From Rhodospirillaceae bacterium (lineage in GTDB: Bacteria; Pseudomonadota; Gammaproteobacteria; Steroidobacterales; Rariloculaceae), in the NCBI GenBank assembly GCA_037445815.1, contig JBBIJV010000001.1:8750-72749 (forward strand): DNA of 64,000 nucleotides, in the 5' to 3' direction. A model generated the notes under the pieces. It had not been told where the DNA came from. It searched no databases and saw nothing but the letters and a program-made list of their open reading frames with translations. The position numbers and the translations under genes are program-made. Shown piece after piece: positions 1 to 64,000 of the stretch (its first letter is position 1; every line of letters begins with the position of its first letter).

Positions 1-1193
1 ACGAGCGCGTACTCGCCGGGGCCGAGCGGCATCTTCGGCACGACGCGATATTGGCCGCGGCCGAGCCGCGTGCTCTCCGTGAGGACGCTCTCCTCGATGA
101 TCGGGCCGCGCGGCAGCGCATCCGTGCTCGCGCCATCCGTCTCGGCCGCGGCGACGAGACGATAATTGTCCTTCGTCGGCACGAGCTGCACGATGGCCGG
201 CTGATAGCGATCGGGGTCGACGCCGGGGATGTGCGCGTAGTCGATCTCGAACACCGGCGAGACGTCGAGCACGCGCGAGCTTTGCGTCGCCGCGAGTGCC
301 CACACCGCGGTGCCCTCTTCATCGGGCCGAAAGAGGCTGCCGAGCGTCGACGCGATACCGCTGACGGCGGGATTCGCGAACGCGAGCGCCTGGCTCGCCA
401 GTCCCTGGAGGTTCTTGATCCGCTCGCCGCGCCGGCTGCCGCCGCCCGTGATCGCGACTTGCGCGATCGTCGGAGCGATCTCGGCTCGCTCCGTTTGTTG
501 AATCAACCATACGCGCGGCGCAGGCGTCGCACGCGACGCGGGCGGCTCCGGAGCGCGCCGTGCTTTGAGCGCCTCCTCTTGCTGTTCGGCAAGCTGCTGA
601 ATCATTTCGGTGAGCCGCGCGTATTCGATCGAAGCTTGCGTCTCGGCGAGCTCCGCAGCCGTGGGCTGGCGTTCCGCGGGACGGTTCTGCGCTTCCTCGG
701 CGTCGATCATCGCCTCGATGACGGGCTCGGAGACGCCGGCGAGCTTCAAAGCCACCAGCGCGCGCGGCGACAGATCGAACGCGACGGGGTTGGCGCCGAT
801 GATGGAGATGATCGTCGAGTCGCTGAACTCGGCCTCGACCATCGCCTGCACGTCGGCGTTGCTCATGCCGGGAGGCTGATCCGCCGTTTCCGCAGCCGCG
901 CGAGCGCCGCCGGGCTCCGCGGCGGGGGATGCGGATTCGCCCACGGCCTCGTGGCGCAACGGCGCGAGCTCTCCCGCGGACGGCGCCGGCGCGAACGGCG
1001 GCGCCGGCTCGTCGAGGGACGGCACGGGCTCTTCGGCAGAAGCCGCGGACTCTTCGGCGAACGGTGCGGGGCGCTCGTAGCTCTCGACGCCGGCGTCGCT
1101 CTGCGCCTTTGCGCTCGTGAGCGGCGCGCAAAGCGCCGCCACCGCCACGAAGGCGAGCAGTTGCCAATGTCCCGTTGGCAGCACGTGTTCCAT
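1..1193 (-). CDS. Secreted hypothetical protein; the 3' end runs off the left edge of the window (partial)
   Basis: Absent from the track because there is no stop inside the window. My own translation from the ATG at 1193 reads MEHVLPTGHWQLLAFVAVAALCAPLTSAKAQSDAGVESYERPAPF...SDSTIISIIGANPVAFDLSPRALVALKLAGVSEPVIEAMIDAEE...YRVVPKMPLGPGEYALV and stays open to base 1. It has a signal-peptide-like N terminus and normal composition, unlike the Arg-rich overlapping track ORFs 51..1199(+) and 319..1197(-). Confidence 0.55.
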   Translation of the reverse strand, partial: MEHVLPTGHWQLLAFVAVAALCAPLTSAKAQSDAGVESYERPAPFAEESAASAEEPVPSLDEPAPPFAPAPSAGELAPLRHEAVGESASPAAEPGGARAAAETADQPPGMSNADVQAMVEAEFSDSTIISIIGANPVAFDLSPRALVALKLAGVSEPVIEAMIDAEEAQNRPAERQPTAAELAETQASIEYARLTEMIQQLAEQQEEALKARRAPEPPASRATPAPRVWLIQQTERAEIAPTIAQVAITGGGSRRGERIKNLQGLASQALAFANPAVSGIASTLGSLFRPDEEGTAVWALAATQSSRVLDVSPVFEIDYAHIPGVDPDRYQPAIVQLVPTKDNYRLVAAAETDGASTDALPRGPIIEESVLTESTRLGRGQYRVVPKMPLGPGEYAL

Positions 1194-1358
1194 CCATGAG
1201 CCGCGAAAGCGCTCATGCTATCGGCCGTTACGCTCGGCCCGCAACCCCGCGCTCGAGAACGTCGCCGATCGGCGACGCGCGAGGAGTATATAATCGCGCG
1301 CAGGTCGCCGGCCTTTCGACGACGCGATTCGACAGCAACAACACGAAGGTGACGAACC

Positions 1359-1796
1359 ATGGCGAAGTATTCCGGGGGATGCGAGCACGTCCACACGAGC
1401 TCGGACAAGGAGCCGATCGATAATCACGTTTGCCACTGCTCGGTGTGCAAGCGCGTAACGGGGCAACCCACGACGCACGTGGTGTTCTTCAACCACGGCG
1501 ATCTCAAGGTCGACAACATGGCGGGGCTGAAGCGCCAGCCGTTCAACGATCAGAATCCGAAAGGGCCGCTCGAGCTTTGCACGTGCGCGCAGTGCGGCAA
1601 GCCGATCATGCTCGACGACAAGCAGAAGCGCATCCGCGTGATCGTGCCGAACCTGATGGGCCACTCGAAGATCGCGAACCCGAGCTACCATGCGTTCTAC
1701 GACCCGAAGTCGGGCGTCAAGAAGCCGTCCGACGGCCGGCCCGTCTACGAAGGGCTGCGCCCCGACTTCGTCTGGCCGAAAGGGGTACCGGCTTAG
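1359..1796 (+). CDS. GFA (glutathione-dependent formaldehyde-activating / CENP-V-like) family zinc-binding protein
   Basis: 145 aa. The cysteine pairs CHCSVCKR and CTCAQCG are characteristic of the GFA fold. Composition is normal. Confidence 0.75.
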   Translation: MAKYSGGCEHVHTSSDKEPIDNHVCHCSVCKRVTGQPTTHVVFFNHGDLKVDNMAGLKRQPFNDQNPKGPLELCTCAQCGKPIMLDDKQKRIRVIVPNLMGHSKIANPSYHAFYDPKSGVKKPSDGRPVYEGLRPDFVWPKGVPA

Positions 1797-1951
1797 CGAG
1801 CTTTCGCACACCACGCTCGCACCTGCGGGCGTGGTTGTCCGGCGGCGCCGCGCGACATCGCCCGCGCTAGACTGCGGCCCTGGACACTCTCGGCCCGCGG
1901 CATGACGATAACGAGCACGTTCGTCATCCACCTCGATCGCCGGAGTCCGTC

Positions 1952-2305
1952 ATGCGAATCAGAATCGCCGCAATCGCCGTGAGCGCGCTCGTCTTTTCGT
2001 CGTCGACCGCACCGGCCCAGGAAGCGCTGATCCCCCAATTGAGCTTCGCCGCCATCAGCGCGCGCCATCCGTCCGTGCGAATGTCGGATGCCGAGATCGC
2101 ACGGCTGCGTGCCGAGGGCGAATGCCTCGCCGGCATCAAGGCGCTCGGCAGCCTGCCGATGGAGCAGTTTCAGCCGAACATCGAGTGGCTGAACATCCGC
2201 ACGCAGGCGATGCTGGCGCTCGCGCGGCCCTGCGAGGTGCTCACGATGCTCGAGGCCGCGCACGACGCGCTCGGGACGTCGAACGCACCGAAGCTCAGGG
2301 AGTAG
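1952..2305 (+). CDS. Hypothetical secreted protein
   Basis: 117 aa with a signal-peptide-like start, MRIRIAAIAVSALVFSSSTAPAQE. I recognise no family. Confidence 0.4.
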   Translation: MRIRIAAIAVSALVFSSSTAPAQEALIPQLSFAAISARHPSVRMSDAEIARLRAEGECLAGIKALGSLPMEQFQPNIEWLNIRTQAMLALARPCEVLTMLEAAHDALGTSNAPKLRE

Positions 2306-2367
2306 CGGGATCTTCGTCGCCGGAAGCGCCGAGCGGACCCAAGAAAATCCACTCCGCCGCGGAATTT

Positions 2368-3204
2368 TCAGAGCGGCCGGCGACGGAACTGCCACGCCGC
2401 GAACGCGAGGACTCCGGCGATGAATAGCACCGTCCACACGATCATCGCGGCGCTCGGCACGGAGGCGACGCCGAACGGCCCGGCTTGGAAGACCACGGCC
2501 GTCAGAGGCTGTAGCTCGTACGCGGCGCGGCGCCACATCGCGTCCGAAGGGCTCACGAGGCTCACGACCGTGCCGACGTAGCGCGCCGTCGTGTTCTGAA
2601 ACAGGCTCAGGATCTGCTCGATCCAGCCCGCGATGAACGCGACGCCGTAGAAGCCGAATGCCACGATGCCGTTCGTGATTGTGGAAAGCCGCACGCCGCC
2701 CGCGATCGTGATCGTGAGCATCACGGCCGCGCCGAGCAGCATGAGCGCGAGCGGCGCAACGACGGCCGGCGCCGTGAAGTCCGCGAACGCGCGCATCGTG
2801 AGCAGCACGCCGCCGCCGAGCAGCGCGAGGTAGGCGGCCGTCATTGCGAGGTAGGCGAGCCACTTGCCGACGACGATCGCCGCGCGGTCGATCGGCTTCG
2901 ACGCGAGCGTTTGGATTACGCCGGAGCCGATCTCGCCGGAGAGCGAGTCGATCGGCAGCAGGATCGCAACGGCGGTCACGAGGAAATTCACCACGTAGAG
3001 GCCCGCGACGGTCAAGACGGTCGCAGCGATGCGCATCTCGACGGGATTGGTGCCGCCTTGCGCCTCGGCAATGCGAAAACCGTGGTACATCGCCGTCGCG
3101 AACACAGCGAGGAACAAGAGGCCGCAGACGAGCGCCGCGAGCGCGATGCGGCGCCGGCGCGTCTCGAGCCAGGTCAGCCGGGCGATCAGCAACGTCCCGC
3201 GCAT
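2368..3204 (-). CDS. ABC-2 type transporter permease
   Basis: 278 aa and polytopic, with about 6 hydrophobic segments. It starts 4 nt after the stop of the ABC ATPase gene, and its N terminus MRGTLLIARLTWLETRRRRIALAALVCGLLFLAVF is typical of ABC-2 permeases. Confidence 0.75.
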   Translation of the reverse strand: MRGTLLIARLTWLETRRRRIALAALVCGLLFLAVFATAMYHGFRIAEAQGGTNPVEMRIAATVLTVAGLYVVNFLVTAVAILLPIDSLSGEIGSGVIQTLASKPIDRAAIVVGKWLAYLAMTAAYLALLGGGVLLTMRAFADFTAPAVVAPLALMLLGAAVMLTITIAGGVRLSTITNGIVAFGFYGVAFIAGWIEQILSLFQNTTARYVGTVVSLVSPSDAMWRRAAYELQPLTAVVFQAGPFGVASVPSAAMIVWTVLFIAGVLAFAAWQFRRRPL

Positions 3205-3208
3205 GTCT

Positions 3209-4126
3209 TCAACCCGGCCTCTGGTCGTCGCCCATGACCTCGACGAACCACTCCTCGAGCGTCTTGCGGCGGCAGCGAAGCTCGTAGAGCGCGGCGCCGC
3301 GGCCGACGAGCCACCGCGCGAGCTCCGGCAGCACGTTCTCGGCGTGGGCGTGCAGGCGCACGAGAGCGCCGTCGCGCGTGACTCCGCTGCCGAACGCGGC
3401 CAGCCCTTCGAGCAGCGCCTCGTCGGCGCCGCCCAAGCGCAGCTCCACGTCGAGCGTGCCTTCGGCGCTCGCGAGCGTAAGCTCGTGCACGACGCGGCCG
3501 TTCTTCACGAAAGCCACGCGATCGCAGGTGGCCTCCACTTCGCCGAGCAGATGCGAGTTCAGGAACACCGTGGCGCCGCCGGCGCGCAGCTCCTCGATCA
3601 CGTCGCGCACGAGCAGACGGCCGAGCGGATCGAGGCCCGACGTCGGCTCGTCGAGGAACACGAGCTGCGGCTCGCCGAGCAGCGCGGCCGCGAGGCCGGC
3701 GCGCTGCGTCATGCCTTTGCTGTAGGTACGCAGCGGCCGGTGGCCCGCGTCGTCGAGCCCGACGCGCAGCAGCAGCGCCTCGATGCGCGTCTCGAGCCCG
3801 CGCCTCGGGAGACCGAGGAGACGCCCGTGGAAATACAGGAGCTCGCGCGCGTTCAAGCAGTCGTGAAAGCGAAAGTGCTCGGGCAGGAAGCCGATGCGCG
3901 CGCGAGCCTCGGTATTGCCGAGCGGCGCGCCGAGCACGGTGCCGCTGCCCGACGTCGGCGGCACGAGGCCGAGCAGCAGCTTCAGCGACGTGGTCTTGCC
4001 GGCCCCGTTCGGCCCCAAAAAGCCGAAAACCTCGCCGCGCGGCACGGCGAGGGACAAACCCGCTACCGCGACGTTGCGGCCGAACTCGCGCCGCAACGCC
4101 GCGGTCTCGATTGCGTATTCGGGCAT
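3209..4126 (-). CDS. ABC transporter ATP-binding protein
   Basis: 305 aa. It has Walker A GPNGAGKTT, a signature-like YSKGMTQR, and Walker B LVFLDEPTSGLD. It directly abuts the upstream gene (4127). Confidence 0.9.
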   Translation of the reverse strand: MPEYAIETAALRREFGRNVAVAGLSLAVPRGEVFGFLGPNGAGKTTSLKLLLGLVPPTSGSGTVLGAPLGNTEARARIGFLPEHFRFHDCLNARELLYFHGRLLGLPRRGLETRIEALLLRVGLDDAGHRPLRTYSKGMTQRAGLAAALLGEPQLVFLDEPTSGLDPLGRLLVRDVIEELRAGGATVFLNSHLLGEVEATCDRVAFVKNGRVVHELTLASAEGTLDVELRLGGADEALLEGLAAFGSGVTRDGALVRLHAHAENVLPELARWLVGRGAALYELRCRRKTLEEWFVEVMGDDQRPG

Positions 4127-5107
4127 CTATTGCAGAGTTTGCGCGATCTCGAGCAGCTCCGCGCCGTTGAGGGGACCGGCCACGGCGAACGACTGGCCGC
4201 CCGCCGACCACATCAGCACGCTGCCGGGGCTATCTTGGTCGCGCACGCGCGACTCGATCAAGAGGCCCTCGTTGCCGGACACGTTGACGGGGCGATACCC
4301 GACGGCTTGCGACGGCACGGGCACGATCAACGTCGAGCGCCAGTCGATCGTGACGGACATGCGATAAGCCTCGTCGCGCGGCATGCCGAGCACACGCAAC
4401 GCAGCGTAGGCGAGCTGCGACAGATCGACGCCGGCCGGGAACGTCACTTCGGGGCTGCGGCCCTGGATAACGTGGATGGCTAGCTCGCCGGACGTGAACC
4501 GCTGCGTGACGACGGGCGACACGTGCACCGTGACGGGTTGGCCGTCGAGACCCACGGGCAGCTCCACGTCGGCGAGGCCGAGCGTGTCGAGCAGCGCCTG
4601 AAGGCCGGCCGTTTTCAACGCGACGGTCGCCGTCACCTCCGGCGTCCCGACGATCTCGGCGCTCGTGAATCCCGGCGGCAGCCACGCCGGCGTCAGCACG
4701 TCGATGCCCGCGGCAGCGCCGGCATCGGCCGTCGTCGCATACGAGACATGCTCGGCAATCCCGTTCAGATCGAGCTCGAAGCTGCCGATCAGCGAGGACG
4801 GATCGAAGCCGCTCGACTCGAGCGCGCGAAACCGCTCGACGTCGACCTCGATGCCCGTGAACTGCGTGACGCGGAAGAGATTCAAGAACGCCTGCGCCGC
4901 CACCTGCACGGGCGGCAGGGTGAACGCGAACCCCACGACGGCGATCGACGCCGCCGCGGCGAGCCACTTGCGCACGCGGGCTGGAGGCGCGATGCGCGCG
5001 ACGGCGCTGGGGGGGAGGGTGCGCAGCGTCGCGCGCAATCGCGCTGCAAACTCGGCGTCCGGCTGCTTCTTCAGATCGCGAAGGAATTGATCGTCCATCG
5101 TCGGCAC
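4127..5107 (-). CDS. Membrane-anchored regulatory protein, putative anti-sigma factor
   Basis: It lies 9 nt downstream of the ECF sigma gene. There is a single TM segment (WLAAAASIAVVGFAF) after a short cytoplasmic N terminus, then a large extracytoplasmic domain. The track start at 5107 is GTG; an ATG at 5098 (MDDQFLRDL), preceded by GAGGTG, is an equally good start. No zf-HC2 motif was seen, so the anti-sigma role is inferred from position only. Confidence 0.55.
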   Translation of the reverse strand: MPTMDDQFLRDLKKQPDAEFAARLRATLRTLPPSAVARIAPPARVRKWLAAAASIAVVGFAFTLPPVQVAAQAFLNLFRVTQFTGIEVDVERFRALESSGFDPSSLIGSFELDLNGIAEHVSYATTADAGAAAGIDVLTPAWLPPGFTSAEIVGTPEVTATVALKTAGLQALLDTLGLADVELPVGLDGQPVTVHVSPVVTQRFTSGELAIHVIQGRSPEVTFPAGVDLSQLAYAALRVLGMPRDEAYRMSVTIDWRSTLIVPVPSQAVGYRPVNVSGNEGLLIESRVRDQDSPGSVLMWSAGGQSFAVAGPLNGAELLEIAQTLQ

Positions 5108-5116
5108 CTCGATTCT

Positions 5117-5647
5117 TTACCAGTCGCGGCGCAACGCCTGCACGGCTCGGTGCAGGATCGTGCCCACGTTCGATTCGCTCAAACCCGTGAGCTCGGCGAT
5201 GGCGCGATTCGTGGCCTCGGCGCCGTACTTCAGCGCCACGAGCTCTTGCTCGCGCAGCGGAAGCTTCTCGAGCAGCGCGGCGAGGCGGGCGAGATCCGAC
5301 TCCCTCGACACCTCGTCGTGGGGAGTGCCGGGCGCGGCCACCTCTTCCGCCGCGTCGAGCGGCAGATGCGCCCGCTGCGCGCGCAGATGGTCCGTCGCGA
5401 CATTGCGCGCGATGCTGAGCAGCCACGTGGAGAAACCCGCCACGTCGCGCCGGTACCTTGCGCGCGCCGACCAGGCCTTCTCGAACGTACGTGATGTCAA
5501 ATCTTCCGCGAGCGCCTCGTTGCCGAGGCGGTAGCGGAGGAAGTTGTAAACGCGCGGCAGCTGCTCCGTGAACACCGCGTCCCAATCGGGCTCGGCGGCC
5601 GCGATGCCAAAGAGCAGTGGTTTCGGAAGCTCGCCTTCGATTGCCAT
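5117..5647 (-). CDS. ECF (sigma-70 family) RNA polymerase sigma factor
   Basis: The C-terminal 176 aa of track ORF 5117..5971 reads MAIEGELPKP...FTEQLPRVYNFLRYRLGNEALAEDLTSRTFEKAW (region 2) ... LPLREQELVALKYGAEATNRAIAELTGLSESNVGTILHRAVQALR (region 4 HTH). The start is set at ATG 5647; the 108 upstream codons are Cys/Arg-rich shadow. Confidence 0.85.
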   Translation of the reverse strand: MAIEGELPKPLLFGIAAAEPDWDAVFTEQLPRVYNFLRYRLGNEALAEDLTSRTFEKAWSARARYRRDVAGFSTWLLSIARNVATDHLRAQRAHLPLDAAEEVAAPGTPHDEVSRESDLARLAALLEKLPLREQELVALKYGAEATNRAIAELTGLSESNVGTILHRAVQALRRDW

Positions 5648-5792
5648 CGGAGCAATATACGGGCGGCGCGAGCGGGTATCACGCGCGCGCTTCCGACGCT
5701 CCGAGCCCGAGCGCCCGGATGCCGCTTGATCGAAATTGCGCTGCCGGCGCCAAATGCTCGAGTCGTTCACGTGCACGCCGGAGGCATCGAAC

Positions 5793-6188
5793 ATGGAGCA
5801 GCGAACCGTCAACCCTTGGAAATGGCAGGACCAGTACGGCTTCTCGCAAGCCGTCGAAACGACGAGCGCGAGCCGCGTGCTGTACTGCGCCGGCCAGGCG
5901 TCCGTCGACGAGAACGGCACGCCGGTGCACGCGGGCGACATGCGCAAGCAGATCGAGCAGGCGTTCGACAACCTCGAGACGGTGTTGAAGGCGGCCGGCT
6001 ACAGCCTCGCGAACGTCGTGCGGCTCAACTACTACACGACGGACATCGACGGCTTCCTCCGCGCATCCGACGTCGTCGGCGCTCGGCTCGCCGCGGCCAA
6101 GTGCCAGCCGCCCGGCACGCTGCTCGGCGTTTCGAAGCTCGCGTTCCCCGGGCTCATGATCGAGATGGAGGCGACGGCCGCGAAGTGA
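5793..6188 (+). CDS. RidA/YjgF/TdcF family reactive-intermediate deaminase
   Basis: MEQRTVNPWKW...VLYCAGQASVDENGTPVHAGDMRKQIEQAFDNLETVLKAAGYSLANVVRLNYYTTD...GLMIEMEATA matches the RidA family layout. The start is set at internal ATG 5793 of track ORF 5736..6188. Confidence 0.85.
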   Translation: MEQRTVNPWKWQDQYGFSQAVETTSASRVLYCAGQASVDENGTPVHAGDMRKQIEQAFDNLETVLKAAGYSLANVVRLNYYTTDIDGFLRASDVVGARLAAAKCQPPGTLLGVSKLAFPGLMIEMEATAAK

Positions 6189-6359
6189 CGGCCCCGGGGC
6201 CCGTCCCGGAACCGAGATTTCGCGTCCCGGCCCCGGAACACGACCGTACCCTGGCGTACGCACACCGAGCGCCCGCGTAGCGCAGAATCAATGCGTTAGC
6301 TCGGTCGCCACGGCCGGCACGATCCGTGCGTATAGCGACGCGAACGCAAGGGAGGTTCG

Positions 6360-6737
6360 ATGGGCGTAAAGACGTTTTCGCCGTTGCTCGGTGCGGTTTG
6401 GCTCGTTCTTCCGTTCGCCGCCGGAGCACATCATTCGCCGGCGATGTTCGATCCCTCGAAGCAGCTGACGCTGACGGGAACAGTCCGCGAGTTTCAGTGG
6501 ACGAACCCGCACAGCTACATCCAGCTCGTCGTGACATCCGACGACGGCGCGGAGCAAGAGTGGAGCCTCGAGATGGGCGCCAACGTCTATCTCTATAACT
6601 TAGGCTGGCGGCCGTCGACGGTGAAGACCGGCGACACGCTGACGGCCACCGTGATTGCGCTGCGCAACGGCGAACCCGGCGGGCTGCTCGTCGAGGCGCG
6701 GACGGCCGACGGCAAATCGCTGGGAGCGAACCCATGA
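6360..6737 (+). CDS. Small secreted HH-NPH protein (module copy a; probably the family annotated DUF6152)
   Basis: 125 aa. The signal peptide ends AAGA, followed by HHSPAMFD...TLTGTVREFQWTNPH. It is a paralog of 11459 (N-terminal domain), 27978..28412(-) and 57615..57995. Its stop overlaps the next start (ATGA at 6734-6737). Confidence 0.7.
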   Translation: MGVKTFSPLLGAVWLVLPFAAGAHHSPAMFDPSKQLTLTGTVREFQWTNPHSYIQLVVTSDDGAEQEWSLEMGANVYLYNLGWRPSTVKTGDTLTATVIALRNGEPGGLLVEARTADGKSLGANP

Positions 6738-7471
6738 ACGTCTCGCGAAGGATCGCGGTGCACGCTTCGTTTTGCGCCGCATTCGCCATGGCGTGCGGCG
6801 TCGCGCCGGCGGCGCTGCACGCGCAGTCGTTGCCGGACTGGAGCGGCTACTGGATCGGCGAAGGCCTCGAGGCGCAGATCTCGGGCTTTCCCGAAGGCGG
6901 CGACTACAAGCTGCTCGGGCAAACCGCGCCCTGGAACGAAGAAGGCCGCGCGCGCGTCACGGCGGCGAGCCGCCGCAGCGCGGATCAGAAAGCCAACGGC
7001 TGGGGCTATCCGCTGATGATGAACTCCGCCGCGCCGCTGCAGTTCCTGGTCACGCCGCGCGAGACGCTCATCGTCAACGTGTACCGCGACGTGCGGCACG
7101 TCTATACCGACGGCCGCGCCTTGCCAGCCGAAGAAGATCGTTGGCCGACGACGTGGGGCGAGTCCGTCGGCCGCTGGGAAGGCGACACGCTCGTCATCGA
7201 AACCGTTTCGGTCAGAAATCCGAACCGCTACTTCTTTTCGTCGCCGCCGTTGTCCGAGCAGGCGCGCTACGTCGAGCGTTTGCGCAAGGCGGGCCCGGAT
7301 CGCATCGAATCCGTCATGACGATCGAGGATCCCGTCACGCTCTCGGCGCCATGGGTGGTCAATCTCGCTTACACGCGCGCGGCGGGGCTCGATCGCATGA
7401 TCCACGACGATTACGACAACGACCGCAGCGTGGTCGAGAACGGCTTGTTCACGATCGTGCCGGACGAGTGA
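6734..7471 (+). CDS. Secreted partner protein of the HH-NPH module (copy a)
   Basis: 245 aa with a signal peptide. It carries the conserved blocks GESVGRWEGDTLVIETV and YVERLRKAGPDRIESVMTIEDPVTLSAPW, shared with 28420..29169(-), 58010..58780 and the C-terminal domain of 11459..12634. Confidence 0.65.
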   Translation: MNVSRRIAVHASFCAAFAMACGVAPAALHAQSLPDWSGYWIGEGLEAQISGFPEGGDYKLLGQTAPWNEEGRARVTAASRRSADQKANGWGYPLMMNSAAPLQFLVTPRETLIVNVYRDVRHVYTDGRALPAEEDRWPTTWGESVGRWEGDTLVIETVSVRNPNRYFFSSPPLSEQARYVERLRKAGPDRIESVMTIEDPVTLSAPWVVNLAYTRAAGLDRMIHDDYDNDRSVVENGLFTIVPDE

Positions 7472-7478
7472 GGTCGCG

Positions 7479-9911
7479 ATGAAAGAGTTTCGGTTGGCCG
7501 TGCGGCAGTTGCTGCGGTATCCGTCGTTCAGCGCGGTCGTCATCGCGACGCTCGCGCTCGGGCTCGGCGCGTGCACGCTAATCTTCAGCGTCGTGAACGG
7601 CGTGCTGCTTACGCCGTTGCCGTATCCCGAGCCCGATCGCATCGTACGCGTTCGCCAGATCGGCGAGACGGGCCTTGTCTCCGAGAACATCTCCGAGCCG
7701 AATTTTCGCGACTTGAAGGAGCAAACGCGATCGTTCGCGGTGCTCGCGCGTTACTCCGCCGGCGTTCAGCCCGTGTCGGGCGGCAGCGAGCCGACACGTG
7801 TTCAGACTGCGGATGTGTCGGCCGGCTTTCTCGACGTCGTCGGAATCCAACCGGTCGCCGGTCGAGCGTTTTCGCCGGACGATCATCGGGCCGGCGCCGC
7901 GCCGGCCGCGATCATCAGCTACGCGTATTGGCAACGCTATTTCGGCGGCGACCCCGCCTTCGGCGGGCGCACGCTCAAGATCGCCGATGAAACCTATTCG
8001 ATCGTCGGCGTCATGCCGCAGGGCTTCGACTACCCCGAGGGCACGGAGATCTGGATACCGGCCGAGCTGCGCGGCTACGTCGGATCGCGCACGGCACACG
8101 ACTTTCGCGCCGCGGGCCGGCTCGCGCCGGGCGTGTCGCTCGCGCAAGCCCAGGCGGACACGAGCGCCGTCGCGCGCCGCGTGAAGGCAGAACACGGTGG
8201 CGGCACTTGGATGTCCGATGCGGCCGTCACTCCACTCCATGACGCCATGGTCAGCAGCGCGCGGCCGGCCCTGCTCGTGCTCCTAGCCTCCGTCGCGCTG
8301 TTGTTCGTCGTCGCCGCCGCGAACGCTGCGAATCTGGTGCTCGCGCGGGCCATCGGCCGCGATCAAGAATTCGGCATTCGCTCCGCGCTCGGCGCCGGCT
8401 GGCGTCAGCTCGCGCGGCAGTTCTTCGCGGAGACGCTGCTCCTCTCCGGCGTCGCGGGACTGCTCGGCATCTTGTTTGCCGCGTGGGGCGTCAACGCGGT
8501 CGTGCGGCTCGCGGCCGACCGGCTGCCGCGGGCGGATTCGATCGGCATCGACTGGACCGTGCTCGGTTTCGCGCTGGCGCTCAGCGTGGCGACGGCAGGC
8601 GGCTTGAGCGTGCTGGCCGCGTGGCGCGCGAGCTCCGGAGGCGTCGCGCTGCGCTACAACCAGCGCACCGGCGGCGCTCGGCGCTCGCCGCTCATCGAGG
8701 GCCTCGTCGTCGCTCAAGTCGGCTTGGCGCTCCTGCTCGTCGTCGGCGCGGCGCTGCTCGGCCGCAGCTTCGTCGTGTTAACGAGCCTCGATCCCGGCTT
8801 TCGCACCGAGGGCCTCGTGTTCATGGACGTCTCCGCGCCGTGGCCCGGCGACCGCAGGGAGCTCGAGCCGTTGGTGCCCTTCTATGACGAGCTGATCGAG
8901 CGCTTGCGCGCGCTGCCCGGCGTCGACGCCGTCGCGGGTGTCTCGATTCCGCCCGGCGCGGGCGGCGGATGGAACGGCTCGGCATTCAGCCAAACGCATC
9001 CCGACGAGATTCGGAGCTTCGAGGACCTTGGCGCCGTCGCGGCCGATCCTACTCGCGTCTCACGCCTCACCGAATACCGTGTTGCGAGCGACGACTATTT
9101 CGCGGCTGTCGGCATTCGGCTGTTGCGCGGCCGAACCTTCGAGCGCACCGACGGCCCGGACGCCGAGCGTGTCGGCGTCGTGAGCCAGTCGCTCGCCGAG
9201 CGCCTGTGGCCGGGCCAAGATCCGCTCGGCAAGCTGGTTCAGTTCGGCGGAATGGACGGCGACCTCCGGCCCTCGACGGTCGTCGGCGTCGTCGCGGACG
9301 TGCGCGGCACCTTCGGCCTCGAACAGGAGCCAAGACCCACCTTCTATGCGCCTTACCGCCAACGGCCGTGGAGCCTCGTGATGTTCGAAATCGTCATTCG
9401 CACGGCCGACGCCGCGCGCATCATCCCGGCGGCGCGCGACATGGTGCAGCGCATGGACCCCGAGATGGCACCGCAGTTTTCGACGTCCGAGCAGACGTAC
9501 TCGGCCCAGCTCGCGCCGCGCCGGTTGAACCTCGTGTTGATCGGCGTGTTCGGCGGCACGGCGCTGTTGCTCGCGCTCGCGGGCATCTATGGCAGCATGG
9601 CGTTTCAAGTCGCGCGGCGCACACACGAGATCGGGGTGCGCATGGCGCTCGGGGCGAAGCCCGCGCGCGTCGTTTCGATGGTCGTGCGGCGCAGCTTGCT
9701 ACTCGCGGGGCTCGGCGTCGCCGCGGGCCTTGCGATCGCGCTAGCCGCCTCGCGCCTCGTGAGCTCGCTGTTGTACGGAATCGCACCGCACGACCCGATT
9801 TCGTACGCCGCCGGTGCCGCGCTCCTGCTACTCGCCGCCGTCGCAGCGGGACTACTGCCCGCCTTGCGCGCGGCGCGCGTCGATCCCGTGACCGCGCTTC
9901 GGAGCGAGTAA
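7479..9911 (+). CDS. MacB/FtsX-type ABC transporter permease with duplicated FtsX domains (ADOP-like orphan permease)
   Basis: 810 aa. The N terminus MKEFRLAVRQLLRYPSFSAVVIATLALGLGACTLIFSVVNGVLLTPLPYPEPDRIVRV, two periplasmic MacB-like domains and two C-terminal FtsX 4-TM bundles ending RAARVDPVTALRSE fit the family. It starts 7 nt after 7471 behind a GAGG. There is no adjacent ATPase gene. Confidence 0.85.
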   Translation: MKEFRLAVRQLLRYPSFSAVVIATLALGLGACTLIFSVVNGVLLTPLPYPEPDRIVRVRQIGETGLVSENISEPNFRDLKEQTRSFAVLARYSAGVQPVSGGSEPTRVQTADVSAGFLDVVGIQPVAGRAFSPDDHRAGAAPAAIISYAYWQRYFGGDPAFGGRTLKIADETYSIVGVMPQGFDYPEGTEIWIPAELRGYVGSRTAHDFRAAGRLAPGVSLAQAQADTSAVARRVKAEHGGGTWMSDAAVTPLHDAMVSSARPALLVLLASVALLFVVAAANAANLVLARAIGRDQEFGIRSALGAGWRQLARQFFAETLLLSGVAGLLGILFAAWGVNAVVRLAADRLPRADSIGIDWTVLGFALALSVATAGGLSVLAAWRASSGGVALRYNQRTGGARRSPLIEGLVVAQVGLALLLVVGAALLGRSFVVLTSLDPGFRTEGLVFMDVSAPWPGDRRELEPLVPFYDELIERLRALPGVDAVAGVSIPPGAGGGWNGSAFSQTHPDEIRSFEDLGAVAADPTRVSRLTEYRVASDDYFAAVGIRLLRGRTFERTDGPDAERVGVVSQSLAERLWPGQDPLGKLVQFGGMDGDLRPSTVVGVVADVRGTFGLEQEPRPTFYAPYRQRPWSLVMFEIVIRTADAARIIPAARDMVQRMDPEMAPQFSTSEQTYSAQLAPRRLNLVLIGVFGGTALLLALAGIYGSMAFQVARRTHEIGVRMALGAKPARVVSMVVRRSLLLAGLGVAAGLAIALAASRLVSSLLYGIAPHDPISYAAGAALLLLAAVAAGLLPALRAARVDPVTALRSE

Positions 9912-9959
9912 GCGCCGCACCGCGCGGCGCGCTGACCGGCTGCGCGCGAGCTGAGTCGC

Positions 9960-10575
9960 TGCTGTACGCGCTCGCGAGCGCACTTGATTCGAAGCACGTA
10001 CCAGATCGAGCTCGGCACGATCGCGCGCAAGATTCATTGGAAGATTGGAAGCGCGGCCGAGTCACGATCCACGCAGCGCGAGACGGTCGTCCGCACGAGG
10101 TAGTGGCTCGCGCAGCGATCGTGACGCTGCCCGTCTGCGTGTCTTAGCTGCCGCCCGAAGTACCGAACGGCGTGCGCTTTGTTCCCGCCCTCACGGCCAA
10201 AGAACAAGGGCTCGCGAGCGGCCCCGTGATCAAGGTCTTGTTGCGCTTTCGCGAGCCGTTCTCAGAGCAGGTCGATGACGCGCGTTACGCCGAGCGCTGC
10301 CTAGCCGATTTTCAAGGCGCCTATCTGCACGACTGGCAAGCAGATCCGTTCGCGTGCGGCGCACACAGCTACGCGGTCGCCGGCGGCGGCAACGCGCGCG
10401 AGCTGCCGGAACGGCCGCTCGCGAGCACGCTGTTCTTCACGGGCGAGGCGCCGGCACAGCCGGCGAATCCGGTACGGTCGCGGGCGCGCTCGACAGCGGC
10501 AAACGCGCCCTGGAGCAGCTGCTAGGGTCCGCTCGGAGGTCGGGTAGCAGCAGGCGGCGCGCTGCTACCGCGTAG
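9960..10575 (+). pseudogene. Flavin amine oxidase remnant: N-terminally truncated, with an in-frame stop and a frameshift
   Basis: Amine-oxidase motifs are spread over frames: AAIVTLPVCVS, then TAG at 10145-10147, then in the same frame LPPEV..VRFVPALTAKEQGL..GPVIKVLLRFREPF...DPFACGAHSYAV...LFFTGEA. The canonical C terminus GTVAGALDSGKRALEQLL appears only in a different frame (track ORF 10354..10575). The FAD-binding N-terminal half is absent, since the permease gene ends at 9911. Confidence 0.6.
10543..10569 (+). terminator. Hairpin downstream of the amine oxidase remnant
   Basis: GGTAGCAGC-aggcggcgc-GCTGCTACC forms a 9-bp perfect stem. A T-rich run (cttttctctcc) lies about 20 nt downstream, not adjacent. 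It may be the relic terminator of the decayed gene. Confidence 0.3.
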
Positions 10576-10664
10576 GTGTATGCGCTCTTTTCTCTCCGCC
10601 ACTTGCTCGCGAAAACGGGCGGTCCGGCCAGTCTTGCCGCTTGCATCGGTGCTTGTGGCCATTG

Positions 10665-10974
10665 TTAGAGCCCCACGTGCTTGCGAAGCATGCGCACGCC
10701 GAGCTTCAAGTCCAACGCGAACGCGCCGAGCCCCGGGACGCTGCGCTGCACGCGCATCGAATCGAGGGCGTTATCGGCGCAGCCGAAGTGCACGCACGCG
10801 AGCCGGCGCGCCTCTTCCGAAGGAATAGCCCCGGCCGCGCAACGCCTCCTCGGCCAGCTCGAGATGCGCCTCGAGCTCGCGCCGCAAGTCGTCGTCGGCG
10901 CGCCGGCCTCGTACCGTGCCCCATAGCCGCGAAGCCCATTCGCGAAGCTCCGGCCATGGCGCACGAGCACTCAT
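10665..10974 (-). pseudogene. N-terminal stub of an ADOP-type permease (frameshifted and truncated)
   Basis: ATG at 10974 overlaps the padR stop (ATGA). MSARAPWPELREWASRLWGTVRGRRADDDLRRELEAHLELAEEALRGRGY (track ORF 10771..11109) continues after a frameshift as PSEEARRLACVHFG...ALDLKLGVRMLRKHVGL-stop (track ORF 10665..10970). This is the usual leader of PadR-linked ADOP permeases, but only about 100 of about 800 codons remain. Confidence 0.55.
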
Positions 10975-11318
10975 GGCTGCGGCGCGAACAGCTGATCGAT
11001 GATCGACACCATGCGGTCCCAGCCGCGCTTCTCGTTGACGAGCCCGCGCCGGCCCGCGGCCGTGATGCGGTAGTAGCGCGCCTTGCGGTTGTTGCTCGTC
11101 ACACCCCACTCGCCTTTCACGAAGCCGCGCTGCTCGAGCCGCATCAGCGACGGATAGAGCGTGCCCATGTTGAGCTGCAGCGCGCCGCCGGACACTTGCC
11201 CGAGGCTCTCGGCGATCGCGTAGCCGTGCTGCGCGCCGAGCGACGCGAGCGTCTGAAGCACCATGAGATCGAGCGTGCCTTGCAGAACGCCCGCTTTGCT
11301 TCGAGCTTTAATGGTCAC
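10971..11318 (-). CDS. PadR family transcriptional regulator
   Basis: 115 aa. LQGTLDLMVLQTLASLGAQHGYAIAESLGQVSGGALQLNMGTLYPSLMRLEQRGFVKGEWGVTSNNRKARYYRITAAGRR is a textbook PadR winged helix. Confidence 0.9.
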   Translation of the reverse strand: MTIKARSKAGVLQGTLDLMVLQTLASLGAQHGYAIAESLGQVSGGALQLNMGTLYPSLMRLEQRGFVKGEWGVTSNNRKARYYRITAAGRRGLVNEKRGWDRMVSIIDQLFAPQP

Positions 11319-11458
11319 GCCAATAGAGTCAGTGTTCTTTGTTCGGACGTCAAATGGTGCATGGGTTCGCGGCGGCCGAAGCGCCTTTGGGGACCGTTGG
11401 CCGCGGCGCCGTTTGCTACTACCATGATCCGCGGCTGATCGCGCTTTCCGGAGGGAAT

Positions 11459-12634
11459 ATGACGCCTCGAAGCGGTTTGCTCGTAGCCGCGGCGCTCGTC
11501 GCGAGCCCCGCGGCCGCTCACCACGGAATCGGCACCTTCGACACGCGGCAAGAAATCACGCTCACGGGGACCGTGACCGGCGTCGATTTCGTGAACCCGC
11601 ACTCGTGGGTCTATCTCGACGTGAAGGGCGACGACGGCACGATCCAGCCGTGGCGCTGCGAGATGCGCTCGGCGACGACGCTGCGCCGCTCGGGCTGGAC
11701 GCCCGAGATGTTCGAGCCGGGCAAGCCGGTGAAGATCACGGCCGCGCCCGATCGCGTCGACCCGCGCTCCTGCTATCTATCGACGATCGTGTTTGCGGAC
11801 GGCAGATCTGCCGACCGCTACGGACAGCTTTCCGCAGCGCCGGCGCCGCGCGTCTCCGCCGAGCGCCCGACGCGGCTACCCTCGGGCGAGCCGAACCTCT
11901 CGGGCGACTGGGCACCCGAGCAGCTCGTGATGACGGACCCGCGCGGCCGCGGCGGCGCGCTCGTGCCGCTCTCTCGTGCGGACAGTTTCGAGCCGGGCGC
12001 CAGCACGGCCGAGAACGCGCGCCAATACCGCACGCGCGACGTAACGCTCACGCCGGCCGGCCAAGTGGCGGCGGACGCGTTCGAGACGTACAACCCGGAG
12101 CACAACCCGCGCTTGCGCTGCGAGACGACGAGCATCATTTTCGACTGGACCTATGACGGCGCCGTCAATCGCATCACGCAAACGCCCGACACCATCACGC
12201 TCGAGTACGGCCAGCTCGGCTTCACGCGCACGATCCACATGGATCAGACACGGCACCCGGAGAACGTCGAGCCGAGCCGCGGCGGACACTCGATAGGCCG
12301 CTGGGACGGCGACGTGCTCGTCGTCGACACCGTCGGGTTCGCGCCCGGCGTGTTGTCGCCGCCGGTGATGCATACGGACCAGCTGCACGTCGTCGAGCGG
12401 TTCTGGGTCGATCCGGAGGGACCTACGCTGATGCGCAGCTACGCGGCCCAGGACCCCGTCTACTTCACGAGCACCTACAGCGGCAGCGACATGCTGTCGC
12501 TCGCCGACGTGCCGTATTCGCCGGACGAGTGCAACGGCGACCTCACGTTCCTCGACTACTCGAAGGAAGCGCAGCCGCGGCCCGCGCCCGAAGCGCCGGC
12601 ACCGGCGAAGCCCTGGTGGAAATTCTGGGACTGA
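11459..12634 (+). CDS. Fusion protein: HH-NPH domain + partner domain (module copy b)
   Basis: The start is set at ATG 11459 (GGAGGGA upstream) inside track ORF 11339..12634. The signal peptide ends PAAA. Then comes HHGIGTFD..ITLTGTVTGVDFVNPH..GWTPEMFEPGKPVKI (small-protein domain), a Pro/Ala linker, then RLRCETTSI...GGHSIGRWDGDVLVVDTVGF...HVVERFWVDPEGPTLM (partner domain). Confidence 0.7.
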   Translation: MTPRSGLLVAAALVASPAAAHHGIGTFDTRQEITLTGTVTGVDFVNPHSWVYLDVKGDDGTIQPWRCEMRSATTLRRSGWTPEMFEPGKPVKITAAPDRVDPRSCYLSTIVFADGRSADRYGQLSAAPAPRVSAERPTRLPSGEPNLSGDWAPEQLVMTDPRGRGGALVPLSRADSFEPGASTAENARQYRTRDVTLTPAGQVAADAFETYNPEHNPRLRCETTSIIFDWTYDGAVNRITQTPDTITLEYGQLGFTRTIHMDQTRHPENVEPSRGGHSIGRWDGDVLVVDTVGFAPGVLSPPVMHTDQLHVVERFWVDPEGPTLMRSYAAQDPVYFTSTYSGSDMLSLADVPYSPDECNGDLTFLDYSKEAQPRPAPEAPAPAKPWWKFWD

Positions 12635-12906
12635 GCCGCTGCCGGCTCACTGCGGCGGCGTGAAGGACCAGTTCCCGGTCGTCGTCCGTGGGCCGCGCGT
12701 CTGCGCCGGCATCTCGCCGACGACCGCTTGCTCGCGCATCTCGACTACCGCGACATTGCGAAGCTGCTGCCGCTTTTTCGCTGCGTGGGCGTCACCGGCC
12801 GGACGAGCGCGAGATCGATCCGCGAGTATCGAAAAAGCGCATCGTTCCGGAGTTTGTACCCAAAGCGTCGCGCTTCCGCTCGAATGAGCCGCAGGGCGAA
12901 CTGACG

Positions 12907-14094
12907 CTACGCGGCCTTGCGCCCCCACAATGCCTTGGTCGCGAGCTTCGCGCCGTCGGACAGCGCCTTGAGCTTCGCCCAAGCGATCTGGGGGTGGCAG
13001 CGGAGGCCGAGGCCGCAGTCGGTGGAGGCGATGACGTTCTCGCGGCCGACCATGCGCGCGAATCGCTGAATGCGATCCGCGACGAGCCGCGGGTGCTCGA
13101 TCAGCGACGTTGAGTGCGTCACGACGCCCGGTGCGAGGATCTTGCCCTCGGGCAGCTTCGTCGTTTCCCAAAGCGCTGCCTCGTGCTCGTGCCGTACGTT
13201 CGCGGCTTCGAACAGATACGTCTGTGCTTTCACAGAGAGCATCACATCCACGATGTCGGGCAGCGGCAGGTCGCGCGAGTGCGGCCCGTGCCAGCTGCCC
13301 CAGCAGAGGTGATAGCGGATCTGCTCTTCTGGGATGTTGCGCAGCGCGTGGTTGAGTGCCTCGCAACGCATCCGGCAATACTTGCGATAGCCGTCGAGCC
13401 CCATCTCGAGGCCGATGCGATCCCAGAGCGCGCCGAGCCACGCGTCGTCCACCTGCACTTGGAAGCCGGCGTTCGCGATGCCCTCGTATTCCACGCGCAG
13501 CGCTTCGGCGAGCGCGTACACGTATTCCTCGTCGTTCTTGTAGAAATCGTTCTTGCGGCCCGGCTCGACGCTGAGCGGCGCCGTGGTCGTGAGGAACGCG
13601 TCGGACACAGGATTCTTGCCGAGTGCGGCCTTCAGCGTCGCGATCTCGCGCTCGAGCGCCTTGCCGCCCTTGTACGTGATGGGCCCGGTGCAGACCCAGT
13701 CGTCGATCGCCGCGGTGCTCTCCTTTGCGCCTTCGGGGACCTTCGGCGCCGACCCCGATTGCTCGAACAGCGTGCCTCGCTCGAGATTCACTCGGTAAAA
13801 GTCGGCGAACTCGACCCAATCGGCGCTCGACATCAGCAGCGTGCCGAGGCCGCCACGCTGGCCAGCGGGCTCGAAGCCGCCGAGCCGAGCGCTGATGTAC
13901 TGCGTCCAGTGGCCGCCTTTCGTGAGCTCGCCTTCGTTGATGAGGTCGATGCCCGCTTGGCGCTGAAACTCGACGACGGCCGCGACCGCATCGCGGAGCC
14001 GCTGGTCGCCGACGTCGGGATGCGCCCAGACGTCCTCGGGTGCCGGCAGTGCGCCGACGTGAGTCGTCAGAATTGCGTTCGTGCTGCGTCGCAT
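12907..14094 (-). CDS. Cobalamin-independent methionine synthase (MetE C-terminal domain)-like zinc alkyltransferase family protein
   Basis: The start is set at ATG 14094 (MRRSTNAILTTHVGALP). MetE-like blocks are present: IDLINEGELTK, QVQVDDAW, IRYHLCWGSWHGPH (His/Cys Zn ligands) and ASTDCGLG (Cys ligand). It lies 19 nt downstream of the TonB receptor gene. Confidence 0.8.
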   Translation of the reverse strand: MRRSTNAILTTHVGALPAPEDVWAHPDVGDQRLRDAVAAVVEFQRQAGIDLINEGELTKGGHWTQYISARLGGFEPAGQRGGLGTLLMSSADWVEFADFYRVNLERGTLFEQSGSAPKVPEGAKESTAAIDDWVCTGPITYKGGKALEREIATLKAALGKNPVSDAFLTTTAPLSVEPGRKNDFYKNDEEYVYALAEALRVEYEGIANAGFQVQVDDAWLGALWDRIGLEMGLDGYRKYCRMRCEALNHALRNIPEEQIRYHLCWGSWHGPHSRDLPLPDIVDVMLSVKAQTYLFEAANVRHEHEAALWETTKLPEGKILAPGVVTHSTSLIEHPRLVADRIQRFARMVGRENVIASTDCGLGLRCHPQIAWAKLKALSDGAKLATKALWGRKAA

Positions 14095-14113
14095 GGCGCT
14101 GATCTCCGGTTGA

Positions 14114-16432
14114 TTAGAACGCACGCCGCAGCGTGACATACCATTCGCGCGGCCAACCCGGCCGTCCGGTGCCGGCGAAGTAGGGCGGGAACGGCCGGCC
14201 GAACTGGCTCTCATAGTAGAACTCGTCAGTCAGATTCGTGCCGATCAGCGCCGCGCTCCAATCATCGTTCGGCGACGCCCATTGCAGTCGGAAGCTCACG
14301 AGGCTCACGTCGTCGATGAAGCTCGTCGGCGCGTTGATTGCGTCGGTGTAGAACTCGGAGCGGTACGCATAGTCGAGGCGCGGGGTCAGCGAGCCGCCGT
14401 GCGGCAGGTCGAACGCATACTGCAAGCCGATCGTGAGCTTCTCGTCCGGCGTGTAGACCGTCGTCATGTCCGGCGTGATGCCGGTGCGCGGATCGACGCG
14501 CTCATACTGAAAATCCAACACGCCGAGCGCGGCGTCGATGCGCAAGTGGTCGTTCGGCAGGTACTCGAGCTCGACTTCGACGCCCTGGATCTCGGCGTCT
14601 CCGACGTTCGCCGACATCGTGCACGGCGCGCCCGGGAACGGCGAGAACGCGTCACACGAGAGCAGCGTGAGCTGCACTTCGTCGTAGGAGTTCGCGAACG
14701 CCGCAACGTTGAAGCGCAAACGATCGCCGGCGAGGTGCGTCTTGAGTCCGATCTCGAAGGCATCGAGCGTTTCGGGGTCGTACTGCTGCACCTGCGAGAC
14801 GAAGAACGGCCGCGGGTTCACGCCGCCGCCCTTGTAGCCGGTCGACACCTGTCCGTAGAGGAGCACGCGCTCGGCCGCGCGGAAGTCGAGTACGACACGG
14901 TAGTCGGTGCGGTCGCCGCTGTACTCGCCCGTGAAGTTCACGAGCGCGCCGAGCAGCGGATGCGGATCGCCGTTGAAATCCCAGCGGTTGAACGTGAAGC
15001 GCTTGAGATCGTCGGTATAGCGCACAGCGGCCGTGATTCTCGTGCGGTCGGTGACGTCGAACACCGCATGCGCGTACACCGATTTCGATTCGGTTTTTAC
15101 CGGGTCGCGGAACAGAATTTCGAGATCGAGCCCGCCGCCGCCGGGCGCGAGCCCGCCCGGAATGTTCACTCGGCCTTCCGATACGCCGTCCGCGTCGTAA
15201 AAGAAGAGTCCAACGGTCCAGTCCGCGAGGCCGGTGTCTCCGGACACGCGAACCTCCTGCGTCCACTGCTCGTGCGTGAGACGCCAGTATTGGTCGAGAA
15301 CAGTCGCGGGCGACGCGTCGACGCCGTTCGAGAACGGCACTCTCGACTCGCGATAGCCGGTGATCGACTCGAGCGTCAACGAATCGCCGAGCTCGGCGCG
15401 CAGGAGGTTCGAGATGCCGCGCGAATCGAGCGGCGTCGTATCCGGCATCGCGAACGCGTCGGTCGGCGTGCCGGTTGGTTGGCTCAAGTACGTCTCGTAG
15501 TTCGTGTAGCTTTCGGGGCCCGTGATGTAGTTCGCCCCGCCGGTCCAGAGCGGCGACTGGAATTGCAGCTTGCTGGCGGGGTTCTCGGAGCGATCTTCGG
15601 TCGCGTCGACGATCAGGGTGTTCTCGACGCGATCGCCGGGCGTCCACAGCAGCGTCGCGCGCGCCGTCGTCACGTCCTGGCCGCCTTCGCTGCCGATGAT
15701 GCAGTCCTCGCGGAGCCGCTGCGTGCCGCCGGCCGTGTTGCCGGTAGCGCAAGCGTAATCCAGGCGGTCGACATAGCCGTCGCGGTCGATCGCTGCCGCG
15801 GCGATCCGTGCGTAGAGTTTGTCCTCGACGAGCGGCAGGTTCGCCGCGCCGCGCGCCATGATTCGATCGAACGAGCCGAAGCCGGCCTCGGCATACCCGC
15901 CCGCCTCGGGGCCCGGACGTGTCGAAAACAGCTTGATCGCGCCGCCAATCGAGTTCTTGCCGGCCAACGTGCCCTGCGGTCCGCGGAGGATTTCGACGCG
16001 GTCCGTGTCGAGCAGCTCGAACACGGCGCCGGTCAACACGCCGTAGTAGACGTCGTCGACATACATGCCGACGCCGGGCTCGACTGCGAAGTGAGGATCG
16101 GCCTGCCCGACGCCGCGAATGAAAACGCCGGCCATCTGCCCGAACCCGCCGGCACCCCGCGACAGCTGTACGTTCGGCGCGAAGCTCGACGCGTGCGCGA
16201 CGTCGGTCGCGTTGCGTCGCTCGAGCATGTCGCCGGAGAGCGCCGAGATCGCGATCGGCGTCTCCTGCGCGGACTGCGTGCGGAATTGCGCAGTGACGAT
16301 GATCTCCTCGAGCGCGCTCGGCTCGTCCTGGGCGTGAGCATTCGCGCCGAGCAACAATGCATGCGAAACGGCCGCTGCGATTGGCAGTCGTCGTACGCGG
16401 CCACTCACTCGATATCCCTTGCTGTGTCTCAT
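14114..16432 (-). CDS. TonB-dependent receptor
   Basis: 772 aa. It has a signal peptide, a TonB box/plug (LEEIIVTAQFRTQSAQETPIAISALSGDMLERR...VQLSRGAGG..GVFIRGVG), and a beta-barrel ending in the C-terminal aromatic residue (YVTLRRAF). Confidence 0.9.
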   Translation of the reverse strand: MRHSKGYRVSGRVRRLPIAAAVSHALLLGANAHAQDEPSALEEIIVTAQFRTQSAQETPIAISALSGDMLERRNATDVAHASSFAPNVQLSRGAGGFGQMAGVFIRGVGQADPHFAVEPGVGMYVDDVYYGVLTGAVFELLDTDRVEILRGPQGTLAGKNSIGGAIKLFSTRPGPEAGGYAEAGFGSFDRIMARGAANLPLVEDKLYARIAAAAIDRDGYVDRLDYACATGNTAGGTQRLREDCIIGSEGGQDVTTARATLLWTPGDRVENTLIVDATEDRSENPASKLQFQSPLWTGGANYITGPESYTNYETYLSQPTGTPTDAFAMPDTTPLDSRGISNLLRAELGDSLTLESITGYRESRVPFSNGVDASPATVLDQYWRLTHEQWTQEVRVSGDTGLADWTVGLFFYDADGVSEGRVNIPGGLAPGGGGLDLEILFRDPVKTESKSVYAHAVFDVTDRTRITAAVRYTDDLKRFTFNRWDFNGDPHPLLGALVNFTGEYSGDRTDYRVVLDFRAAERVLLYGQVSTGYKGGGVNPRPFFVSQVQQYDPETLDAFEIGLKTHLAGDRLRFNVAAFANSYDEVQLTLLSCDAFSPFPGAPCTMSANVGDAEIQGVEVELEYLPNDHLRIDAALGVLDFQYERVDPRTGITPDMTTVYTPDEKLTIGLQYAFDLPHGGSLTPRLDYAYRSEFYTDAINAPTSFIDDVSLVSFRLQWASPNDDWSAALIGTNLTDEFYYESQFGRPFPPYFAGTGRPGWPREWYVTLRRAF

Positions 16433-16634
16433 GACGGTTTCCCCCCGGGCGAACTCACACGTGCCTTCGAGAGCGGCCGCTTGCTCGGAGCCCGGCTAGC
16501 GGCGCCGACTGGGCGCCGATAAACTAGCCGAGCCGAAAACGACAGCGCTTTGCCAGGACGGCCCATCGGACTTTGCTCGGACGGCGCGGCGCCGGTGCGG
16601 GCGATCGGGGCGCGGCGGTCCAAAGGCAGTCGAG

Positions 16635-17618
16635 ATGACTCGGGGGTTCCACGCAACGCTTGAGGTGACGTCGGCGTCGGCCGTGACGCGCCGGCCGCGC
16701 CAAACTGCCTGGGCGGACTTGATCGCGAAGTACATCGGCGGCACTCACCGCACCGAAGCGGTTGGTCGCGATGAGGGTTTCTTCGGCGAGCTCACCCATT
16801 GGCGCTTCGGCGAGCTCAAGTTCGTCTTGTCGAAAGTTCGCGGTGTGTCGGTGCGCGGTATTCAGGCCACCGACGAGCGCGCCCACAATCTGCACGACGC
16901 GTGGCTCTGCATGTGCCTATCGGGCGGTTTCGAGCTCGACGCGGGCCGGCGCTCGACGGTAATCGATCCGACCGGCGTGGCCGTCATGCAATGCGGCCGG
17001 CCGCACGTCGTGACCTTCGCGCCCGACGCCGACGTGCTCTGGGTGCGTGCGCCGCGCTACCACTTCAGAAGCCTCGATCACTGCGCGTCCGGGTTCGTGA
17101 CGCTCGACGCGTCGCGCGGCGTCGGCCGGCTCGCGTTGCAGTCGTTGCACGGTCTCTATCAGCAGGCCGCATTGCTCGACGACGAGGATGCGGGCCAGAT
17201 CGTGCACAGCACGCTGGGGCTCGTGTCGGCTGCGATGGAGCAAGCCGGCCGGCGCGGCAGGGCGCCCGAGCTCGCCGAGCCGTCTCAGCTCGAGCAGCTC
17301 AAGCAGTTCATCGAGAACAATTTGCACGACGAGGGGTTGTCGCTCGAAACAGCCGCACGGTCGCTCGGCAGGAATCCGCGCTACTTGAACCGAGTGTTCG
17401 AAGCCGCAGGCGATTCCTTCATGCGCTGGACGTGGAATCGGCGCCTCGAGCGCGCGTACGAGATGATCGTGTCGGCCGATGCGACTAGCTCGATCACCGA
17501 CGTCGCGTTCAATTGCGGGTTCAAGAACCTGTCGCACTTCAGCCGTGCGTTTCGCGAGCGGTTCGGCTGCGCGCCGAGCGCCATGCTGCGACTCGCGAGG
17601 CGGGCGACGCAGCACTGA
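16635..17618 (+). CDS. AraC family transcriptional regulator
   Basis: 327 aa. The C-terminal double HTH reads LKQFIENNLHDEGLSLETAARSLGRNPRYLNRVFE...ITDVAFNCGFKNLSHFSRAFRERFGCAPS. It is divergent from the TonB receptor operon. Confidence 0.85.
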   Translation: MTRGFHATLEVTSASAVTRRPRQTAWADLIAKYIGGTHRTEAVGRDEGFFGELTHWRFGELKFVLSKVRGVSVRGIQATDERAHNLHDAWLCMCLSGGFELDAGRRSTVIDPTGVAVMQCGRPHVVTFAPDADVLWVRAPRYHFRSLDHCASGFVTLDASRGVGRLALQSLHGLYQQAALLDDEDAGQIVHSTLGLVSAAMEQAGRRGRAPELAEPSQLEQLKQFIENNLHDEGLSLETAARSLGRNPRYLNRVFEAAGDSFMRWTWNRRLERAYEMIVSADATSSITDVAFNCGFKNLSHFSRAFRERFGCAPSAMLRLARRATQH

Positions 17619-17652
17619 GGCGTGCGGCGCGAGCCGGCGCGGTGGAGCACCG

Positions 17653-18100
17653 ATGTACCGCAGCCCTCATCCGCCGCTCGACGTATCTGCCGTGCGACTC
17701 GCGGAGCTCGTGCTCGCCGGCGCGACGGCACGCCGCGGTCGTGTGCACCGTGACGGGCCGAAGCGTTGCGTATACGGAGCTGCCGTAGCGCGTCGAGCGC
17801 ACGGCCGCGGGCCTCGCTGCGCTCGGCATCTAGAAGGGCGACGTCTGCGCGATATCTGCGCCAAGCTCGCCGGAGGACGTGATTGCCGTGCTCGCCATCG
17901 CGTGCTTGGGCGCGGTGGCAACGACGGCGAACCCCGTCAATACGAAGGACCATCTCGATCGGGCTAGCCGCTGCGAGCCCGGCGTGAAGCGCTGTTGGAC
18001 GGAGCGCTCCGGCGTTGGCGGCACATCCGTGCCGTTGCGCTCGAATCGTGAAGTCGCCGGCGAGGTCGACGTACTCGAAGAGACTTACGTTGCAACGCGC
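17653..18100 (+). pseudogene. AMP-dependent acyl-CoA synthetase/ligase remnant (4-coumarate-CoA-ligase-like N terminus)
   Basis: MYRSPHPPLDVSAVRLAELVL is in one frame. After a shift comes SVAYTELP-TAG(17786-17788)-RVERTAAGLAALGI-TAG(17831-17833)-KGDV..SPEDVIAVLAIACLGAVATTANPVNTKDHL. Only about 150 of about 540 expected codons are present, and the EamA gene ends at 18115. Confidence 0.6.
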
Positions 18101-18114
18101 CGGTGTCGTCTGCG

Positions 18115-18993
18115 TCAGCGCGCGGGCTCGACGGGCCGGCGGCCGAGCACCAGCAGCACTACGCCGGCAGTGATGACGCCCGCCGCGAGCCACTCGAATG
18201 GCGTCACCGTCTCGCCGCCGAGCCAAATGCCGAGCGCGAGCGCGATTACGGGATTCACGAACGTGTAGCTCGCAGCGAGTCCGGCGCTCACGCGCGACAG
18301 CAGCACCATGTAGGCGTTGAACGCGAGCAGCGAGCCGAACACGATCAGATAGATCCACGACCAGGCGGCCAACGGCTCCGGCGGCCACGCGGGGCGCTCG
18401 CGGACTAGGAAGGCGACGATCATCAGCAGCGCGCTGCCGCACAGCATCTCGCTCGCGAAGCCCATCGCGCCCGGCGCGAGCGAGAACCGGCGCTGCGAGA
18501 GCACGCTGCCGAGCGACCAGCTCAAGCAAGCCACCGTGATCGCGACGAGGCCCGTTCGCGACGCCGTGAACGCCTCGCCTTGCACGAGCAGCAATACGCC
18601 GGCGAGGCCCACGACCATGCCGACCAGCTCGAGCCGACCCGGCTTGATGCCGAACGGCAAGTTCATCGCCGTGATGATGATCGGAATGATCGCGATGTAC
18701 GCCACCACGAGCCCCGACGCGACGGTGAGCTCCGAGTACGCCGTGAGACCCATGCCGGTCACGAGCATCAACGTACCGACGATCGCGGCGTTGCGCCACT
18801 CAACGAGCGTCGGCAGCGCGCGTCCGCGCAGCTTGAGCCACACGATCAGCAGCAAGCCGGCGACGAGAAATCGCGAGCCCATCTGAGAGAACGGCGGAAA
18901 GCTGACGAGCGCGAACTTGATCGCGAGATACGTCGAGCCCCAGATGAACCAAGTTGCAGCGAGGCAAGCGAGCAGCAGCGGCGACAGGCGCAC
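18115..18993 (-). CDS. EamA/DMT superfamily transporter
   Basis: 292 aa with ten hydrophobic segments and two EamA repeats ([14 protein letters not shown]...; ...[19 protein letters not shown]). Confidence 0.85.
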
Positions 18994-19091
18994 GGACGTC
19001 TCCCAAAGGCCGTGCGAGCTTACTGCTTCGCGAGTGCGTTCTCACGCGCTTCGCAGTTTGCCGGTATTCGTCTAGGCTCGGACGCAGCCTC

Positions 19092-20249
19092 ATGACCTTG
19101 GGAAACAGCATGGAAATCTACGTGAGCACGGACGTGGAAGCCGATGGCCCCATTCCGGGGCTCAACTCCATGTTGAGCTTCGCCTCGGCGGCGTACACCG
19201 CGGACAAGAAGCTGCTCGGCACGTTCAGCGCAAACCTCGAAACCCTCCCGGGGGCTTCGCCGGATCCGAGGACGACGAAGTGGTGGGCGACGCAGCCCGA
19301 AGCGTGGGCTGCCTGCCGGCGCGATCAGCGCCGTCCCGAAGATGCGCTGCGCGAGTACGCCGCTTGGCTCAAAGCCTTGCCCGGAAAACCCGTGTTCGTG
19401 GGGTATCCGGCTACGTACGATTTTCTGTTCATACAGTGGTATCTCGGGCGCTTCGTCGGCGAAAGCCCTTTCGGCTTTGCCGCTCTCGACGTCAAGAGCT
19501 ACGCCATGGCGCTGCTCAAGAAGGAGTTCCGCGAGACAACCAAGGAGCGCATGCCCGCGCACTGGTTCGACGCGCACCCTCATACGCACATCGCGCTCGA
19601 CGACGCCATCGAGCAAGGCACGCTGCTCTGCAACATGCTGGCCGAGAAGCTCGGCCGCGCGTCGCAACACACCGCGCCGGGTCTTCTCGGGAAGCTCGAA
19701 CGGATCGTTCGTGCCGATACCCACCTCATGCAATTGCTGAACGTCGCGCGGGCCGCGGACCTTCCACAGTGGCGACTCGCCGCCGGGTGCGTTTATCAAA
19801 CGGTGTGGAACGTGCTCACGAATCGGCCGGCGGGAACGGGCATCAACGACTACGACCTCATCTATTTCGACGACTCCGATCTCTCCGCGGAGGCGGAAGC
19901 CGCCGTCCAAGCCCGAATTCGCGCCGCGCTACCGGAGTTTCCCGCCCCGATAGAAGCCTGCAATCAAGCGCGGGTGCACTTGTGGTTCGAAAGCTATTTC
20001 GGAGCTCCCTATTCGCCGATCGCGTCCGCGGACGAGGCGATCACGCGCTACGCGTCCGCGACGCACGCCATCGGCGTGCGGCTGACCCACGACGATCGGT
20101 TGGACGTCTTCGCTCCGTTCGGGCTCGACGACATCTTCGGCATGATCGTGAGGCCCAACCGCGTGCTGCCGAACAAGGCCACCCACGAGAAGAAGGCGGC
20201 GCGCGCTCGAGAGATCTGGCCGGAGCTGCGGGTCATCCCCTGGGACTGA
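19092..20249 (+). CDS. Two-domain protein: DEDDh 3'-5' exonuclease fused to an NTP_transf_6-like nucleotidyltransferase
   Basis: The N-terminal half carries the Exo motifs STDVEADGP (DxE), YPATYDFLF (D) and [11 protein letters not shown] (Hx4D). The C-terminal half, [36 protein letters not shown]...[11 protein letters not shown]...FGLDDIFG, resembles the small nucleotidyltransferase family PF06042. The start is ATG 19092 or ATG 19110 (MEIYVSTD); the track ORF begins further upstream in Arg-rich sequence. Confidence 0.7.
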
Positions 20250-20264
20250 CGCGCAGCGACGGAG

Positions 20265-20590
20265 TCAGGCCGCCCACAACGTCGCGAGCTCGAGCTCGAG
20301 AGCTTCGAACGGCTCGGTACGCACCCGGTCGCCGGCCGAACGTGTGGCAAGCAGCTGTCATCGCCCGGACACGAGCCGCAACAGCTCCAGCGCCTGCCGC
20401 AGCGGATCGACGAGCCACGCGTAAGCCACGCCCCCGCGTGCGTAGATCGCGAGCTTCTTGACGCGATCGATGCGTTCCGTCGACGGCGACAACACCTCGC
20501 ACACCCAATCGGGCGCGACGGCCGGATACTCTTCGGTCGGCAGCGCGGGCGGGCGTCCGCATCGCCGGGCGCCGAGATCAGGCGCGCCTT
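20265..20590 (-). pseudogene. Uma2 (DUF820) family endonuclease remnant
   Basis: My minus-strand translation is KGAPDLGARRCGRPPALPTEEYPAVAPDWVCEVLSPSTERIDRVKKLAIYARGGVAYAWLVDPLRQALELLRLVSGR-TGA(20358-20360)-QLLATRSAGDRVRTEPFEALELELATLWAA-stop. The TGA sits where the family has Trp. The N-terminal half is missing, since the PQQ dehydrogenase gene starts at 20683. Confidence 0.6.
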
Positions 20591-20682
20591 TCGCGGCGCT
20601 TGCTTGAGTTATCGCGAGTGGGGCCGCGCTCCGGAGCGTCTTCCGCTATCCTTCTCTGCAATATCGCGCGGGGGAAGCTCGC

Positions 20683-21885
20683 ATGAGAGTTGCACGCTCC
20701 ATTCTGTGCACCGCGGTGTTGTGGGTGATCACGTGCGCGCCCGGCCGTGGCCAACCGGCGCAGATCGGCGTGCCGGTGCCGCCGCTCGGCGACGGGCCGT
20801 GGGTGTTCGATACGGCCGAGCAGCACAAAGTACGCGTCAGCGTCGTAACGAAGGGCCTCTCGCATCCCTGGGCCATCGCGTTCTTGCCCGACGGCGCCAT
20901 GCTGATCACCGAGCGCCCCGGTCGCCTGCGGTTCGTGCGCGACGGCGTGCTCGACCCCCAGCCGATTTCCGGCTTGCCCCCGATTCGCACCGACGGCAAC
21001 GGCGGCCTCATGGACGTTGCGCTGCATCCCGAGTTCGAGCGGAACGCTCTCGTCTATCTCACGTATACCAAACCCGTCGGCAACGGCATGGGCACTCCGG
21101 CGCTGATGCGCGGCCGGCTCGAAGGCCACGCCCTCGCCGACGTGGAGGATCTCGTCGTCCCCGACTACTACGAGGGTAACTCGGGCTTGAACGGCCGCGT
21201 CGTTTTCGGCCGCGACGGCAAGGTCTACATGTCGACCGGGGGCCGGTCGCAGAACGACATCGCGAACGTCGCGCAAGATCGCATGAGCCTGCGCGGCAAG
21301 ATCCTGCGACTCAACGACGACGGCTCCGTGCCGCCCGACAATCCATTCGTGGGCCGCCATGGCCATCGGCCGGAGATCTATTCGCTGGGGCACCGCAACC
21401 AGCTCGGCCTCATCGTCCATCCGACGACCGGCGAGATCTGGCAGCACGAAAACGGCCCGCAAGGCGGCGACGAGCTCAACGTCATTCTGCCCGGGCGCGA
21501 TTACGGTTGGCCCGAGGTGAGCTTCGGGCGCGACTACTCGGGCCGCCGCGTCTCCGAGCACCCGACGAGAGAGGGCATCGAGCCGCCGCTCGTCGTGTGG
21601 GTTCCCGCGATCGCCGTCGCCGGAATGGCCGTGTACACCGGCGAGCGGTTCCCGGCGTGGAAGGGCAACGTGTTCGTCGGCGCGATGATGGAGGGCCGGA
21701 TCCCGGGCACGGGCCACCTCCAGCGCGTGGTCTTCAATCAAAACATGGAAGAGATTCGCCGCGAGTCGATGTTGCGGGAGCTCAGGCAACGCATCCGAGA
21801 GGTGCGCCAAGGGCCCGACGAGCTGCTCTACTTGCTCACGGACGAGGACGACGGCGCGCTGCTGCGCCTCGAGCCGGCGCCCTGA
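20683..21885 (+). CDS. PQQ-dependent sugar (glucose/sorbosone) dehydrogenase, soluble beta-propeller type
   Basis: 400 aa with a signal peptide. It carries LSHPWAIAFLPDGAMLITERPGRLRFV, GGLMDVALHPEF, HRNQLGLIVHPTTGEIWQHENGPQGGDELN and GRDYGWPEVSFG. Confidence 0.85.
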   Translation: MRVARSILCTAVLWVITCAPGRGQPAQIGVPVPPLGDGPWVFDTAEQHKVRVSVVTKGLSHPWAIAFLPDGAMLITERPGRLRFVRDGVLDPQPISGLPPIRTDGNGGLMDVALHPEFERNALVYLTYTKPVGNGMGTPALMRGRLEGHALADVEDLVVPDYYEGNSGLNGRVVFGRDGKVYMSTGGRSQNDIANVAQDRMSLRGKILRLNDDGSVPPDNPFVGRHGHRPEIYSLGHRNQLGLIVHPTTGEIWQHENGPQGGDELNVILPGRDYGWPEVSFGRDYSGRRVSEHPTREGIEPPLVVWVPAIAVAGMAVYTGERFPAWKGNVFVGAMMEGRIPGTGHLQRVVFNQNMEEIRRESMLRELRQRIREVRQGPDELLYLLTDEDDGALLRLEPAP

Positions 21886-21905
21886 TCGAAGGCAGGACAC
21901 GGAAC

Positions 21906-22658
21906 ATGAGTGCATCGGCCACTTCCGCTGTAGGCGCGACACAGCGCGCGTTCAAGCCGTCGTTTTTCTTCTGGATGACGCTGACGATGGCGTTCTTCGT
22001 CTTCAGCGGTTTCGGCATGACCTACTTGTTCCCGCTGGCGCGGGGCACGTTCCCGCCGGCGCCGCCGATCGTGCATTTGCACGGCATCGTGTTTTTCTCC
22101 TGGATGATTCTGCTGATCGTGCAAGCCGCGCTGATCAGAAGCGGCAACGTGGCGTTGCACCGCAGTCTCGGCACGTACGGCATCGCGCACGCCACCGTGA
22201 TCCTCTACACCGGTGCGTTGATTCAGCTCCTCGGAATCTCGAGGAGCATTCGCAACGGCGGCACGGGCCCGTTCGATGCCGGGTTCCTGGGGCTGATGGC
22301 CGTCGTGGGGTTCGCGCTGCTGTTCACGCTGGCCATTCGCAACGTGCGCAGACCGGAGGTGCACAAGAGGCTCATTCTTTTCGCGATGCTGCCGATCCTG
22401 CCGCCCGGCGTGAACCGCTTCTACCAGGTTCCGTTCGCTCTCGACTACATCCCCGTGCTGCCGTTGTACGTGACGCTCGACTCGATGGCCCTGGCGATTC
22501 TCGTGCAGGAGTGGCGCAGCACCGGCAAGATCGGCAAGTACTCGATGATCGGCGCCGGCTTCATCTTTTTTCAGAGCGTCGTTCACGTGCCGATCGTCCA
22601 GTCGGACTGGTTCCTAGAGGCCGTACGCTACGTTGCCGGCATGATTCGTTACCGCTGA
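21906..22658 (+). CDS. Polytopic membrane protein of unknown function
   Basis: The start is set at ATG 21906 within track ORF 21507..22658. There are about 6 hydrophobic segments (FFFWMTLTMAFFVFSGFGM, IVFFSWMILLIVQAALI ...). I recognise no family. Confidence 0.6.
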   Translation: MSASATSAVGATQRAFKPSFFFWMTLTMAFFVFSGFGMTYLFPLARGTFPPAPPIVHLHGIVFFSWMILLIVQAALIRSGNVALHRSLGTYGIAHATVILYTGALIQLLGISRSIRNGGTGPFDAGFLGLMAVVGFALLFTLAIRNVRRPEVHKRLILFAMLPILPPGVNRFYQVPFALDYIPVLPLYVTLDSMALAILVQEWRSTGKIGKYSMIGAGFIFFQSVVHVPIVQSDWFLEAVRYVAGMIRYR

Positions 22659-23236
22659 CGCTCGCGCGGATTCTGGCAACGGAGATAAGTTCGTTCAGAT
22701 CGGTATCGCGAGTTCACGACCACGAGCACGCCTTGCGACGACCTCGAAAAGCTGCCGGTACGTTTCGAGACCACTCCGAGCAGGATCGCGATCGAGACAG
22801 GCGGCAGATTCTGATCGGACGACATGAAGTGAAGTTGCGGGCCATTGACTGCGACGGGCAATTTTGCTTCCGCGGCGACCCATCATGGTCTCGTTGTCTT
22901 GCGAGCCGGCGTGCTCACTGCCGACCCACCCCTGGGACAAGCGTTTCGTGGTTCGAGCGTCGGCAACGGCATTCTTGTCGTCGAAGCCTGGTGCACTCCC
23001 GCCGCTGAGCCAATCCGACTCGAAGTGCCCGCGATCGTGGACGTGCAGTGTCGCGAACGGCAGTGCTTGCTCGGGCTGGGCCCGGGAGCGTCCGGAGTCA
23101 GCAGCGACCTTTGGGTCGGGACGCCCTCGATCGTGTTATTGCCTGTCGGCCTTCAAGCGGCTTGTAGAATGGAGAGGAAGCCCACAGCGACGCCGAGTTC
23201 CCGAATCCAAGTCCGCCGCGGGAGGGCGGAGCACGA

Positions 23237-23740
23237 ATGACTATCGATCCTTCCGAGCGCCGTCAGGAGCCGGTAAAGCTACGTCTCGACCGACACTTCG
23301 CACCGTGCCCCAGCGAACCAGGTGATGAGTTGTACCCCAACGGCATTTTCGAGTTCAACATCTCACGGCTCATTGCCTTTATCGCGGCTAACTTGGACCG
23401 ATTTCCCATTGAGCTCATTCAGCTCGCCGACATTCCAGACTACGGTCCTGGCAACCTCGATGAAAAAGCCATCGAGGCGGCTGACCTCTCTCGTCCGATC
23501 CTGCTGGCGGAGATCGCCCCGGATCGTTACAACCTGATCGATGGGCATCACCGCGTTGCAAGGGCGCGCAGAGAAGGAGTTCGTTGCCTTCCAGCCCGTC
23601 GCCTGCGGTGCCCGGAGCATGTTGCCTTTCTGACGTCCGTCAGGGCCTATGAGGCATACGTCGGATACTGGAACGACAAGGTCGATGCGATCTCGCCTAC
23701 CGTAGGTGTCCGACGACGGCGTGCGCCTCCTCGATCGTGA
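23237..23740 (+). CDS. ParB/sulfiredoxin-like nuclease-domain protein
   Basis: 167 aa. YNLIDGHHRVARARREG contains the DGHHR signature of the ParB N-terminal/Srx fold. Its ATG overlaps the stop of the doubtful ORF 22845..23240 (ATGA). Confidence 0.6.
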   Translation: MTIDPSERRQEPVKLRLDRHFAPCPSEPGDELYPNGIFEFNISRLIAFIAANLDRFPIELIQLADIPDYGPGNLDEKAIEAADLSRPILLAEIAPDRYNLIDGHHRVARARREGVRCLPARRLRCPEHVAFLTSVRAYEAYVGYWNDKVDAISPTVGVRRRRAPPRS

Positions 23741-23894
23741 CGAGACAGCCGTACTTTTGCTCAAGGAACGCGTCGACGAACGACCGCACTGCATGGGATT
23801 GTGATCGCTCGCCGCGCGCTGAACGGACCGAAGCTTTGCGCGAGATCGGCCACAGTCAGCCTGTCGACCATCCGGCCACCACGCACCAGCTCCG

Positions 23895-24254
23895 TCAGCT
23901 GCTGCGTCTTATGCGAATCTTTCGATCGGTGACGACCACGAAACAGCGCTGCCAGGACTCGATGGCTTCGTCGTGGAAGACCGCTCGAATGCGCTCGATC
24001 AGTGTACGACGCGACGGATTCGCGAGCCGCACGACAAGGATGCCGAAATGCGTGCCCGGCTCGTAGTCTCTGAGGTCGGAAAAATCCAAGTCCTGCGTGA
24101 CGAGGAATCTGCCGGCACGCTGCGTCGCATCCCAAATCTCAGCGTCCTGCCTTCCGCTCAACTGCTCCTGCTGGACAGTGTCGACGTCGTGTCCCAACGC
24201 AGCGAGCGGCTCGACCAAGGTGGCCGGCAGGTTCTCGTCGAGCTTTATTTTCAC
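23895..24254 (-). CDS. DUF5615-type PIN-like toxin
   Basis: 119 aa. MKIKLDENLPATLVEPLAALGHDVDTV...RFLVTQDLDFSD is the usual DUF5615 pattern. It overlaps the upstream DUF433 gene by 4 nt. Confidence 0.75.
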   Translation of the reverse strand: MKIKLDENLPATLVEPLAALGHDVDTVQQEQLSGRQDAEIWDATQRAGRFLVTQDLDFSDLRDYEPGTHFGILVVRLANPSRRTLIERIRAVFHDEAIESWQRCFVVVTDRKIRIRRSS

Positions 24255-24490
24255 GACGCGTAGGGCAGCGCCGGAACGGGTAGGTCCTCCTCAGCAGAAG
24301 CGGCCGCGAACGCGATGGCGGCACGTACGTCTTCGGGGGTTAGTGTCGGGAATCCCTCCAGAATCTGCTCTACGCTATCCCCGTCCGCGAGGCTAGCGAG
24401 CACTGTCCGCAATGTTACGCGGGTGCCCTTGATGACGGGCTCTCCGCCGCAGATGCGGGGGTCGCGAACGATGCGAGCTCGATAATCCAT
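24251..24490 (-). CDS. DUF433-type antitoxin
   Basis: 79 aa. RICGGEPVIKGTRVTLRTVLASLADGDSVEQILEGFPTLTPEDVRAAIAFAA is typical of DUF433. Confidence 0.8.
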   Translation of the reverse strand: MDYRARIVRDPRICGGEPVIKGTRVTLRTVLASLADGDSVEQILEGFPTLTPEDVRAAIAFAAASAEEDLPVPALPYAS

Positions 24491-24925
24491 GAGGGCTCTC
24501 CGGAACGTGCTTCATTATCTCCCGCACGAAGTGGACATCCAAGCACGCGCCGGCCCATGGCACGCTGTCTTACCGCCGATGGCTGACCTTGTCGTATCGC
24601 GCCGATCGACCGCGTCGATGGTGAGCAGTCGCCGGCGATCAACGCTATTCCGCCGACTGACTGGACTCTAATGAGGTCCAGTCATTCGCAGCTCGCCTGG
24701 GGCGTCTCGATTCGCGCGCTGCTTCGGTCATTCGAGGCATCCCACCGGCGAACGACCTGATTAGCCACCATGCGAGTCACTGAAATAGCGTCAGCGCCGC
24801 CGCGTGCGGTCGACCGGGTTCGTCCCGAATACGACATTTGGCTCCGGAGAAACGGGGCATCTGCCCGCGGGAGTAGCTCAAGCCGTCCGGCCTGTCGGAT
24901 TCCAGAAGCCGTTTTATCTGCTCAC

Positions 24926-25495
24926 TTACAGCTTCATCACTTCGAGTCCAAGAACCCGGGCGGCGAGGTGTATCGACCGTCCGCATTGAGGAATCGCACT
25001 TTCTCTGGCCACCTTCACCTCGAAGCGAGAAACGAGATCGCGAGCGACAGCTTGCCACTCTTGGGTTGTTGACGTGCCGTAGATAGACACCGAGACGCCG
25101 CGTCCCGGAATCGGCGGCTGGTAGTCTCGACTGGCCCATCGGCGCTCGAGCACGTACACAATGAGGGGTCCGCCGCACGCGCTGACATACAGTGTCCGCA
25201 CGACGCCCGGCTCGTTTTCGCTGCCATCCTTAAACGACCAGTCGCGATCGCGAGCGAAAGCCGAGAGCGCATTCCTAAGATCGAGCCATTGCTCGCTCTC
25301 GATCCCGACGTCAATGACAAACAGCGGCGCCACGCTAGTCGCCCTGTCAATGAAGGGATCGTGGCACGACACGTCCTGCGATGGCTTCTCAGCAGGCTGT
25401 GCTCCACGCAAGTGGAACCAAGCCGTCCCGACGAGGATCGCGCCTGCACTGACCAGCCCGGGAAGCGTATACGGGGGCATTAGACTTCTGGTCAT
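24926..25495 (-). CDS. Hypothetical membrane-anchored protein
   Basis: 189 aa. One N-terminal hydrophobic segment (LPGLVSAGAILVGTAWF) is followed by a soluble domain of normal composition. I recognise no family. Confidence 0.4.
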   Translation of the reverse strand: MTRSLMPPYTLPGLVSAGAILVGTAWFHLRGAQPAEKPSQDVSCHDPFIDRATSVAPLFVIDVGIESEQWLDLRNALSAFARDRDWSFKDGSENEPGVVRTLYVSACGGPLIVYVLERRWASRDYQPPIPGRGVSVSIYGTSTTQEWQAVARDLVSRFEVKVARESAIPQCGRSIHLAARVLGLEVMKL

Positions 25496-25632
25496 TGCGG
25501 TTGCCCGACTAAGGAATCTGAACGCCCCCCATCTCCGTAACGATTCTAGGATATCGTTTGATCAATCGTCCGGAAGACTTCGTTCATCTTCGCTGAAGAC
25601 ATCGTTCGACGCCGGCAGGCTGCGGCAAGCCG

Positions 25633-25983
25633 TTACGCGGCGTCGTCGAGCACTTCAAGAACGACATCCGGCCGCTTATCTATCACCTTCAGCAGAATGC
25701 GTGCACTCGCCTCAGGGACCTTGCGCCCCTGCTCCCAGTCTCTAACAGCGCCCTTAGAAAATCCGAAGCGTGCGGCGAACGCTTCCTGCGTGAAGCCGAG
25801 CTTCGTGCGGATAGCGGCAACGTCCACCGACGCTGGAACATGAACGCGGTACTTCGTCGGATCGGCCTCACCGCGCGCGTAGGTCTCCGCGTCTTCGAGG
25901 CCGCGCATGATGCGCTCGAAGTTCACGTTCTTCTTCCTTGTCGATGTATTGGGCCTCTTCGTGCTTTTCCTCATTGAGGTCAT
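25633..25983 (-). CDS. XRE-family HTH antitoxin (HigA-like)
   Basis: 116 aa. [44 protein letters not shown] forms the HTH. It overlaps the upstream toxin gene by 4 nt, giving the toxin-first order seen in higBA. Confidence 0.8.
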
Positions 25984-26333
25984 CCTTTTGGTCCAACGTC
26001 TATACCGAGACTCGCTCGCAACCGCGCCGTTGCTTGCTTCATTGCGTTTCGCTCGGCTGCGGAGAAGTTTGCTCGCGAGCCCTTGGCGAGAACGGCGAGC
26101 AGAAACACGGGCACGTCCTCTCCACCGAAGAAGGTGACCACGCGATAGCCGCCCGACTTGCCCTTCCCCTTGCCGCTGACTCGAACCTTTCGACAGCCGC
26201 CTGATCCGACGATTAGATCGCCAGCCCGGGGGTTGGCGGCAATGAGATCCACAGCGGCCTCTCTCTCATCGGAAGTCATGTGCTCGTGCTTCGCGTCGGC
26301 GAGGTACGAAGGTGTTTCGATGACCGCGTGCAC
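25980..26333 (-). CDS. RelE/ParE-superfamily toxin (HigB-like)
   Basis: 117 aa. [52 protein letters not shown] is typical of this toxin family. The start codon is GTG. Confidence 0.75.
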
Positions 26334-26341
26334 GCATTACA

Positions 26342-26358
26342 GTACGGCGTAGCCGTAC
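26342..26358. promoter_or_regulatory. Palindrome immediately upstream of the HigB-like toxin gene (candidate TA operator)
   Basis: GTACGGC-gta-GCCGTAC has perfect 7-bp arms and lies 8 nt from the GTG start at 26333. Confidence 0.4.
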
Positions 26359-26767
26359 ACGCGTCAAGTGCTCCCTGGCCCTGGTGTGTCCTTAGCGCAT
26401 AGGGGATCAGAGGAATATTCGTCCGTCCGCTGTTGGCCGAACAACGTCTCTGGCCGAACGGACGTAGTGGCCGCCGTCAACGAGCAAAGAGCGTTCGATT
26501 GCAGTCGTTCGCGAGCCGATCACCGACAACGAGCGCTCCGGCGCATGGCGGAGGAGTTTTGTCGACGTCGCATGGGCAAGATCCCCAACCGGTCTGAAGA
26601 GATTCGAACTTTCCCAGCCTTCGTAAACTATTGATACGTCTCGCGGTCGCAGATTCTTCGACGGGTCGCGTCGATGCTGTTTCTTGAGTGGCGAAAGTTC
26701 GAGCTTCTTAGTTTTTCTCGTATTCCCGGGAACTTACGAGAAGCCTGGACGGTAACAAAGAGCAGGT

Positions 26768-26844
26768 TGGCGCGCCCGGAGAGACTCGAACTCCCGACCC
26801 TCAGGTTCGAAGCCTGATGCTCTATCCAACTGAGCTACGGGCGC
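26768..26844 (-). tRNA. tRNA-Arg (anticodon UCG), with encoded CCA
   Basis: The reverse complement GCGCCCGTAGCTCAGTTGGATAGAGCATCAGGCTTCGAACCTGAGGGTCGGGAGTTCGAGTCTCTCCGGGCGCGCCA folds as a cloverleaf: 7-bp acceptor GCGCCCG/CGGGCGC, D arm GCTC/GAGC, anticodon stem TCAGG/CCTGA with loop CTTCGAA, and T arm GGGAG/CTCTC with loop TTCGAGT. Confidence 0.9.
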
Positions 26845-26884
26845 GTGGGCGCGATTGTAAAGGAGCGAGCGCGCGGAAGTCCCA

Positions 26885-27313
26885 TTGGATCCGGCGTTTC
26901 TCGAGAACTGGCACCAGAGCATGATGGCCTCGCATTTCGGCTGGACCGAAGACGACTACCGGCGCGCTCACGCGGCGCTGCCGAGGGCGCTCGAGCTCGC
27001 AAAACGCTTCTACGACGCCGGCGTGAGGCTGTCGATCGGCACCGCGAACTTCGTGCGCGAGCTCGTGCTGCACGTGCGAGCCGGCATCCCGCCGTGGGAA
27101 GTGCTGCGGCTCGCGACGAGCGGCGCCGCCGAGCGGCTCGGGATGGCGGACCGCACGGGAACACTGGCGCCGCGCTTCGAAGCCGACATCGTGTTCCTCA
27201 AGAGCAATCCGCTGGAGAAGATGGAGAACGCCGGCGACGTCGACACCGCCGTGCAGAACGGTCGCGCCTCTCGCGCCGAGGACCTCCTCGAACGGACAAG
27301 GGTATCGAACTGA
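26885..27313 (+). pseudogene. C-terminal remnant of a metal-dependent amidohydrolase
   Basis: 142 aa. YDAGVRLSIGTA..NFVRELVLHVRAGIPPWEVLRLATSGAAERLGMADRTGTLAPRFEADIVFLKSNPLEKMENAGDVDTAVQNGRA matches only the last third of amidohydrolase-family proteins, and the usual GTD..H.E segment looks shortened. The frame opens just 14 nt after the tRNA 5' end, so about 260 N-terminal codons are missing. Confidence 0.55.
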
Positions 27314-27414
27314 CTTGGCAAGAACTTCATTTCTGGCGACGTCGACGGGATTTCGGCGTTGCATGTCTTCGCCGGCGGCGCGCACAATCAGTGCGCCCCT
27401 GGAAAAGAGTTTCG

Positions 27415-27969
27415 ATGACCGCTACGGCTGTCAAACCGGCTACCGCACTGCGCTTGTCGCGCGCCGAGTTGCGCCGCCGCTGGCGACAGCTCGCCGACAA
27501 CCCTGTTGTGGCCGGGATCCCGTGCAAGGTCGAGCTCAACGAGAAGGGCGCCATCGTCGTGAGTCCGCCGACGGTTCGGCATGCTTTCATACAAGGATTC
27601 ATAACGCGCGAGCTCGCGCGGCAACGGCCCGACGGCACGACGCTTCCGGAGTGCCCCGTCGAAACCGAGATCGGCATTCGGGTACCCGACGTCGTGTGGT
27701 CGTCACCGGAGCACATGGCGCAACACCGCGGCGAAAAAGAGCTCAGCGTTGCGCCGGATCTCTGTGTCGAGGTGCTATCGCCGACGAACACGCGCGTCGA
27801 GATGACCGAGAAGACGGCGGCCTATCTCGCGGCCGGCGCAAAAGAGGTCTGGATCGTCGGCGAGAACGGTACTCTGGAAATTCACACGAGTGCCGGCAGG
27901 TTCGCCACAAGCACGCTCGGGTTCGATCTCCCGCGCTTGCCGAACGATCGATCGCTCCAGGCGCCCTAG
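27415..27969 (+). CDS. Uma2 (DUF820) family endonuclease
   Basis: 184 aa from ATG 27415 inside track ORF 26845..27969. VELNEKGAIVVSPP...GIRVPDVVWSS...APDLCVEVLSPTNTRVEMTEKTAAYLAAGAKEVWIVGENGTLEI is the family pattern. Confidence 0.8.
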   Translation: MTATAVKPATALRLSRAELRRRWRQLADNPVVAGIPCKVELNEKGAIVVSPPTVRHAFIQGFITRELARQRPDGTTLPECPVETEIGIRVPDVVWSSPEHMAQHRGEKELSVAPDLCVEVLSPTNTRVEMTEKTAAYLAAGAKEVWIVGENGTLEIHTSAGRFATSTLGFDLPRLPNDRSLQAP

Positions 27970-27977
27970 CGGAACGT

Positions 27978-28412
27978 TTAGCCGCCCCGCCCGCCGAAGT
28001 TGACGACCTCGCTGCCGTCCGGAAACGTGGCGCGCTGCAACGTGCCGCCCGGCTCGCCGCTCTTCAGCGGCCAGACGACGACCTTGACCTTCTGCCCAGG
28101 CTCGAAAGTGCGCTTCGTCCAGCCGCGCCGGCCGAGAAAATTCGGGCTCATGCCTTCGAGGCCCCAACGCGTCGTCGAGCCGTCGGCGTTCGTGACGTTG
28201 ATCCACAAGAACGTGTGCGGGTTCGTCCACTGGAACTCCACCACCTCGCCCTCGAGCTCCTTGTTCGTCTGCATGTCGAACACGCTGAACGAGTGATGCG
28301 CCTGCGCGTTCGCGGTCCACGCGGCGAGCGCGAGGATGGCCACCACGCTGCCGAGCACCATGGCGACGTCACGCAGCGAGCGAGTGCGGCTGCGGCGATT
28401 CGACGTTTTCAT
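27978..28412 (-). CDS. Small secreted HH-NPH protein (module copy c)
   Basis: 144 aa. The signal peptide ends ANAQA, followed by HHSFSVFD..ELEGEVVEFQWTNPH...GWTKRTFEPGQKVKVVVWPLKSGEPGG. It starts 7 nt after the partner gene behind a GAGGAG. Confidence 0.7.
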   Translation of the reverse strand: MKTSNRRSRTRSLRDVAMVLGSVVAILALAAWTANAQAHHSFSVFDMQTNKELEGEVVEFQWTNPHTFLWINVTNADGSTTRWGLEGMSPNFLGRRGWTKRTFEPGQKVKVVVWPLKSGEPGGTLQRATFPDGSEVVNFGGRGG

Positions 28413-28419
28413 GCGAACA

Positions 28420-29169
28420 TCACTCCTCGAAGCTCAGATCGATGCCGGCCTTGCCGTCATCGGTCGTGAAGTTCCTGTTGTTCTGCTGGCAGACGTACTC
28501 GGCGAGCGTCCAGTCGCGGTGGCGGCCGTACGCGGCCGTGCGCGTCCATGGCTTCGTGAGCGCGTCCGGATCGTGAATCGTCGTTTGCACCTCGAGCCGG
28601 TCCGGCGCGGCGAGGCGAAAGCGCTCGACGATGCGCATCTTCTCGCTGTGGCGTTGGCCCTGATTGCCGAGCGACGTGTCGGTCGTGAAGCCGACCGTGT
28701 CGACGACGAGCGTGTCGCCTTCCCAGTGGCCGATCGAGTGGCCGTTGAACGTGAGGTCCGGATCCTCGGGATGCTCGCGGCCGTCCGTGAAGATCTGGCG
28801 CCATTGCGAGTACGCCTCGATCAGGATCGTCACCTTGCCTGGAGTGAACAAGATCTCGATCGGATACGGCTGCGTCATGATCGCGGGCATGCCGTTCGGC
28901 ACGCAGTTCGCTGCGGGGCCGTCCTCGATCTCGCCGCGCTGGACGGCGGCCTGGTACTCCTGAAGTTTCGCCGCGTATTCCGGCGTGAACGCGGGCGGCT
29001 CGCCGGCGCCGCGCGGACCGCCGCCGAACGTGATCTCCCACAAGCCACCGAAGTCGGGCAGCTTGGCGATGGATTCCCAGGTGTCGCCCTGCGGGCCTGA
29101 TTTTTGCGCGGCGAGCGGCGCGGCGGTAACGAAGGCAATGACGGCAATCGACCAGGCGTAGCGCAGCAT
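28420..29169 (-). CDS. Secreted partner protein of the HH-NPH module (copy c)
   Basis: 249 aa with a signal peptide. It carries AANCVPNGMP, NGHSIGHWEGDTLVVDTVGF and IVERFRLAAPDRLEVQTTIHDPDALTKPW. Confidence 0.7.
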   Translation of the reverse strand: MLRYAWSIAVIAFVTAAPLAAQKSGPQGDTWESIAKLPDFGGLWEITFGGGPRGAGEPPAFTPEYAAKLQEYQAAVQRGEIEDGPAANCVPNGMPAIMTQPYPIEILFTPGKVTILIEAYSQWRQIFTDGREHPEDPDLTFNGHSIGHWEGDTLVVDTVGFTTDTSLGNQGQRHSEKMRIVERFRLAAPDRLEVQTTIHDPDALTKPWTRTAAYGRHRDWTLAEYVCQQNNRNFTTDDGKAGIDLSFEE

Positions 29170-29238
29170 GCTTCCCCCCTTGCCTGGTTATACACTAGCA
29201 CCGCCGAACCCAGGCAGTCTGGAGAATCTTCGAGGCTC

Positions 29239-29922
29239 ATGCTCGAGAACGCCGAACGCGCGCCGAACTCGTCGTGGCTCGACGGCGCGCTCGCGCGCTT
29301 CGCCGCGGACAACGCCGAGCTCGCGCCGCGCACGCGCGCGGTGCTCGATTCCTGCATCGGCGACCCGCGCCGACACGCGCGCATGCTGAACACGCTGTCG
29401 CTGCTCGAGCACATGGGCAGCCGCAAGATCATGGCCACGCAGCATTCAGCGGCGATCGACCAGGCCACGCTGAAGCACGTTGCGGAGGAAGCGCACCACG
29501 CGTTTTTCATGAAGCGCCAGGCCGAGAAGACGGCGGAGCGCGCGCTCGAGTACGTGCACGCAGACTTGCTGGCGCCGTCCTCGGCGCGCATGTATTTCCA
29601 GCGGCTCGAAAGTGCCACCGTGAAGGCGCTGGGCTCGAAGCGCAGCGCGCGCGCCGCTTATCTCTACATGTCGGCGATCGTCGAATTTCGGGCGCTCTGG
29701 TTCTACGAGCTGTACCAGCAGGCCCTGAACCGCTCGCGTCACGCGCTGTCGTTGAGGCGCGTGCTCGGCGAGGAGCGTGCGCACCTCGCCGACATGGCCG
29801 AACGGCTCGAAGCCGACGGCGACGGCAGCGGCGCTCATGCGCCGGAGCTGCTACGCGTCGAGAAACGTTTGTTTGCCCGCCTGCTCCGAGGCCTCGAGTG
29901 CGAGGTTGGTATCATTCACTGA
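29239..29922 (+). CDS. Ferritin-like di-iron carboxylate protein (putative oxygenase/oxidase)
   Basis: The start is set at ATG 29239 inside track ORF 29104..29922. Spaced E/ExxH-type motifs are present: LLEHMGSRK, EEAHHAFF, IVEFRALWFYE and GEERAHLADM. The family assignment is tentative. Confidence 0.55.
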   Translation: MLENAERAPNSSWLDGALARFAADNAELAPRTRAVLDSCIGDPRRHARMLNTLSLLEHMGSRKIMATQHSAAIDQATLKHVAEEAHHAFFMKRQAEKTAERALEYVHADLLAPSSARMYFQRLESATVKALGSKRSARAAYLYMSAIVEFRALWFYELYQQALNRSRHALSLRRVLGEERAHLADMAERLEADGDGSGAHAPELLRVEKRLFARLLRGLECEVGIIH

Positions 29923-29933
29923 AGAGGCCCGCC

Positions 29934-30707
29934 GTGCGAGACTTCGACGATACGGCGCGGGCCGTCCGCGCACCGAGCTTCGGGGCTCAGGCGTTCTCGC
30001 GTGCGCTGGTGCTCACGCTCGCGCTTGCCGCGTGCGCGGCACATGCCGAAGTGAGCTCGCGGATCATGCGCGTGGCCGATACGCGCGTCGAGTACAAGCT
30101 CGTGCTGCCCGACGGCTACGACGCGGCGAAGACGTACCCTGCCATCCTCGTCTTCGGCGGCGGACCGCAGACGATGAACACGATCGACGGCGCGCTCGAA
30201 CGCAATTTCCGCGCGCTGGCCGAGCAGCGCGGCTACATCGTGGTCGGGCCCGCGGCGCCCGACGGCGACCTGTTCTTCTACGACGGCGACCGGATCTTCC
30301 CTGCGTTCCTCGACAACATTCTGGCGGCGCACAAGATCGAAGGCGGCAAGTTCCACGTTGCCGGGCCGTCGAACGGCGGCATCGCGGCGATGCACGTCGC
30401 GGCGAAGCATCCGCGGTACTTTTGGTCCGCGACGGCGTTTCCGGGCTACTTGTGGCAGCCGACGGAGGCGAAGCTGCGCGCGCTCGACGGCATTTGCGTC
30501 TATCTCTACATCGGCGAGAACGACGATTACCGCTGGCACGGCGAGATGGAGCGCGAGGTCGAGTACCTGCGCTCGCGCGGAAGCGAGGCGCGGTACACCG
30601 TCGAGCGCGGCCAACCGCACCGACTCGAGACGCTCGCCGGCGCTGGCGCGAGCCGGCTCTTCGACGGCTTTGAAGCCGCGCGGCGCGGCTGCAAGCGCAC
30701 GCCCTGA
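29934..30707 (+). CDS. Secreted alpha/beta hydrolase (esterase/dienelactone-hydrolase-like)
   Basis: This is the tail of track ORF 29274..30707. GTG 29934 is preceded by GAAGAGG, 12 nt after the previous stop. The signal peptide is LVLTLALAACAAHA and the nucleophile elbow is HVAGPSNGG (GxSxG). Confidence 0.7.
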   Translation: MRDFDDTARAVRAPSFGAQAFSRALVLTLALAACAAHAEVSSRIMRVADTRVEYKLVLPDGYDAAKTYPAILVFGGGPQTMNTIDGALERNFRALAEQRGYIVVGPAAPDGDLFFYDGDRIFPAFLDNILAAHKIEGGKFHVAGPSNGGIAAMHVAAKHPRYFWSATAFPGYLWQPTEAKLRALDGICVYLYIGENDDYRWHGEMEREVEYLRSRGSEARYTVERGQPHRLETLAGAGASRLFDGFEAARRGCKRTP

Positions 30708-30764
30708 AGGCACCGGCGGAGCCCAATCCCACGCGGCGTGGTCGCGTTCCCGACCCCCGGCGCA

Positions 30765-30794
30765 CCCTTGAAAAAGCGCCCTCCGACCCCTAGA
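30765..30794 (+). promoter_or_regulatory. RpoH (sigma-32)-type heat-shock promoter candidate
   Basis: CCCTTGAA (30765-30772), a 14-nt spacer, then CCCCTAGA (30787-30794). The E. coli consensus is CCCTTGAA-N13-15-CCCCATNT. It lies about 70 nt upstream of the first hsp20 ATG. Confidence 0.55.
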
Positions 30795-30862
30795 AAACCG
30801 CCGTTTCGCGGGCTCCGGAAACAACGGCCCGCTCAAATGGGATACAAGGAGGATGATGGTCT

Positions 30863-31318
30863 ATGGCACTCGTCAAATACGAACCCTGGGGCATTGGGCA
30901 GCTCCAGAACGAGATCAACCGTCTGTTCCGCTCGTTCGGCGACGCCTTCGGCGATTGGGACTCGAGCGGCGCTACCGCAGGCTGGGTTCCGCCCGTCGAC
31001 ATCTACGAGCACGACGATCGATTCGAGCTCTACATGGACCTCCCCGGCGTCGACGCTTCGGGAGTGGACATCACGCTCGAAGACGGCGTGCTCACGGTCA
31101 GCGGTGAGCGCACACACTTCACCGGCCCGCGCGACGCCAATGACCGCGGCGAGCTGCGCCGCAACGAACGCGGCGAAGGCCGCTTTTATCGGCGCTTCGT
31201 GTTGCCGGACACCGTGGATTCCGATCGCGTGAAGGCGACGAATCGCAACGGCGTGCTCGAGCTCACGATTCCGAAGCAGGCCAAAGCGCTCCCGCGGCGC
31301 ATCAAGGTCGCGGCGTAA
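30863..31318 (+). CDS. Hsp20/alpha-crystallin family small heat-shock protein
   Basis: 151 aa. WVPPVDIYEHDDRFELYMDLPGVDASGVDITLEDGVLTVSGER...GRFYRRFVLPDTVDSDRVKATNRNGVLELTIPK. AAGGAGG lies 10 nt upstream. Confidence 0.9.
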   Translation: MALVKYEPWGIGQLQNEINRLFRSFGDAFGDWDSSGATAGWVPPVDIYEHDDRFELYMDLPGVDASGVDITLEDGVLTVSGERTHFTGPRDANDRGELRRNERGEGRFYRRFVLPDTVDSDRVKATNRNGVLELTIPKQAKALPRRIKVAA

Positions 31319-31359
31319 GCGAGACCTAGCTCGGGAAACTCACGGGAGCAATGCACGTT

Positions 31360-31380
31360 GGGGGGCTCTCCGAGCCCCCC
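31360..31380 (+). promoter_or_regulatory. Very stable GC hairpin between the two hsp20 genes
   Basis: GGGGGGCTC-tcc-GAGCCCCCC has a perfect 9-bp stem. It lies 41 nt after the first hsp20 stop and 29 nt before the second ATG. The T-run (gtttt) is 10 nt downstream rather than adjacent, so this is not a classical intrinsic terminator. Confidence 0.4.
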
Positions 31381-31409
31381 GATGGGCACGTTTTGCCGGA
31401 GGGAGTGTA

Positions 31410-31904
31410 ATGAGCAGTTTGCAACAGGTTCGCGAAGGACTGTCCAAAGCTTGGGATACGATCGCCGTCGGTTGGCGCGAGCTGCGCGAGCTCGCCGGCG
31501 ACGCGCTGACGCGCTTCAACCCGCGCGCCGCACAAGGTTCCCCCGACCTGCCCGTAGCAGCGCGGGGCGCGCGGTGGGGCTTGCTCGCCGCCGAGGTCAC
31601 CGACTCCGACCGCACGATCGACGTTGCGCTCGAGGTTCCTGGCCTCGAGCCCAAGGACTTCGAGATCGAAGTCCAAGGCGACATCCTCGTCGTGCGAGGT
31701 GAGAAAAAGCTCTCGCGCGAGGAAACCCGGGGCCATTACTATGTGATGGAGCGCGCCTACGGGCGATTCGAGCGGGCGATCAAACTGCCCGCGCCGGTCG
31801 ACGATTCTGCGGCGCAGGCGCGCTATCGACACGGCGTACTCACCGTGTCGCTGCCGAAGTCGAACGGAGCACGAGGGCGTAGGATCGCGGTCGAAGAACG
31901 CTGA
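31410..31904 (+). CDS. Hsp20/alpha-crystallin family small heat-shock protein (second copy)
   Basis: 164 aa. IDVALEVPGLEPKDFEIEVQGDILVVRGEKK...YGRFERAIKLPAPVDDSAAQARYRHGVLTVSLPK. GGAGGGAG lies upstream. Confidence 0.85.
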   Translation: MSSLQQVREGLSKAWDTIAVGWRELRELAGDALTRFNPRAAQGSPDLPVAARGARWGLLAAEVTDSDRTIDVALEVPGLEPKDFEIEVQGDILVVRGEKKLSREETRGHYYVMERAYGRFERAIKLPAPVDDSAAQARYRHGVLTVSLPKSNGARGRRIAVEER

Positions 31905-31918
31905 TCGAAGTCGACTCG

Positions 31919-32968
31919 ATGAACAAGCTCGTACGAAACCTAACGTCGCTCGTGGCACCGCTCGCGGCGCTCGCGCTCGTTGCGCCGCGAGCCGGTGCGC
32001 AAGAGCAAGCGCAGGAGCCCGATGCCCCCACCGTGCAGGAAGGGCTCCAGCCGCGCATCACGTTGATCGAGCTGACGCCGCACATTGCCGTCAACGACGC
32101 CGCCACGCTGATCGAGGCGGAGGACTCCGAGCGCGCGCTCGAGCTGCTCGAGGGTTTCATCGCGAATCATCCCGAGCCCGTCGCCGAAGCCTTCTATCTA
32201 CTCGGCGTCGCACACTACAAGCTGGGCGACACGGCGAAGGCGTTGCCGGCGGCCGAGCGCGCCGCGACGCTGGCCGAGGACGCGCCCGCGAGCTGGCTCG
32301 AGCTCGTCGCCGCGCTGCTGAAGCAGCGCGGGGATTACCGCGCGGCCATTCCGTGGCTCGAACGGCTCGTCGAAAAGGAGCCCGGCAACCGGGTCTACTG
32401 GCTCGAGCTGTCGCTCGCCTACGAGAACGCCGGCGACTACGAGCATGCGCTCGCGACGATGCGTCTCGCGCACACGGCCGGGCTCCTCACCGACGACGCC
32501 GACTTCCGCAGGCTGTCGGACCTACTCGTTCATGAGGGCATTCCGCTCCAGGGCGCGGTGGTGCTCGAGCAAGCGATGGACAGCCGGATCGTGCGCGCCG
32601 ACGAGGCGGCGTACACGAAGCTCGGCACGGCTTGGTTCATGGCCGGCGAGCTCGACGAGGCCGTGTTCCCGCTCGAGAACGCCGCTCGCCTCGCCGAAAC
32701 GGGCGACGGCTACGTGCGCCTCGCGATGGCACACGTCGAGCGCAAGGACTGGGCCGCCGCGATTGCGGCGCTGCACGCCGGCATGGGCCGCGGCTCGCTG
32801 AGCGACGAAGGCCGCGCGAACTTGCTCATGGGCGTGGCGCTTTACGGACAAGGCAAGTTCGCCGAAGCCGAGGAGTGGCTCACGATGGCCGCCCAAGTGC
32901 CGGCGCACCGCCCAGCAGCGCAGAGCTATCTCGACGCGATCGCGGCCCGCACCGCAGCCGCCCGCTAG
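31919..32968 (+). CDS. Secreted tetratricopeptide-repeat (TPR) protein
   Basis: 349 aa with a signal peptide. It has repeated A/Y/L-rich TPR-like helices (AEAFYLLGVAHYKLGDTAKA, VYWLELSLAYENAGDYEHA, ANLLMGVALYGQGKFAEA). Confidence 0.75.
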   Translation: MNKLVRNLTSLVAPLAALALVAPRAGAQEQAQEPDAPTVQEGLQPRITLIELTPHIAVNDAATLIEAEDSERALELLEGFIANHPEPVAEAFYLLGVAHYKLGDTAKALPAAERAATLAEDAPASWLELVAALLKQRGDYRAAIPWLERLVEKEPGNRVYWLELSLAYENAGDYEHALATMRLAHTAGLLTDDADFRRLSDLLVHEGIPLQGAVVLEQAMDSRIVRADEAAYTKLGTAWFMAGELDEAVFPLENAARLAETGDGYVRLAMAHVERKDWAAAIAALHAGMGRGSLSDEGRANLLMGVALYGQGKFAEAEEWLTMAAQVPAHRPAAQSYLDAIAARTAAAR

Positions 32969-33000
32969 GCTCGCAGCCCCCGTCTTGCGGCCCCCGTCAA

Positions 33001-33243
33001 TTACGAGCGGGAGCGAGCCTGCGCTGCCGCGTCGCACGCCAACTCGCGCTCCGCCCGCATCCCCGCGCGTCGCATCACCCAAGCGGCGGGGCAAACTCCC
33101 GTGAACGCCTGCTGAAACAGGTTGGCGCCCACGAACACCGTGAGCCACACGAACCCCGGGTGCACGTAGTGCGTCAACACGACGGACAGCAGCACCATGA
33201 ACCCCGCGAACGCATCCACACCACGCTCCACCGACATCGTCAT
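33001..33243 (-). CDS. DUF2892 (YgaP C-terminal-like) small membrane protein
   Basis: 80 aa with two TM helices and the conserved FTGVCP motif. It is divergent from sqr. Confidence 0.75.
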   Translation of the reverse strand: MTMSVERGVDAFAGFMVLLSVVLTHYVHPGFVWLTVFVGANLFQQAFTGVCPAAWVMRRAGMRAERELACDAAAQARSRS

Positions 33244-33394
33244 CGCTCCCTTCGAGCTCCTACCGCCGCCATCTAAGGGCAGCGCTCTTCACCCGGCAAT
33301 TTCGGGAAGTACGACCGCTCTCTCGGCGAGTACGCATTGTTCGCCCCGTCGAGCGAGCCTTGAATGACGGCAAGCCGTCACGCGGGAGAAGAGC

Positions 33395-34669
33395 ATGGCT
33401 CGGATCGTCATCATCGGCGCAGGAACGGGAGGTGTGCCGGCCGCTTACGAGCTGCGGCACGCGCTCGGCCGGCAACCCGAGATCACCCTCGTCAACAACT
33501 CGAAGCGGTTCCAGTTCGTGCCGTCGAATCCCTGGATCGCGGTCGGTTGGCGGACGCCGGAGCAGACGAGTCTCGATCTAGAGCCGTACCTCGCGCAACA
33601 CGCTATCCGGTTCGTTCCCCAGCCGGTTACGCGCATCGCGGCGGGCGACAAGTCCGTCGAGCTCGCAGACGGCACGCGGCTCGGATACGACTTTCTCGTG
33701 CTTACGACGGGCCCGAAGCTCGCCTTCGAGGAGATTCGAGGCTTCGACCCTGCGAGCGGCAACTCGCACTCCATTTGCACGCTCGAGCACGCGCTGGACA
33801 CCTACGCTCACTACCGCAAGTTTCTCGAGGATCCGGGGCACGTCGTCGTCGGCGCCGTGCAAGGCGCGAGCTGCTTCGGCCCGGCCTACGAGTTCGCCAT
33901 GATCCTCGACGCGGATCTGCGCAAGCGTAAGCTTCGCCACCGCGTGCCGATGACGTTCGTGACGAGCGAGCCGTACATCGGCCACATGGGACTCGGCGGC
34001 GTCGGCGACTCGAAAGGCCTCATGGAGTCGGAGCTCAGACAGCGGCACATACAGTGGATCACGAACGCAACCGTCGACGAGATCGCGCCTCGTAGAATCG
34101 TCGTCACCGAGCACGATGCGCAAGGGCAGCCCCTCAAAACGCAAACGCTCGAGTCGAAATTTACGATGCTTCTGCCCGCGTTCAAGGGCGTAGACGCCGT
34201 CGCCTCCGTCGAAGGACTCTGCAACGCGCGTGGGTTCGTGGTCGTCGACGAGCATCAGCGCAGCCCGAAGTACCCGTCGATCTACGCGGCCGGCGTCGCC
34301 ATCGCGATTCCGCCCGTCCAGAAGACGCCGGTGCCGACCGGTGCACCGAAGACGGGATACATGATCGAATCGATGGTGAGCGCGATCGTCGCCAACATCG
34401 GCGCCGAGCTGCGCGGCGAGCCGCCGGCGGCGCAGCCATCCCTCTCCGCGATCTGCCTCGCCGACGCCGGCGACGATGGCCTCGCATTCGTGGCGCAGCC
34501 GGAGCTGCCACCGCGTAACGTGACATGGGCAAAGAAGGGCAAGTGGGTGCACCTTGCGAAAGTCGCCTTCGAGAAGTACTTCATCCACAAAATCAAGACC
34601 GGCAATACAGACCCCGTCTACGAGCGCTACGTGTTGAAGGCGCTCGGAATCGAGCGGCTGCGGACGTGA
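33395..34669 (+). CDS. sqr: Sulfide:quinone oxidoreductase (type I SQR-like flavoprotein)
   Basis: 424 aa. It has the FAD fold MARIVIIGAGTGGVPAAYEL and three conserved Cys contexts (SICTLEH, GASCFGPAYE, SAICLADAG). The C-terminal amphipathic tail is KYFIHKIKTGNTDPVYERYVLK. Confidence 0.9.
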   Translation: MARIVIIGAGTGGVPAAYELRHALGRQPEITLVNNSKRFQFVPSNPWIAVGWRTPEQTSLDLEPYLAQHAIRFVPQPVTRIAAGDKSVELADGTRLGYDFLVLTTGPKLAFEEIRGFDPASGNSHSICTLEHALDTYAHYRKFLEDPGHVVVGAVQGASCFGPAYEFAMILDADLRKRKLRHRVPMTFVTSEPYIGHMGLGGVGDSKGLMESELRQRHIQWITNATVDEIAPRRIVVTEHDAQGQPLKTQTLESKFTMLLPAFKGVDAVASVEGLCNARGFVVVDEHQRSPKYPSIYAAGVAIAIPPVQKTPVPTGAPKTGYMIESMVSAIVANIGAELRGEPPAAQPSLSAICLADAGDDGLAFVAQPELPPRNVTWAKKGKWVHLAKVAFEKYFIHKIKTGNTDPVYERYVLKALGIERLRT

Positions 34670-34688
34670 CTCGAAGAAAAGCGAGATC

Positions 34689-36074
34689 ATGAGCGAGTTC
34701 GTTGCACGCGTGCGGTCCTCCCTTCGGCCATCGCGCTCGGCATTGCTCTACTGCCGGCGCCGTCGGATCTCGTCCGGCATCCATGCCGGCGCGCACTGGG
34801 TGCTCGTCGCGGGGCTCACGTTCGCGGCGCCCACGGCGGCCGCGGAGACGCTCGAGGAAGCTTGGCGAGCCGCGCTCGCGGCTGACGCGCGCCTCGCCGC
34901 CGCCGAAACGCGCACGGCGGCCAGGGAGGCGGCGATCCTCGTCGCGCGGGCCGAGCGTCGCCCCAGCGTGACGGCATCGACCATCACGAGCCGGTGGCGA
35001 GACACGCCGGCGTTCGATTTCCGCGGCGCCGGCCTGCCCGTTGCGCTGCCGTTGTTCGGCGGCAAGACGCTGAATCTTGCGTCGGCCGAGATGTCGCTAC
35101 CTCTTTATACGGGCGGCGCACTCGCTGCGAACATGTCCGCGGCCACGGCCTCGCGCGATCGTGAGGCGCGTCTCGCCGACGCGCTCCGCCAAGACGTGCT
35201 ACTCGCCGTCGCCGAGGCCTACGTCGGCGTGCTGCGAGCCTCGAGCGCGCTCGACGTCGCGCGCTCGCTCAGCGCGAGCTTGGCGGCACACGCCCGCGAC
35301 GTCGAAGACATGCGCCGCTCGGGACAAGTTCCGGCGAACGACTATCTGGCGGCCGCCGTATCGCTCGCGGACGCACGCCAACGCGAGCTAACGGCGCAGA
35401 GCGCGCTTCAGGTCGCGCGGGCGGCTTACAATCGAAGGCTGGGCCGTCCCTTCGGCTCGCCCGTCGTCGTCGAGTCGCTCACGGAGCCGCTCGGCGGCGT
35501 GGCGATCACCGCATCGTTAGAGGAGCTCGTAGCGGCGGCGCGCGCGGCGCGGCCCGAGCTCGAGGAGCTCGCCGCGGCGGCCGACGCCCTCGAAGCGCAA
35601 GCAGCGGCCGCGCGCGCCGCGCGCCGCCCGCAGCTCGCTTTGAACGGCGGCTACGCGCACGTCGAGAACGACTTCTTGAGCCGCGAGGACTTCTGGTATG
35701 CCTCCTTCGGCGTGCGCTTCAACGCATTCGACGGAGGACGCAGCCGCCATGCGAGCGCGGCGCTCGAGCGTCAAGCAGCCGCGGTCGAAAGCGAGCGGCG
35801 TGACCGCGGCGCCGAGATCGAGCTCGAAGTTCACAGAGCTCTTGCCGAGCTCACGACGGCGCGGGAGCGCGTCGCCGCTGCCTCCGCGGCCGTGGAGCAA
35901 GCCGAGGAAAATCTCCGCGTCGTGCGCGATCGCTACCGCAACGGCGAGGGCACGAACACCGAGGTGCTCGACGCCGAGGGGCTGCGCACGCTCTCGGCGA
36001 GCAATTTCGATACGGCGCGCTACGACGTGCGATTGGCGGAGCTGAAGCTCAGCCGCGCGATCGGTGCGCTCTGA
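34689..36074 (+). CDS. TolC-family outer membrane efflux protein
   Basis: 461 aa. Two OEP repeats are present, with TLEEAWRAALAADARLAAA and a terminal RYDVRLAELKLSRAIG. Confidence 0.85.
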   Translation: MSEFVARVRSSLRPSRSALLYCRRRRISSGIHAGAHWVLVAGLTFAAPTAAAETLEEAWRAALAADARLAAAETRTAAREAAILVARAERRPSVTASTITSRWRDTPAFDFRGAGLPVALPLFGGKTLNLASAEMSLPLYTGGALAANMSAATASRDREARLADALRQDVLLAVAEAYVGVLRASSALDVARSLSASLAAHARDVEDMRRSGQVPANDYLAAAVSLADARQRELTAQSALQVARAAYNRRLGRPFGSPVVVESLTEPLGGVAITASLEELVAAARAARPELEELAAAADALEAQAAAARAARRPQLALNGGYAHVENDFLSREDFWYASFGVRFNAFDGGRSRHASAALERQAAAVESERRDRGAEIELEVHRALAELTTARERVAAASAAVEQAEENLRVVRDRYRNGEGTNTEVLDAEGLRTLSASNFDTARYDVRLAELKLSRAIGAL

Positions 36075-36158
36075 TCCACGCATGGCCGCCCACGACGACA
36101 TGGCTGCTCGCGCCGGAGGAACAGGAAACGCGGTGGCCGTTTCGAAGGAGTCGTACGG

Positions 36159-37199
36159 ATGACGTTGCGCTGCTCGTCATGCTCCCGGTTCGTCGCGCTG
36201 CTCTCCGCGGCCGCCGCGAGCGCGGCTGCGGCCCTCGACGTCCCTTTTTCGACGTTGACGCCGACATACGAGGCCTCACCGCGGGAACGCGTATTCGACG
36301 GCACCGTCGAGGCCGTCGATCAAGCGACAGTGTCGGCGCAGACGTCGGGTCGAGTCGCCGAGATCTACTACGACGTCGACGACTTCGTCGCTGCCGGCGC
36401 CCCGATCATGCGTTTCACGGACACGGAACAGCGGGCCGCGCTCGACGCCGCCCGCGCCGCTGTCGAAGAAGCCGAGGCGCGGGCCGCGGAGGCGGAGAGC
36501 GAGTTTGCGCGCATTTCGGCGATGTTCGAGAACGGCACCGTTGCCCGAGCGCGCTACGAGCAGGCGCAGGCGAGCCGCGCCGCCGCCTCGGCGCGGCTCG
36601 AAGCCGCGCGCGCCGGTCTCATGAATGCCGAGGAACAGCTCGAATTCACCGTCGTCCGGGCGCCGTACGCGGGCATCGTGTCCCGACGCCACGTCGCCGT
36701 CGGCGAGCTCGTGCGACCCGGCGCACCGCTGATGAGCGGCCTGTCGCTCGATCGAGTCAGGGTCGTCGTGGACGTACCGCAAAGCATGCTCGACCCGATC
36801 CGCGAGATCGGCAAAGCCAACGTCTATGTCGGCGAGCGAACGATCGCCGCCGAGTCGCTGACGTTCTTCCCCGTCGCCGACGCGGCGACGAACACGTTCC
36901 GCGTGCGCGCCGCCTTGCCCGCCGGCAGCGCCACGCTGTACCCCGGCACGTTCGTGAAGATCGGCTTCGTCGTCGGGGAAACGGAACGGATGCTGGTGCC
37001 AGCGAGCGCGCTCGTGCAGCGCAGCGAGCTCACGGCCGTCTACGTCGTCGGCGAGGAAGCGGTTACGCTGCGCCAAGTTCGCGTCGGCCGCCGCTATGGC
37101 GACAAGATCGAGGTGCTTGCGGGGCTCGCGGCCGGCGAGACGGTAGCTGCGGACCCCGTAGCAGCCGGCGTTTACCTGCGAGAGCGCGCTCGACGATGA
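36159..37199 (+). CDS. RND efflux periplasmic adaptor (MFP/HlyD family)
   Basis: 346 aa. It has a lipoyl/hairpin/beta-barrel layout (VSAQTSGRVAEIYYDVDDFVAAGAPIMRF, coiled-coil Ala/Glu stretch, FTVVRAPYAGIVSRRHVAVGELV). Its stop overlaps the permease ATG (ATGA at 37196-37199). Confidence 0.85.
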   Translation: MTLRCSSCSRFVALLSAAAASAAAALDVPFSTLTPTYEASPRERVFDGTVEAVDQATVSAQTSGRVAEIYYDVDDFVAAGAPIMRFTDTEQRAALDAARAAVEEAEARAAEAESEFARISAMFENGTVARARYEQAQASRAAASARLEAARAGLMNAEEQLEFTVVRAPYAGIVSRRHVAVGELVRPGAPLMSGLSLDRVRVVVDVPQSMLDPIREIGKANVYVGERTIAAESLTFFPVADAATNTFRVRAALPAGSATLYPGTFVKIGFVVGETERMLVPASALVQRSELTAVYVVGEEAVTLRQVRVGRRYGDKIEVLAGLAAGETVAADPVAAGVYLRERARR

Positions 37200-40100
37200 A
37201 CTCCCCGGGCACACTGGGATTTTCGGGGCGCCTGGCGGCCGCGTTTCAAACGTCGAAGATCACGCCGCTGCTCGCGCTGACGGGCCTCCTGCTCGGGCTG
37301 TTCGCCATGCTCGTCACGCCGCGCGAAGAAGAGCCGCAGATCAACGTCACGTTCGCGAACGTGTTCGTGCCTTATCCCGGGGCGAGCGCGGCCGAGGTGG
37401 AGAACCTCGTGTCGATCCCGATGGAGCAAGTGCTCGCCGAGATCGAAGGGGTGAAGCACACCTACTCGATGTCGCGTCCCGGCATGGCCGTGCTGACGAT
37501 TCAATTCGAAGTGGGCCAGGACCGCACCGAGGCGATCGTGCGGCTCTACAACGCCGTGCTATCGAACCAGGATGCACGCCGCGCGGCCGCCGGGATCCAG
37601 GCGCCGCTCGTCCAGCCGATGGGCATCGACGACGTGCCGATCGTCACCGTGACCCTCTGGACCGATGACGAAACGCGCGGCGGCCACGACTTGCAGCGGA
37701 TCGCACACGCGCTCGAGGCGGAGCTCAAACGCGTATCCGGCACGCGCGACGTCTACACGATCGGCGGGCCGGACAACGTCGTGCACGTGCGGCTCGACGC
37801 GCAGCGCCTCGCCGCGTACGGCCTCAATCTGGACGAGCTGCGGCAAACGCTGGCCGCGGCGAACGCCGCGACGCACTCCGGCGCTATCGTGGCACGCGAC
37901 GCCGAGATCCCGGTAACGGCCGGCCGCTTCCTCCGCACCGCGGGCGAAGTCGCCGAGATCGTCGTCGGCGTGCACGACGGGAAGCCGATCTATCTCGACG
38001 ACGTTGCCGACATCGCAGCGGGCCCGGATCAGCCCGAACGTTACGTGCGCTTCGGCACTGGGTTGGGCGCCGCGCAGCTCGATCTGCCGGCCGGCATCAC
38101 GGCGCCGGCCGTGACGCTCGCAATCGCCAAAAAGTCCGGCACGAACGCTGTCGACATCGCACGTGCGATCGAGGCGCGGCTCGCGGCTCTCGAAGGCGTG
38201 TTGATTCCCGAGGGCGTGCGAGCCACCGTCACGCGCAACTACGGCAAGACGGCCGACGACAAGGCGCGCACGTTGATCGGAAAGCTGGTGTTTGCCACGA
38301 CGGCCGTCGTTGTGCTCGTGTTGCTCACGCTCGGTTGGCGCGAGGCCGTCGTCGTCGGCGCCGCCGTGGTGCTCACGCTGGCCGTTACGCTGTTTGCATC
38401 ATGGGCGTGGGGCTTCACGATCAACCGCGTCTCGCTATTCGCACTGATCTTCTCCATCGGCATCCTCGTCGACGATGCGATCGTCGTCGTGGAAAACGTT
38501 CACCGTCATATGGCGATGGGCGCGGTCACCCTGCGCGAGGCAATACCGCGCGCCGTCGACGAGGTCGGAGGACCGACGATCCTCGCGACATTCACGGTCA
38601 TCGCGGCGCTGCTCCCCATGGCGTTCGTATCTGGGCTCATGGGCCCTTATATGAGCCCGATACCGATCAATGCGAGCTTAGGGATGTTGCTTTCGCTCGC
38701 CATCGCGCTCGTCGTCACGCCGTGGCTCGCGAACCGGTTGCTCGCAGGACATGACCCCCGCCGCGTGCAAACGGAGCCGACGCTCGAGCCGCTGTTTCGA
38801 GGCCTCATGAGCCCCTTCTTGAGCGCAACCTCAGGCCGCCGCTCGAGGCACAAGCTCTACGGCGGCGTAGCGCTCGCGATTGCCTTGGCCATGGGGCTGG
38901 CCGTCGCGCGGCTCGTGGTGCTCAAGATGCTGCCGTTCGACAACAAGTCCGAGCTGCAAATCGTCGTCGACATGCCCGAAGGCACGTCGGTGGAGCGCAC
39001 CGCCGCCGTGCTCGACGAGCTGGCTGCGCACGTCGCCACCGTGCGGGAAGTCAGCGACTATCAAACGTATGCCGGCACTGCGTCGCCGATCAACTTCAAC
39101 GGCCTCGTACGCCAGTACTACCTTCGGGCGGGTGCGAACGTCGGCGACATTCAGGTCAATCTCGTGGACAAGGAGCTCCGCGAGCGGCAGAGCCATGAAA
39201 TAGCGCGAAGCCTGCGCGAGCCGCTCGTGGCGATCGGGCGCAAGCACGGCGCGTCCGTGAAGATCGTCGAGGTACCCCCGGGACCGCCCGTGCAAGCGCC
39301 GCTCGTCGCGGAGATCTATGGGCCGGATTACACAGGCCAGCTTGCGCTCGCGAGCGAGCTAAACGCGCTCTTTGCCGCAACCGAGGGCATCGTAGACGTC
39401 GACGACAGCGTAGAGACGCCGGCGCCGCGCTGGCTGTTCGAGGTCGATCGCCATAAGGCGGCTTTGCTTGGCGTCGCACAGGCCGACGTCGCGCGTGCCC
39501 TTTCGGCCGCGCTCGGCGGTGAGGACGTGACGTACCTGCATGACGAGCACGCCAAGTATCCGATACCGATCCGGCTCGAGCTTCCCGTCGCCGACAAAGC
39601 GGCGCTCGACGACTTATTGATGCTCCGCGTCGGTGGCCGCTTCGGTCACCTCGTCCCGCTGGCCGAGGTCGTACGGCCGATCGAGGCACAGTGGGAGAAG
39701 GCGATCTATCACAAGGACCTCCTCCCCGTCGCATTCGTCACGGCCGACATGGCGGGCGATCTCGATAGCCCTCTTTACGGCATGTTCCGGCTCGCCGCAA
39801 AGATCGCGGACACCGCGTGGACCCCCGGCGGTGAAGCGCAGGAAGCCGTTGGCGTTGCGCGCGGCGGGCGAACATTGGCGCAGTACTACGTTGCTCAACC
39901 CGACGTCACGTACGACTACAGTTTGAAGTGGGATGGCGAGTGGCAAGTCACGTACGACACGTTCCGCGATATGGGACTCGCCTACAGCGTCGGGCTCGTG
40001 CTCATTTATTTGCTCGTCGTGGCGCATTTCGGCTCTTACTCCGTGCCGCTCGTAATCATGGCCCCTATTCCACTCACGATCATCGGGGTCATGCCAGGCC

Positions 40101-40453
40101 ACGCGCTGCTCGGCGCGCAGTTCACGGCGACGTCGATGATCGGCATGATCGCGCTCGCCGGTATCATCGTTCGCAACTCGATCTTGCTCGTGGATTTCAT
40201 TCAGCAGGAGCTCGCTGCCGGCGCGAACCTCGAGGCCGCCGTCGTGCGCGCCGGCGCGGTTCGTGCGAAGCCGATCGCACTGACGGCTTTCGCCGCCGTG
40301 CTCGGAGCCTTCTTCATCCTCGACGATCCCATTTTCAACGGTCTCGCCGTGTCCCTGATCTTCGGCATTCTGATCTCGACCATGCTGACGCTCGTCGTGA
40401 TTCCCGTTATCTACTACGCGCTTCGGGTGCGCCTTGCGCCCGCCGGCGCTTAG
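37196..40453 (+). CDS. RND efflux permease (AcrB/AcrD/AcrF superfamily)
   Basis: 1085 aa from ATG 37196. The first 339 codons of track ORF 36179..40453 are an off-frame shadow of the adaptor gene. It has 12 TM segments and the TM4 motif SIGILVDDAIVVVENV. Confidence 0.9.
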   Translation: MNSPGTLGFSGRLAAAFQTSKITPLLALTGLLLGLFAMLVTPREEEPQINVTFANVFVPYPGASAAEVENLVSIPMEQVLAEIEGVKHTYSMSRPGMAVLTIQFEVGQDRTEAIVRLYNAVLSNQDARRAAAGIQAPLVQPMGIDDVPIVTVTLWTDDETRGGHDLQRIAHALEAELKRVSGTRDVYTIGGPDNVVHVRLDAQRLAAYGLNLDELRQTLAAANAATHSGAIVARDAEIPVTAGRFLRTAGEVAEIVVGVHDGKPIYLDDVADIAAGPDQPERYVRFGTGLGAAQLDLPAGITAPAVTLAIAKKSGTNAVDIARAIEARLAALEGVLIPEGVRATVTRNYGKTADDKARTLIGKLVFATTAVVVLVLLTLGWREAVVVGAAVVLTLAVTLFASWAWGFTINRVSLFALIFSIGILVDDAIVVVENVHRHMAMGAVTLREAIPRAVDEVGGPTILATFTVIAALLPMAFVSGLMGPYMSPIPINASLGMLLSLAIALVVTPWLANRLLAGHDPRRVQTEPTLEPLFRGLMSPFLSATSGRRSRHKLYGGVALAIALAMGLAVARLVVLKMLPFDNKSELQIVVDMPEGTSVERTAAVLDELAAHVATVREVSDYQTYAGTASPINFNGLVRQYYLRAGANVGDIQVNLVDKELRERQSHEIARSLREPLVAIGRKHGASVKIVEVPPGPPVQAPLVAEIYGPDYTGQLALASELNALFAATEGIVDVDDSVETPAPRWLFEVDRHKAALLGVAQADVARALSAALGGEDVTYLHDEHAKYPIPIRLELPVADKAALDDLLMLRVGGRFGHLVPLAEVVRPIEAQWEKAIYHKDLLPVAFVTADMAGDLDSPLYGMFRLAAKIADTAWTPGGEAQEAVGVARGGRTLAQYYVAQPDVTYDYSLKWDGEWQVTYDTFRDMGLAYSVGLVLIYLLVVAHFGSYSVPLVIMAPIPLTIIGVMPGHALLGAQFTATSMIGMIALAGIIVRNSILLVDFIQQELAAGANLEAAVVRAGAVRAKPIALTAFAAVLGAFFILDDPIFNGLAVSLIFGILISTMLTLVVIPVIYYALRVRLAPAGA

Positions 40454-40472
40454 AACTTGGCGCTTAGAACTT
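40445..40472. repeat. Perfect 14-bp tandem duplication at a convergent gene junction
   Basis: GGCGCTTAGAACTT occurs twice: 40445-40458 and 40459-40472. Copy 1 holds the TAG stop of the RND gene. Copy 2, read on the other strand, holds the last codons plus the TAA stop of the SDR gene. Confidence 0.85.
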
Positions 40473-41162
40473 CTCGGACCAGGGCCGCAAGTCGATTTCG
40501 TGCGTCCAGGCGCTGCGGCGCTGCCGGTGCAGCGCAAGATACGTTTGCGCGATGGCGTCGGGCTCGAGCAGCGAGTCCGGCCCGCGCTCGCCGAGCAGGT
40601 GCGCGTAGCGCTTCGAGTGGATCTGCCCGTCGATGATCACGTGCGCCACGTGGATACCCCTCGGCCCGAGCTCGCGCGCCATGCTCTGCGCGACGGCGCG
40701 CAAGCCGAACTTCGGCGACGCGAGGTTCACGAAGCTCGCGCCGCCGCGCAACGATGCCGTCGCGCCCGTGAAAAGAATCGTCCCAGCGCCGTGCTCGATC
40801 ATGCGCCGCGCCGCGGCTTGCCCCACGAGGAAGCCCGCGAAGCAGCCGACCCGCCAACAGCGCTCGAACTCCGCGGCATCGGTCTCGAGAATACTGCTGC
40901 GGACGAACGCGCCGGCGTTGAAAACGGCGACCTCGGGTTGGCCGAGCGACGCCGCGCGCTCGAAGACGCGCTCCACGTCGGCCTGCTGCGTCGCGTCGCA
41001 GTCGACGCGGACGACGCGGTCGTCCGCGTCGTCGAAGCCCTCGAGCTTCGACGCGGACCGCGCCGCCGCAACGACGGTGTAGCCCTCTTTAGCGAACGTG
41101 CGCACGAGTGCGGCACCGAGGCCGGGCCCGACGCCGACGATGACGGCGGTTGCTTGCGGCAT
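40464..41162 (-). CDS. Short-chain dehydrogenase/reductase (SDR) family oxidoreductase
   Basis: 232 aa. AVIVGVGPGLGAALVRTFAKEGYTV forms the Rossmann motif, followed by NAGAF and the ASPKFGLRAV region. Confidence 0.85.
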   Translation of the reverse strand: MPQATAVIVGVGPGLGAALVRTFAKEGYTVVAAARSASKLEGFDDADDRVVRVDCDATQQADVERVFERAASLGQPEVAVFNAGAFVRSSILETDAAEFERCWRVGCFAGFLVGQAAARRMIEHGAGTILFTGATASLRGGASFVNLASPKFGLRAVAQSMARELGPRGIHVAHVIIDGQIHSKRYAHLLGERGPDSLLEPDAIAQTYLALHRQRRSAWTHEIDLRPWSEKF

Positions 41163-41195
41163 GGCATCCTCCTCGCAGCTGGACCGCTGCTCCTC

Positions 41196-41534
41196 TCAAT
41201 GTAGCAGCTCGTCGATGCCTGAACGGTATTCCCGCGCCGACCGCGCGCCGACGTACACGCGCTTCACGTCGCCCGCGGCGAACAGCATCACCGTCGGCAC
41301 CGAGCGCACGCCGTAGCGCGCCGCGAGCCGCGGGTCCGCGTCGATGTCGACCTTCGCCACCGTGACGCGATCGGCGTAATCGCTCGCGAGCCCCTCGATG
41401 ACGGGCGCGACGGCGCGACACGGTCCGCACCAAGCCGCGGTGAAATCCACGACGGCGGGCCGCGGCGACTCCAGCACGACGCGATCGAAGTCGGCCTCGC
41501 CGACGGTCAATAGGGCTTTTCGTTCCTGTTCCAT
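41196..41534 (-). CDS. Thioredoxin
   Basis: 112 aa from ATG 41534 (AAGGAG upstream) inside track ORF 41196..41612. The active site is WCGPC, and VPTVMLF is also present. Confidence 0.9.
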   Translation of the reverse strand: MEQERKALLTVGEADFDRVVLESPRPAVVDFTAAWCGPCRAVAPVIEGLASDYADRVTVAKVDIDADPRLAARYGVRSVPTVMLFAAGDVKRVYVGARSAREYRSGIDELLH

Positions 41535-41581
41535 TGCGGATACTCCTTTCGTTAGCATGCGGCCGTTCGACCGAGCGGCCC

Positions 41582-42979
41582 TCAAGCCGTCGGCACCGGC
41601 GCGGCTTCCCAACCGCCGCCGAGCGCCTTGTAGATGAGCACGACGGCGGCGTTCAGATTCGCCTCTGCGGCGGCGACCTCGTCCTCCGCTTGCAACAACG
41701 TTCGCTCGGCATCGAGCAGCCGCAGGAAGTCGAGCGCGCCTTCGCGATATTGAATGCGCGCGAGCTCGGCGGCTCTGCGCGACGCCGTGGCCTGCTCGAG
41801 CACCGACTCAAGCCGCTGCCGCTCCGTGCCGTAAATCGCGAACGCGTTCTCCGTTTCCTCGAGCGCGCGCAGCACGGTTAGCTCGTATGCGGCGAGCGCG
41901 GCTTCGGCGCGCGCTTCGCTCACGAGCACCCGCGAGTACGCGCCGCGCTCGAACCCCGCCCACGACAGCACGGGCGACAGGCTCCAGGCGCGGCTCGTCG
42001 ACTCGCCTAGCTCGTCGGCGTCGCCGGCCACGAAGCCGATGAAGCCCGAGAGCGTGAGGCGCGGGAAGAGATCCGCCTTCGCGACGCCGACGCGCGCCGT
42101 CGCGGCGGCCAGCGCCCGCTCCGCTGCGCGGATATCGGGCCGGCGCTTCAGCAGCGCGGCCGGCGTATCGACGGCGAGCGTCGTCAGATGCGGCGCGACC
42201 TCCTTGTAAGCGAGCTCGTCAGCAAGCGCGCCCGGTCGCTCGCCGAGCAGCACCGCCAACCGGTTCGCGGCAATCGTCTCGGCTGCGGCGAGCGGCGGGA
42301 TCGTCGCTTCCGTGGCCGAAAGCCGTGCCGCCGCGCTTTGGACGTCGAGCTCGCTGCCGCGGCCGAGCTCCAGCCGGACGCGCGTCAGCTCGAGCGTCTC
42401 TCGTTGATAACCCAAGTTCTGCCGCGCGACGCGTAGACGCTTTTGCGCGCCGCGTAGCTCGACGTAGTTGCGGGCAACCTCGGCCGCGATCAGCACCTGG
42501 GCATCGCGCAGGTCCGCCACTGCGGCACCGGCCTCGGCGCCGGCCGCCTCGACGCCGCGGCGCACGCGGCCGAAGAGATCGAGCTCCCACAGCGTCGCGA
42601 GCCCTGAGTCGTAGCTCTCGACCTCGACGCGGTCCGTCGTGAAGCCGGGCTGCTGCCCCTTGCTCTCGGAGCGCGCGATCTCGGCCGTCACGCCGGGCCA
42701 ACGGTCGCGGCGTGCGCCGCTGAGCACCGCGCGCGCCTCCTCGACGCGCGCGAGCGCGATTTTGAGGTCGAGGTCGTCGGCGAGCGCGCGCTCGATCAAG
42801 CTGTCGAGCACGGGGTCTTGGAACTGCTCCCACCACGCTGCCTCGAACGGCTCTTCGGCGACGCCGGCCGTCGACGCTTCGATGAACGGCGTCGCGGCGG
42901 TTTCCGGCGCGCGGTAATCGGGCCCGACGGCGCAGGCGTTGAGCAGCGCCGCGACGGTCACCAACCATGCGTATCTCAT
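41582..42979 (-). CDS. RND efflux outer-membrane lipoprotein, NodT family
   Basis: 465 aa. The lipobox is LLNAC, followed by GPDYRAPE. It also has WWEQFQDP and two OEP repeats. Confidence 0.9.
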   Translation of the reverse strand: MRYAWLVTVAALLNACAVGPDYRAPETAATPFIEASTAGVAEEPFEAAWWEQFQDPVLDSLIERALADDLDLKIALARVEEARAVLSGARRDRWPGVTAEIARSESKGQQPGFTTDRVEVESYDSGLATLWELDLFGRVRRGVEAAGAEAGAAVADLRDAQVLIAAEVARNYVELRGAQKRLRVARQNLGYQRETLELTRVRLELGRGSELDVQSAAARLSATEATIPPLAAAETIAANRLAVLLGERPGALADELAYKEVAPHLTTLAVDTPAALLKRRPDIRAAERALAAATARVGVAKADLFPRLTLSGFIGFVAGDADELGESTSRAWSLSPVLSWAGFERGAYSRVLVSEARAEAALAAYELTVLRALEETENAFAIYGTERQRLESVLEQATASRRAAELARIQYREGALDFLRLLDAERTLLQAEDEVAAAEANLNAAVVLIYKALGGGWEAAPVPTA

Positions 42980-42992
42980 CTCAAATCACTCC

Positions 42993-45900
42993 CTATGGAA
43001 TCAGCGCGGCCGCGACGGCGTTCATGTCGTTGATCGACGCACGCTCGGCCGCGCGCTCACGCGCATGCCCCGCGAGCCGCTGCACGAGCCAGTAGAACAC
43101 CGGCGTCAGCACGAGGCCGAAGACGGTGACACCGATCATGCCGGAGAACACGGCCACGCCCATCGCGTTGCGCATCTCGGCACCGGCGCCATGCGCCAGC
43201 ACGAGCGGCACGACGCCGGCGGTGAACGCGATCGACGTCATCAGAATGGGCCGCAACCGCAAACGCGCGGCGTCGATAATCGCCTCCCACGTGCTCGCGC
43301 CGGCTTGCTCGCGCGTACGCGCGAACTCGACGATCAAGATCGCGTTCTTCGCAGCGAGGCCCACGAGAACGATGAGTCCGATCTGCGTGAAGATGTTGTT
43401 GTCGCTGCCCGCGAGCCAGACGCCCGCGATCGCGGAAAGCAGCGTCATCGGCACGATCAAGATCACCACGAGCGGCAGCGTCAGGCTTTCGTAGAGCGCC
43501 GCGAGCACGAGGAACACGAGCAGCACGGAGATCGGGAATACCCAGACGCCCGCGTTGCCGGCGATCTGCTTCTGATACGTGAGCTCCGTCCACTCGGCGT
43601 GCATGCCGTTCGGCAGCATGGTTTCCGTGAGCCCAGCGATCAGCGCCTCGGCCTGGCCCGACGAGTAGCCCGGCGCCGGCCCGCCGTTGATCTCGGCGGA
43701 CGGATAGCCGTTGTAGTGCATGACGCGGTCGGGTCCCGCGGTCTGCTCGAGCGAGACGAACGAGCCGAGCGGCACCATCTCGCCCGAGTTGTTGCGTACC
43801 TTCAGCGAGCGGATGTCCTCGGGCTCGAGGCGGAACGCCATGTCCGCCTGCGCGTTCACCTGATACGTGCGCCCGAAGCGGTTGAAGTCGTTCACGTAGA
43901 GCGAGCCGAGGTATACCTGCATCGTGTCGAAGATCTCGGAGAGCGGCACGCCCTGCGCCATCGCCTTGTCGCGGTCGACGTCGGCGCGCACTTGCGGCAC
44001 ATTCACCTGGTAGCTCGAGAAGAGTCCCGTGAGGCCCGGCGTCTGCCAGCCCGCGCCGACGATCTTCTGCGTCTCCTCGTACAGAGCCTCGTAGCCAAGG
44101 CCCGCGCGGTCCTCGATCTGGAGCTTGAAGCCGCCGATCGTGGAGAGGCCCTGGATCGGCGGCGGCGGGAAAATCGCGATGTACGCGTCTTGGATTGCCG
44201 CGAACTTCCGGTTCAGCGAGGCCGCGATCTCGTTCGCGGAGCGCGTCTTCTCGAAGTTCGGATCCTCGAAGTCGCGCAGCGCGACGAACGCGATGCCGAC
44301 GTTCGGGGCATTGACGAACCCGTTCACGGACAAGCCGGGGAACGCCACTGAATGCGCGACGCCGGGCTCGTCCAGCATGATGTCCGTCATGCGGCGAATG
44401 ACGTCCTCGGTGCGATCGAGCGTCGCGGCCTCCGGCAGCTGCGCGAACGCGACGAGGTACTCCTTGTCCTGCTGCGGGATGAAGCCCTGCGGCACGCTGT
44501 TGAAGCCGAGCCACGTCACGCCGATGAGGCCGACGTAGACGATCGCGGCCGCGGCGGCGCGCTTCAGCGTCTTGCCCGTGAGCCAGACGTAGCGCTCGGC
44601 GAGCCGCTCGAACACGCGGTTGAAGGGGCCGATCGCCCAGCCGAAGGCGAAATCGATACCGCGCTGGAACCGATCCGCCGGCGCGCCGTGCGGCTTCAGC
44701 AGCAGAGCCGCGAGCGCCGGCGACAGAGTGAGCGAGTTGACGGCCGAGATCACGGTGCTGATCGCGATCGTGAGCGCGAACTGCCCGTAGAACTGCCCGG
44801 AGAGGCCGCTGATGAACGCCGTCGGCACGAACACGGCGATCAAGACGGCCGAGATCGCGATGATCGGGCTCGTGACCTCCTTCATGGCCTGCTTCGCCGC
44901 TGCGAGCGGCGCGAGGCCGCGCGCGATGTTGCGCTCCACGTTCTCGACCACGACGATCGCGTCGTCGACGACGATGCCGATCGCGAGCACGAGGCCGAAC
45001 AGCGACAACGCGTTCAGCGAGAAGCCCAAGAGGTGCATCACGGCGAGCGTGCCGACGAGCGACACGGGCACGGCCGCGAGCGGAATTATCGACGCGCGCC
45101 ACGTGCGCAAAAACAGCACGACGACGAGCACGACGAGCATCAGCGCCTCGAACAGCGTATGGACGACGGCGCTGATCGACTCGCGCACGAACACGGTCGG
45201 GTCGTAGACGATGCGGTAGTCGACGCCCTCGGGGAAGTCCTGCTTGAGCTCCTCCATCTTGGCGCGGACCCGGTTCGAGACCTCGATCGCGTTGCTCGAG
45301 CCCGGCTGTTGATAGACGGGGATCGCGACGGCCGGCTCGTTGTCGAGCAGCGAGCGCAGCGCGTAGGTGCTCGCGCCGAGCTCGACGCGCGCGACGTCCT
45401 TGAGCCGCGTGATCTGGCCGCGATCGCCGCTCTTGACGACGATGTTCTCGAACTCTTCCTCGGTGACGAGCCTACCCTGCGTATCGACGAGAATCTGGAA
45501 CTGCGCTGCGCTCGGCGCCGGCGGGCTGCCCAGCTGACCGGCGGCGACTTGCACGTTCTGCTCGCGAATCGCACGCACGACGTCGGTCGGCGTCAGGTTC
45601 AGCGCGGCGACCTTCTCCGGATCGAGCCACACGCGCATCGAGTACTCGCCGGCGCCGAACACCTGCGCGTCGCCGACGCCGTCGAGCCGCCGCAGCTCGT
45701 CGCGCACGCGCAGCGTGGCGTAGTTCGACAAATACAGCATGTCGTAGCGGTTGTCGGGCGACACCAGGTGCACCACGAGCGTGAAGTCGGGCAACGACTT
45801 CTCCGTGACGACGCCGAGCCGCTGCGTGACCTCGGGCAGCTTCGGCAGCGCCTGCGCGACGCGGTTCTGCACGAGCACCTGCGCCTGGTCGAGATCCGTG

Positions 45901-46196
45901 CCCAGCTCGAACGTGACGTTCAGCGTCATCAAGCCGTCGGCCGTCGACTGCGAGGACGTGTACAGCATGTCCTCCACGCCGCTGATCGCCTGCTCGAGCG
46001 GCGACGCCACCGTCTCCGCGATCACCTGCGGATTCGCGCCCGGATACATCGCGCGCACGACGACGGTGGGCGGAACCACCTCCGGGTACTCGCTGATCGG
46101 CAGGAGCCGCAGCGACAGCGCGCCGGCGATGAAAACGATCGCCGACAGAACGCCGGCGAAAATCGGCCGCTCGATGAAAAATTGCGAGAACTTCAT
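42993..46196 (-). CDS. Multidrug RND efflux permease (AcrB/MexB-like, HAE1)
   Basis: The start is set at ATG 46196 (MKFSQFFIERPIFAGVLSAIVFIAGALSL). It has LAIGIVVDDAIVVVENVERN and 12 TM segments, for about 1067 aa. The 35 upstream codons of the track ORF are Arg-rich shadow. Confidence 0.92.
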   Translation of the reverse strand: MKFSQFFIERPIFAGVLSAIVFIAGALSLRLLPISEYPEVVPPTVVVRAMYPGANPQVIAETVASPLEQAISGVEDMLYTSSQSTADGLMTLNVTFELGTDLDQAQVLVQNRVAQALPKLPEVTQRLGVVTEKSLPDFTLVVHLVSPDNRYDMLYLSNYATLRVRDELRRLDGVGDAQVFGAGEYSMRVWLDPEKVAALNLTPTDVVRAIREQNVQVAAGQLGSPPAPSAAQFQILVDTQGRLVTEEEFENIVVKSGDRGQITRLKDVARVELGASTYALRSLLDNEPAVAIPVYQQPGSSNAIEVSNRVRAKMEELKQDFPEGVDYRIVYDPTVFVRESISAVVHTLFEALMLVVLVVVLFLRTWRASIIPLAAVPVSLVGTLAVMHLLGFSLNALSLFGLVLAIGIVVDDAIVVVENVERNIARGLAPLAAAKQAMKEVTSPIIAISAVLIAVFVPTAFISGLSGQFYGQFALTIAISTVISAVNSLTLSPALAALLLKPHGAPADRFQRGIDFAFGWAIGPFNRVFERLAERYVWLTGKTLKRAAAAAIVYVGLIGVTWLGFNSVPQGFIPQQDKEYLVAFAQLPEAATLDRTEDVIRRMTDIMLDEPGVAHSVAFPGLSVNGFVNAPNVGIAFVALRDFEDPNFEKTRSANEIAASLNRKFAAIQDAYIAIFPPPPIQGLSTIGGFKLQIEDRAGLGYEALYEETQKIVGAGWQTPGLTGLFSSYQVNVPQVRADVDRDKAMAQGVPLSEIFDTMQVYLGSLYVNDFNRFGRTYQVNAQADMAFRLEPEDIRSLKVRNNSGEMVPLGSFVSLEQTAGPDRVMHYNGYPSAEINGGPAPGYSSGQAEALIAGLTETMLPNGMHAEWTELTYQKQIAGNAGVWVFPISVLLVFLVLAALYESLTLPLVVILIVPMTLLSAIAGVWLAGSDNNIFTQIGLIVLVGLAAKNAILIVEFARTREQAGASTWEAIIDAARLRLRPILMTSIAFTAGVVPLVLAHGAGAEMRNAMGVAVFSGMIGVTVFGLVLTPVFYWLVQRLAGHARERAAERASINDMNAVAAALIP

Positions 46197-46206
46197 GATC
46201 CGTACC

Positions 46207-47400
46207 TCAGAACGCAGCGTTGACCGACGCTTCGCTCGCTTCGATCTCGAGGCGCGCGAGCGCAGGCGATTCGTCGTCGATGTCGACTCTCGTCTGCGCA
46301 ACGCTCACGCCGGGGCGCACGCGCTGCAGGCCGTTGACGATGACCACGTCGCCGGCCGTAAGGCCGCTGCGCACGACGCGCAAACCGTCCACGAGCCGGC
46401 CGGTCTCGACGGGTCTGTACTGAACGACGCCCTGTTCGTCGACTACGAACACGAAGCGCTTGCCGAGATCGGTGCCGATCGCGCGGTCGTCGACGAGCGC
46501 CGCGCGGTAGCTCGATGGGCTCACGAGCTTCATGCGCGCGAACAGGCCCGGCGTGAACCGCCCGTCGCGGTTGTCGAGCACGGCGCGCGCACGAATCGTG
46601 CCGTGCTCCGGGTCGACCTGGTTGTCGACGAAGTCGAGCTGCGCGACGTGCGGATAGCCTTCTTCGTTGATGAGGCCGACGTGCACGACGCTGCGTTCCG
46701 CGGCGTTCGGCTGCAGCACGTGATCGAGATAGGTTTGCTCGTCGACCTCGAAGTACGCGTACACGGCGTCGTCGGAGACGATGGTCGTCAGCACGACGGA
46801 CGCGTCGACCAAGTTGCCGGCCGTCACGATCGCGCGCGACACGCGGCCCGCGATCGGTGCGGTGACGCGAGTGAACGAGAGGTCGAGCTCGGCCTTCTCG
46901 AGCGCCGCGTTGATCGCGGCGAGTTGCGCCGCCGCGACGCTCGCGTCGGCGGCGTTGCGCTCGAACTCCTCTTTCGACGTGGCGTTGTTCGCGAGCAAGC
47001 GCTCGGCGCGGTCGCGATAGGACTTGGCGAGCTCGAGCTCTGCCCGCGCGCGCTCGCGCTCGGCCTTCAAGCGGTCGACTTCCGCCTTGAACGGCCGCGG
47101 ATCGATTTGATACAAGAGGTCGCCTGCCGCTACGCGCCCGCCTTCGGAGAAGTGCACGGACTCCACGTAGCCGCCGACACGGGGCCTGATCTCGACGCTT
47201 TCCGTAGCCTCGAGACGGCCCGTGAAATCGGCCCAGTCGTGGAGCTCGCGGACGGCCACTTCGGCCGTCGTCACTTCCGGCGCCGGCGGAGCCGGTGGGG
47301 GGTTGCCCGCTTCGCCGACGCTGCAAGCGACGAGCGCGAGCGGCAGGACGAGCGAAAAGAGACCTGAAACCGTACGGCCCTGAATCCTGGTAGGCGACAT
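46207..47400 (-). CDS. RND efflux periplasmic adaptor lipoprotein (AcrA/MexA-like)
   Basis: 397 aa. The lipobox is LALVAC. It carries GRLEATESVEIRPRVGGYVESVHFSEGGRVAAGDLLYQIDPRPF and LSFTRVTAPIAGRVSR. Confidence 0.9.
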   Translation of the reverse strand: MSPTRIQGRTVSGLFSLVLPLALVACSVGEAGNPPPAPPAPEVTTAEVAVRELHDWADFTGRLEATESVEIRPRVGGYVESVHFSEGGRVAAGDLLYQIDPRPFKAEVDRLKAERERARAELELAKSYRDRAERLLANNATSKEEFERNAADASVAAAQLAAINAALEKAELDLSFTRVTAPIAGRVSRAIVTAGNLVDASVVLTTIVSDDAVYAYFEVDEQTYLDHVLQPNAAERSVVHVGLINEEGYPHVAQLDFVDNQVDPEHGTIRARAVLDNRDGRFTPGLFARMKLVSPSSYRAALVDDRAIGTDLGKRFVFVVDEQGVVQYRPVETGRLVDGLRVVRSGLTAGDVVIVNGLQRVRPGVSVAQTRVDIDDESPALARLEIEASEASVNAAF

Positions 47401-47487
47401 ACAAAATCCTTTTCAGTCAGATGGTTGTTCGTCTTGCGACCGAATCGGGATGGCACCGCTCGAGCACTCGCCTATTGCTGACTCGAG

Positions 47488-47542
47488 TGTTACTATACCG
47501 TTCAGTAACACCATGGGCCGGTACGATACTTACCGGTAAGTA
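47488..47542. promoter_or_regulatory. Two palindromes in the tetR / efflux-operon divergent intergenic region (candidate TetR operators)
   Basis: TGTTACT-n9-AGTAACA lies at 47488-47510. The perfect 16-bp palindrome TACTTACCGGTAAGTA lies at 47527-47542, ending 2 nt before the tetR ATG. Both share a GTAAG/GTAAC core. Confidence 0.5.
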
Positions 47543-47544
47543 AC

Positions 47545-48189
47545 ATGTCAACACCCGAGTTGAAAGTTTCTTCTCACTCGTCGCCGTTCACCGCGACGGG
47601 GCAATGCGGTTCGAACGCCTGCGCACGCGACCGACTCTTCAGCGCCGCGATCAACCTCTTCTATCGGCACGGTATCCGTCCCGTCAGCGTCGACGCGATC
47701 GCCGCCGAAGCCGGCACGACGAAGGTCACGTTCTATCGCGTGTTCGAATCGAAGGACGATCTCGTCGTCCAGGTGCTCGAGGAGCAGTCGAAGCGGTTCT
47801 GGGAATGGTGGGATGCGATCGTCGCCGAGCATCCCGGCGCGCCGCGCAAGCAGATCGAAGCGCTCGTCGAGCGCTTTCGCAACGACATCATCGGCGACGA
47901 AGAATGTCGCGGCTGCGCGGTCGGCAACGCCGCCATCGAGATCGAAGAGGATCATCCCGCGCGCGCCGTGATCAAGCGGCACAAGCTCGAGATCGCGCAT
48001 CGCTTGCGCGAGCTCTGTCGGCAGATGGGCGCGCGCCAGCCCGACGTGCTCGGCGACGCGCTGAGCCTGCTCTTCAGCGGCGCGTTCGCCGCGCGGCTCA
48101 CCTACGACGGCCGCGAGCAGATCGCCAACGTGTCGGCGGCAGCCATCGCGCTGCTCGACTCGCCGGCGCTCGGCGCGCCGCAGAGCTGA
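47545..48189 (+). CDS. TetR/AcrR family transcriptional regulator
   Basis: 214 aa. The HTH reads RDRLFSAAINLFYRHGIRPVSVDAIAAEAGTTKVTFYRVFESKDDLV. It is divergent from the MFP-RND-NodT operon. Confidence 0.85.
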   Translation: MSTPELKVSSHSSPFTATGQCGSNACARDRLFSAAINLFYRHGIRPVSVDAIAAEAGTTKVTFYRVFESKDDLVVQVLEEQSKRFWEWWDAIVAEHPGAPRKQIEALVERFRNDIIGDEECRGCAVGNAAIEIEEDHPARAVIKRHKLEIAHRLRELCRQMGARQPDVLGDALSLLFSGAFAARLTYDGREQIANVSAAAIALLDSPALGAPQS

Positions 48190-48207
48190 CGCGCCGAGGA
48201 GCGTCGG

Positions 48208-48702
48208 TTAGCGGCCGTTGTACGCGGCCGCGAGCTTCTCGATATCGAACTTCACCTGCCGCAGCATTTCATCGGCCGCGCGCTTCGCCTTCGTTCGATC
48301 CTTGTCGGTAAGCATCTCGCCGAGCACCCTCGGCGAGATCTGCCAGCGAAGGCCGTATTTGTCGATGATCCACCCGCACGCCTGCGGCTTCCCGCCATTC
48401 TCGAGGATCGCGTTCCAGTAGCGATCGAGCTCTTCCTGCGAGTCGCAGTTCACGAGGAACGAGACGGCGTCGTTGAACGAATCGTGCTTCCCGGCACTGA
48501 TGGCCATGAACGCCTGGTCGCAGAGCGTGAACTCGACGACGGCGACCGAGCCCGCGGGCCCGCTCGGCGACTCGGTGGGCAACGTCGTGACACGGTCGAC
48601 GCGCGAATTGGGGAACACGCTGGCATAGAACCGCGCGGCCTCTTCAGCCTCGCTCACGTACCACAGGTGCGGAACGATCTTTTGAACACTGGACTGGCTC
48701 AT
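48208..48702 (-). CDS. VOC-superfamily protein (PhnB / 3-demethylubiquinone methyltransferase-like domain)
   Basis: 164 aa from ATG 48702 inside track ORF 48208..49038. It carries IVPHLWYVSEAEEAARFYASVFPNS...VEFTLCDQAFMAISAG...DRYWNAILENGGKPQACGWIIDKYGLRWQI. Confidence 0.8.
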   Translation of the reverse strand: MSQSSVQKIVPHLWYVSEAEEAARFYASVFPNSRVDRVTTLPTESPSGPAGSVAVVEFTLCDQAFMAISAGKHDSFNDAVSFLVNCDSQEELDRYWNAILENGGKPQACGWIIDKYGLRWQISPRVLGEMLTDKDRTKAKRAADEMLRQVKFDIEKLAAAYNGR

Positions 48703-48938
48703 GACGGTATCTCTCGGTTGAGTGGAACGACGTTTTGCCTTGGGATCGCCTCGCAGCGGATCCGACGGCCTACGTGCTTTTGTCGAACGTGCACAACCGA
48801 ATTCGACACCCGAGCTCAAACGCCGGCGGGCCGTTCTACGCCGCGCGAGCCATACGTCCCCACGACGTGGGGTGCGAAAGGAATGTCCTCCGTTCGCCCA
48901 GATAGGCCCGTTGACGGCGGCCTCGGCGGACACGATGA

Positions 48939-48957
48939 TTGTTGAAACTTTCAACAA
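48939..48957. promoter_or_regulatory. 19-bp palindrome upstream of vapB (candidate operator)
   Basis: TTGTTGAAA-c-TTTCAACAA has perfect 9-bp arms and ends 12 nt before ATG 48970. Confidence 0.45.
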
Positions 48958-48969
48958 CTCGAGCATCCC

Positions 48970-49203
48970 ATGGCCATCGTCAACTTCAGTGTGCCCGATG
49001 ACGTAAAGAAGGCATTTGACAAGACGTTCAAAGGTCAAAACAAGAGCGCTGTCATCGCCGAGCTCATGCGGCGAGCCGTAACGGAGGCGGAGCGCACCAA
49101 GCGCCGCGCTGAGCTGTTCCGGCGGCTGACGGACGATCGACGCCGGCGGCCGAGCGTCGGCGAGGAGGTGGCCCGAAGAGCACGGGCAGCCGGCAGGCCG
49201 TGA
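48970..49203 (+). CDS. vapB: Ribbon-helix-helix-like antitoxin (VapB-type)
   Basis: 77 aa. MAIVNFSVPDDVKKAFDKTFKGQNKSAVIAELMRRAV forms a beta-strand plus helix N terminus. It overlaps the PIN gene by 4 nt (GTGA). Confidence 0.65.
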   Translation: MAIVNFSVPDDVKKAFDKTFKGQNKSAVIAELMRRAVTEAERTKRRAELFRRLTDDRRRRPSVGEEVARRARAAGRP

Positions 49204-49628
49204 CCCTCGTCGTCGACGCCAGCGTCGTCGTGAAGTGGCTGCTCGCGGATCCAGACCGCGAGGACGATACCAATCAAGCCGAGCGCCTCATGGCTTTTGT
49301 GCTGGGCGGAGGCGAAGCCATTCTTCAGCCCGCGCACTGGTTGATCGAGGTTAGCGCCGTGCTCGCGCGCATGAGCCCCGTCACCGCCGTTGACGACGTC
49401 GAGCGATTGCAGGCACTCGAGCTTCCGATCGCCGACGGAGCCGCCGTGCTCGCGCGCGCTTGCCGACTCGCGATCGACCTCGAGCAACACCTGTTCGACA
49501 CGCTGTATCACGCGGTCGCGCTCGAGATACCCAGCGCGATGCTCGTGACGGCCGACGAGAAGTATCTGGCCGCGAGTGCCCGTCTCGGCAGCATCATGCC
49601 GCTCGCCGAGTGGGCGCCTCCGCGCTAG
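49200..49628 (+). CDS. vapC: PIN-domain toxin VapC
   Basis: 142 aa. It has LVVDASVVVKWLL (first acidic residue), FDTLYHAVAL and LVTADEKY. The start codon is GTG. Confidence 0.8.
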   Translation: MTLVVDASVVVKWLLADPDREDDTNQAERLMAFVLGGGEAILQPAHWLIEVSAVLARMSPVTAVDDVERLQALELPIADGAAVLARACRLAIDLEQHLFDTLYHAVALEIPSAMLVTADEKYLAASARLGSIMPLAEWAPPR

Positions 49629-51904
49629 AACCGGAACGTGTAGCTCGCCTTCGCGACGACATCGCTCGTGAGCGAATGGAAGCGGTTGTCCTCGTCGAAG
49701 TCCTGGAGGTTGTGGTTGATGACGAAAAAGAGCTCGCGTCCGGCCTCGGGAATCCAGTTCAGGCGCAGGTTGAGCCCCATGACCTCGCTGACGTTGTCGT
49801 ACTGAATCAGGTTCGTCCACGACAGCTTCGACGAGAACACGACGTCGAACGTCGTGTTCAAGATGCGCGCCGAAAACTTGCCGCCGGGGATCGGCAGGTC
49901 GATCTCCTGGATGTTGAAGCCGACGCCCGTGCGAAAGCGCGGTGACGCCGCCCACGTGAAGCTGCCGAACGTGCGCACGCGGCCGCCGTTGTAGAAGCCG
50001 CCGTCCGTTCGCGCAATGCGCCCCGAGAACCGGCGGTGCGCCGAGAAGCCGAACTCGATGCCGTGATCCGTGAACGAGTATTCGCCGGCGGGAATGAACA
50101 CGTTCGGCCGGATCTCGAACGGCACGTCGAGCACCTCCTTTTCGAAGTTCGAGCGCAAGTAAAGCATGTCGTTCCGGCGCGTGTGCGCCTGAAGCGGCGT
50201 GAGCCCGATCTGCTGCGACTGCAACTGCCCGTCGAGGCTTTCGATGCGCTGACCGTCGAGATTGAAGAACAGCGACTGCCAACGGCCGGTGGCCGGCCGG
50301 TGCGTGTAGGCGATCTGCCCCGCGTAGTCGCGCACGTCCGTGCGGCTCGTGAAACCGAGCGCGGGATAAAAGTTCGCCTCGACGCGCCGCATGGAGAACG
50401 CGCCGCGGAGCTTGTTGTTGCTCGGAATCGAGAACCCCAGTCCTGCCGCGCCGTCGTCGCCGTCGGGCTTGAACGGATTCGGCACCTCTCCGGGCAGCCA
50501 CTCGGTGTCCGTGGTTTGATACCATGCGCCGGCCTCGATCGTGCGGCCGCCCGGCAAGCGCGAGTTGCGATAGAGCACGTCGAACCCCGCGAGCGAGTTG
50601 TCGCGTGGATGAAGCGGATCGCCGTCCGTGAACACCATACCGACGGTCGATTCGCTGCCGATGCCGGCCTTCGCGCGCACGACCGAAAGCGTCGTCTCGT
50701 CCACGACGGCGAGAGGGTTGTCGTCCTGGCGGATCGACAGCGCGCCGAGCTCGAACCGCCCGGCGCGCCCGCTGATCTTGCCGCCGTAGTTGAGGTCGAC
50801 GGGCTCGCCGAACGCGCCGAGACCGATGCGGCGCGAGAAGAACGGCCGCGCGTTCTGCCGCTCGGCATTGCTCAAGGCGCCCGTGCCGTCCGACGCGCCG
50901 ATCCGTCCGAACTCGAAGATGTCGGCCTCGCGCAGGAAGAAGTCGCGCTTCTCGGGGAAGAACAAACCGAAGCGCGTGAGGTTCACCTGACGGTCGTCGA
51001 CCTCGGTCGCCGAGAAGTCCGTGTTGAACGTCAGCGAGGCGTTCAGCTGCGGTGTGAGCTTGTAGAAGAGATCCAGAGACGGCTCGAAGTCGTCGTCCGA
51101 CGCGTCTAGATCGGGCTCGACGACGACGGTGGACGGGTCGTCGGTGTTCAGCACGCGCCGCTTCACCAGACTGGCGCTCGGCACGATGTCGAGCCCGATG
51201 CCTTGATTCAATCCCGACAAGCCCGTCATTCGGCCGGCCGTGCTCGGATCCCAGCGCCGGTTCCGCGAGACCCACGCCATGTCCTCGTTGCGCGTCTCGA
51301 GGCTGCGCGAAAAGTTGAGGCCCCACGCGTCGCTCGACGGATCGAACGACAGCGACTTGAACGGGATCTCGTACTCGGCCGTCCACCCTCGGTCGAAACG
51401 CTGCGTGGCGGCGAACCAGATGCTGTCCCAGTCGCTGTAGTACTCCGACACGTTGCGATACAGACCGTCGAACCGCACTCCGTGCGCGTTCAAGCCGAAG
51501 AAGTAGCCGCCGCGCTGCGTGTTGAAGGGGTCGAGCGTCACGAACAGCGTGTCTTCCTGCGTGATCGAAGCGCCCTGGCGCATCACGTTCGCCGTGATCT
51601 CGCCCGGCGGCGTGTAGATGCGCGCGCCGACGTAGAGCGCATCGTCGTCGTAGAGCAAATAGATCTCGGTGCGCTCCGACGGCGGGGCGTATTCCACGGG
51701 GTTCACCTGATGCAAGTCGTCGATCCGGGCCGCGTTGGCCCAGGCCGCGTCGTCGAGCGCGCCGTCGATGACGGGACGCACCGCCGCGCGCGCGATCTGC
51801 ACCGTCTTCCGACCCGGGTCGCGCAACGCGGCGTCCTGGGCGGCCGCCGCGCAGTGGAATGCCGCAAGTGCGACGGCAGCGGTCGCGGCGCTCGCAAGTC
51901 TCAT
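49625..51904 (-). CDS. Outer-membrane protein with an N-terminal CBM9-like domain and a DUF5916-like beta-barrel
   Basis: The start is set at ATG 51904 (MRLASAATAAVALAAFHCAAAAQD). It carries RPVIDGALDDAAWANAARIDDLHQVNP, DRGWTAEYEIPFKSLSF and WGLNFSR, then a long beta-rich region ending ASYTFRF. It shares the palindromic CTAG at 49625-49628 as its stop codon with vapC on the other strand. Confidence 0.75.
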   Translation of the reverse strand: MRLASAATAAVALAAFHCAAAAQDAALRDPGRKTVQIARAAVRPVIDGALDDAAWANAARIDDLHQVNPVEYAPPSERTEIYLLYDDDALYVGARIYTPPGEITANVMRQGASITQEDTLFVTLDPFNTQRGGYFFGLNAHGVRFDGLYRNVSEYYSDWDSIWFAATQRFDRGWTAEYEIPFKSLSFDPSSDAWGLNFSRSLETRNEDMAWVSRNRRWDPSTAGRMTGLSGLNQGIGLDIVPSASLVKRRVLNTDDPSTVVVEPDLDASDDDFEPSLDLFYKLTPQLNASLTFNTDFSATEVDDRQVNLTRFGLFFPEKRDFFLREADIFEFGRIGASDGTGALSNAERQNARPFFSRRIGLGAFGEPVDLNYGGKISGRAGRFELGALSIRQDDNPLAVVDETTLSVVRAKAGIGSESTVGMVFTDGDPLHPRDNSLAGFDVLYRNSRLPGGRTIEAGAWYQTTDTEWLPGEVPNPFKPDGDDGAAGLGFSIPSNNKLRGAFSMRRVEANFYPALGFTSRTDVRDYAGQIAYTHRPATGRWQSLFFNLDGQRIESLDGQLQSQQIGLTPLQAHTRRNDMLYLRSNFEKEVLDVPFEIRPNVFIPAGEYSFTDHGIEFGFSAHRRFSGRIARTDGGFYNGGRVRTFGSFTWAASPRFRTGVGFNIQEIDLPIPGGKFSARILNTTFDVVFSSKLSWTNLIQYDNVSEVMGLNLRLNWIPEAGRELFFVINHNLQDFDEDNRFHSLTSDVVAKASYTFRF

Positions 51905-52065
51905 TCGATTTCTGATTGCCCGCTCAAGAGAGCGCGAACGATACCCGAAAGACGTCATCGACGGCGCGGACGTCGGCAGCACCGCGCTGGATTTTCTTGA
52001 AGCGATTGCCGATCCGGGAGCGAAGCAGGTACAACAGCCAATACCCACACTCCTGGAGAGCCGCC

Positions 52066-52500
52066 GTGCTGGCGCGCGACCTGTTGATCCGTATGTGCCG
52101 CGCGCGGGCGGCCCTGCTCGACGTCGATGCCGATGTGACCGTGGCCTCGCTTGCCAGGGCCAGCCGGCTCTCGCGCTCGCAGTTCATCTCGAGATATCGA
52201 GCGGCATTCGGCGACACTCCGCACCAGACGCGGATTCGCGCGCGTGTCGAGCGCGCACGCTGGCTGCTCGCCACGAGCCGCCTCACCGTCACCGAGGTCT
52301 GCATGGCCGTCGGCTTTTCGAGCCTCGGCAGCTTCAGCCGGCTGTTTCGGCTGCGTTGCGGCGAGTCGCCGTCGACGTTTCGATCCCGGCTGGCCGGCCT
52401 CGCCGAAGGCCCGCGCGCGGCAAGCGTGGCGCCTCATTGCCTGCCGCTGCTCACGGCGGCGTGGCGTGCGCCGTCGTACTTTTCGAGAAGCGCTCGCTAG
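52066..52500 (+). CDS. AraC-type HTH transcriptional regulator (short form)
   Basis: GTG 52066 is preceded by GGAGAG, inside track ORF 51916..52500. It carries VASLARASRLSRSQFISRYRAAFGDTPHQTRIRARVERARWLLATSRLTVTEVCMAVGFSSLGSFSRLFRLRCGESPS. Confidence 0.7.
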   Translation: MLARDLLIRMCRARAALLDVDADVTVASLARASRLSRSQFISRYRAAFGDTPHQTRIRARVERARWLLATSRLTVTEVCMAVGFSSLGSFSRLFRLRCGESPSTFRSRLAGLAEGPRAASVAPHCLPLLTAAWRAPSYFSRSAR

Positions 52501-52544
52501 AGTCGGCGGCTAGAGTCGAAGAGCCGATTCACTAGGAAGACGCC

Positions 52545-52940
52545 ATGCTCCGGATCAAGCTCTGCTCTATTTTCGTCGACGATCAAGCGAAGGCGCTGCG
52601 CTTTTACACCGACGTGCTCGGCTTCGCGAAAGCAAAGGACGTTCCCGTCGGCGAATTCCGCTGGCTGACCGTGCGCGCCGCCGACGGCGGCGACACCGAG
52701 CTCGTGCTCGAGCCGAACGCGAATCCCGCGGCCCGCACGTATCAGCAGGCATTGCTCGAGCAAGGGATTCCGGCCACGGCGTTCGAGGTCGACGACGTGA
52801 AGGCCGAGTTCGAGCGCCTGCGCAAGCGCGGCGTGGAGTTCACGACGCCGCCGACGCCGGCCGGACCCGTCACGATCGCCGTGCTGCTCGACACCTGCGG
52901 CAATCTGATCCAGCTCTACCAGCCGCCGAAGACGGTGTAG
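52545..52940 (+). CDS. VOC/glyoxalase family protein
   Basis: 131 aa. It carries IFVDDQAKALRFYTDVLGF...ELVLEP...FEVDDVKAEFERLRKRGVEF...LLDTCGNLIQLYQ. Confidence 0.85.
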   Translation: MLRIKLCSIFVDDQAKALRFYTDVLGFAKAKDVPVGEFRWLTVRAADGGDTELVLEPNANPAARTYQQALLEQGIPATAFEVDDVKAEFERLRKRGVEFTTPPTPAGPVTIAVLLDTCGNLIQLYQPPKTV

Positions 52941-52958
52941 TCGCCGCCACGCCCCCGG

Positions 52959-54149
52959 TCAGTCGGCCCACGGCAGCCAAGGAAGGAACACGGCGAGCGC
53001 CGTGAAGCGCTCCCCGAGCCAATGCCAAGCCGTGTGACCCACGATCACGGCGATCACGACGCCGCCTACACGCGCGTCGACGTAGCGGAACAAGACGTTC
53101 AAACCGGGCACCACGAGCAAGAGAACGAGCAATTGCCCGAGCTCGATGCCGACGTTGAACGCGAGCAGCGAGGTCAGCACGTGAGCGCCGGCGAACTGCA
53201 GCGTGTTTTGCAGCGCGAACGAGAAGCCGAAGCCGTGCACGAGCCCGAAGCCGAACGCGATCGGCCAGCGTGATCGCGGCGCGGCGAAAAGGACGTTCTC
53301 GATGGCCATGTAGGCGATCGACAGCGCGATCAGCGTCTCGACGAGCGGCGGGAACCAAAAGCCGGCCGGCGCCAAGCCGTAAGCCGAGAAGATCAACGTG
53401 ACGGAGTGGCCGGCCGTGAACGCCGTGACGATCCAGACGAGCGCGCGAAGCTGCCGCCGGAACGGCACGACGAGGCAGAGCAGGAACAAGAGGTGATCCG
53501 CGCCGTCCAGGATGTGCTCGAAGCCCTGCACGAGGAACCGCAGCATCGATTGATGCCAGCGCGGGTCGAGCGCGACCAATCCGGAGTCTCCTTCGACCTG
53601 GAACACGCGCTCGACGCCGCCGGCGCCGATGAAGCGCACGGCGTTCACGACGCGCATGCCGAGCCGCTCCGTGCGCGCGCGCAGCGAGAACAACGAGGTT
53701 GAGTCTTGGATCGGCGCTGCGAATTCCACGTCGAGCAGCGCCTGCTGCCACGGCAGGTCGAGGCCCGCCGGCAGCGGCGGCGCCCGTAGGTGCGCGAGCG
53801 CAGAGTCGTACTCGGCGAACGACCGATCGCTCGGGATCGACGCGCGCACGTTGACGATATCGAGGCGCAAGCGCCGGCCGCCTTCATAGAGCTCGAGGTT
53901 GTCGGCGAGCCAAAGCTCTGCGGCGTCGCGAAGCTGCGGCCCGGCGCGCGGCACGTCGAGATAGCCGGGCCCGACGGTCGGGAACGTGATGTCCTGCATC
54001 GCGTCGAGAGGCGCGCGGACGAGAAGGCGCACGCGATCGCCGTCGGGCCGCACGATCATGCGGACCGTCACGTCGCTAGGAACCTCGTGCGCACGCGCCG
54101 CCGCCAGAGCCGTGGCTGCGAGAGCAGCGAGCATGACCAGGCGCCGCAA
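52959..54149 (-). CDS. HupE/UreJ-family membrane protein with an extra N-terminal periplasmic domain
   Basis: The C-terminal ~190 aa, GFEHILDGADHLLFLLCLV...FTAGHSVTL...GLVHGFGFS...FNVGIELGQL, is HupE/UreJ-like. It is preceded by ~200 aa of beta-rich sequence that begins right after the signal peptide, ...LAAARA/HEVPSD. The start is TTG 54149 (giving MRRLVMLAALAATALAAARA) or ATG 54134; the track ORF extends further into shadow. Confidence 0.7.
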   Translation of the reverse strand: MRRLVMLAALAATALAAARAHEVPSDVTVRMIVRPDGDRVRLLVRAPLDAMQDITFPTVGPGYLDVPRAGPQLRDAAELWLADNLELYEGGRRLRLDIVNVRASIPSDRSFAEYDSALAHLRAPPLPAGLDLPWQQALLDVEFAAPIQDSTSLFSLRARTERLGMRVVNAVRFIGAGGVERVFQVEGDSGLVALDPRWHQSMLRFLVQGFEHILDGADHLLFLLCLVVPFRRQLRALVWIVTAFTAGHSVTLIFSAYGLAPAGFWFPPLVETLIALSIAYMAIENVLFAAPRSRWPIAFGFGLVHGFGFSFALQNTLQFAGAHVLTSLLAFNVGIELGQLLVLLLVVPGLNVLFRYVDARVGGVVIAVIVGHTAWHWLGERFTALAVFLPWLPWAD

Positions 54150-54313
54150 GTCGTCGTGCCCCGTTCTCGTTCTTCGGAGGAGGCAATTTCCGCTATTATC
54201 GGTAGCGAGAACAAGCCCTGGGAGCTGCGTCGAACGGCCGGGGCGGCGGACACGGATGCCGCAAGAACAACGCAGGAAGCCGTTGTCGAGAGCACTTGCC
54301 GGGGGGGGTAGCC

Positions 54314-55552
54314 ATGACTCGTCGAGCCGGATTTCTGGTCTTTGCGTTGAGCGGCGTTCTCGTCGCAGCGTGCAACGATGCGGCGCCACCCCCTGCGCCC
54401 AGCGGCTCGGCGGGCGCGGCGCCCGCCGCTAGCGCGACACCGGCGGCTTCCGCCGCGCTGTCGCCGGAGTTCGGCGCATCCGGCGTCGCGCCGCGCTTCG
54501 AGGTCGATCCATTCTGGCCGAAGCCGCTGCCGAACCACTGGCTGCTCGGCTCGACGATCGGCGTTTCGGTCGATTCGCGCGATCACGTTTGGATCATTCA
54601 TCGGCAACAGTCCCTGAACGCGCAAACCGAAGCGAGCGCCGGCACGAACACGCCGGCCGGCGCGTGCTGCACGGCGGCGCCGCCCGTCATCGAGCTCGAC
54701 GCCGCGGGCAACGTCGTCGCCTCGTGGGGCGGGCCCGGCGAAGGCTACGACTGGCCCGCGTCGAACCACGGCATCACCGTCGATCACATGGACAACGTGT
54801 GGATCGGCGGCAACGACGTCAAAGACGCGCACGTTCTGAAGTTCTCGCGCTCCGGCCAGTTCCTCCTACAGCTCGGCAAGCCCGAGCAGAACCAGGGCAG
54901 CAACGATCCCGTGAACTTTTGGCGCGTCGCCGAGATCTCGATCGACGCCGAAGCAAACGAGGCGTACATCGCCGACGGCTACGGCAACAAGCGCGTCGTC
55001 GTCATCGACGCGAGCACGGGCGAGCGCAAGCGCTACTGGGGCGCCTACGGCAACCGGCCCGACGACGCGGATCTCGGCTTGTACGACCCGGCCGCGCCGC
55101 CGGCACAGCAGTTCCGCAACCCCGTGCACTGCGCCGAGCCGTCACGCGACGGCTTCGTCTACGTCTGCGACCGCGTCAACGACCGCATTCAGGTGTTCCG
55201 CAAGGACGGCACGTACGTCAGCGAGCTGCGCGTCGCGCCCGAGACGCGCGGAGCCGGCTCCGTGTGGGACATCGCGCTGTCGCACGATCCCGGGCAGGCG
55301 TACATCTACCTCGCCGACGGCCTGAACGAGCGCGTCTACATCATTCATCGCGAATCGATGCAGATTCTCACGAGCTTCGGGGATGGCGGCCGGCAGCCCG
55401 GGCAATTCTTCGGCGTTCATAGCATCGCCGTCGATTCGCAGGGCAACGTCTACACCACCGAGACCTACGAAGGTAAGCGCGTGCAGAAGTTCGTCTTCCG
55501 CGGCCTCGGGCCCATCCCGGGCGACTCGCAAGGCGCGCTGTGGCCGCGCTGA
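54314..55552 (+). CDS. NHL-repeat six-bladed beta-propeller lipoprotein
   Basis: ATG 54314 lies inside track ORF 54296..55552. The lipobox is LVAAC. Repeated propeller blades are present (DHVWIIH, DNVWIGG, EAYIADGYGNKRVVVID, GFVYVCDRVNDRIQVF, QAYIYLADGLNERVYII, GNVYTTETYEGKRVQKF). Confidence 0.7.
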   Translation: MTRRAGFLVFALSGVLVAACNDAAPPPAPSGSAGAAPAASATPAASAALSPEFGASGVAPRFEVDPFWPKPLPNHWLLGSTIGVSVDSRDHVWIIHRQQSLNAQTEASAGTNTPAGACCTAAPPVIELDAAGNVVASWGGPGEGYDWPASNHGITVDHMDNVWIGGNDVKDAHVLKFSRSGQFLLQLGKPEQNQGSNDPVNFWRVAEISIDAEANEAYIADGYGNKRVVVIDASTGERKRYWGAYGNRPDDADLGLYDPAAPPAQQFRNPVHCAEPSRDGFVYVCDRVNDRIQVFRKDGTYVSELRVAPETRGAGSVWDIALSHDPGQAYIYLADGLNERVYIIHRESMQILTSFGDGGRQPGQFFGVHSIAVDSQGNVYTTETYEGKRVQKFVFRGLGPIPGDSQGALWPR

Positions 55553-56727
55553 TGCGCGCGGCTTGCGTGCGGCTCGCCGCCGCGTGCGCGGCTCTCTCGG
55601 CATCGGCGCAACAAAGCCCTGCCCCGGCCGACGCCGTCATCGAGCATTTCCGCGCCTATCGCGCCGCGCTCGAGCGCAACGACTTGCCGGCCGCGGAGAT
55701 CGAGGCCGCTGCGGCGCTTGCGGAGTCGGAAGCGACGTGGGGGCCGCGCACGGCAGTGCTTGCCCTGAACCTCGCAAATTTGCGGCTCGAGATCGGCGAC
55801 GATTACGACGCGCTGACACCGGCGCGCACGGCGCATTCGCTCGCCACCTCCGCTGCCGACTCTGGCATCGACCATCGGCTTGCAGCCTTGACGCTCGGAC
55901 GCGCCGAGCTCGCGGCCGGCGAGCGCGCCGGCGCCCAGCGGCTCATGGAAGCGATCGCCGCGGCGGAAGAAGACGCTGCGCTCGCCGCCGAGCTCTACCC
56001 GGCAGCCGCTGCCCTCGGCGAGTGGGGGCTTGGATCCGGCCAATACGATACTGCGGAGGACGCGTGGCGAACCGCAGGCAAGGTCGCTGCGACGACGGCC
56101 GATCCGACCTTCGCGCGCGCTCGCGCGCTGATTGGCGAAGGGACGGCGATCTTTCTGGGCAACGCCTACCCGCGGGAAACTCAAACAGGCACTCGCATGT
56201 TCAGGGTCTCGACGCCGCGCGCTCGGGCTGCAAACGACGCGTTCGTGATCGCGCAAGCACTGCTGCGGCCGGCAGCGTACGCCGAGCAGCCGCCCGGCAC
56301 GGTGCTCACGGCGGGCCAACTGGCCTACGCGCAGGCCCTTGGGTGGCAAGGCGCCCTGCTCGCGCGTCTCGAGAGTCTCGGCGAAGCGCCGCCGACGCCG
56401 ACGCTGCTCGTAACCGTCCCGGACATTCCGCCCTTCGACGGGCGTGGCCTATGCGCTCTCCGCGCGTTCGATACGGGCCCCGAGATCCAGTACCCGGCCG
56501 AGGCTTTGCTCCGCTACGGCGTCGGTGCCGTCGTCGTCCACTTCGCGCTGGACGCAACCGGCAACATCCGTGCCCGCACGATCGCGGCCTCGATTCCATC
56601 CGGGCCGCTCGCCGAAGCCGTCGAAAAGACCCTGCCGCAGTGGCGGCTCGACAAGGCCCCCGGTTCCTCGCCGGACTGCCGCGTGCCGCCGTCGTGGTAC
56701 TTTCCGGTGCACTTCATCTTGAAGTAG
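55552..56727 (+). CDS. Secreted protein with an Ala-rich TPR-like N-terminal region and a TonB C-terminal-like domain
   Basis: ATG 55552 overlaps the previous stop by 1 nt (TGATG). The signal peptide is MRAACVRLAAACAALSASAQQ. The C terminus, PEIQYPAEALLRYGVGAVVVHFALDATGNIRARTIAASIPSGPLAEAVEKTLPQWRL, follows the TonB-C pattern. Confidence 0.55.
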   Translation: MRAACVRLAAACAALSASAQQSPAPADAVIEHFRAYRAALERNDLPAAEIEAAAALAESEATWGPRTAVLALNLANLRLEIGDDYDALTPARTAHSLATSAADSGIDHRLAALTLGRAELAAGERAGAQRLMEAIAAAEEDAALAAELYPAAAALGEWGLGSGQYDTAEDAWRTAGKVAATTADPTFARARALIGEGTAIFLGNAYPRETQTGTRMFRVSTPRARAANDAFVIAQALLRPAAYAEQPPGTVLTAGQLAYAQALGWQGALLARLESLGEAPPTPTLLVTVPDIPPFDGRGLCALRAFDTGPEIQYPAEALLRYGVGAVVVHFALDATGNIRARTIAASIPSGPLAEAVEKTLPQWRLDKAPGSSPDCRVPPSWYFPVHFILK

Positions 56728-56856
56728 GCGCCGACGCTCCGCGCATACCAGACGGCGTCGCCGTGACGAGGCGCAACGCCCAAGCCCGGGCGCTGTACAA
56801 TGCGCGGCGCCGCACCGCGTACTTGGGCTCATGAACAACAACGAATTTGCCGACAC

Positions 56857-57546
56857 ATGACCGCAGCCGCAGGGCAGAAGCCTGCTTCCGTTCGCGTGCT
56901 GCGGATCGCCGTCTGGCTCGCGCTCGTCGCCGCATTCGCGCTCCTTTACTACCGTTACTCGAGCACGAATTTCACGGCGGTCGCCGCGACGTCGGCTTGG
57001 CTCGCCTACGCCATGTATCTGTCGATCGCCGCGGTGCGCGGCCTCGCGTTGATTCCGGCGACGAGCGTCGTCGTGCTCGCGATACCGTTGTTTCCGCCGC
57101 TGCCGTTGTTCTTGTTGACGCTCGTCGGAATCGCGGTCTCTTCGGCGACGATCTACGCGTTCGCAGGCTCGCTGAAGCTCGGCGGGTACTTCGAGCGAAG
57201 GTACGCGAAACACACGCAGCGGTTGCGTGCGGCGCTCAACAAGCGCCCGACCACGATCGTCGCGGCGTGCAGCTTCTTGCTCGTGGTGCCGACGGACCTC
57301 GTTTGCTACGTCTGCGGCGCACTCAGAATCTCGTTCCCGCGGTTCATGGCCGGAGTGCTGATCGGCGAAGGCGCCATTTGCGGCGTCTACATCTTTGCCG
57401 GCAGCACCTTGCTCGACCTCGGTAAGCGCGCCCTCGAGCTCGATGCGGCGACGGCGCAGGTTGTCCCCTACCCTTCGGCCGCGACGTCCGACGCGGACCT
57501 GCTCGCGAATTTCCCACGGAAGTACACGCTCGGGCACGGCCGGTAG
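56857..57546 (+). CDS. VTT-domain (DedA / TVP38-TMEM64-like) membrane protein
   Basis: ATG 56857 lies inside track ORF 56800..57546. There are about 5 hydrophobic segments. LVVPTDLVCYVCGALRISFPRFMAGVLIGEG resembles the VTT core. Confidence 0.55.
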   Translation: MTAAAGQKPASVRVLRIAVWLALVAAFALLYYRYSSTNFTAVAATSAWLAYAMYLSIAAVRGLALIPATSVVVLAIPLFPPLPLFLLTLVGIAVSSATIYAFAGSLKLGGYFERRYAKHTQRLRAALNKRPTTIVAACSFLLVVPTDLVCYVCGALRISFPRFMAGVLIGEGAICGVYIFAGSTLLDLGKRALELDAATAQVVPYPSAATSDADLLANFPRKYTLGHGR

Positions 57547-57614
57547 CCGCGACCGTGCCAAAATCGTTATAGTCGATAGCCGATGACGGCTCGGCACGAG
57601 GCTAGGAGAAGGGC

Positions 57615-57995
57615 ATGCGCTCCGTTCTCTCGATAGTTGCATTCACGCTCGCGGCGACGGCTGTGATGGCGCATCACTCGGCGCCGGTGTTCTACAAGGT
57701 CGAGGAGCGAATCACGCTGACGGGCACCGTGACGGAGTTTCGCTTCAACAATCCCCACGCCATCCTGAAGTTCGACGTCGTGGCCGACAACGGCGAGACG
57801 CAGCACTGGACCGCGGAGACGACGTCGCCGTCGATCTTGCGCCGCCGCGGCTGGAGCCAGCAAAGCTTCGCGCCCGGCGAGCGAGTGAAGCTCGAAGGGA
57901 TGCCGTCCGTCGACGGCAGCTACTTGATGCGCATCACGCGCGCGTTTCGCGCGGACGGCAGCGAGATCGGCGTGCCGCCCGGAACCAACAACTGA
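57615..57995 (+). CDS. Small secreted HH-NPH protein (module copy d)
   Basis: 126 aa. The signal peptide ends TAVMA, followed by HHSAPVFY..ITLTGTVTEFRFNNPH...GWSQQSFAPGERVKLEG. Confidence 0.7.
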   Translation: MRSVLSIVAFTLAATAVMAHHSAPVFYKVEERITLTGTVTEFRFNNPHAILKFDVVADNGETQHWTAETTSPSILRRRGWSQQSFAPGERVKLEGMPSVDGSYLMRITRAFRADGSEIGVPPGTNN

Positions 57996-58009
57996 GGGGC
58001 AGGGCCATC

Positions 58010-58780
58010 ATGCGCTCCTTGCTGCTCGCGTGCTTGGCGCCGGCCGCTTTCTTGGCACCCGCCGAGGCGCAGTCGCCCGAGGGTCACGGCATCGCCGGCT
58101 TCTGGTCGTTGACGGGCCCGATGGTGCCGCGCCGCCCGCCGATACCCACCGAGACGGAGCTGATGGCCCACTTTCCCGACGAGACGATCGTGCTCGCCGA
58201 TGCCGGCGCGACGGAGTTTCCGCCGGGGGACTACGGCGGCCTCGCGATCCGCGAGCCGCTGGTCGAAGCGGCGAAGGGCTACGATCCGGAGGAACAGACT
58301 ACGGTCTCCCTCACCTGCCGGCCGCCGGGCTTGATCTACTCGATGCAGGGCCCGTTCCCGATCGAAATCTTCGAGGGCCGCGATCTCATCGTCATCAAAC
58401 TCGAGTACTTCGACCTCGTGCGCGTCATCTTCATGAACGAGACCGAGCATCCCGACGACTGGCCGCATTCGCAGGCGGGACACTCCATCGGCCGCTGGGA
58501 TGGCGACACGCTCGTCGTCGACACGGTGAAGCTCACGGCCGGCACACTGTTCAACAACGGCGTCGACCACACCGAGGACGTTCACTTGATCGAGCGCTTT
58601 CGGCTCGCCGATCCGAATCGGCTCATCGTCACGCAGCAGTTCGAGGATCCGGGCTCGTTCGACGGCGTCGCGGCCCGCGTGCTGTCGTTCACGCGCGGCG
58701 ACGATCATGTCTACCCCTACGACTGCGACCCGGCTTACGGTCTCTCGATCGACTCGCGGCAGGGGCCCGAGGCGCGCTGA
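58010..58780 (+). CDS. Secreted partner protein of the HH-NPH module (copy d)
   Basis: 256 aa with a signal peptide. It carries SLTCRPPGLI, AGHSIGRWDGDTLVVDTVKL and LIERFRLADPNRLIVTQQFEDP. It lies 14 nt after the small gene. Confidence 0.7.
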   Translation: MRSLLLACLAPAAFLAPAEAQSPEGHGIAGFWSLTGPMVPRRPPIPTETELMAHFPDETIVLADAGATEFPPGDYGGLAIREPLVEAAKGYDPEEQTTVSLTCRPPGLIYSMQGPFPIEIFEGRDLIVIKLEYFDLVRVIFMNETEHPDDWPHSQAGHSIGRWDGDTLVVDTVKLTAGTLFNNGVDHTEDVHLIERFRLADPNRLIVTQQFEDPGSFDGVAARVLSFTRGDDHVYPYDCDPAYGLSIDSRQGPEAR

Positions 58781-58783
58781 GCG

Positions 58784-59656
58784 CTAGCCGCCGCGGAGCG
58801 GCGCAAGCACTTCTTCGAGCGTGCGCGGTGCGCGGCCCGTGAGCTTCGCCACCGCGTCCGTACAACTGTCCATGTACCCTTCGCGGATCGAACGGCCGAA
58901 CGACGCCACGAGCTCCGCGCCATAGCGGAGATGATTGTCGCCCGTCGCGTCGCCGACGAGCGTCGCGACGAGCTCGGCGTCTTCGAGCGCACGCGCCCGC
59001 ACCGGCTTGCCGCCGAGCCGCGAATAGAGCGCGGCGAGCTCGTCGGCCGTGTAAGCCTCGCCGCCCGTGATGTCGTAGACGGTGTGCCCGTGACCGCTTT
59101 GCAGCAACACGGCGGCCGCCGCGGCTGCGCAGTCTTCGCGCGCGACGTAGGCGACGGCGCCGCTCCCGCGGTTGTGCACGAGCACGCCCGTCTTGAGCGC
59201 CGCCTCCGCCTCGGGCAGCTGGTACTCCGCATAGAGACTGTTGCGCAGCACCGTCCACTCGAGCCCGCTCTGCATCAGGGCTTGCTCGGTGGCGAAGTGG
59301 CTCGGCGCCACGACGGCCGGATTCGGCGGGGCCGGCTTCAAGCCGGACGTGTAGATCACGTGCCGAACGCCGGCTGCTTCGGCCGCCTCGAGCGCCGCTC
59401 GATGCTGCGCCGTGCGCCGTTCGAGATCCGTGGCGCTCACGAGCAGCAAGCGCTCGGCGCCCGCGAACGCCGCGCGCAGCGTGTCGGGCGCGGCGAAGTC
59501 CGCCTGTCGCACCGTGATGCCGCGCTCGGCGAGCGAGACGAGCGCCGCCGGAGTCCGCGTGGTCAGGATCACGTCGTCCGGCACCGCCCTCGCGAGCACG
59601 AGCTCGGCGACACGCCGCGCAAGCTGCCCCGAGCCTCCCGTGATTGCGATCTTCAC
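58784..59656 (-). CDS. NmrA-like / atypical SDR NAD(P)H-binding protein
   Basis: 290 aa from GTG 59656 (VKIAITGGSGQLARRVAELVL) inside track ORF 58784..60211. It carries VRHVIYTSG and EWTVLRNSLYAEY. Confidence 0.8.
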   Translation of the reverse strand: MKIAITGGSGQLARRVAELVLARAVPDDVILTTRTPAALVSLAERGITVRQADFAAPDTLRAAFAGAERLLLVSATDLERRTAQHRAALEAAEAAGVRHVIYTSGLKPAPPNPAVVAPSHFATEQALMQSGLEWTVLRNSLYAEYQLPEAEAALKTGVLVHNRGSGAVAYVAREDCAAAAAAVLLQSGHGHTVYDITGGEAYTADELAALYSRLGGKPVRARALEDAELVATLVGDATGDNHLRYGAELVASFGRSIREGYMDSCTDAVAKLTGRAPRTLEEVLAPLRGG

Positions 59657-59712
59657 GATCCGGTTGCACCGGCCCCGGCATCGAGCCCGGGGCCGGTGCC
59701 TCGCTCCGAACG

Positions 59713-62700
59713 TTAGAACTGCACCGTCATGCCGACATAATACCGGCGCCCGAGCACATCGTAGAACGCGCCGTTCGTCACACCCGTCTGCGTGTAGCCC
59801 TCGGCCACGGTACGCAAGTTCACGACGGGCGGCTCTTCGTCCAGCAGGTTGTCGATGCCGAAGCGCAGGTTGTAGCGGTCGGAAAAGGTGTACCGGCCCG
59901 AGAGATCGAAGACGTTGTAGCTCTCGGTGTCGGTGTACTGCGCCTGCGTGCGAATCGTGCCCTCCGGCGCGATGCTCGGCAGATGCCGCCAGCGCAACGT
60001 AGTGCCCCAGTTCGCAGTGCTGTAACCCACCGTCGTGAACAGCCGGTAGTCGTACGCGAACTGATTCACGCCGCGCACGTCGCTCGGCCCCGTAGTGCCC
60101 TTGAAGTCGAGCCACGGCGAGGCGGCATTTACCTGCGTCTTCCAGTGATCGGTGATGGTCGCGAGCACGTTGAGATTCAGCGCGCCGGGGCCGACGTCGT
60201 CGAGGCCCCAATCGAACTGCACGTCGTAGCCCGCAAGATCGGCCGCCGCCTCGTTCGTGTACGTGACGTCGACCGTGGCGACCGCACCGCTCGTCGGGTT
60301 ACGAACGATCAGCCGACAGGACGGGTGCGTCGGGCTGTAGCCGGGATTGGTGTCGGCGCTCAAGCACTCGCGATACAGCGTGTCCGGCACTTGCGGCGCG
60401 ATCATGTCGTCGAGCTCGATTCGCCAGTAGTCGAACGTCAGCGTCGCGCGTTCGGTGAGGTCCGCCACTACGCCGAGCGTCAACGTTCTCGCCTCCTCCG
60501 ACCGCAGGTTCGGATTGCCGCTCAGGTTCGAGATGCGCGGGCTCACGAAGCCGCTCGGTTGCGGCGTGTCGCCGCCGTAGTAGTTCGCCGCGCCCGTCGG
60601 CCCCATCAGCTGTTGGCACAGTGCTTTGACTTGAGCGGCGGCAGCGGGTCCCGCGGAGTTCAGGTTCGGATTAGCCGTGTACGGCAATCTTGCGGGATTG
60701 AGCTCGGAGCACGGGTCGCCCTGGAACAGGCTGAACGGCGCGAACTGCTCCTTCGACTGGAACAGCTCGCCGATGTTCGGCGCCCGGTTCGCCACTTGTC
60801 GACCGCCGCGCACGCGCACGCGGTCGACGACCTGCCAATCGATGAGCGCCTTCCAGGTGTCGACGTCGTTGCTCGGCTCGTTGTCCGTGCTGCGGTAACC
60901 GAGCTCGAGGTTCAGCGAGCGAGCGCCCCAGACGTCGCCGACGACCGGCACTAGCAGCTCGCCGTAAACTTCCGTCGCTTCCGTCTTGCCGAACGCGTCG
61001 CCGACCGGGAAGAAGCCCGCGAGCTGGTCGAGCACCGATTCTTGCGAGTTCAGCGGATCCGGCTTGAACTCGAAGCGGTTCTCGCGGCTGCCGACGCCGG
61101 CCGCGAAGCGCAGCTCGCCGGCCGGCATCTCGGCGATGGCGCCCTGCATGTTGTACTCGACGATGTTCTGGCGCATCTCGCCCGACGCCTTGGAACGCGC
61201 GCGAATGGCGGCTTGGCAGTCCTGCGACGGCACGAAGTCTTCGGTATAGCCGCTGACGCCGTAGACGGCCGGCAAACCGCTCGTGCAGCTGATGGAGCCG
61301 GAAGCGAAGCCGGCGCCCAGCTCGTTGCCGATGTAGAGCATGCCGCGGCCGTAGTTCGGTTGCCGCATCACGAATCGATAGCGCTCGAGCGAAACGCCGC
61401 CGCCGTACGTGCTTTCCGTGAACGTCGAGCCCGACGACGCGTAGAGCTCCCAGGTCCAGTCCTTGAAATCCATGTTGCCTTCGAGGCCGCCGACGAGCTG
61501 ATACGAGTCGACCTCCACGTAGCTGCGGCGCGGGTCCGCGAAGAGCGTCGTCTGGCGGAATTCCCAGTCCGCTTCGGGGTCCAGCCGGCTGTCGAGCAGC
61601 CGCGTGAGCTCGGGCGGCGTGGGGAACGCCTCCGACTTCGTGCACCCGCCGACCGGCGCGCACGCGAGCCCGAATCGGCCGCCCGGCAGATACTCGCCGA
61701 GCGTGGTCATGTTCTCGCCGTTGTCGCCCGTGTTCGGCAAGCCGTCCGGTCCAAGCGAGACGACCGACGGCCCGTAGATGCCTTGGCCGTGCGGCGCGCT
61801 CGCGCGCCAGCCGCCCAGCATCGGCGAGGCCGCTTGCCGCTGCTCCGTCGAGGACCGGCTGTACAGCACCTGGGCGACGGCACGCAGGTTGTCAGACAGG
61901 TCGTAATGGCCGCGGCCGAAGAGCGAATAGCGGTCGAGCGGGATCTGGAGATACTCGGCGAGCTCGTTCTGCCGCAGTTGGCCGTTCGACGACGCGTTCG
62001 ACTGCTCGATGAACCGCAAGGGCAAACCGCGCTCGTCGTTCAAGCCGCCGTTGTAGCGGAAAGCGCCGTCGCGCGTTTCCTTGTACAGCGTGCCGTCCGA
62101 GTTCATGTAGTACTGGCCGGCCGTCGCGAAGGCCGGTGTGTCGGGCACGCCGAAGATCGAGAGCACCTCGCTCCGCCTATGCATGTTCGACGCTACGGGC
62201 GAGTAGCCGGCGGCCGAATAGAAGTCCGTCTGCGAAAGCGAGCGTGGGTCGCGGAAGCCCGCCACCCTGAAGTCGCGGTCGATGGCGAACACCTCGTCGC
62301 GTTTCGAGCGCTCGAAGCCGAGCAGCACGTTGCCGCGGCCGTCGCCCGAGTTGGCGCCGAGCAGCACGGAGTAGCGATACTCGGCGCCGTCGCCTTCGGC
62401 CGTCTGTCCGTACTGGACGTCGAAGTCGACGCCCTCGAAGTCGCGCTTGGTGATGAAGTTCACGACGCCGGCCACGGCGTCGGCGCCGTACACCGACGAA
62501 GCGCCGCCCGTGATGGTCTCGACGCGCTCGATCGCCGCCGCGGGGATGGTGTTGATGCTGACGGACATGCCGGCGTTGATCGGCATCGCGCGGCGGCCGT
62601 CGAGCAGCACGAGGTTTCTGTTGGGCCCGAGACCGCGCAGGCTCAGCGTCGCCTGACCCGGTGTGCGCGTGGCGCCGACGGCGAGCTGCTCGCTGAAAAA

Positions 62701-63018
62701 CGACGTGCCCGCCACGCCGAACTCCGAGCCGACGTTGAACTGCGTGACGGCCGGCGTGAACTGCGGCAGCTGGTTCAGCACGCTTTCCATCGCAACCGTG
62801 CTCGACTCCAAGAAGCGCTCGGTATCGACCGTCATGATCGGGCTGTTCGCATCGAAGTCGCGCCGCACGATTCGCGAGCCGGTTACGGTAATTTCCTCGA
62901 GCGCGGCGTCCTGCGCGTACGCCGCGCCACCGGCCCCGGCGCCTACGAGTAACGCCGAGATGGCCGAAGCCAACGCGCTGCACGCGAGCCGATCGATCCG
63001 TGATGATTGAGATTCCAC
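59713..63018 (-). CDS. TonB-dependent receptor (large, ~1100 aa)
   Basis: GTG 63018 is preceded by GGGGGA, inside track ORF 59713..63342. The signal peptide is ...LLVGAGAGGAAYAQD. It has a TonB box/plug (LEEITVTGSRIVRRD...LSLRGLGPNRNLVLLDGRR) and a barrel ending YYVGMTVQF. Confidence 0.9.
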   Translation of the reverse strand: MESQSSRIDRLACSALASAISALLVGAGAGGAAYAQDAALEEITVTGSRIVRRDFDANSPIMTVDTERFLESSTVAMESVLNQLPQFTPAVTQFNVGSEFGVAGTSFFSEQLAVGATRTPGQATLSLRGLGPNRNLVLLDGRRAMPINAGMSVSINTIPAAAIERVETITGGASSVYGADAVAGVVNFITKRDFEGVDFDVQYGQTAEGDGAEYRYSVLLGANSGDGRGNVLLGFERSKRDEVFAIDRDFRVAGFRDPRSLSQTDFYSAAGYSPVASNMHRRSEVLSIFGVPDTPAFATAGQYYMNSDGTLYKETRDGAFRYNGGLNDERGLPLRFIEQSNASSNGQLRQNELAEYLQIPLDRYSLFGRGHYDLSDNLRAVAQVLYSRSSTEQRQAASPMLGGWRASAPHGQGIYGPSVVSLGPDGLPNTGDNGENMTTLGEYLPGGRFGLACAPVGGCTKSEAFPTPPELTRLLDSRLDPEADWEFRQTTLFADPRRSYVEVDSYQLVGGLEGNMDFKDWTWELYASSGSTFTESTYGGGVSLERYRFVMRQPNYGRGMLYIGNELGAGFASGSISCTSGLPAVYGVSGYTEDFVPSQDCQAAIRARSKASGEMRQNIVEYNMQGAIAEMPAGELRFAAGVGSRENRFEFKPDPLNSQESVLDQLAGFFPVGDAFGKTEATEVYGELLVPVVGDVWGARSLNLELGYRSTDNEPSNDVDTWKALIDWQVVDRVRVRGGRQVANRAPNIGELFQSKEQFAPFSLFQGDPCSELNPARLPYTANPNLNSAGPAAAAQVKALCQQLMGPTGAANYYGGDTPQPSGFVSPRISNLSGNPNLRSEEARTLTLGVVADLTERATLTFDYWRIELDDMIAPQVPDTLYRECLSADTNPGYSPTHPSCRLIVRNPTSGAVATVDVTYTNEAAADLAGYDVQFDWGLDDVGPGALNLNVLATITDHWKTQVNAASPWLDFKGTTGPSDVRGVNQFAYDYRLFTTVGYSTANWGTTLRWRHLPSIAPEGTIRTQAQYTDTESYNVFDLSGRYTFSDRYNLRFGIDNLLDEEPPVVNLRTVAEGYTQTGVTNGAFYDVLGRRYYVGMTVQF

Positions 63019-63407
63019 GATGAGTCCCCCTATGTAGTGAGTACTGACAAGTCTCGAGAGGAACGGCGAGCCGCCGGCCGCCGAGCCGCTCGTGTCTGCG
63101 CCAACGCCGCGACGCGTCGAAGCGCCGCGCTGCGTCGTGCAGGTACTGAACGATAATACGCCCCGCGCGACAGGTCGCGTTTCAGCAACAACTAGTGTGC
63201 GGAGTACCCTGCTAGCCGCCGAAGGCCCGTCGCAGCGCCGTTGCGCAACGGCATAACTGATCGAACAGTTGTTGCGCGCCCGTCGCGGCCGGCAAGGGCA
63301 TCGCATCGATGCGAGCGAGCCCCCGGCACGCGCAGCTCGCATGGTCGACGGCGTCGCGGGACCTTATTCTGGCGGTATGGACGATGGATGAAGGCGAACG
63401 AGGACTC

Positions 63408-64000
63408 ATGCGGACGCAAACCGTTTGGATTTCGTTGGCCGCGATCGCGGCGTACGGCCACACGCACGGCCTTGCGGCGCAGCCGGCCGTCACGGCGGGC
63501 GAGCTCGTCGTCGAGCCGCCGACGCTGATCTCGCTCGGCTTCGAGTGGTACATCGAGGGCGACACGGACCGCGACGCGGCCGTCGCCGTCGCCTACCGCC
63601 GCGCCGGCGAGCGCGAATGGCGCGACAGCCTGCCGTTACTGCGCGTGCAGAACGAGCGCACCTTCTACGTCGAGACGCTCTACTACACGGCGCCGAACAT
63701 GTTCGCGGGCAGCGTGTTCGAGCTCGCCGAGGACACCGAGTACGAGGTCCGTTTCACGCTGACGGACCCGGACGGCGTGAGCGGCGAAGCCGAGCGGACC
63801 GTGCGCGTGCGTACGCGCGCCGAGCCCGAGCCTCACTCGGGCGGCAACACGTACCACGTCTATCCGTTCGGCCACGAGGGTCCTAAAGAGGAGCCCGCGT
63901 TCTCGGGCCTGCTCGCCGCCTACTACAAGAACGCGCTCGGCGGCGACTGGAGCCGTGCGGCGCCGCCGCGCGTGCAGCCCGGCGACACGATTCTCGTGCA
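63408..64000 (+). CDS. Secreted hypothetical protein; the 5' part only, running off the right edge (partial)
   Basis: Not in the track because there is no stop in the window. My translation from ATG 63408 (GAGGA upstream) reads MRTQTVWISLAAIAAYGHTHGLAAQPAVTAGELVVEPPTLISLGFEWYIEGDTDRDAAVAVAYRRAGEREWRDSLPLLRVQNERTFYVE...TVRVRTRAEPEPHSGGNTYHVYPFGHEG...PRVQPGDTILV and stays open to 64000. It has a signal peptide followed by a beta-sandwich-like sequence. Confidence 0.55.
   Translation, partial: MRTQTVWISLAAIAAYGHTHGLAAQPAVTAGELVVEPPTLISLGFEWYIEGDTDRDAAVAVAYRRAGEREWRDSLPLLRVQNERTFYVETLYYTAPNMFAGSVFELAEDTEYEVRFTLTDPDGVSGEAERTVRVRTRAEPEPHSGGNTYHVYPFGHEGPKEEPAFSGLLAAYYKNALGGDWSRAAPPRVQPGDTILV

Follow-up and report, generated by a model that had tools for sequence, protein, structure and literature searches.

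One open reading frame of 391 aa joins a DUF6152 domain to a domain of a partner family that is absent from Pfam, and this fusion is real and ancient. The gene occupies positions 11459-12634 (+ strand) of the window, by which we mean the whole stretch of DNA that was analysed (64,000 nucleotides). Functional coupling of the two proteins is well supported by the linkage of their genes and by the co-divergence of their sequences. As to the nature of the product, we lean towards a secreted periplasmic protein with two domains, as the covalent form of a widespread two-gene module that would combine a metal domain with a ligand barrel.

Organisation of the fusion gene

Translation of the 11459-12634 interval reveals no internal stop codon. 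The ATG at 11459 is favoured as the start over an upstream TTG at 11339 because a Shine-Dalgarno sequence is located at 11450-11455, and the N-termini of homologues agree with this assignment. Around the gene, we found neither a sigma-70-like promoter nor an intrinsic terminator. From the N- to the C-terminus, the protein comprises a signal peptide, the DUF6152 domain, a variable linker, the partner (Pn) domain, which has no signal peptide, and a tail:

11450..11455, + strand: Shine-Dalgarno sequence GGAGGG, 3 nt 5' of the ATG at 11459 (read from the sequence)
11459..11518, + strand: Sec signal peptide, aa 1-20 (MTPRSGLLVAAALVASPAAA; hydrophobic core and AxA site)
11519..11824, + strand: DUF6152 domain, aa 21-122, predicted OB fold (Pfam PF19649, hhalign, AF2, Foldseek)
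11519-11524, + strand: His21-His22 in the DUF6152 domain, predicted mature N-terminus
11594-11602, + strand: Asn46-Pro47-His48 (NPH) in the DUF6152 domain, conserved
11660-11662, + strand: Glu68 in the DUF6152 domain, conserved
11825..11887, + strand: inter-domain linker, aa 123-143 (QLSAAPAPRVSAERPTRLPSG), where free partners have their signal peptide
11888..12553, + strand: partner (Pn) domain, aa 144-365, predicted FABP-like calycin barrel (tblastn, hhalign, AF2 core)
12554..12634, + strand: Pro/Ala-rich spacer at the C-terminus, followed by the KPWWKFWD motif and the stop codon (fused homologues)

All of the motifs listed in the preliminary description (HHGIGTFD, VNPH, GWTPEMFEPGKPVKI, the linker SAAPAPRVSAERPTRLPSGEP, RLRCETT, GGHSIGRWDGDVLVVDTVGF and VVERFWVDPEGP) are found in this ORF. 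Cleavage by SPase I would occur after AAA. The KPWWKFWD motif is present in approximately 60% of 52 fused homologues, behind a spacer of variable length.

The fusion is genuine

Comparable database entries illustrate how a frameshift or mis-assembly near 11830-11900 might have joined separate DUF6152 and partner genes: P0212, an apparent fusion in the reverse Pn-D order, and P0165, a short chimera, look frameshifted or mis-joined. For the present gene this explanation is effectively refuted. The full-length fusion is retained without interruption in at least 120 independent clusters (defined at 90% identity), which range from 57 to 100% identity and are drawn from JGI, ENA, NCBI and Logan assemblies, and a Logan contig from SRR11582143, the product of an independent assembly, encodes the identical protein. 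Among the 52 fused homologues, the linker differs in sequence and in length by in-frame indels only, between the conserved motifs DRYGQ and RLPSGEPN. In-frame GC3 stays within 0.80-1.0 throughout the junction (0.87 in the linker itself), and the other two frames at the junction contain neither a signal peptide nor a stop-restart arrangement; the stop codon and restart at 11830-11900 that had been feared in the preliminary description are absent. The single polypeptide with one signal peptide that it proposed is therefore upheld. Divergent fused representatives (P0156, P0237 and P0249) carry the same clade motifs, and all credible fusions fall within a single D-Pn clade (D denoting DUF6152). 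P0212 and P0165 were set aside as probable sequencing or assembly artefacts, which leaves no credible case of a separate fusion event in the opposite order.

Three split pairs accompany the fusion

The two components also occur as neighbouring genes at three other positions in the window:

6360..6737, + strand: D1, DUF6152 gene of pair 1, 125 aa (PF19649, E 9.5e-29)
6734..7471, + strand: P1, partner gene of pair 1, 245 aa, own signal peptide (tblastn and alignment)
28420..29169, - strand: P2, partner gene of pair 2, 249 aa, own signal peptide, upstream of D2 (tblastn, AF2)
27978..28412, - strand: D2, DUF6152 gene of pair 2, 144 aa (PF19649, E 5.4e-30)
57615..57995, + strand: D3, DUF6152 gene of pair 3, 126 aa (PF19649, E 2.6e-23)
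58010..58780, + strand: P3, partner gene of pair 3, 256 aa, own signal peptide (tblastn)

D1-D3 score 82-104 bits against PF19649. The stop codon of D1 overlaps the start codon of P1 (ATGA, a gap of -4 nt) and P3 begins 14 nt 3' of D3. Pair 2 is arranged in reverse (P2 followed by D2, with a gap of 7 nt), a detail unmentioned in the preliminary description, which had correctly recognised three split versions in this segment. In tblastn searches of the window, the N-terminal domain of the fusion matched D3 (E 7e-20), D2 (E 1e-17) and D1 (E 2e-16), and the C-terminal domain matched P3 best (E 2e-17), followed by P2 (E 8e-12) and P1 (E 2e-4), so that the ranking of similarity to the fusion is parallel in both parts (D3>D2>D1 and P3>P2>P1). 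The relationship of the C-terminal domain to the free partners is also evident from hhalign with a profile of 85 free partners from which the fusion was excluded, which aligns to aa 215-345 (probability 99.6%, E 1.6e-24). P1, P2 and P3 each start with a hydrophobic signal peptide ending in AxA (LHA/Q, LAA/Q and AEA/Q, respectively), whereas the fused partner domain, as had been described, lacks one and has a Pro/Ala/Arg-rich linker at the equivalent position. With a real composite ORF, and with its components encoded separately in three pairs in the window and hundreds more elsewhere, the gene is a Rosetta-stone composite, as first proposed.

DUF6152 has an invariant His-His motif at its predicted mature N-terminus

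The fusion matches PF19649 over aa 13-99 (E 2e-23; 82.7 bits compared with a cut-off of 27) and aligns with the D profile over aa 7-122 (hhalign, 99.8%). This part of the AF2 model has a pLDDT of approximately 90-95, with residues 19-22 below 50. DUF6152 models as an OB fold; Foldseek matches of the whole-fusion model to OB folds, including the LysRS anticodon domain and SSB, are weak (E about 1e-3). An AxA/HH junction is present in 63/63 diverse DUF6152 proteins, with the cleavage point assigned by the -3/-1 rule. The first two histidines and the Pro-His of NPH are invariant (61/61; Pro-His also 63/63 in the wider set), the glutamate is present in 59 of 61 sequences, and Cys67 and Cys105 are peculiar to the fused clade. 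At the level of sequence, the His-His end together with NPH is the hallmark of metalloproteins that are secreted and have an N-terminal histidine, and DUF6152 probably binds metal through its exposed His-His end. A conserved N-terminal histidine freed by signal-peptide cleavage predicts metal binding, and all four families tested bound Ni or Cu (PMC12537917). Histidine-brace families have been reviewed (PMC10952591) and several N-terminal-histidine families were DUFs before testing (PMC10952591; PMC12537917).

DUF6152 resembles the N-terminal-histidine metalloproteins (LPMOs, CopC, PmoF1, YcnI/DUF1775, DUF4198, DUF6702 and Ang-1/Ang-2) in its invariant His1, predicted to be exposed by cleavage, in having a second invariant histidine and a carboxylate as candidate ligands and in its predicted extracytoplasmic location. 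Candidates for the second ligand are the invariant His48 of NPH and Glu68, in a model in which residues 19-22 have a pLDDT below 50. There are also differences: DUF6152 has a predicted OB fold and LPMO, CopC, YcnI, DUF4198 and Ang-1 are beta-sandwich or Ig-like; its terminus is His-His rather than a single histidine; and what accompanies it is a calycin barrel, in place of the permeases, TonB/Nik genes or CBMs of those families. To our knowledge, all known histidine-brace proteins are beta-sandwiches and not OB folds.

The periplasmic Cu(I)/Ag(I) chaperones CusF and SilF are similar to DUF6152 in their small OB-type barrel, their His-containing N-terminal region and an alignable order of elements. 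The hhalign probability of DUF6152 against CusF was 66% with the signal peptide and 22% for mature CusF, compared with 0.5% for SSB and 7% for CspA as controls; the CusF query sequence agrees with PDB 2vb2. CusF binds metal through His36, Met47, Met49 and Trp44. These ligands are not kept as a motif in DUF6152, where the Met ligands are not conserved across the family, and DUF6152 also differs in having no CusCBA context. The similarity is weak, and homology between the two families is unproven by the sequence comparison. PDB sequence searches with the DUF6152 profile and with the fusion profile gave nothing significant, no literature was found on DUF6152 or PF19649, and the gene neighbourhoods examined contained no copper, nickel or zinc homeostasis genes.

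The partner is modelled as a FABP-like calycin barrel

In the fusion model, the core of the Pn domain has a pLDDT of 75-95. Its N-terminal GxW strand is represented by GDW (aa 149-151), a clade-specific insertion of approximately 40 aa within aa 154-229 is conserved in sequence and modelled at low confidence, the GHSIGRWDGDVLVVDT hairpin corresponds to aa 276-291 (nt 12284-12331), and Cys221 and Cys358 are likely to form a disulfide. The free partner P2, for which a separate AF2 model was obtained (pLDDT 89, pTM 0.84), matched CRABP2, FABP4 and CRBP in Foldseek (probability 1.0, E 4.5e-4, target-normalised TM 0.5-0.64), with further matches to nitrophorin, Tp0751 and NanoLuc. Members of the family share a GxW motif in strand one and a hairpin of the W-E/D-G type. 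The partner models confidently as a FABP-like calycin barrel, the likeness being at the level of the fold only. Barrels of this kind are the usual scaffold for small, often hydrophobic ligands.

The family is large (14,241 clusters at 50% identity). Scans of P1-P3 and 85 family members against Pfam and NCBIfam assigned them to no family, a PDB sequence search with the partner profile gave nothing significant, and no sequence homology with calycins was detected among the Pfam Lipocalin and lipocalin-like families or PDB sequences. The partner family is uncatalogued in Pfam and, like DUF6152, uncharacterised. Signal peptides and conserved pairs of cysteines point to a periplasmic location.

With the iLBPs (FABP/CRABP/CRBP) and other calycins (lipocalins, nitrophorins and Tp0751), the partner shares the barrel, a helix after strand A, the GxW motif and the W-D/E-G hairpin. 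It differs from iLBPs in being longer (approximately 220 aa compared with approximately 135 aa), bacterial, secreted and disulfide-bonded, as judged from its sequence, and in having its own invariant set (R, GxSxGxWEGD, ER and DP). A precedent for an obligate complex between the products of adjacent genes is provided by VtrA/VtrC and ToxR/ToxS. In these periplasmic heterodimers, the neighbouring gene encodes the protein that completes a calycin-like barrel, and a small ligand is bound jointly by a lipocalin-like barrel and a second protein. The proteins in question are transcription regulators anchored in the membrane, which lack both an OB fold and an N-terminal histidine, and homology is not implied. 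ZinT (YodA) is a periplasmic metal-binding protein with a calycin-like domain and a His-rich N-terminus; unlike the fusion it is a single domain with the metal site on the calycin domain and no OB domain, and it is absent from the top 50 Foldseek matches of the P2 model.

Gene linkage and co-divergence

We counted linkage from both sides. Among 100 non-edge partner genes in 80 genomes of different species, 56% have a DUF6152 gene within a limit of 400 bp (27 in the order partner-DUF6152, 22 in the order DUF6152-partner, 5 divergent and 2 fused) and 44 have none. In a metagenome sample centred on DUF6152, drawn by a DNA pattern for HHSFAMFD, 74 of the 86 assessable DUF6152 genes (86%) have a partner no more than 400 bp away. 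Adjacency is found in both gene orders across Gammaproteobacteria, Alphaproteobacteria and Acidobacteriota. Carriers in culture include Sphingobium xanthum NL9 (L029) and Aurantiacibacter gilvus DGU6 (L030). The sequences also co-diverge: mirror-tree analysis of 61 pairs gave a Mantel r of 0.60, a value reached in 0 of 2000 permutations, and the nearest neighbour was the same for 29 of the 61 pairs. In a close relative, the fused gene immediately follows a split pair, in what appears to be a single operon, indicating that the two forms coexist and that one has not replaced the other.

The preliminary description had concluded that the proteins act together, with the fusion as direct evidence of physical contact, probably as a 1:1 complex. 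Functional coupling is borne out by adjacency across phyla in both orders and by co-divergence; direct evidence of contact is more than these data provide, the pTM of the fusion model being 0.48, and the 1:1 stoichiometry likewise goes too far. Partner-partner tandem fusions make up 24 of the top 150 partner representatives and DUF6152-only tandem arrays occur (L134). The frequency of such partner tandems, together with the 44% of partner genes that have no DUF6152 gene nearby, implies that the barrel can work without DUF6152 and that a 1:1 arrangement is not general.

The wider neighbourhoods are heterogeneous, and neither the 80 genomic loci nor the 6 long contigs that were searched revealed a consistent operon context. 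TonB-dependent receptors occur at 14 of the 80 loci, PQQ dehydrogenases at 7, DUF6644 at 6 and NHL proteins at 4. PQQ dehydrogenases/GSDH (also present at L002 and L007) and TonB-dependent receptors were considered as defining partners and rejected, being not clearly above chance.

Proposed function of the module and alternative explanations

In the model that we favour, cleavage of the signal peptide would expose the free His-His N-terminus of DUF6152, which with the NPH histidine and the conserved glutamate could form a mononuclear site in which the alpha-amine is one of the metal ligands, in the manner of a histidine brace, with Cu, Ni or Zn as candidate metals. The barrel, stabilised by its disulfide, would hold a small, often hydrophobic ligand. 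The metal domain is envisaged to dock on the barrel, and the pair would bind or chemically modify a small periplasmic ligand, acting as a carrier or as an enzyme. The normal form of the module is a pair of adjacent, translationally coupled genes; in the fusion, a short variable linker has replaced the signal peptide of the partner, allowing both domains to be delivered by one export event. Multiple paralogous pairs in a genome may be tuned to different ligands.

A looser relationship, in which the two proteins share a pathway through metal or ligand hand-off or a common regulon without forming a stable, specific complex, and in which the fusion secures co-export and co-localisation, is a credible alternative that we nevertheless consider less than probable. 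The flexible, variable linker is compatible with it, as are the low confidence of the inter-domain arrangement when the whole fusion is modelled (pTM 0.48), the many partner genes without DUF6152, the tandems of either protein alone and the presence of a fused gene alongside a split pair in what appears to be one operon. Co-divergence that is specific to paralogues is, however, what specific contacts would produce, although co-inheritance could explain part of it, and the retention of an adjacent partner by 86% of DUF6152 genes across phyla also argues for a closer association. Rather unlikely, in our estimation, is a module unconnected with metals, namely one that shuttles hydrophobic or amphipathic substrates in the periplasm, acting for instance after TonB-dependent receptors; its His-His motif may serve instead in tetrapyrrole ligation, pH sensing or docking. 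Ligand carriage is a classic role of the calycin/FABP fold, and some relatives (the nitrophorins) bind haem. The expansion of paralogues recalls substrate-specific uptake components, and two of the four copies in the window have TonB-dependent receptors nearby, as do the 14 loci noted above. The frequency of these receptors at the loci (approximately 17%) is nevertheless near chance for receptor-rich genomes, the baseline being a rough estimate of our own, and no conserved transporter partner was found at the 80 loci. In addition, an invariant His1, His2 and NPH histidine, with the first placed exactly at the predicted cleavage site, are most simply explained as a metal-chelating N-terminus (PMC12537917).

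Returning to the metal-and-barrel module, a bolder version of it, which we put forward tentatively and regard as doubtful, is that DUF6152 is the first N-terminal histidine-brace-type centre on an OB fold, forming with the barrel a class of periplasmic metalloprotein with two subunits that would be both new and widespread, in soil Acidobacteriota, Steroidobacteraceae-like Gammaproteobacteria and sphingomonads. The barrel might then offer the metal a small organic substrate, either to be captured or to undergo redox chemistry.

The fusion, the strong bidirectional linkage and the co-divergence show that two abundant families of soil bacteria belong together. The His-His motif at the predicted cleavage site provides a concrete and cheaply testable hypothesis of metal binding by an OB fold, and the fused gene offers a natural single-chain form that is convenient for structural work, biochemistry and ligand finding. 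If the metal site is confirmed, a further fold and a novel two-component architecture would be added to those known for N-terminal-histidine centres.

The fused gene and its split counterparts

The fused gene at 11459-12634 (+) is a single uninterrupted open reading frame of 391 codons plus stop, with a Shine-Dalgarno sequence (GGAGGG, 11450-11455) upstream of an ATG at 11459 that coincides with the start of its homologues. All of the motifs listed for it in the preliminary description were found in the sequence. Its N-terminal part is a DUF6152 domain (PF19649; score 82.7 bits, threshold 27) and its C-terminal 266 residues have no match in Pfam or NCBIfam. When both halves were compared with the window by tblastn, exactly three further copies of each were recovered, always adjoining:

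6360-6737 and 6734-7471 (+), D1 (DUF6152 gene) and P1 (partner gene), ATGA overlap
28420-29169 and 27978-28412 (-), P2 then D2, order reversed, 7-nt gap
57615-57995 and 58010-58780 (+), D3 and P3, 14-nt gap

The N-terminal domain matches the D copies with E-values of 7e-20 to 2e-16 and the C-terminal domain matches the partner copies with E-values of 2e-17, 8e-12 and 2e-4, the order of similarity to the fusion, D3>D2>D1, paralleling P3>P2>P1. A profile of 85 free-standing partners, built without the fusion, aligned to amino acids 215-345 with an hhalign probability of 99.6% (E 1.6e-24), so that both methods find the C-terminal domain significantly similar to the free partners. P1-P3 each carry a hydrophobic signal peptide ending in AxA. 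As previously proposed, the partner domain of the fusion lacks this element, and a Pro/Ala/Arg-rich stretch (amino acids 123-143) stands in its place; that a flexible linker replaced the signal peptide is well supported. The first conserved partner element, a GxW strand, reads NLSGDW in the fusion and PDWSGYW, DFGGLW or IAGFW in the free partners.

Two further segments of the fused protein were observed. Amino acids 154-229 (window 11918-12145), an insertion that is specific to the clade and lacking in the free partners, contain many invariant residues (EQxVMTDPxGRxGxLVP) yet are modelled by AF2 with pLDDT <50, and may become ordered only upon contact with something else. The C-terminal stretch (window 12554-12631 (+)) consists of a variable Pro/Ala-rich spacer and, closing the protein, a conserved Trp-rich motif, KPWWKFW(D/E). 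This motif, carried by about 60% of 52 aligned fused homologues and missing from free partners, could be an anchor or docking peptide.

Conservation of the fusion

A frameshift or assembly error that hides a stop codon plus restart could merge two genes into an apparent fusion. At the junction, throughout which in-frame GC3 is 0.80-1.0, the other two frames show no stop-restart and no signal peptide. Full-length homologues (about 385-400 amino acids), grouped at 90% identity, make up at least 120 clusters in JGI, ENA, NCBI and Logan assemblies, spanning 100% to 57% identity. In the alignment of 52 homologues, the linker, flanked by the conserved motifs DRYGQ and RLPSGEPN, varies in sequence and length, always by whole codons. 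The artefact explanation therefore fails and the claim of one polypeptide stands. The divergent fused representatives P0156, P0237 and P0249 keep the clade motifs HHGxGTFD, RCEMR, DRYGQ and GEPNIxGDWAxEQ; because of this, the conserved clusters and the in-frame linker variation, we consider the fusion ancient and apparently of single origin, and make no claim of independent fusion events. Two other partner-family representatives, P0212 with an apparent fusion in reverse order and the chimera P0165, were rejected as probable products of a frameshift or mis-join. The fused protein is already present in public databases, annotated as 'DUF6152 family protein' or 'hypothetical protein'.

Linkage and co-divergence of the two families

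Partner loci numbered at least 598 in a scan of one genome per species; the 80 best, analysed here, belong to Steroidobacteraceae and other Gammaproteobacteria, Sphingomonadaceae, Caulobacteraceae, Terriglobia and Bryobacteraceae. Among the sphingomonad carriers of partner genes are the cultured strains Sphingobium xanthum NL9 and Aurantiacibacter gilvus DGU6.

Arrangement of partner genes relative to DUF6152 genes (100 partner genes away from contig edges; distance limit 400 bp)
Partner then DUF6152 gene: 27/100
DUF6152 gene then partner: 22/100
Divergent neighbours: 5/100
Partner fused to DUF6152: 2/100
No DUF6152 gene within 400 bp: 44/100

Amongst metagenome DUF6152 genes selected by the pattern HHSFAMFD, 74 of the 86 assessable have a partner at most 400 bp away; dependence is stronger from DUF6152 to partner than the reverse. 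Over 61 pairs, pairwise distances within one family track those within the other (Mantel r 0.60, higher than in all 2000 permutations), and the nearest neighbour is the same for both genes in 29/61 pairs. Adjacency, distance correlation and the parallel rankings in the window indicate that the pairs are inherited and duplicated as units. A 1.6-kb metagenome contig (L134, Ga0170475_117798303) carries four DUF6152 genes in direct tandem at 38-1622 with no partner between them.

The partner family

Searching 1.84 billion cluster representatives with the partner profile gave 14,241 matches at E<=1e-3 and 8,316 at E<=1e-10; one spurious hit aside, no Pfam model matched the 85 family members scanned. 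The AF2 model of P2, computed with the 85 sequences (pLDDT 89, pTM 0.84), matches CRABP2, FABP4 and CRBP in Foldseek (probability 1.0, E 4.5e-4, TM 0.5-0.64 on target), as well as nitrophorins, Tp0751 and NanoLuc, and the partner is on this basis modelled as an FABP-like calycin barrel. Conserved positions comprise the GxW strand, an Arg, GxSxGxWEGDTLVV, ER, DP and two Cys that presumably join in a disulfide (C221/C358 in the fusion). The 150 best partner representatives include 118 single-domain proteins, 24 tandem fusions of two partner domains (Pn-Pn) of about 450-530 amino acids (e.g. P0121, P0124 and P0126), and 7 fusions with DUF6152 or fragments thereof. Arrays of partner-only genes are common in Bryobacteraceae loci, one of which (L066) has four consecutive copies.

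The DUF6152 domain and a candidate metal site

The AF2 model of the fusion has pLDDT 90-95 over amino acids 30-120 and in the PDB it matches OB folds, namely SSB and the LysRS anticodon-binding domain, at weak E-values of about 1e-3. In 63 of 63 sequences, drawn from Gammaproteobacteria, Alphaproteobacteria and Acidobacteriota, the signal peptide ends in AxA immediately ahead of His-His, and invariance is limited to this His-His and the Pro-His of NPH; in the alignment of 61 pairs, a Glu (E68 in the fusion) is present in 59 and an Asp in 55. Histidine-brace proteins and related secreted metalloproteins have as their hallmark an invariant His that becomes residue 1 on signal-peptide cleavage (PMC10952591), and the same signature led to four new bacterial families, all four of which bound Ni or Cu on testing (PMC12537917). 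DUF6152 is absent from those four families and no mention of it was found in the literature searched. Any kinship to CusF, an OB-fold copper chaperone, is tentative: comparison gave hhalign probabilities of 66% with and 22% without the signal peptide (controls: SSB 0.5%, CspA 7%).

A separate protein of the window, a HupE/UreJ_2 permease (52959-54389 (-), PF13795, E 1e-42) whose N-terminal domain, about 190 amino acids long, is exported, also has a predicted mature N-terminal His (LAAARA|HEVPSD). Its architecture is 'Ang-1 anglerase + HupE/UreJ-2', for which Cu/Ni binding was recently demonstrated (PMC12537917).

Gene neighbourhood

Genes near the fusion include an AraC regulator and the following:

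7479-9911, MacB/FtsX ('ADOP'-type) permease
9956-10524, truncated amine oxidase remnant (only amino acids 184-434 of the 439-aa gene in L006)
10971-11318 (-), PadR regulator, divergent from the fusion
12907-14214 (-), MetE-like gene
14114-16432 (-), TonB-dependent receptor

In the related locus L006 (77-89% amino-acid identity), D1, P1 and the fusion directly adjoin one another (6878-9122), apparently in one operon, with the P1 stop overlapping the fusion start and further pairs following within 10 kb. The permease, oxidase remnant and PadR gene that separate P1 from the fusion in the window (7479-11318) thus indicate an insertion or rearrangement relative to L006. Across the 80 loci and six long contigs, neither a consistently linked further gene nor recurrent metal-homeostasis genes were found; neighbours in the 80 loci include TonB-dependent receptors (14), PQQ dehydrogenases (7), DUF6644 (6) and NHL proteins (4). 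On several contigs, PQQ-dependent and GSDH-type (soluble glucose/sorbosone) dehydrogenases lie near or directly downstream of the fused gene (L002 11352-14331; L007 9288-10967; window 20683-21885), a recurrence that may be weak enrichment or chance. The DUF6644 membrane protein (PF20349, E 5e-15; L014 5447-5983 (-) and five other loci), often in two copies per locus beside the pairs, is the sole uncharacterised recurrent neighbour (6/80 loci).

Interpretation

The fusion is well supported as a genuine, conserved single-chain form of a two-gene periplasmic module that combines an OB-fold DUF6152 protein with an FABP-like barrel. Most likely, the free His-His terminus of DUF6152, with His48 and Glu68, would chelate a transition metal, the barrel would hold a small ligand, and the two would dock. 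The physical 1:1 complex suggested in the preliminary description is plausible for the pair; the many partner-only genes and Pn-Pn tandems argue against this stoichiometry being universal. The module would be a variation on two known kinds of protein, the secreted metalloproteins with an N-terminal His and the ligand-binding calycins. No description of either family or of their pairing was found in the literature searched; the folds are known singly, and it is the combination that is new, a secreted FABP-like barrel linked to an OB fold that bears a predicted N-terminal-His site.
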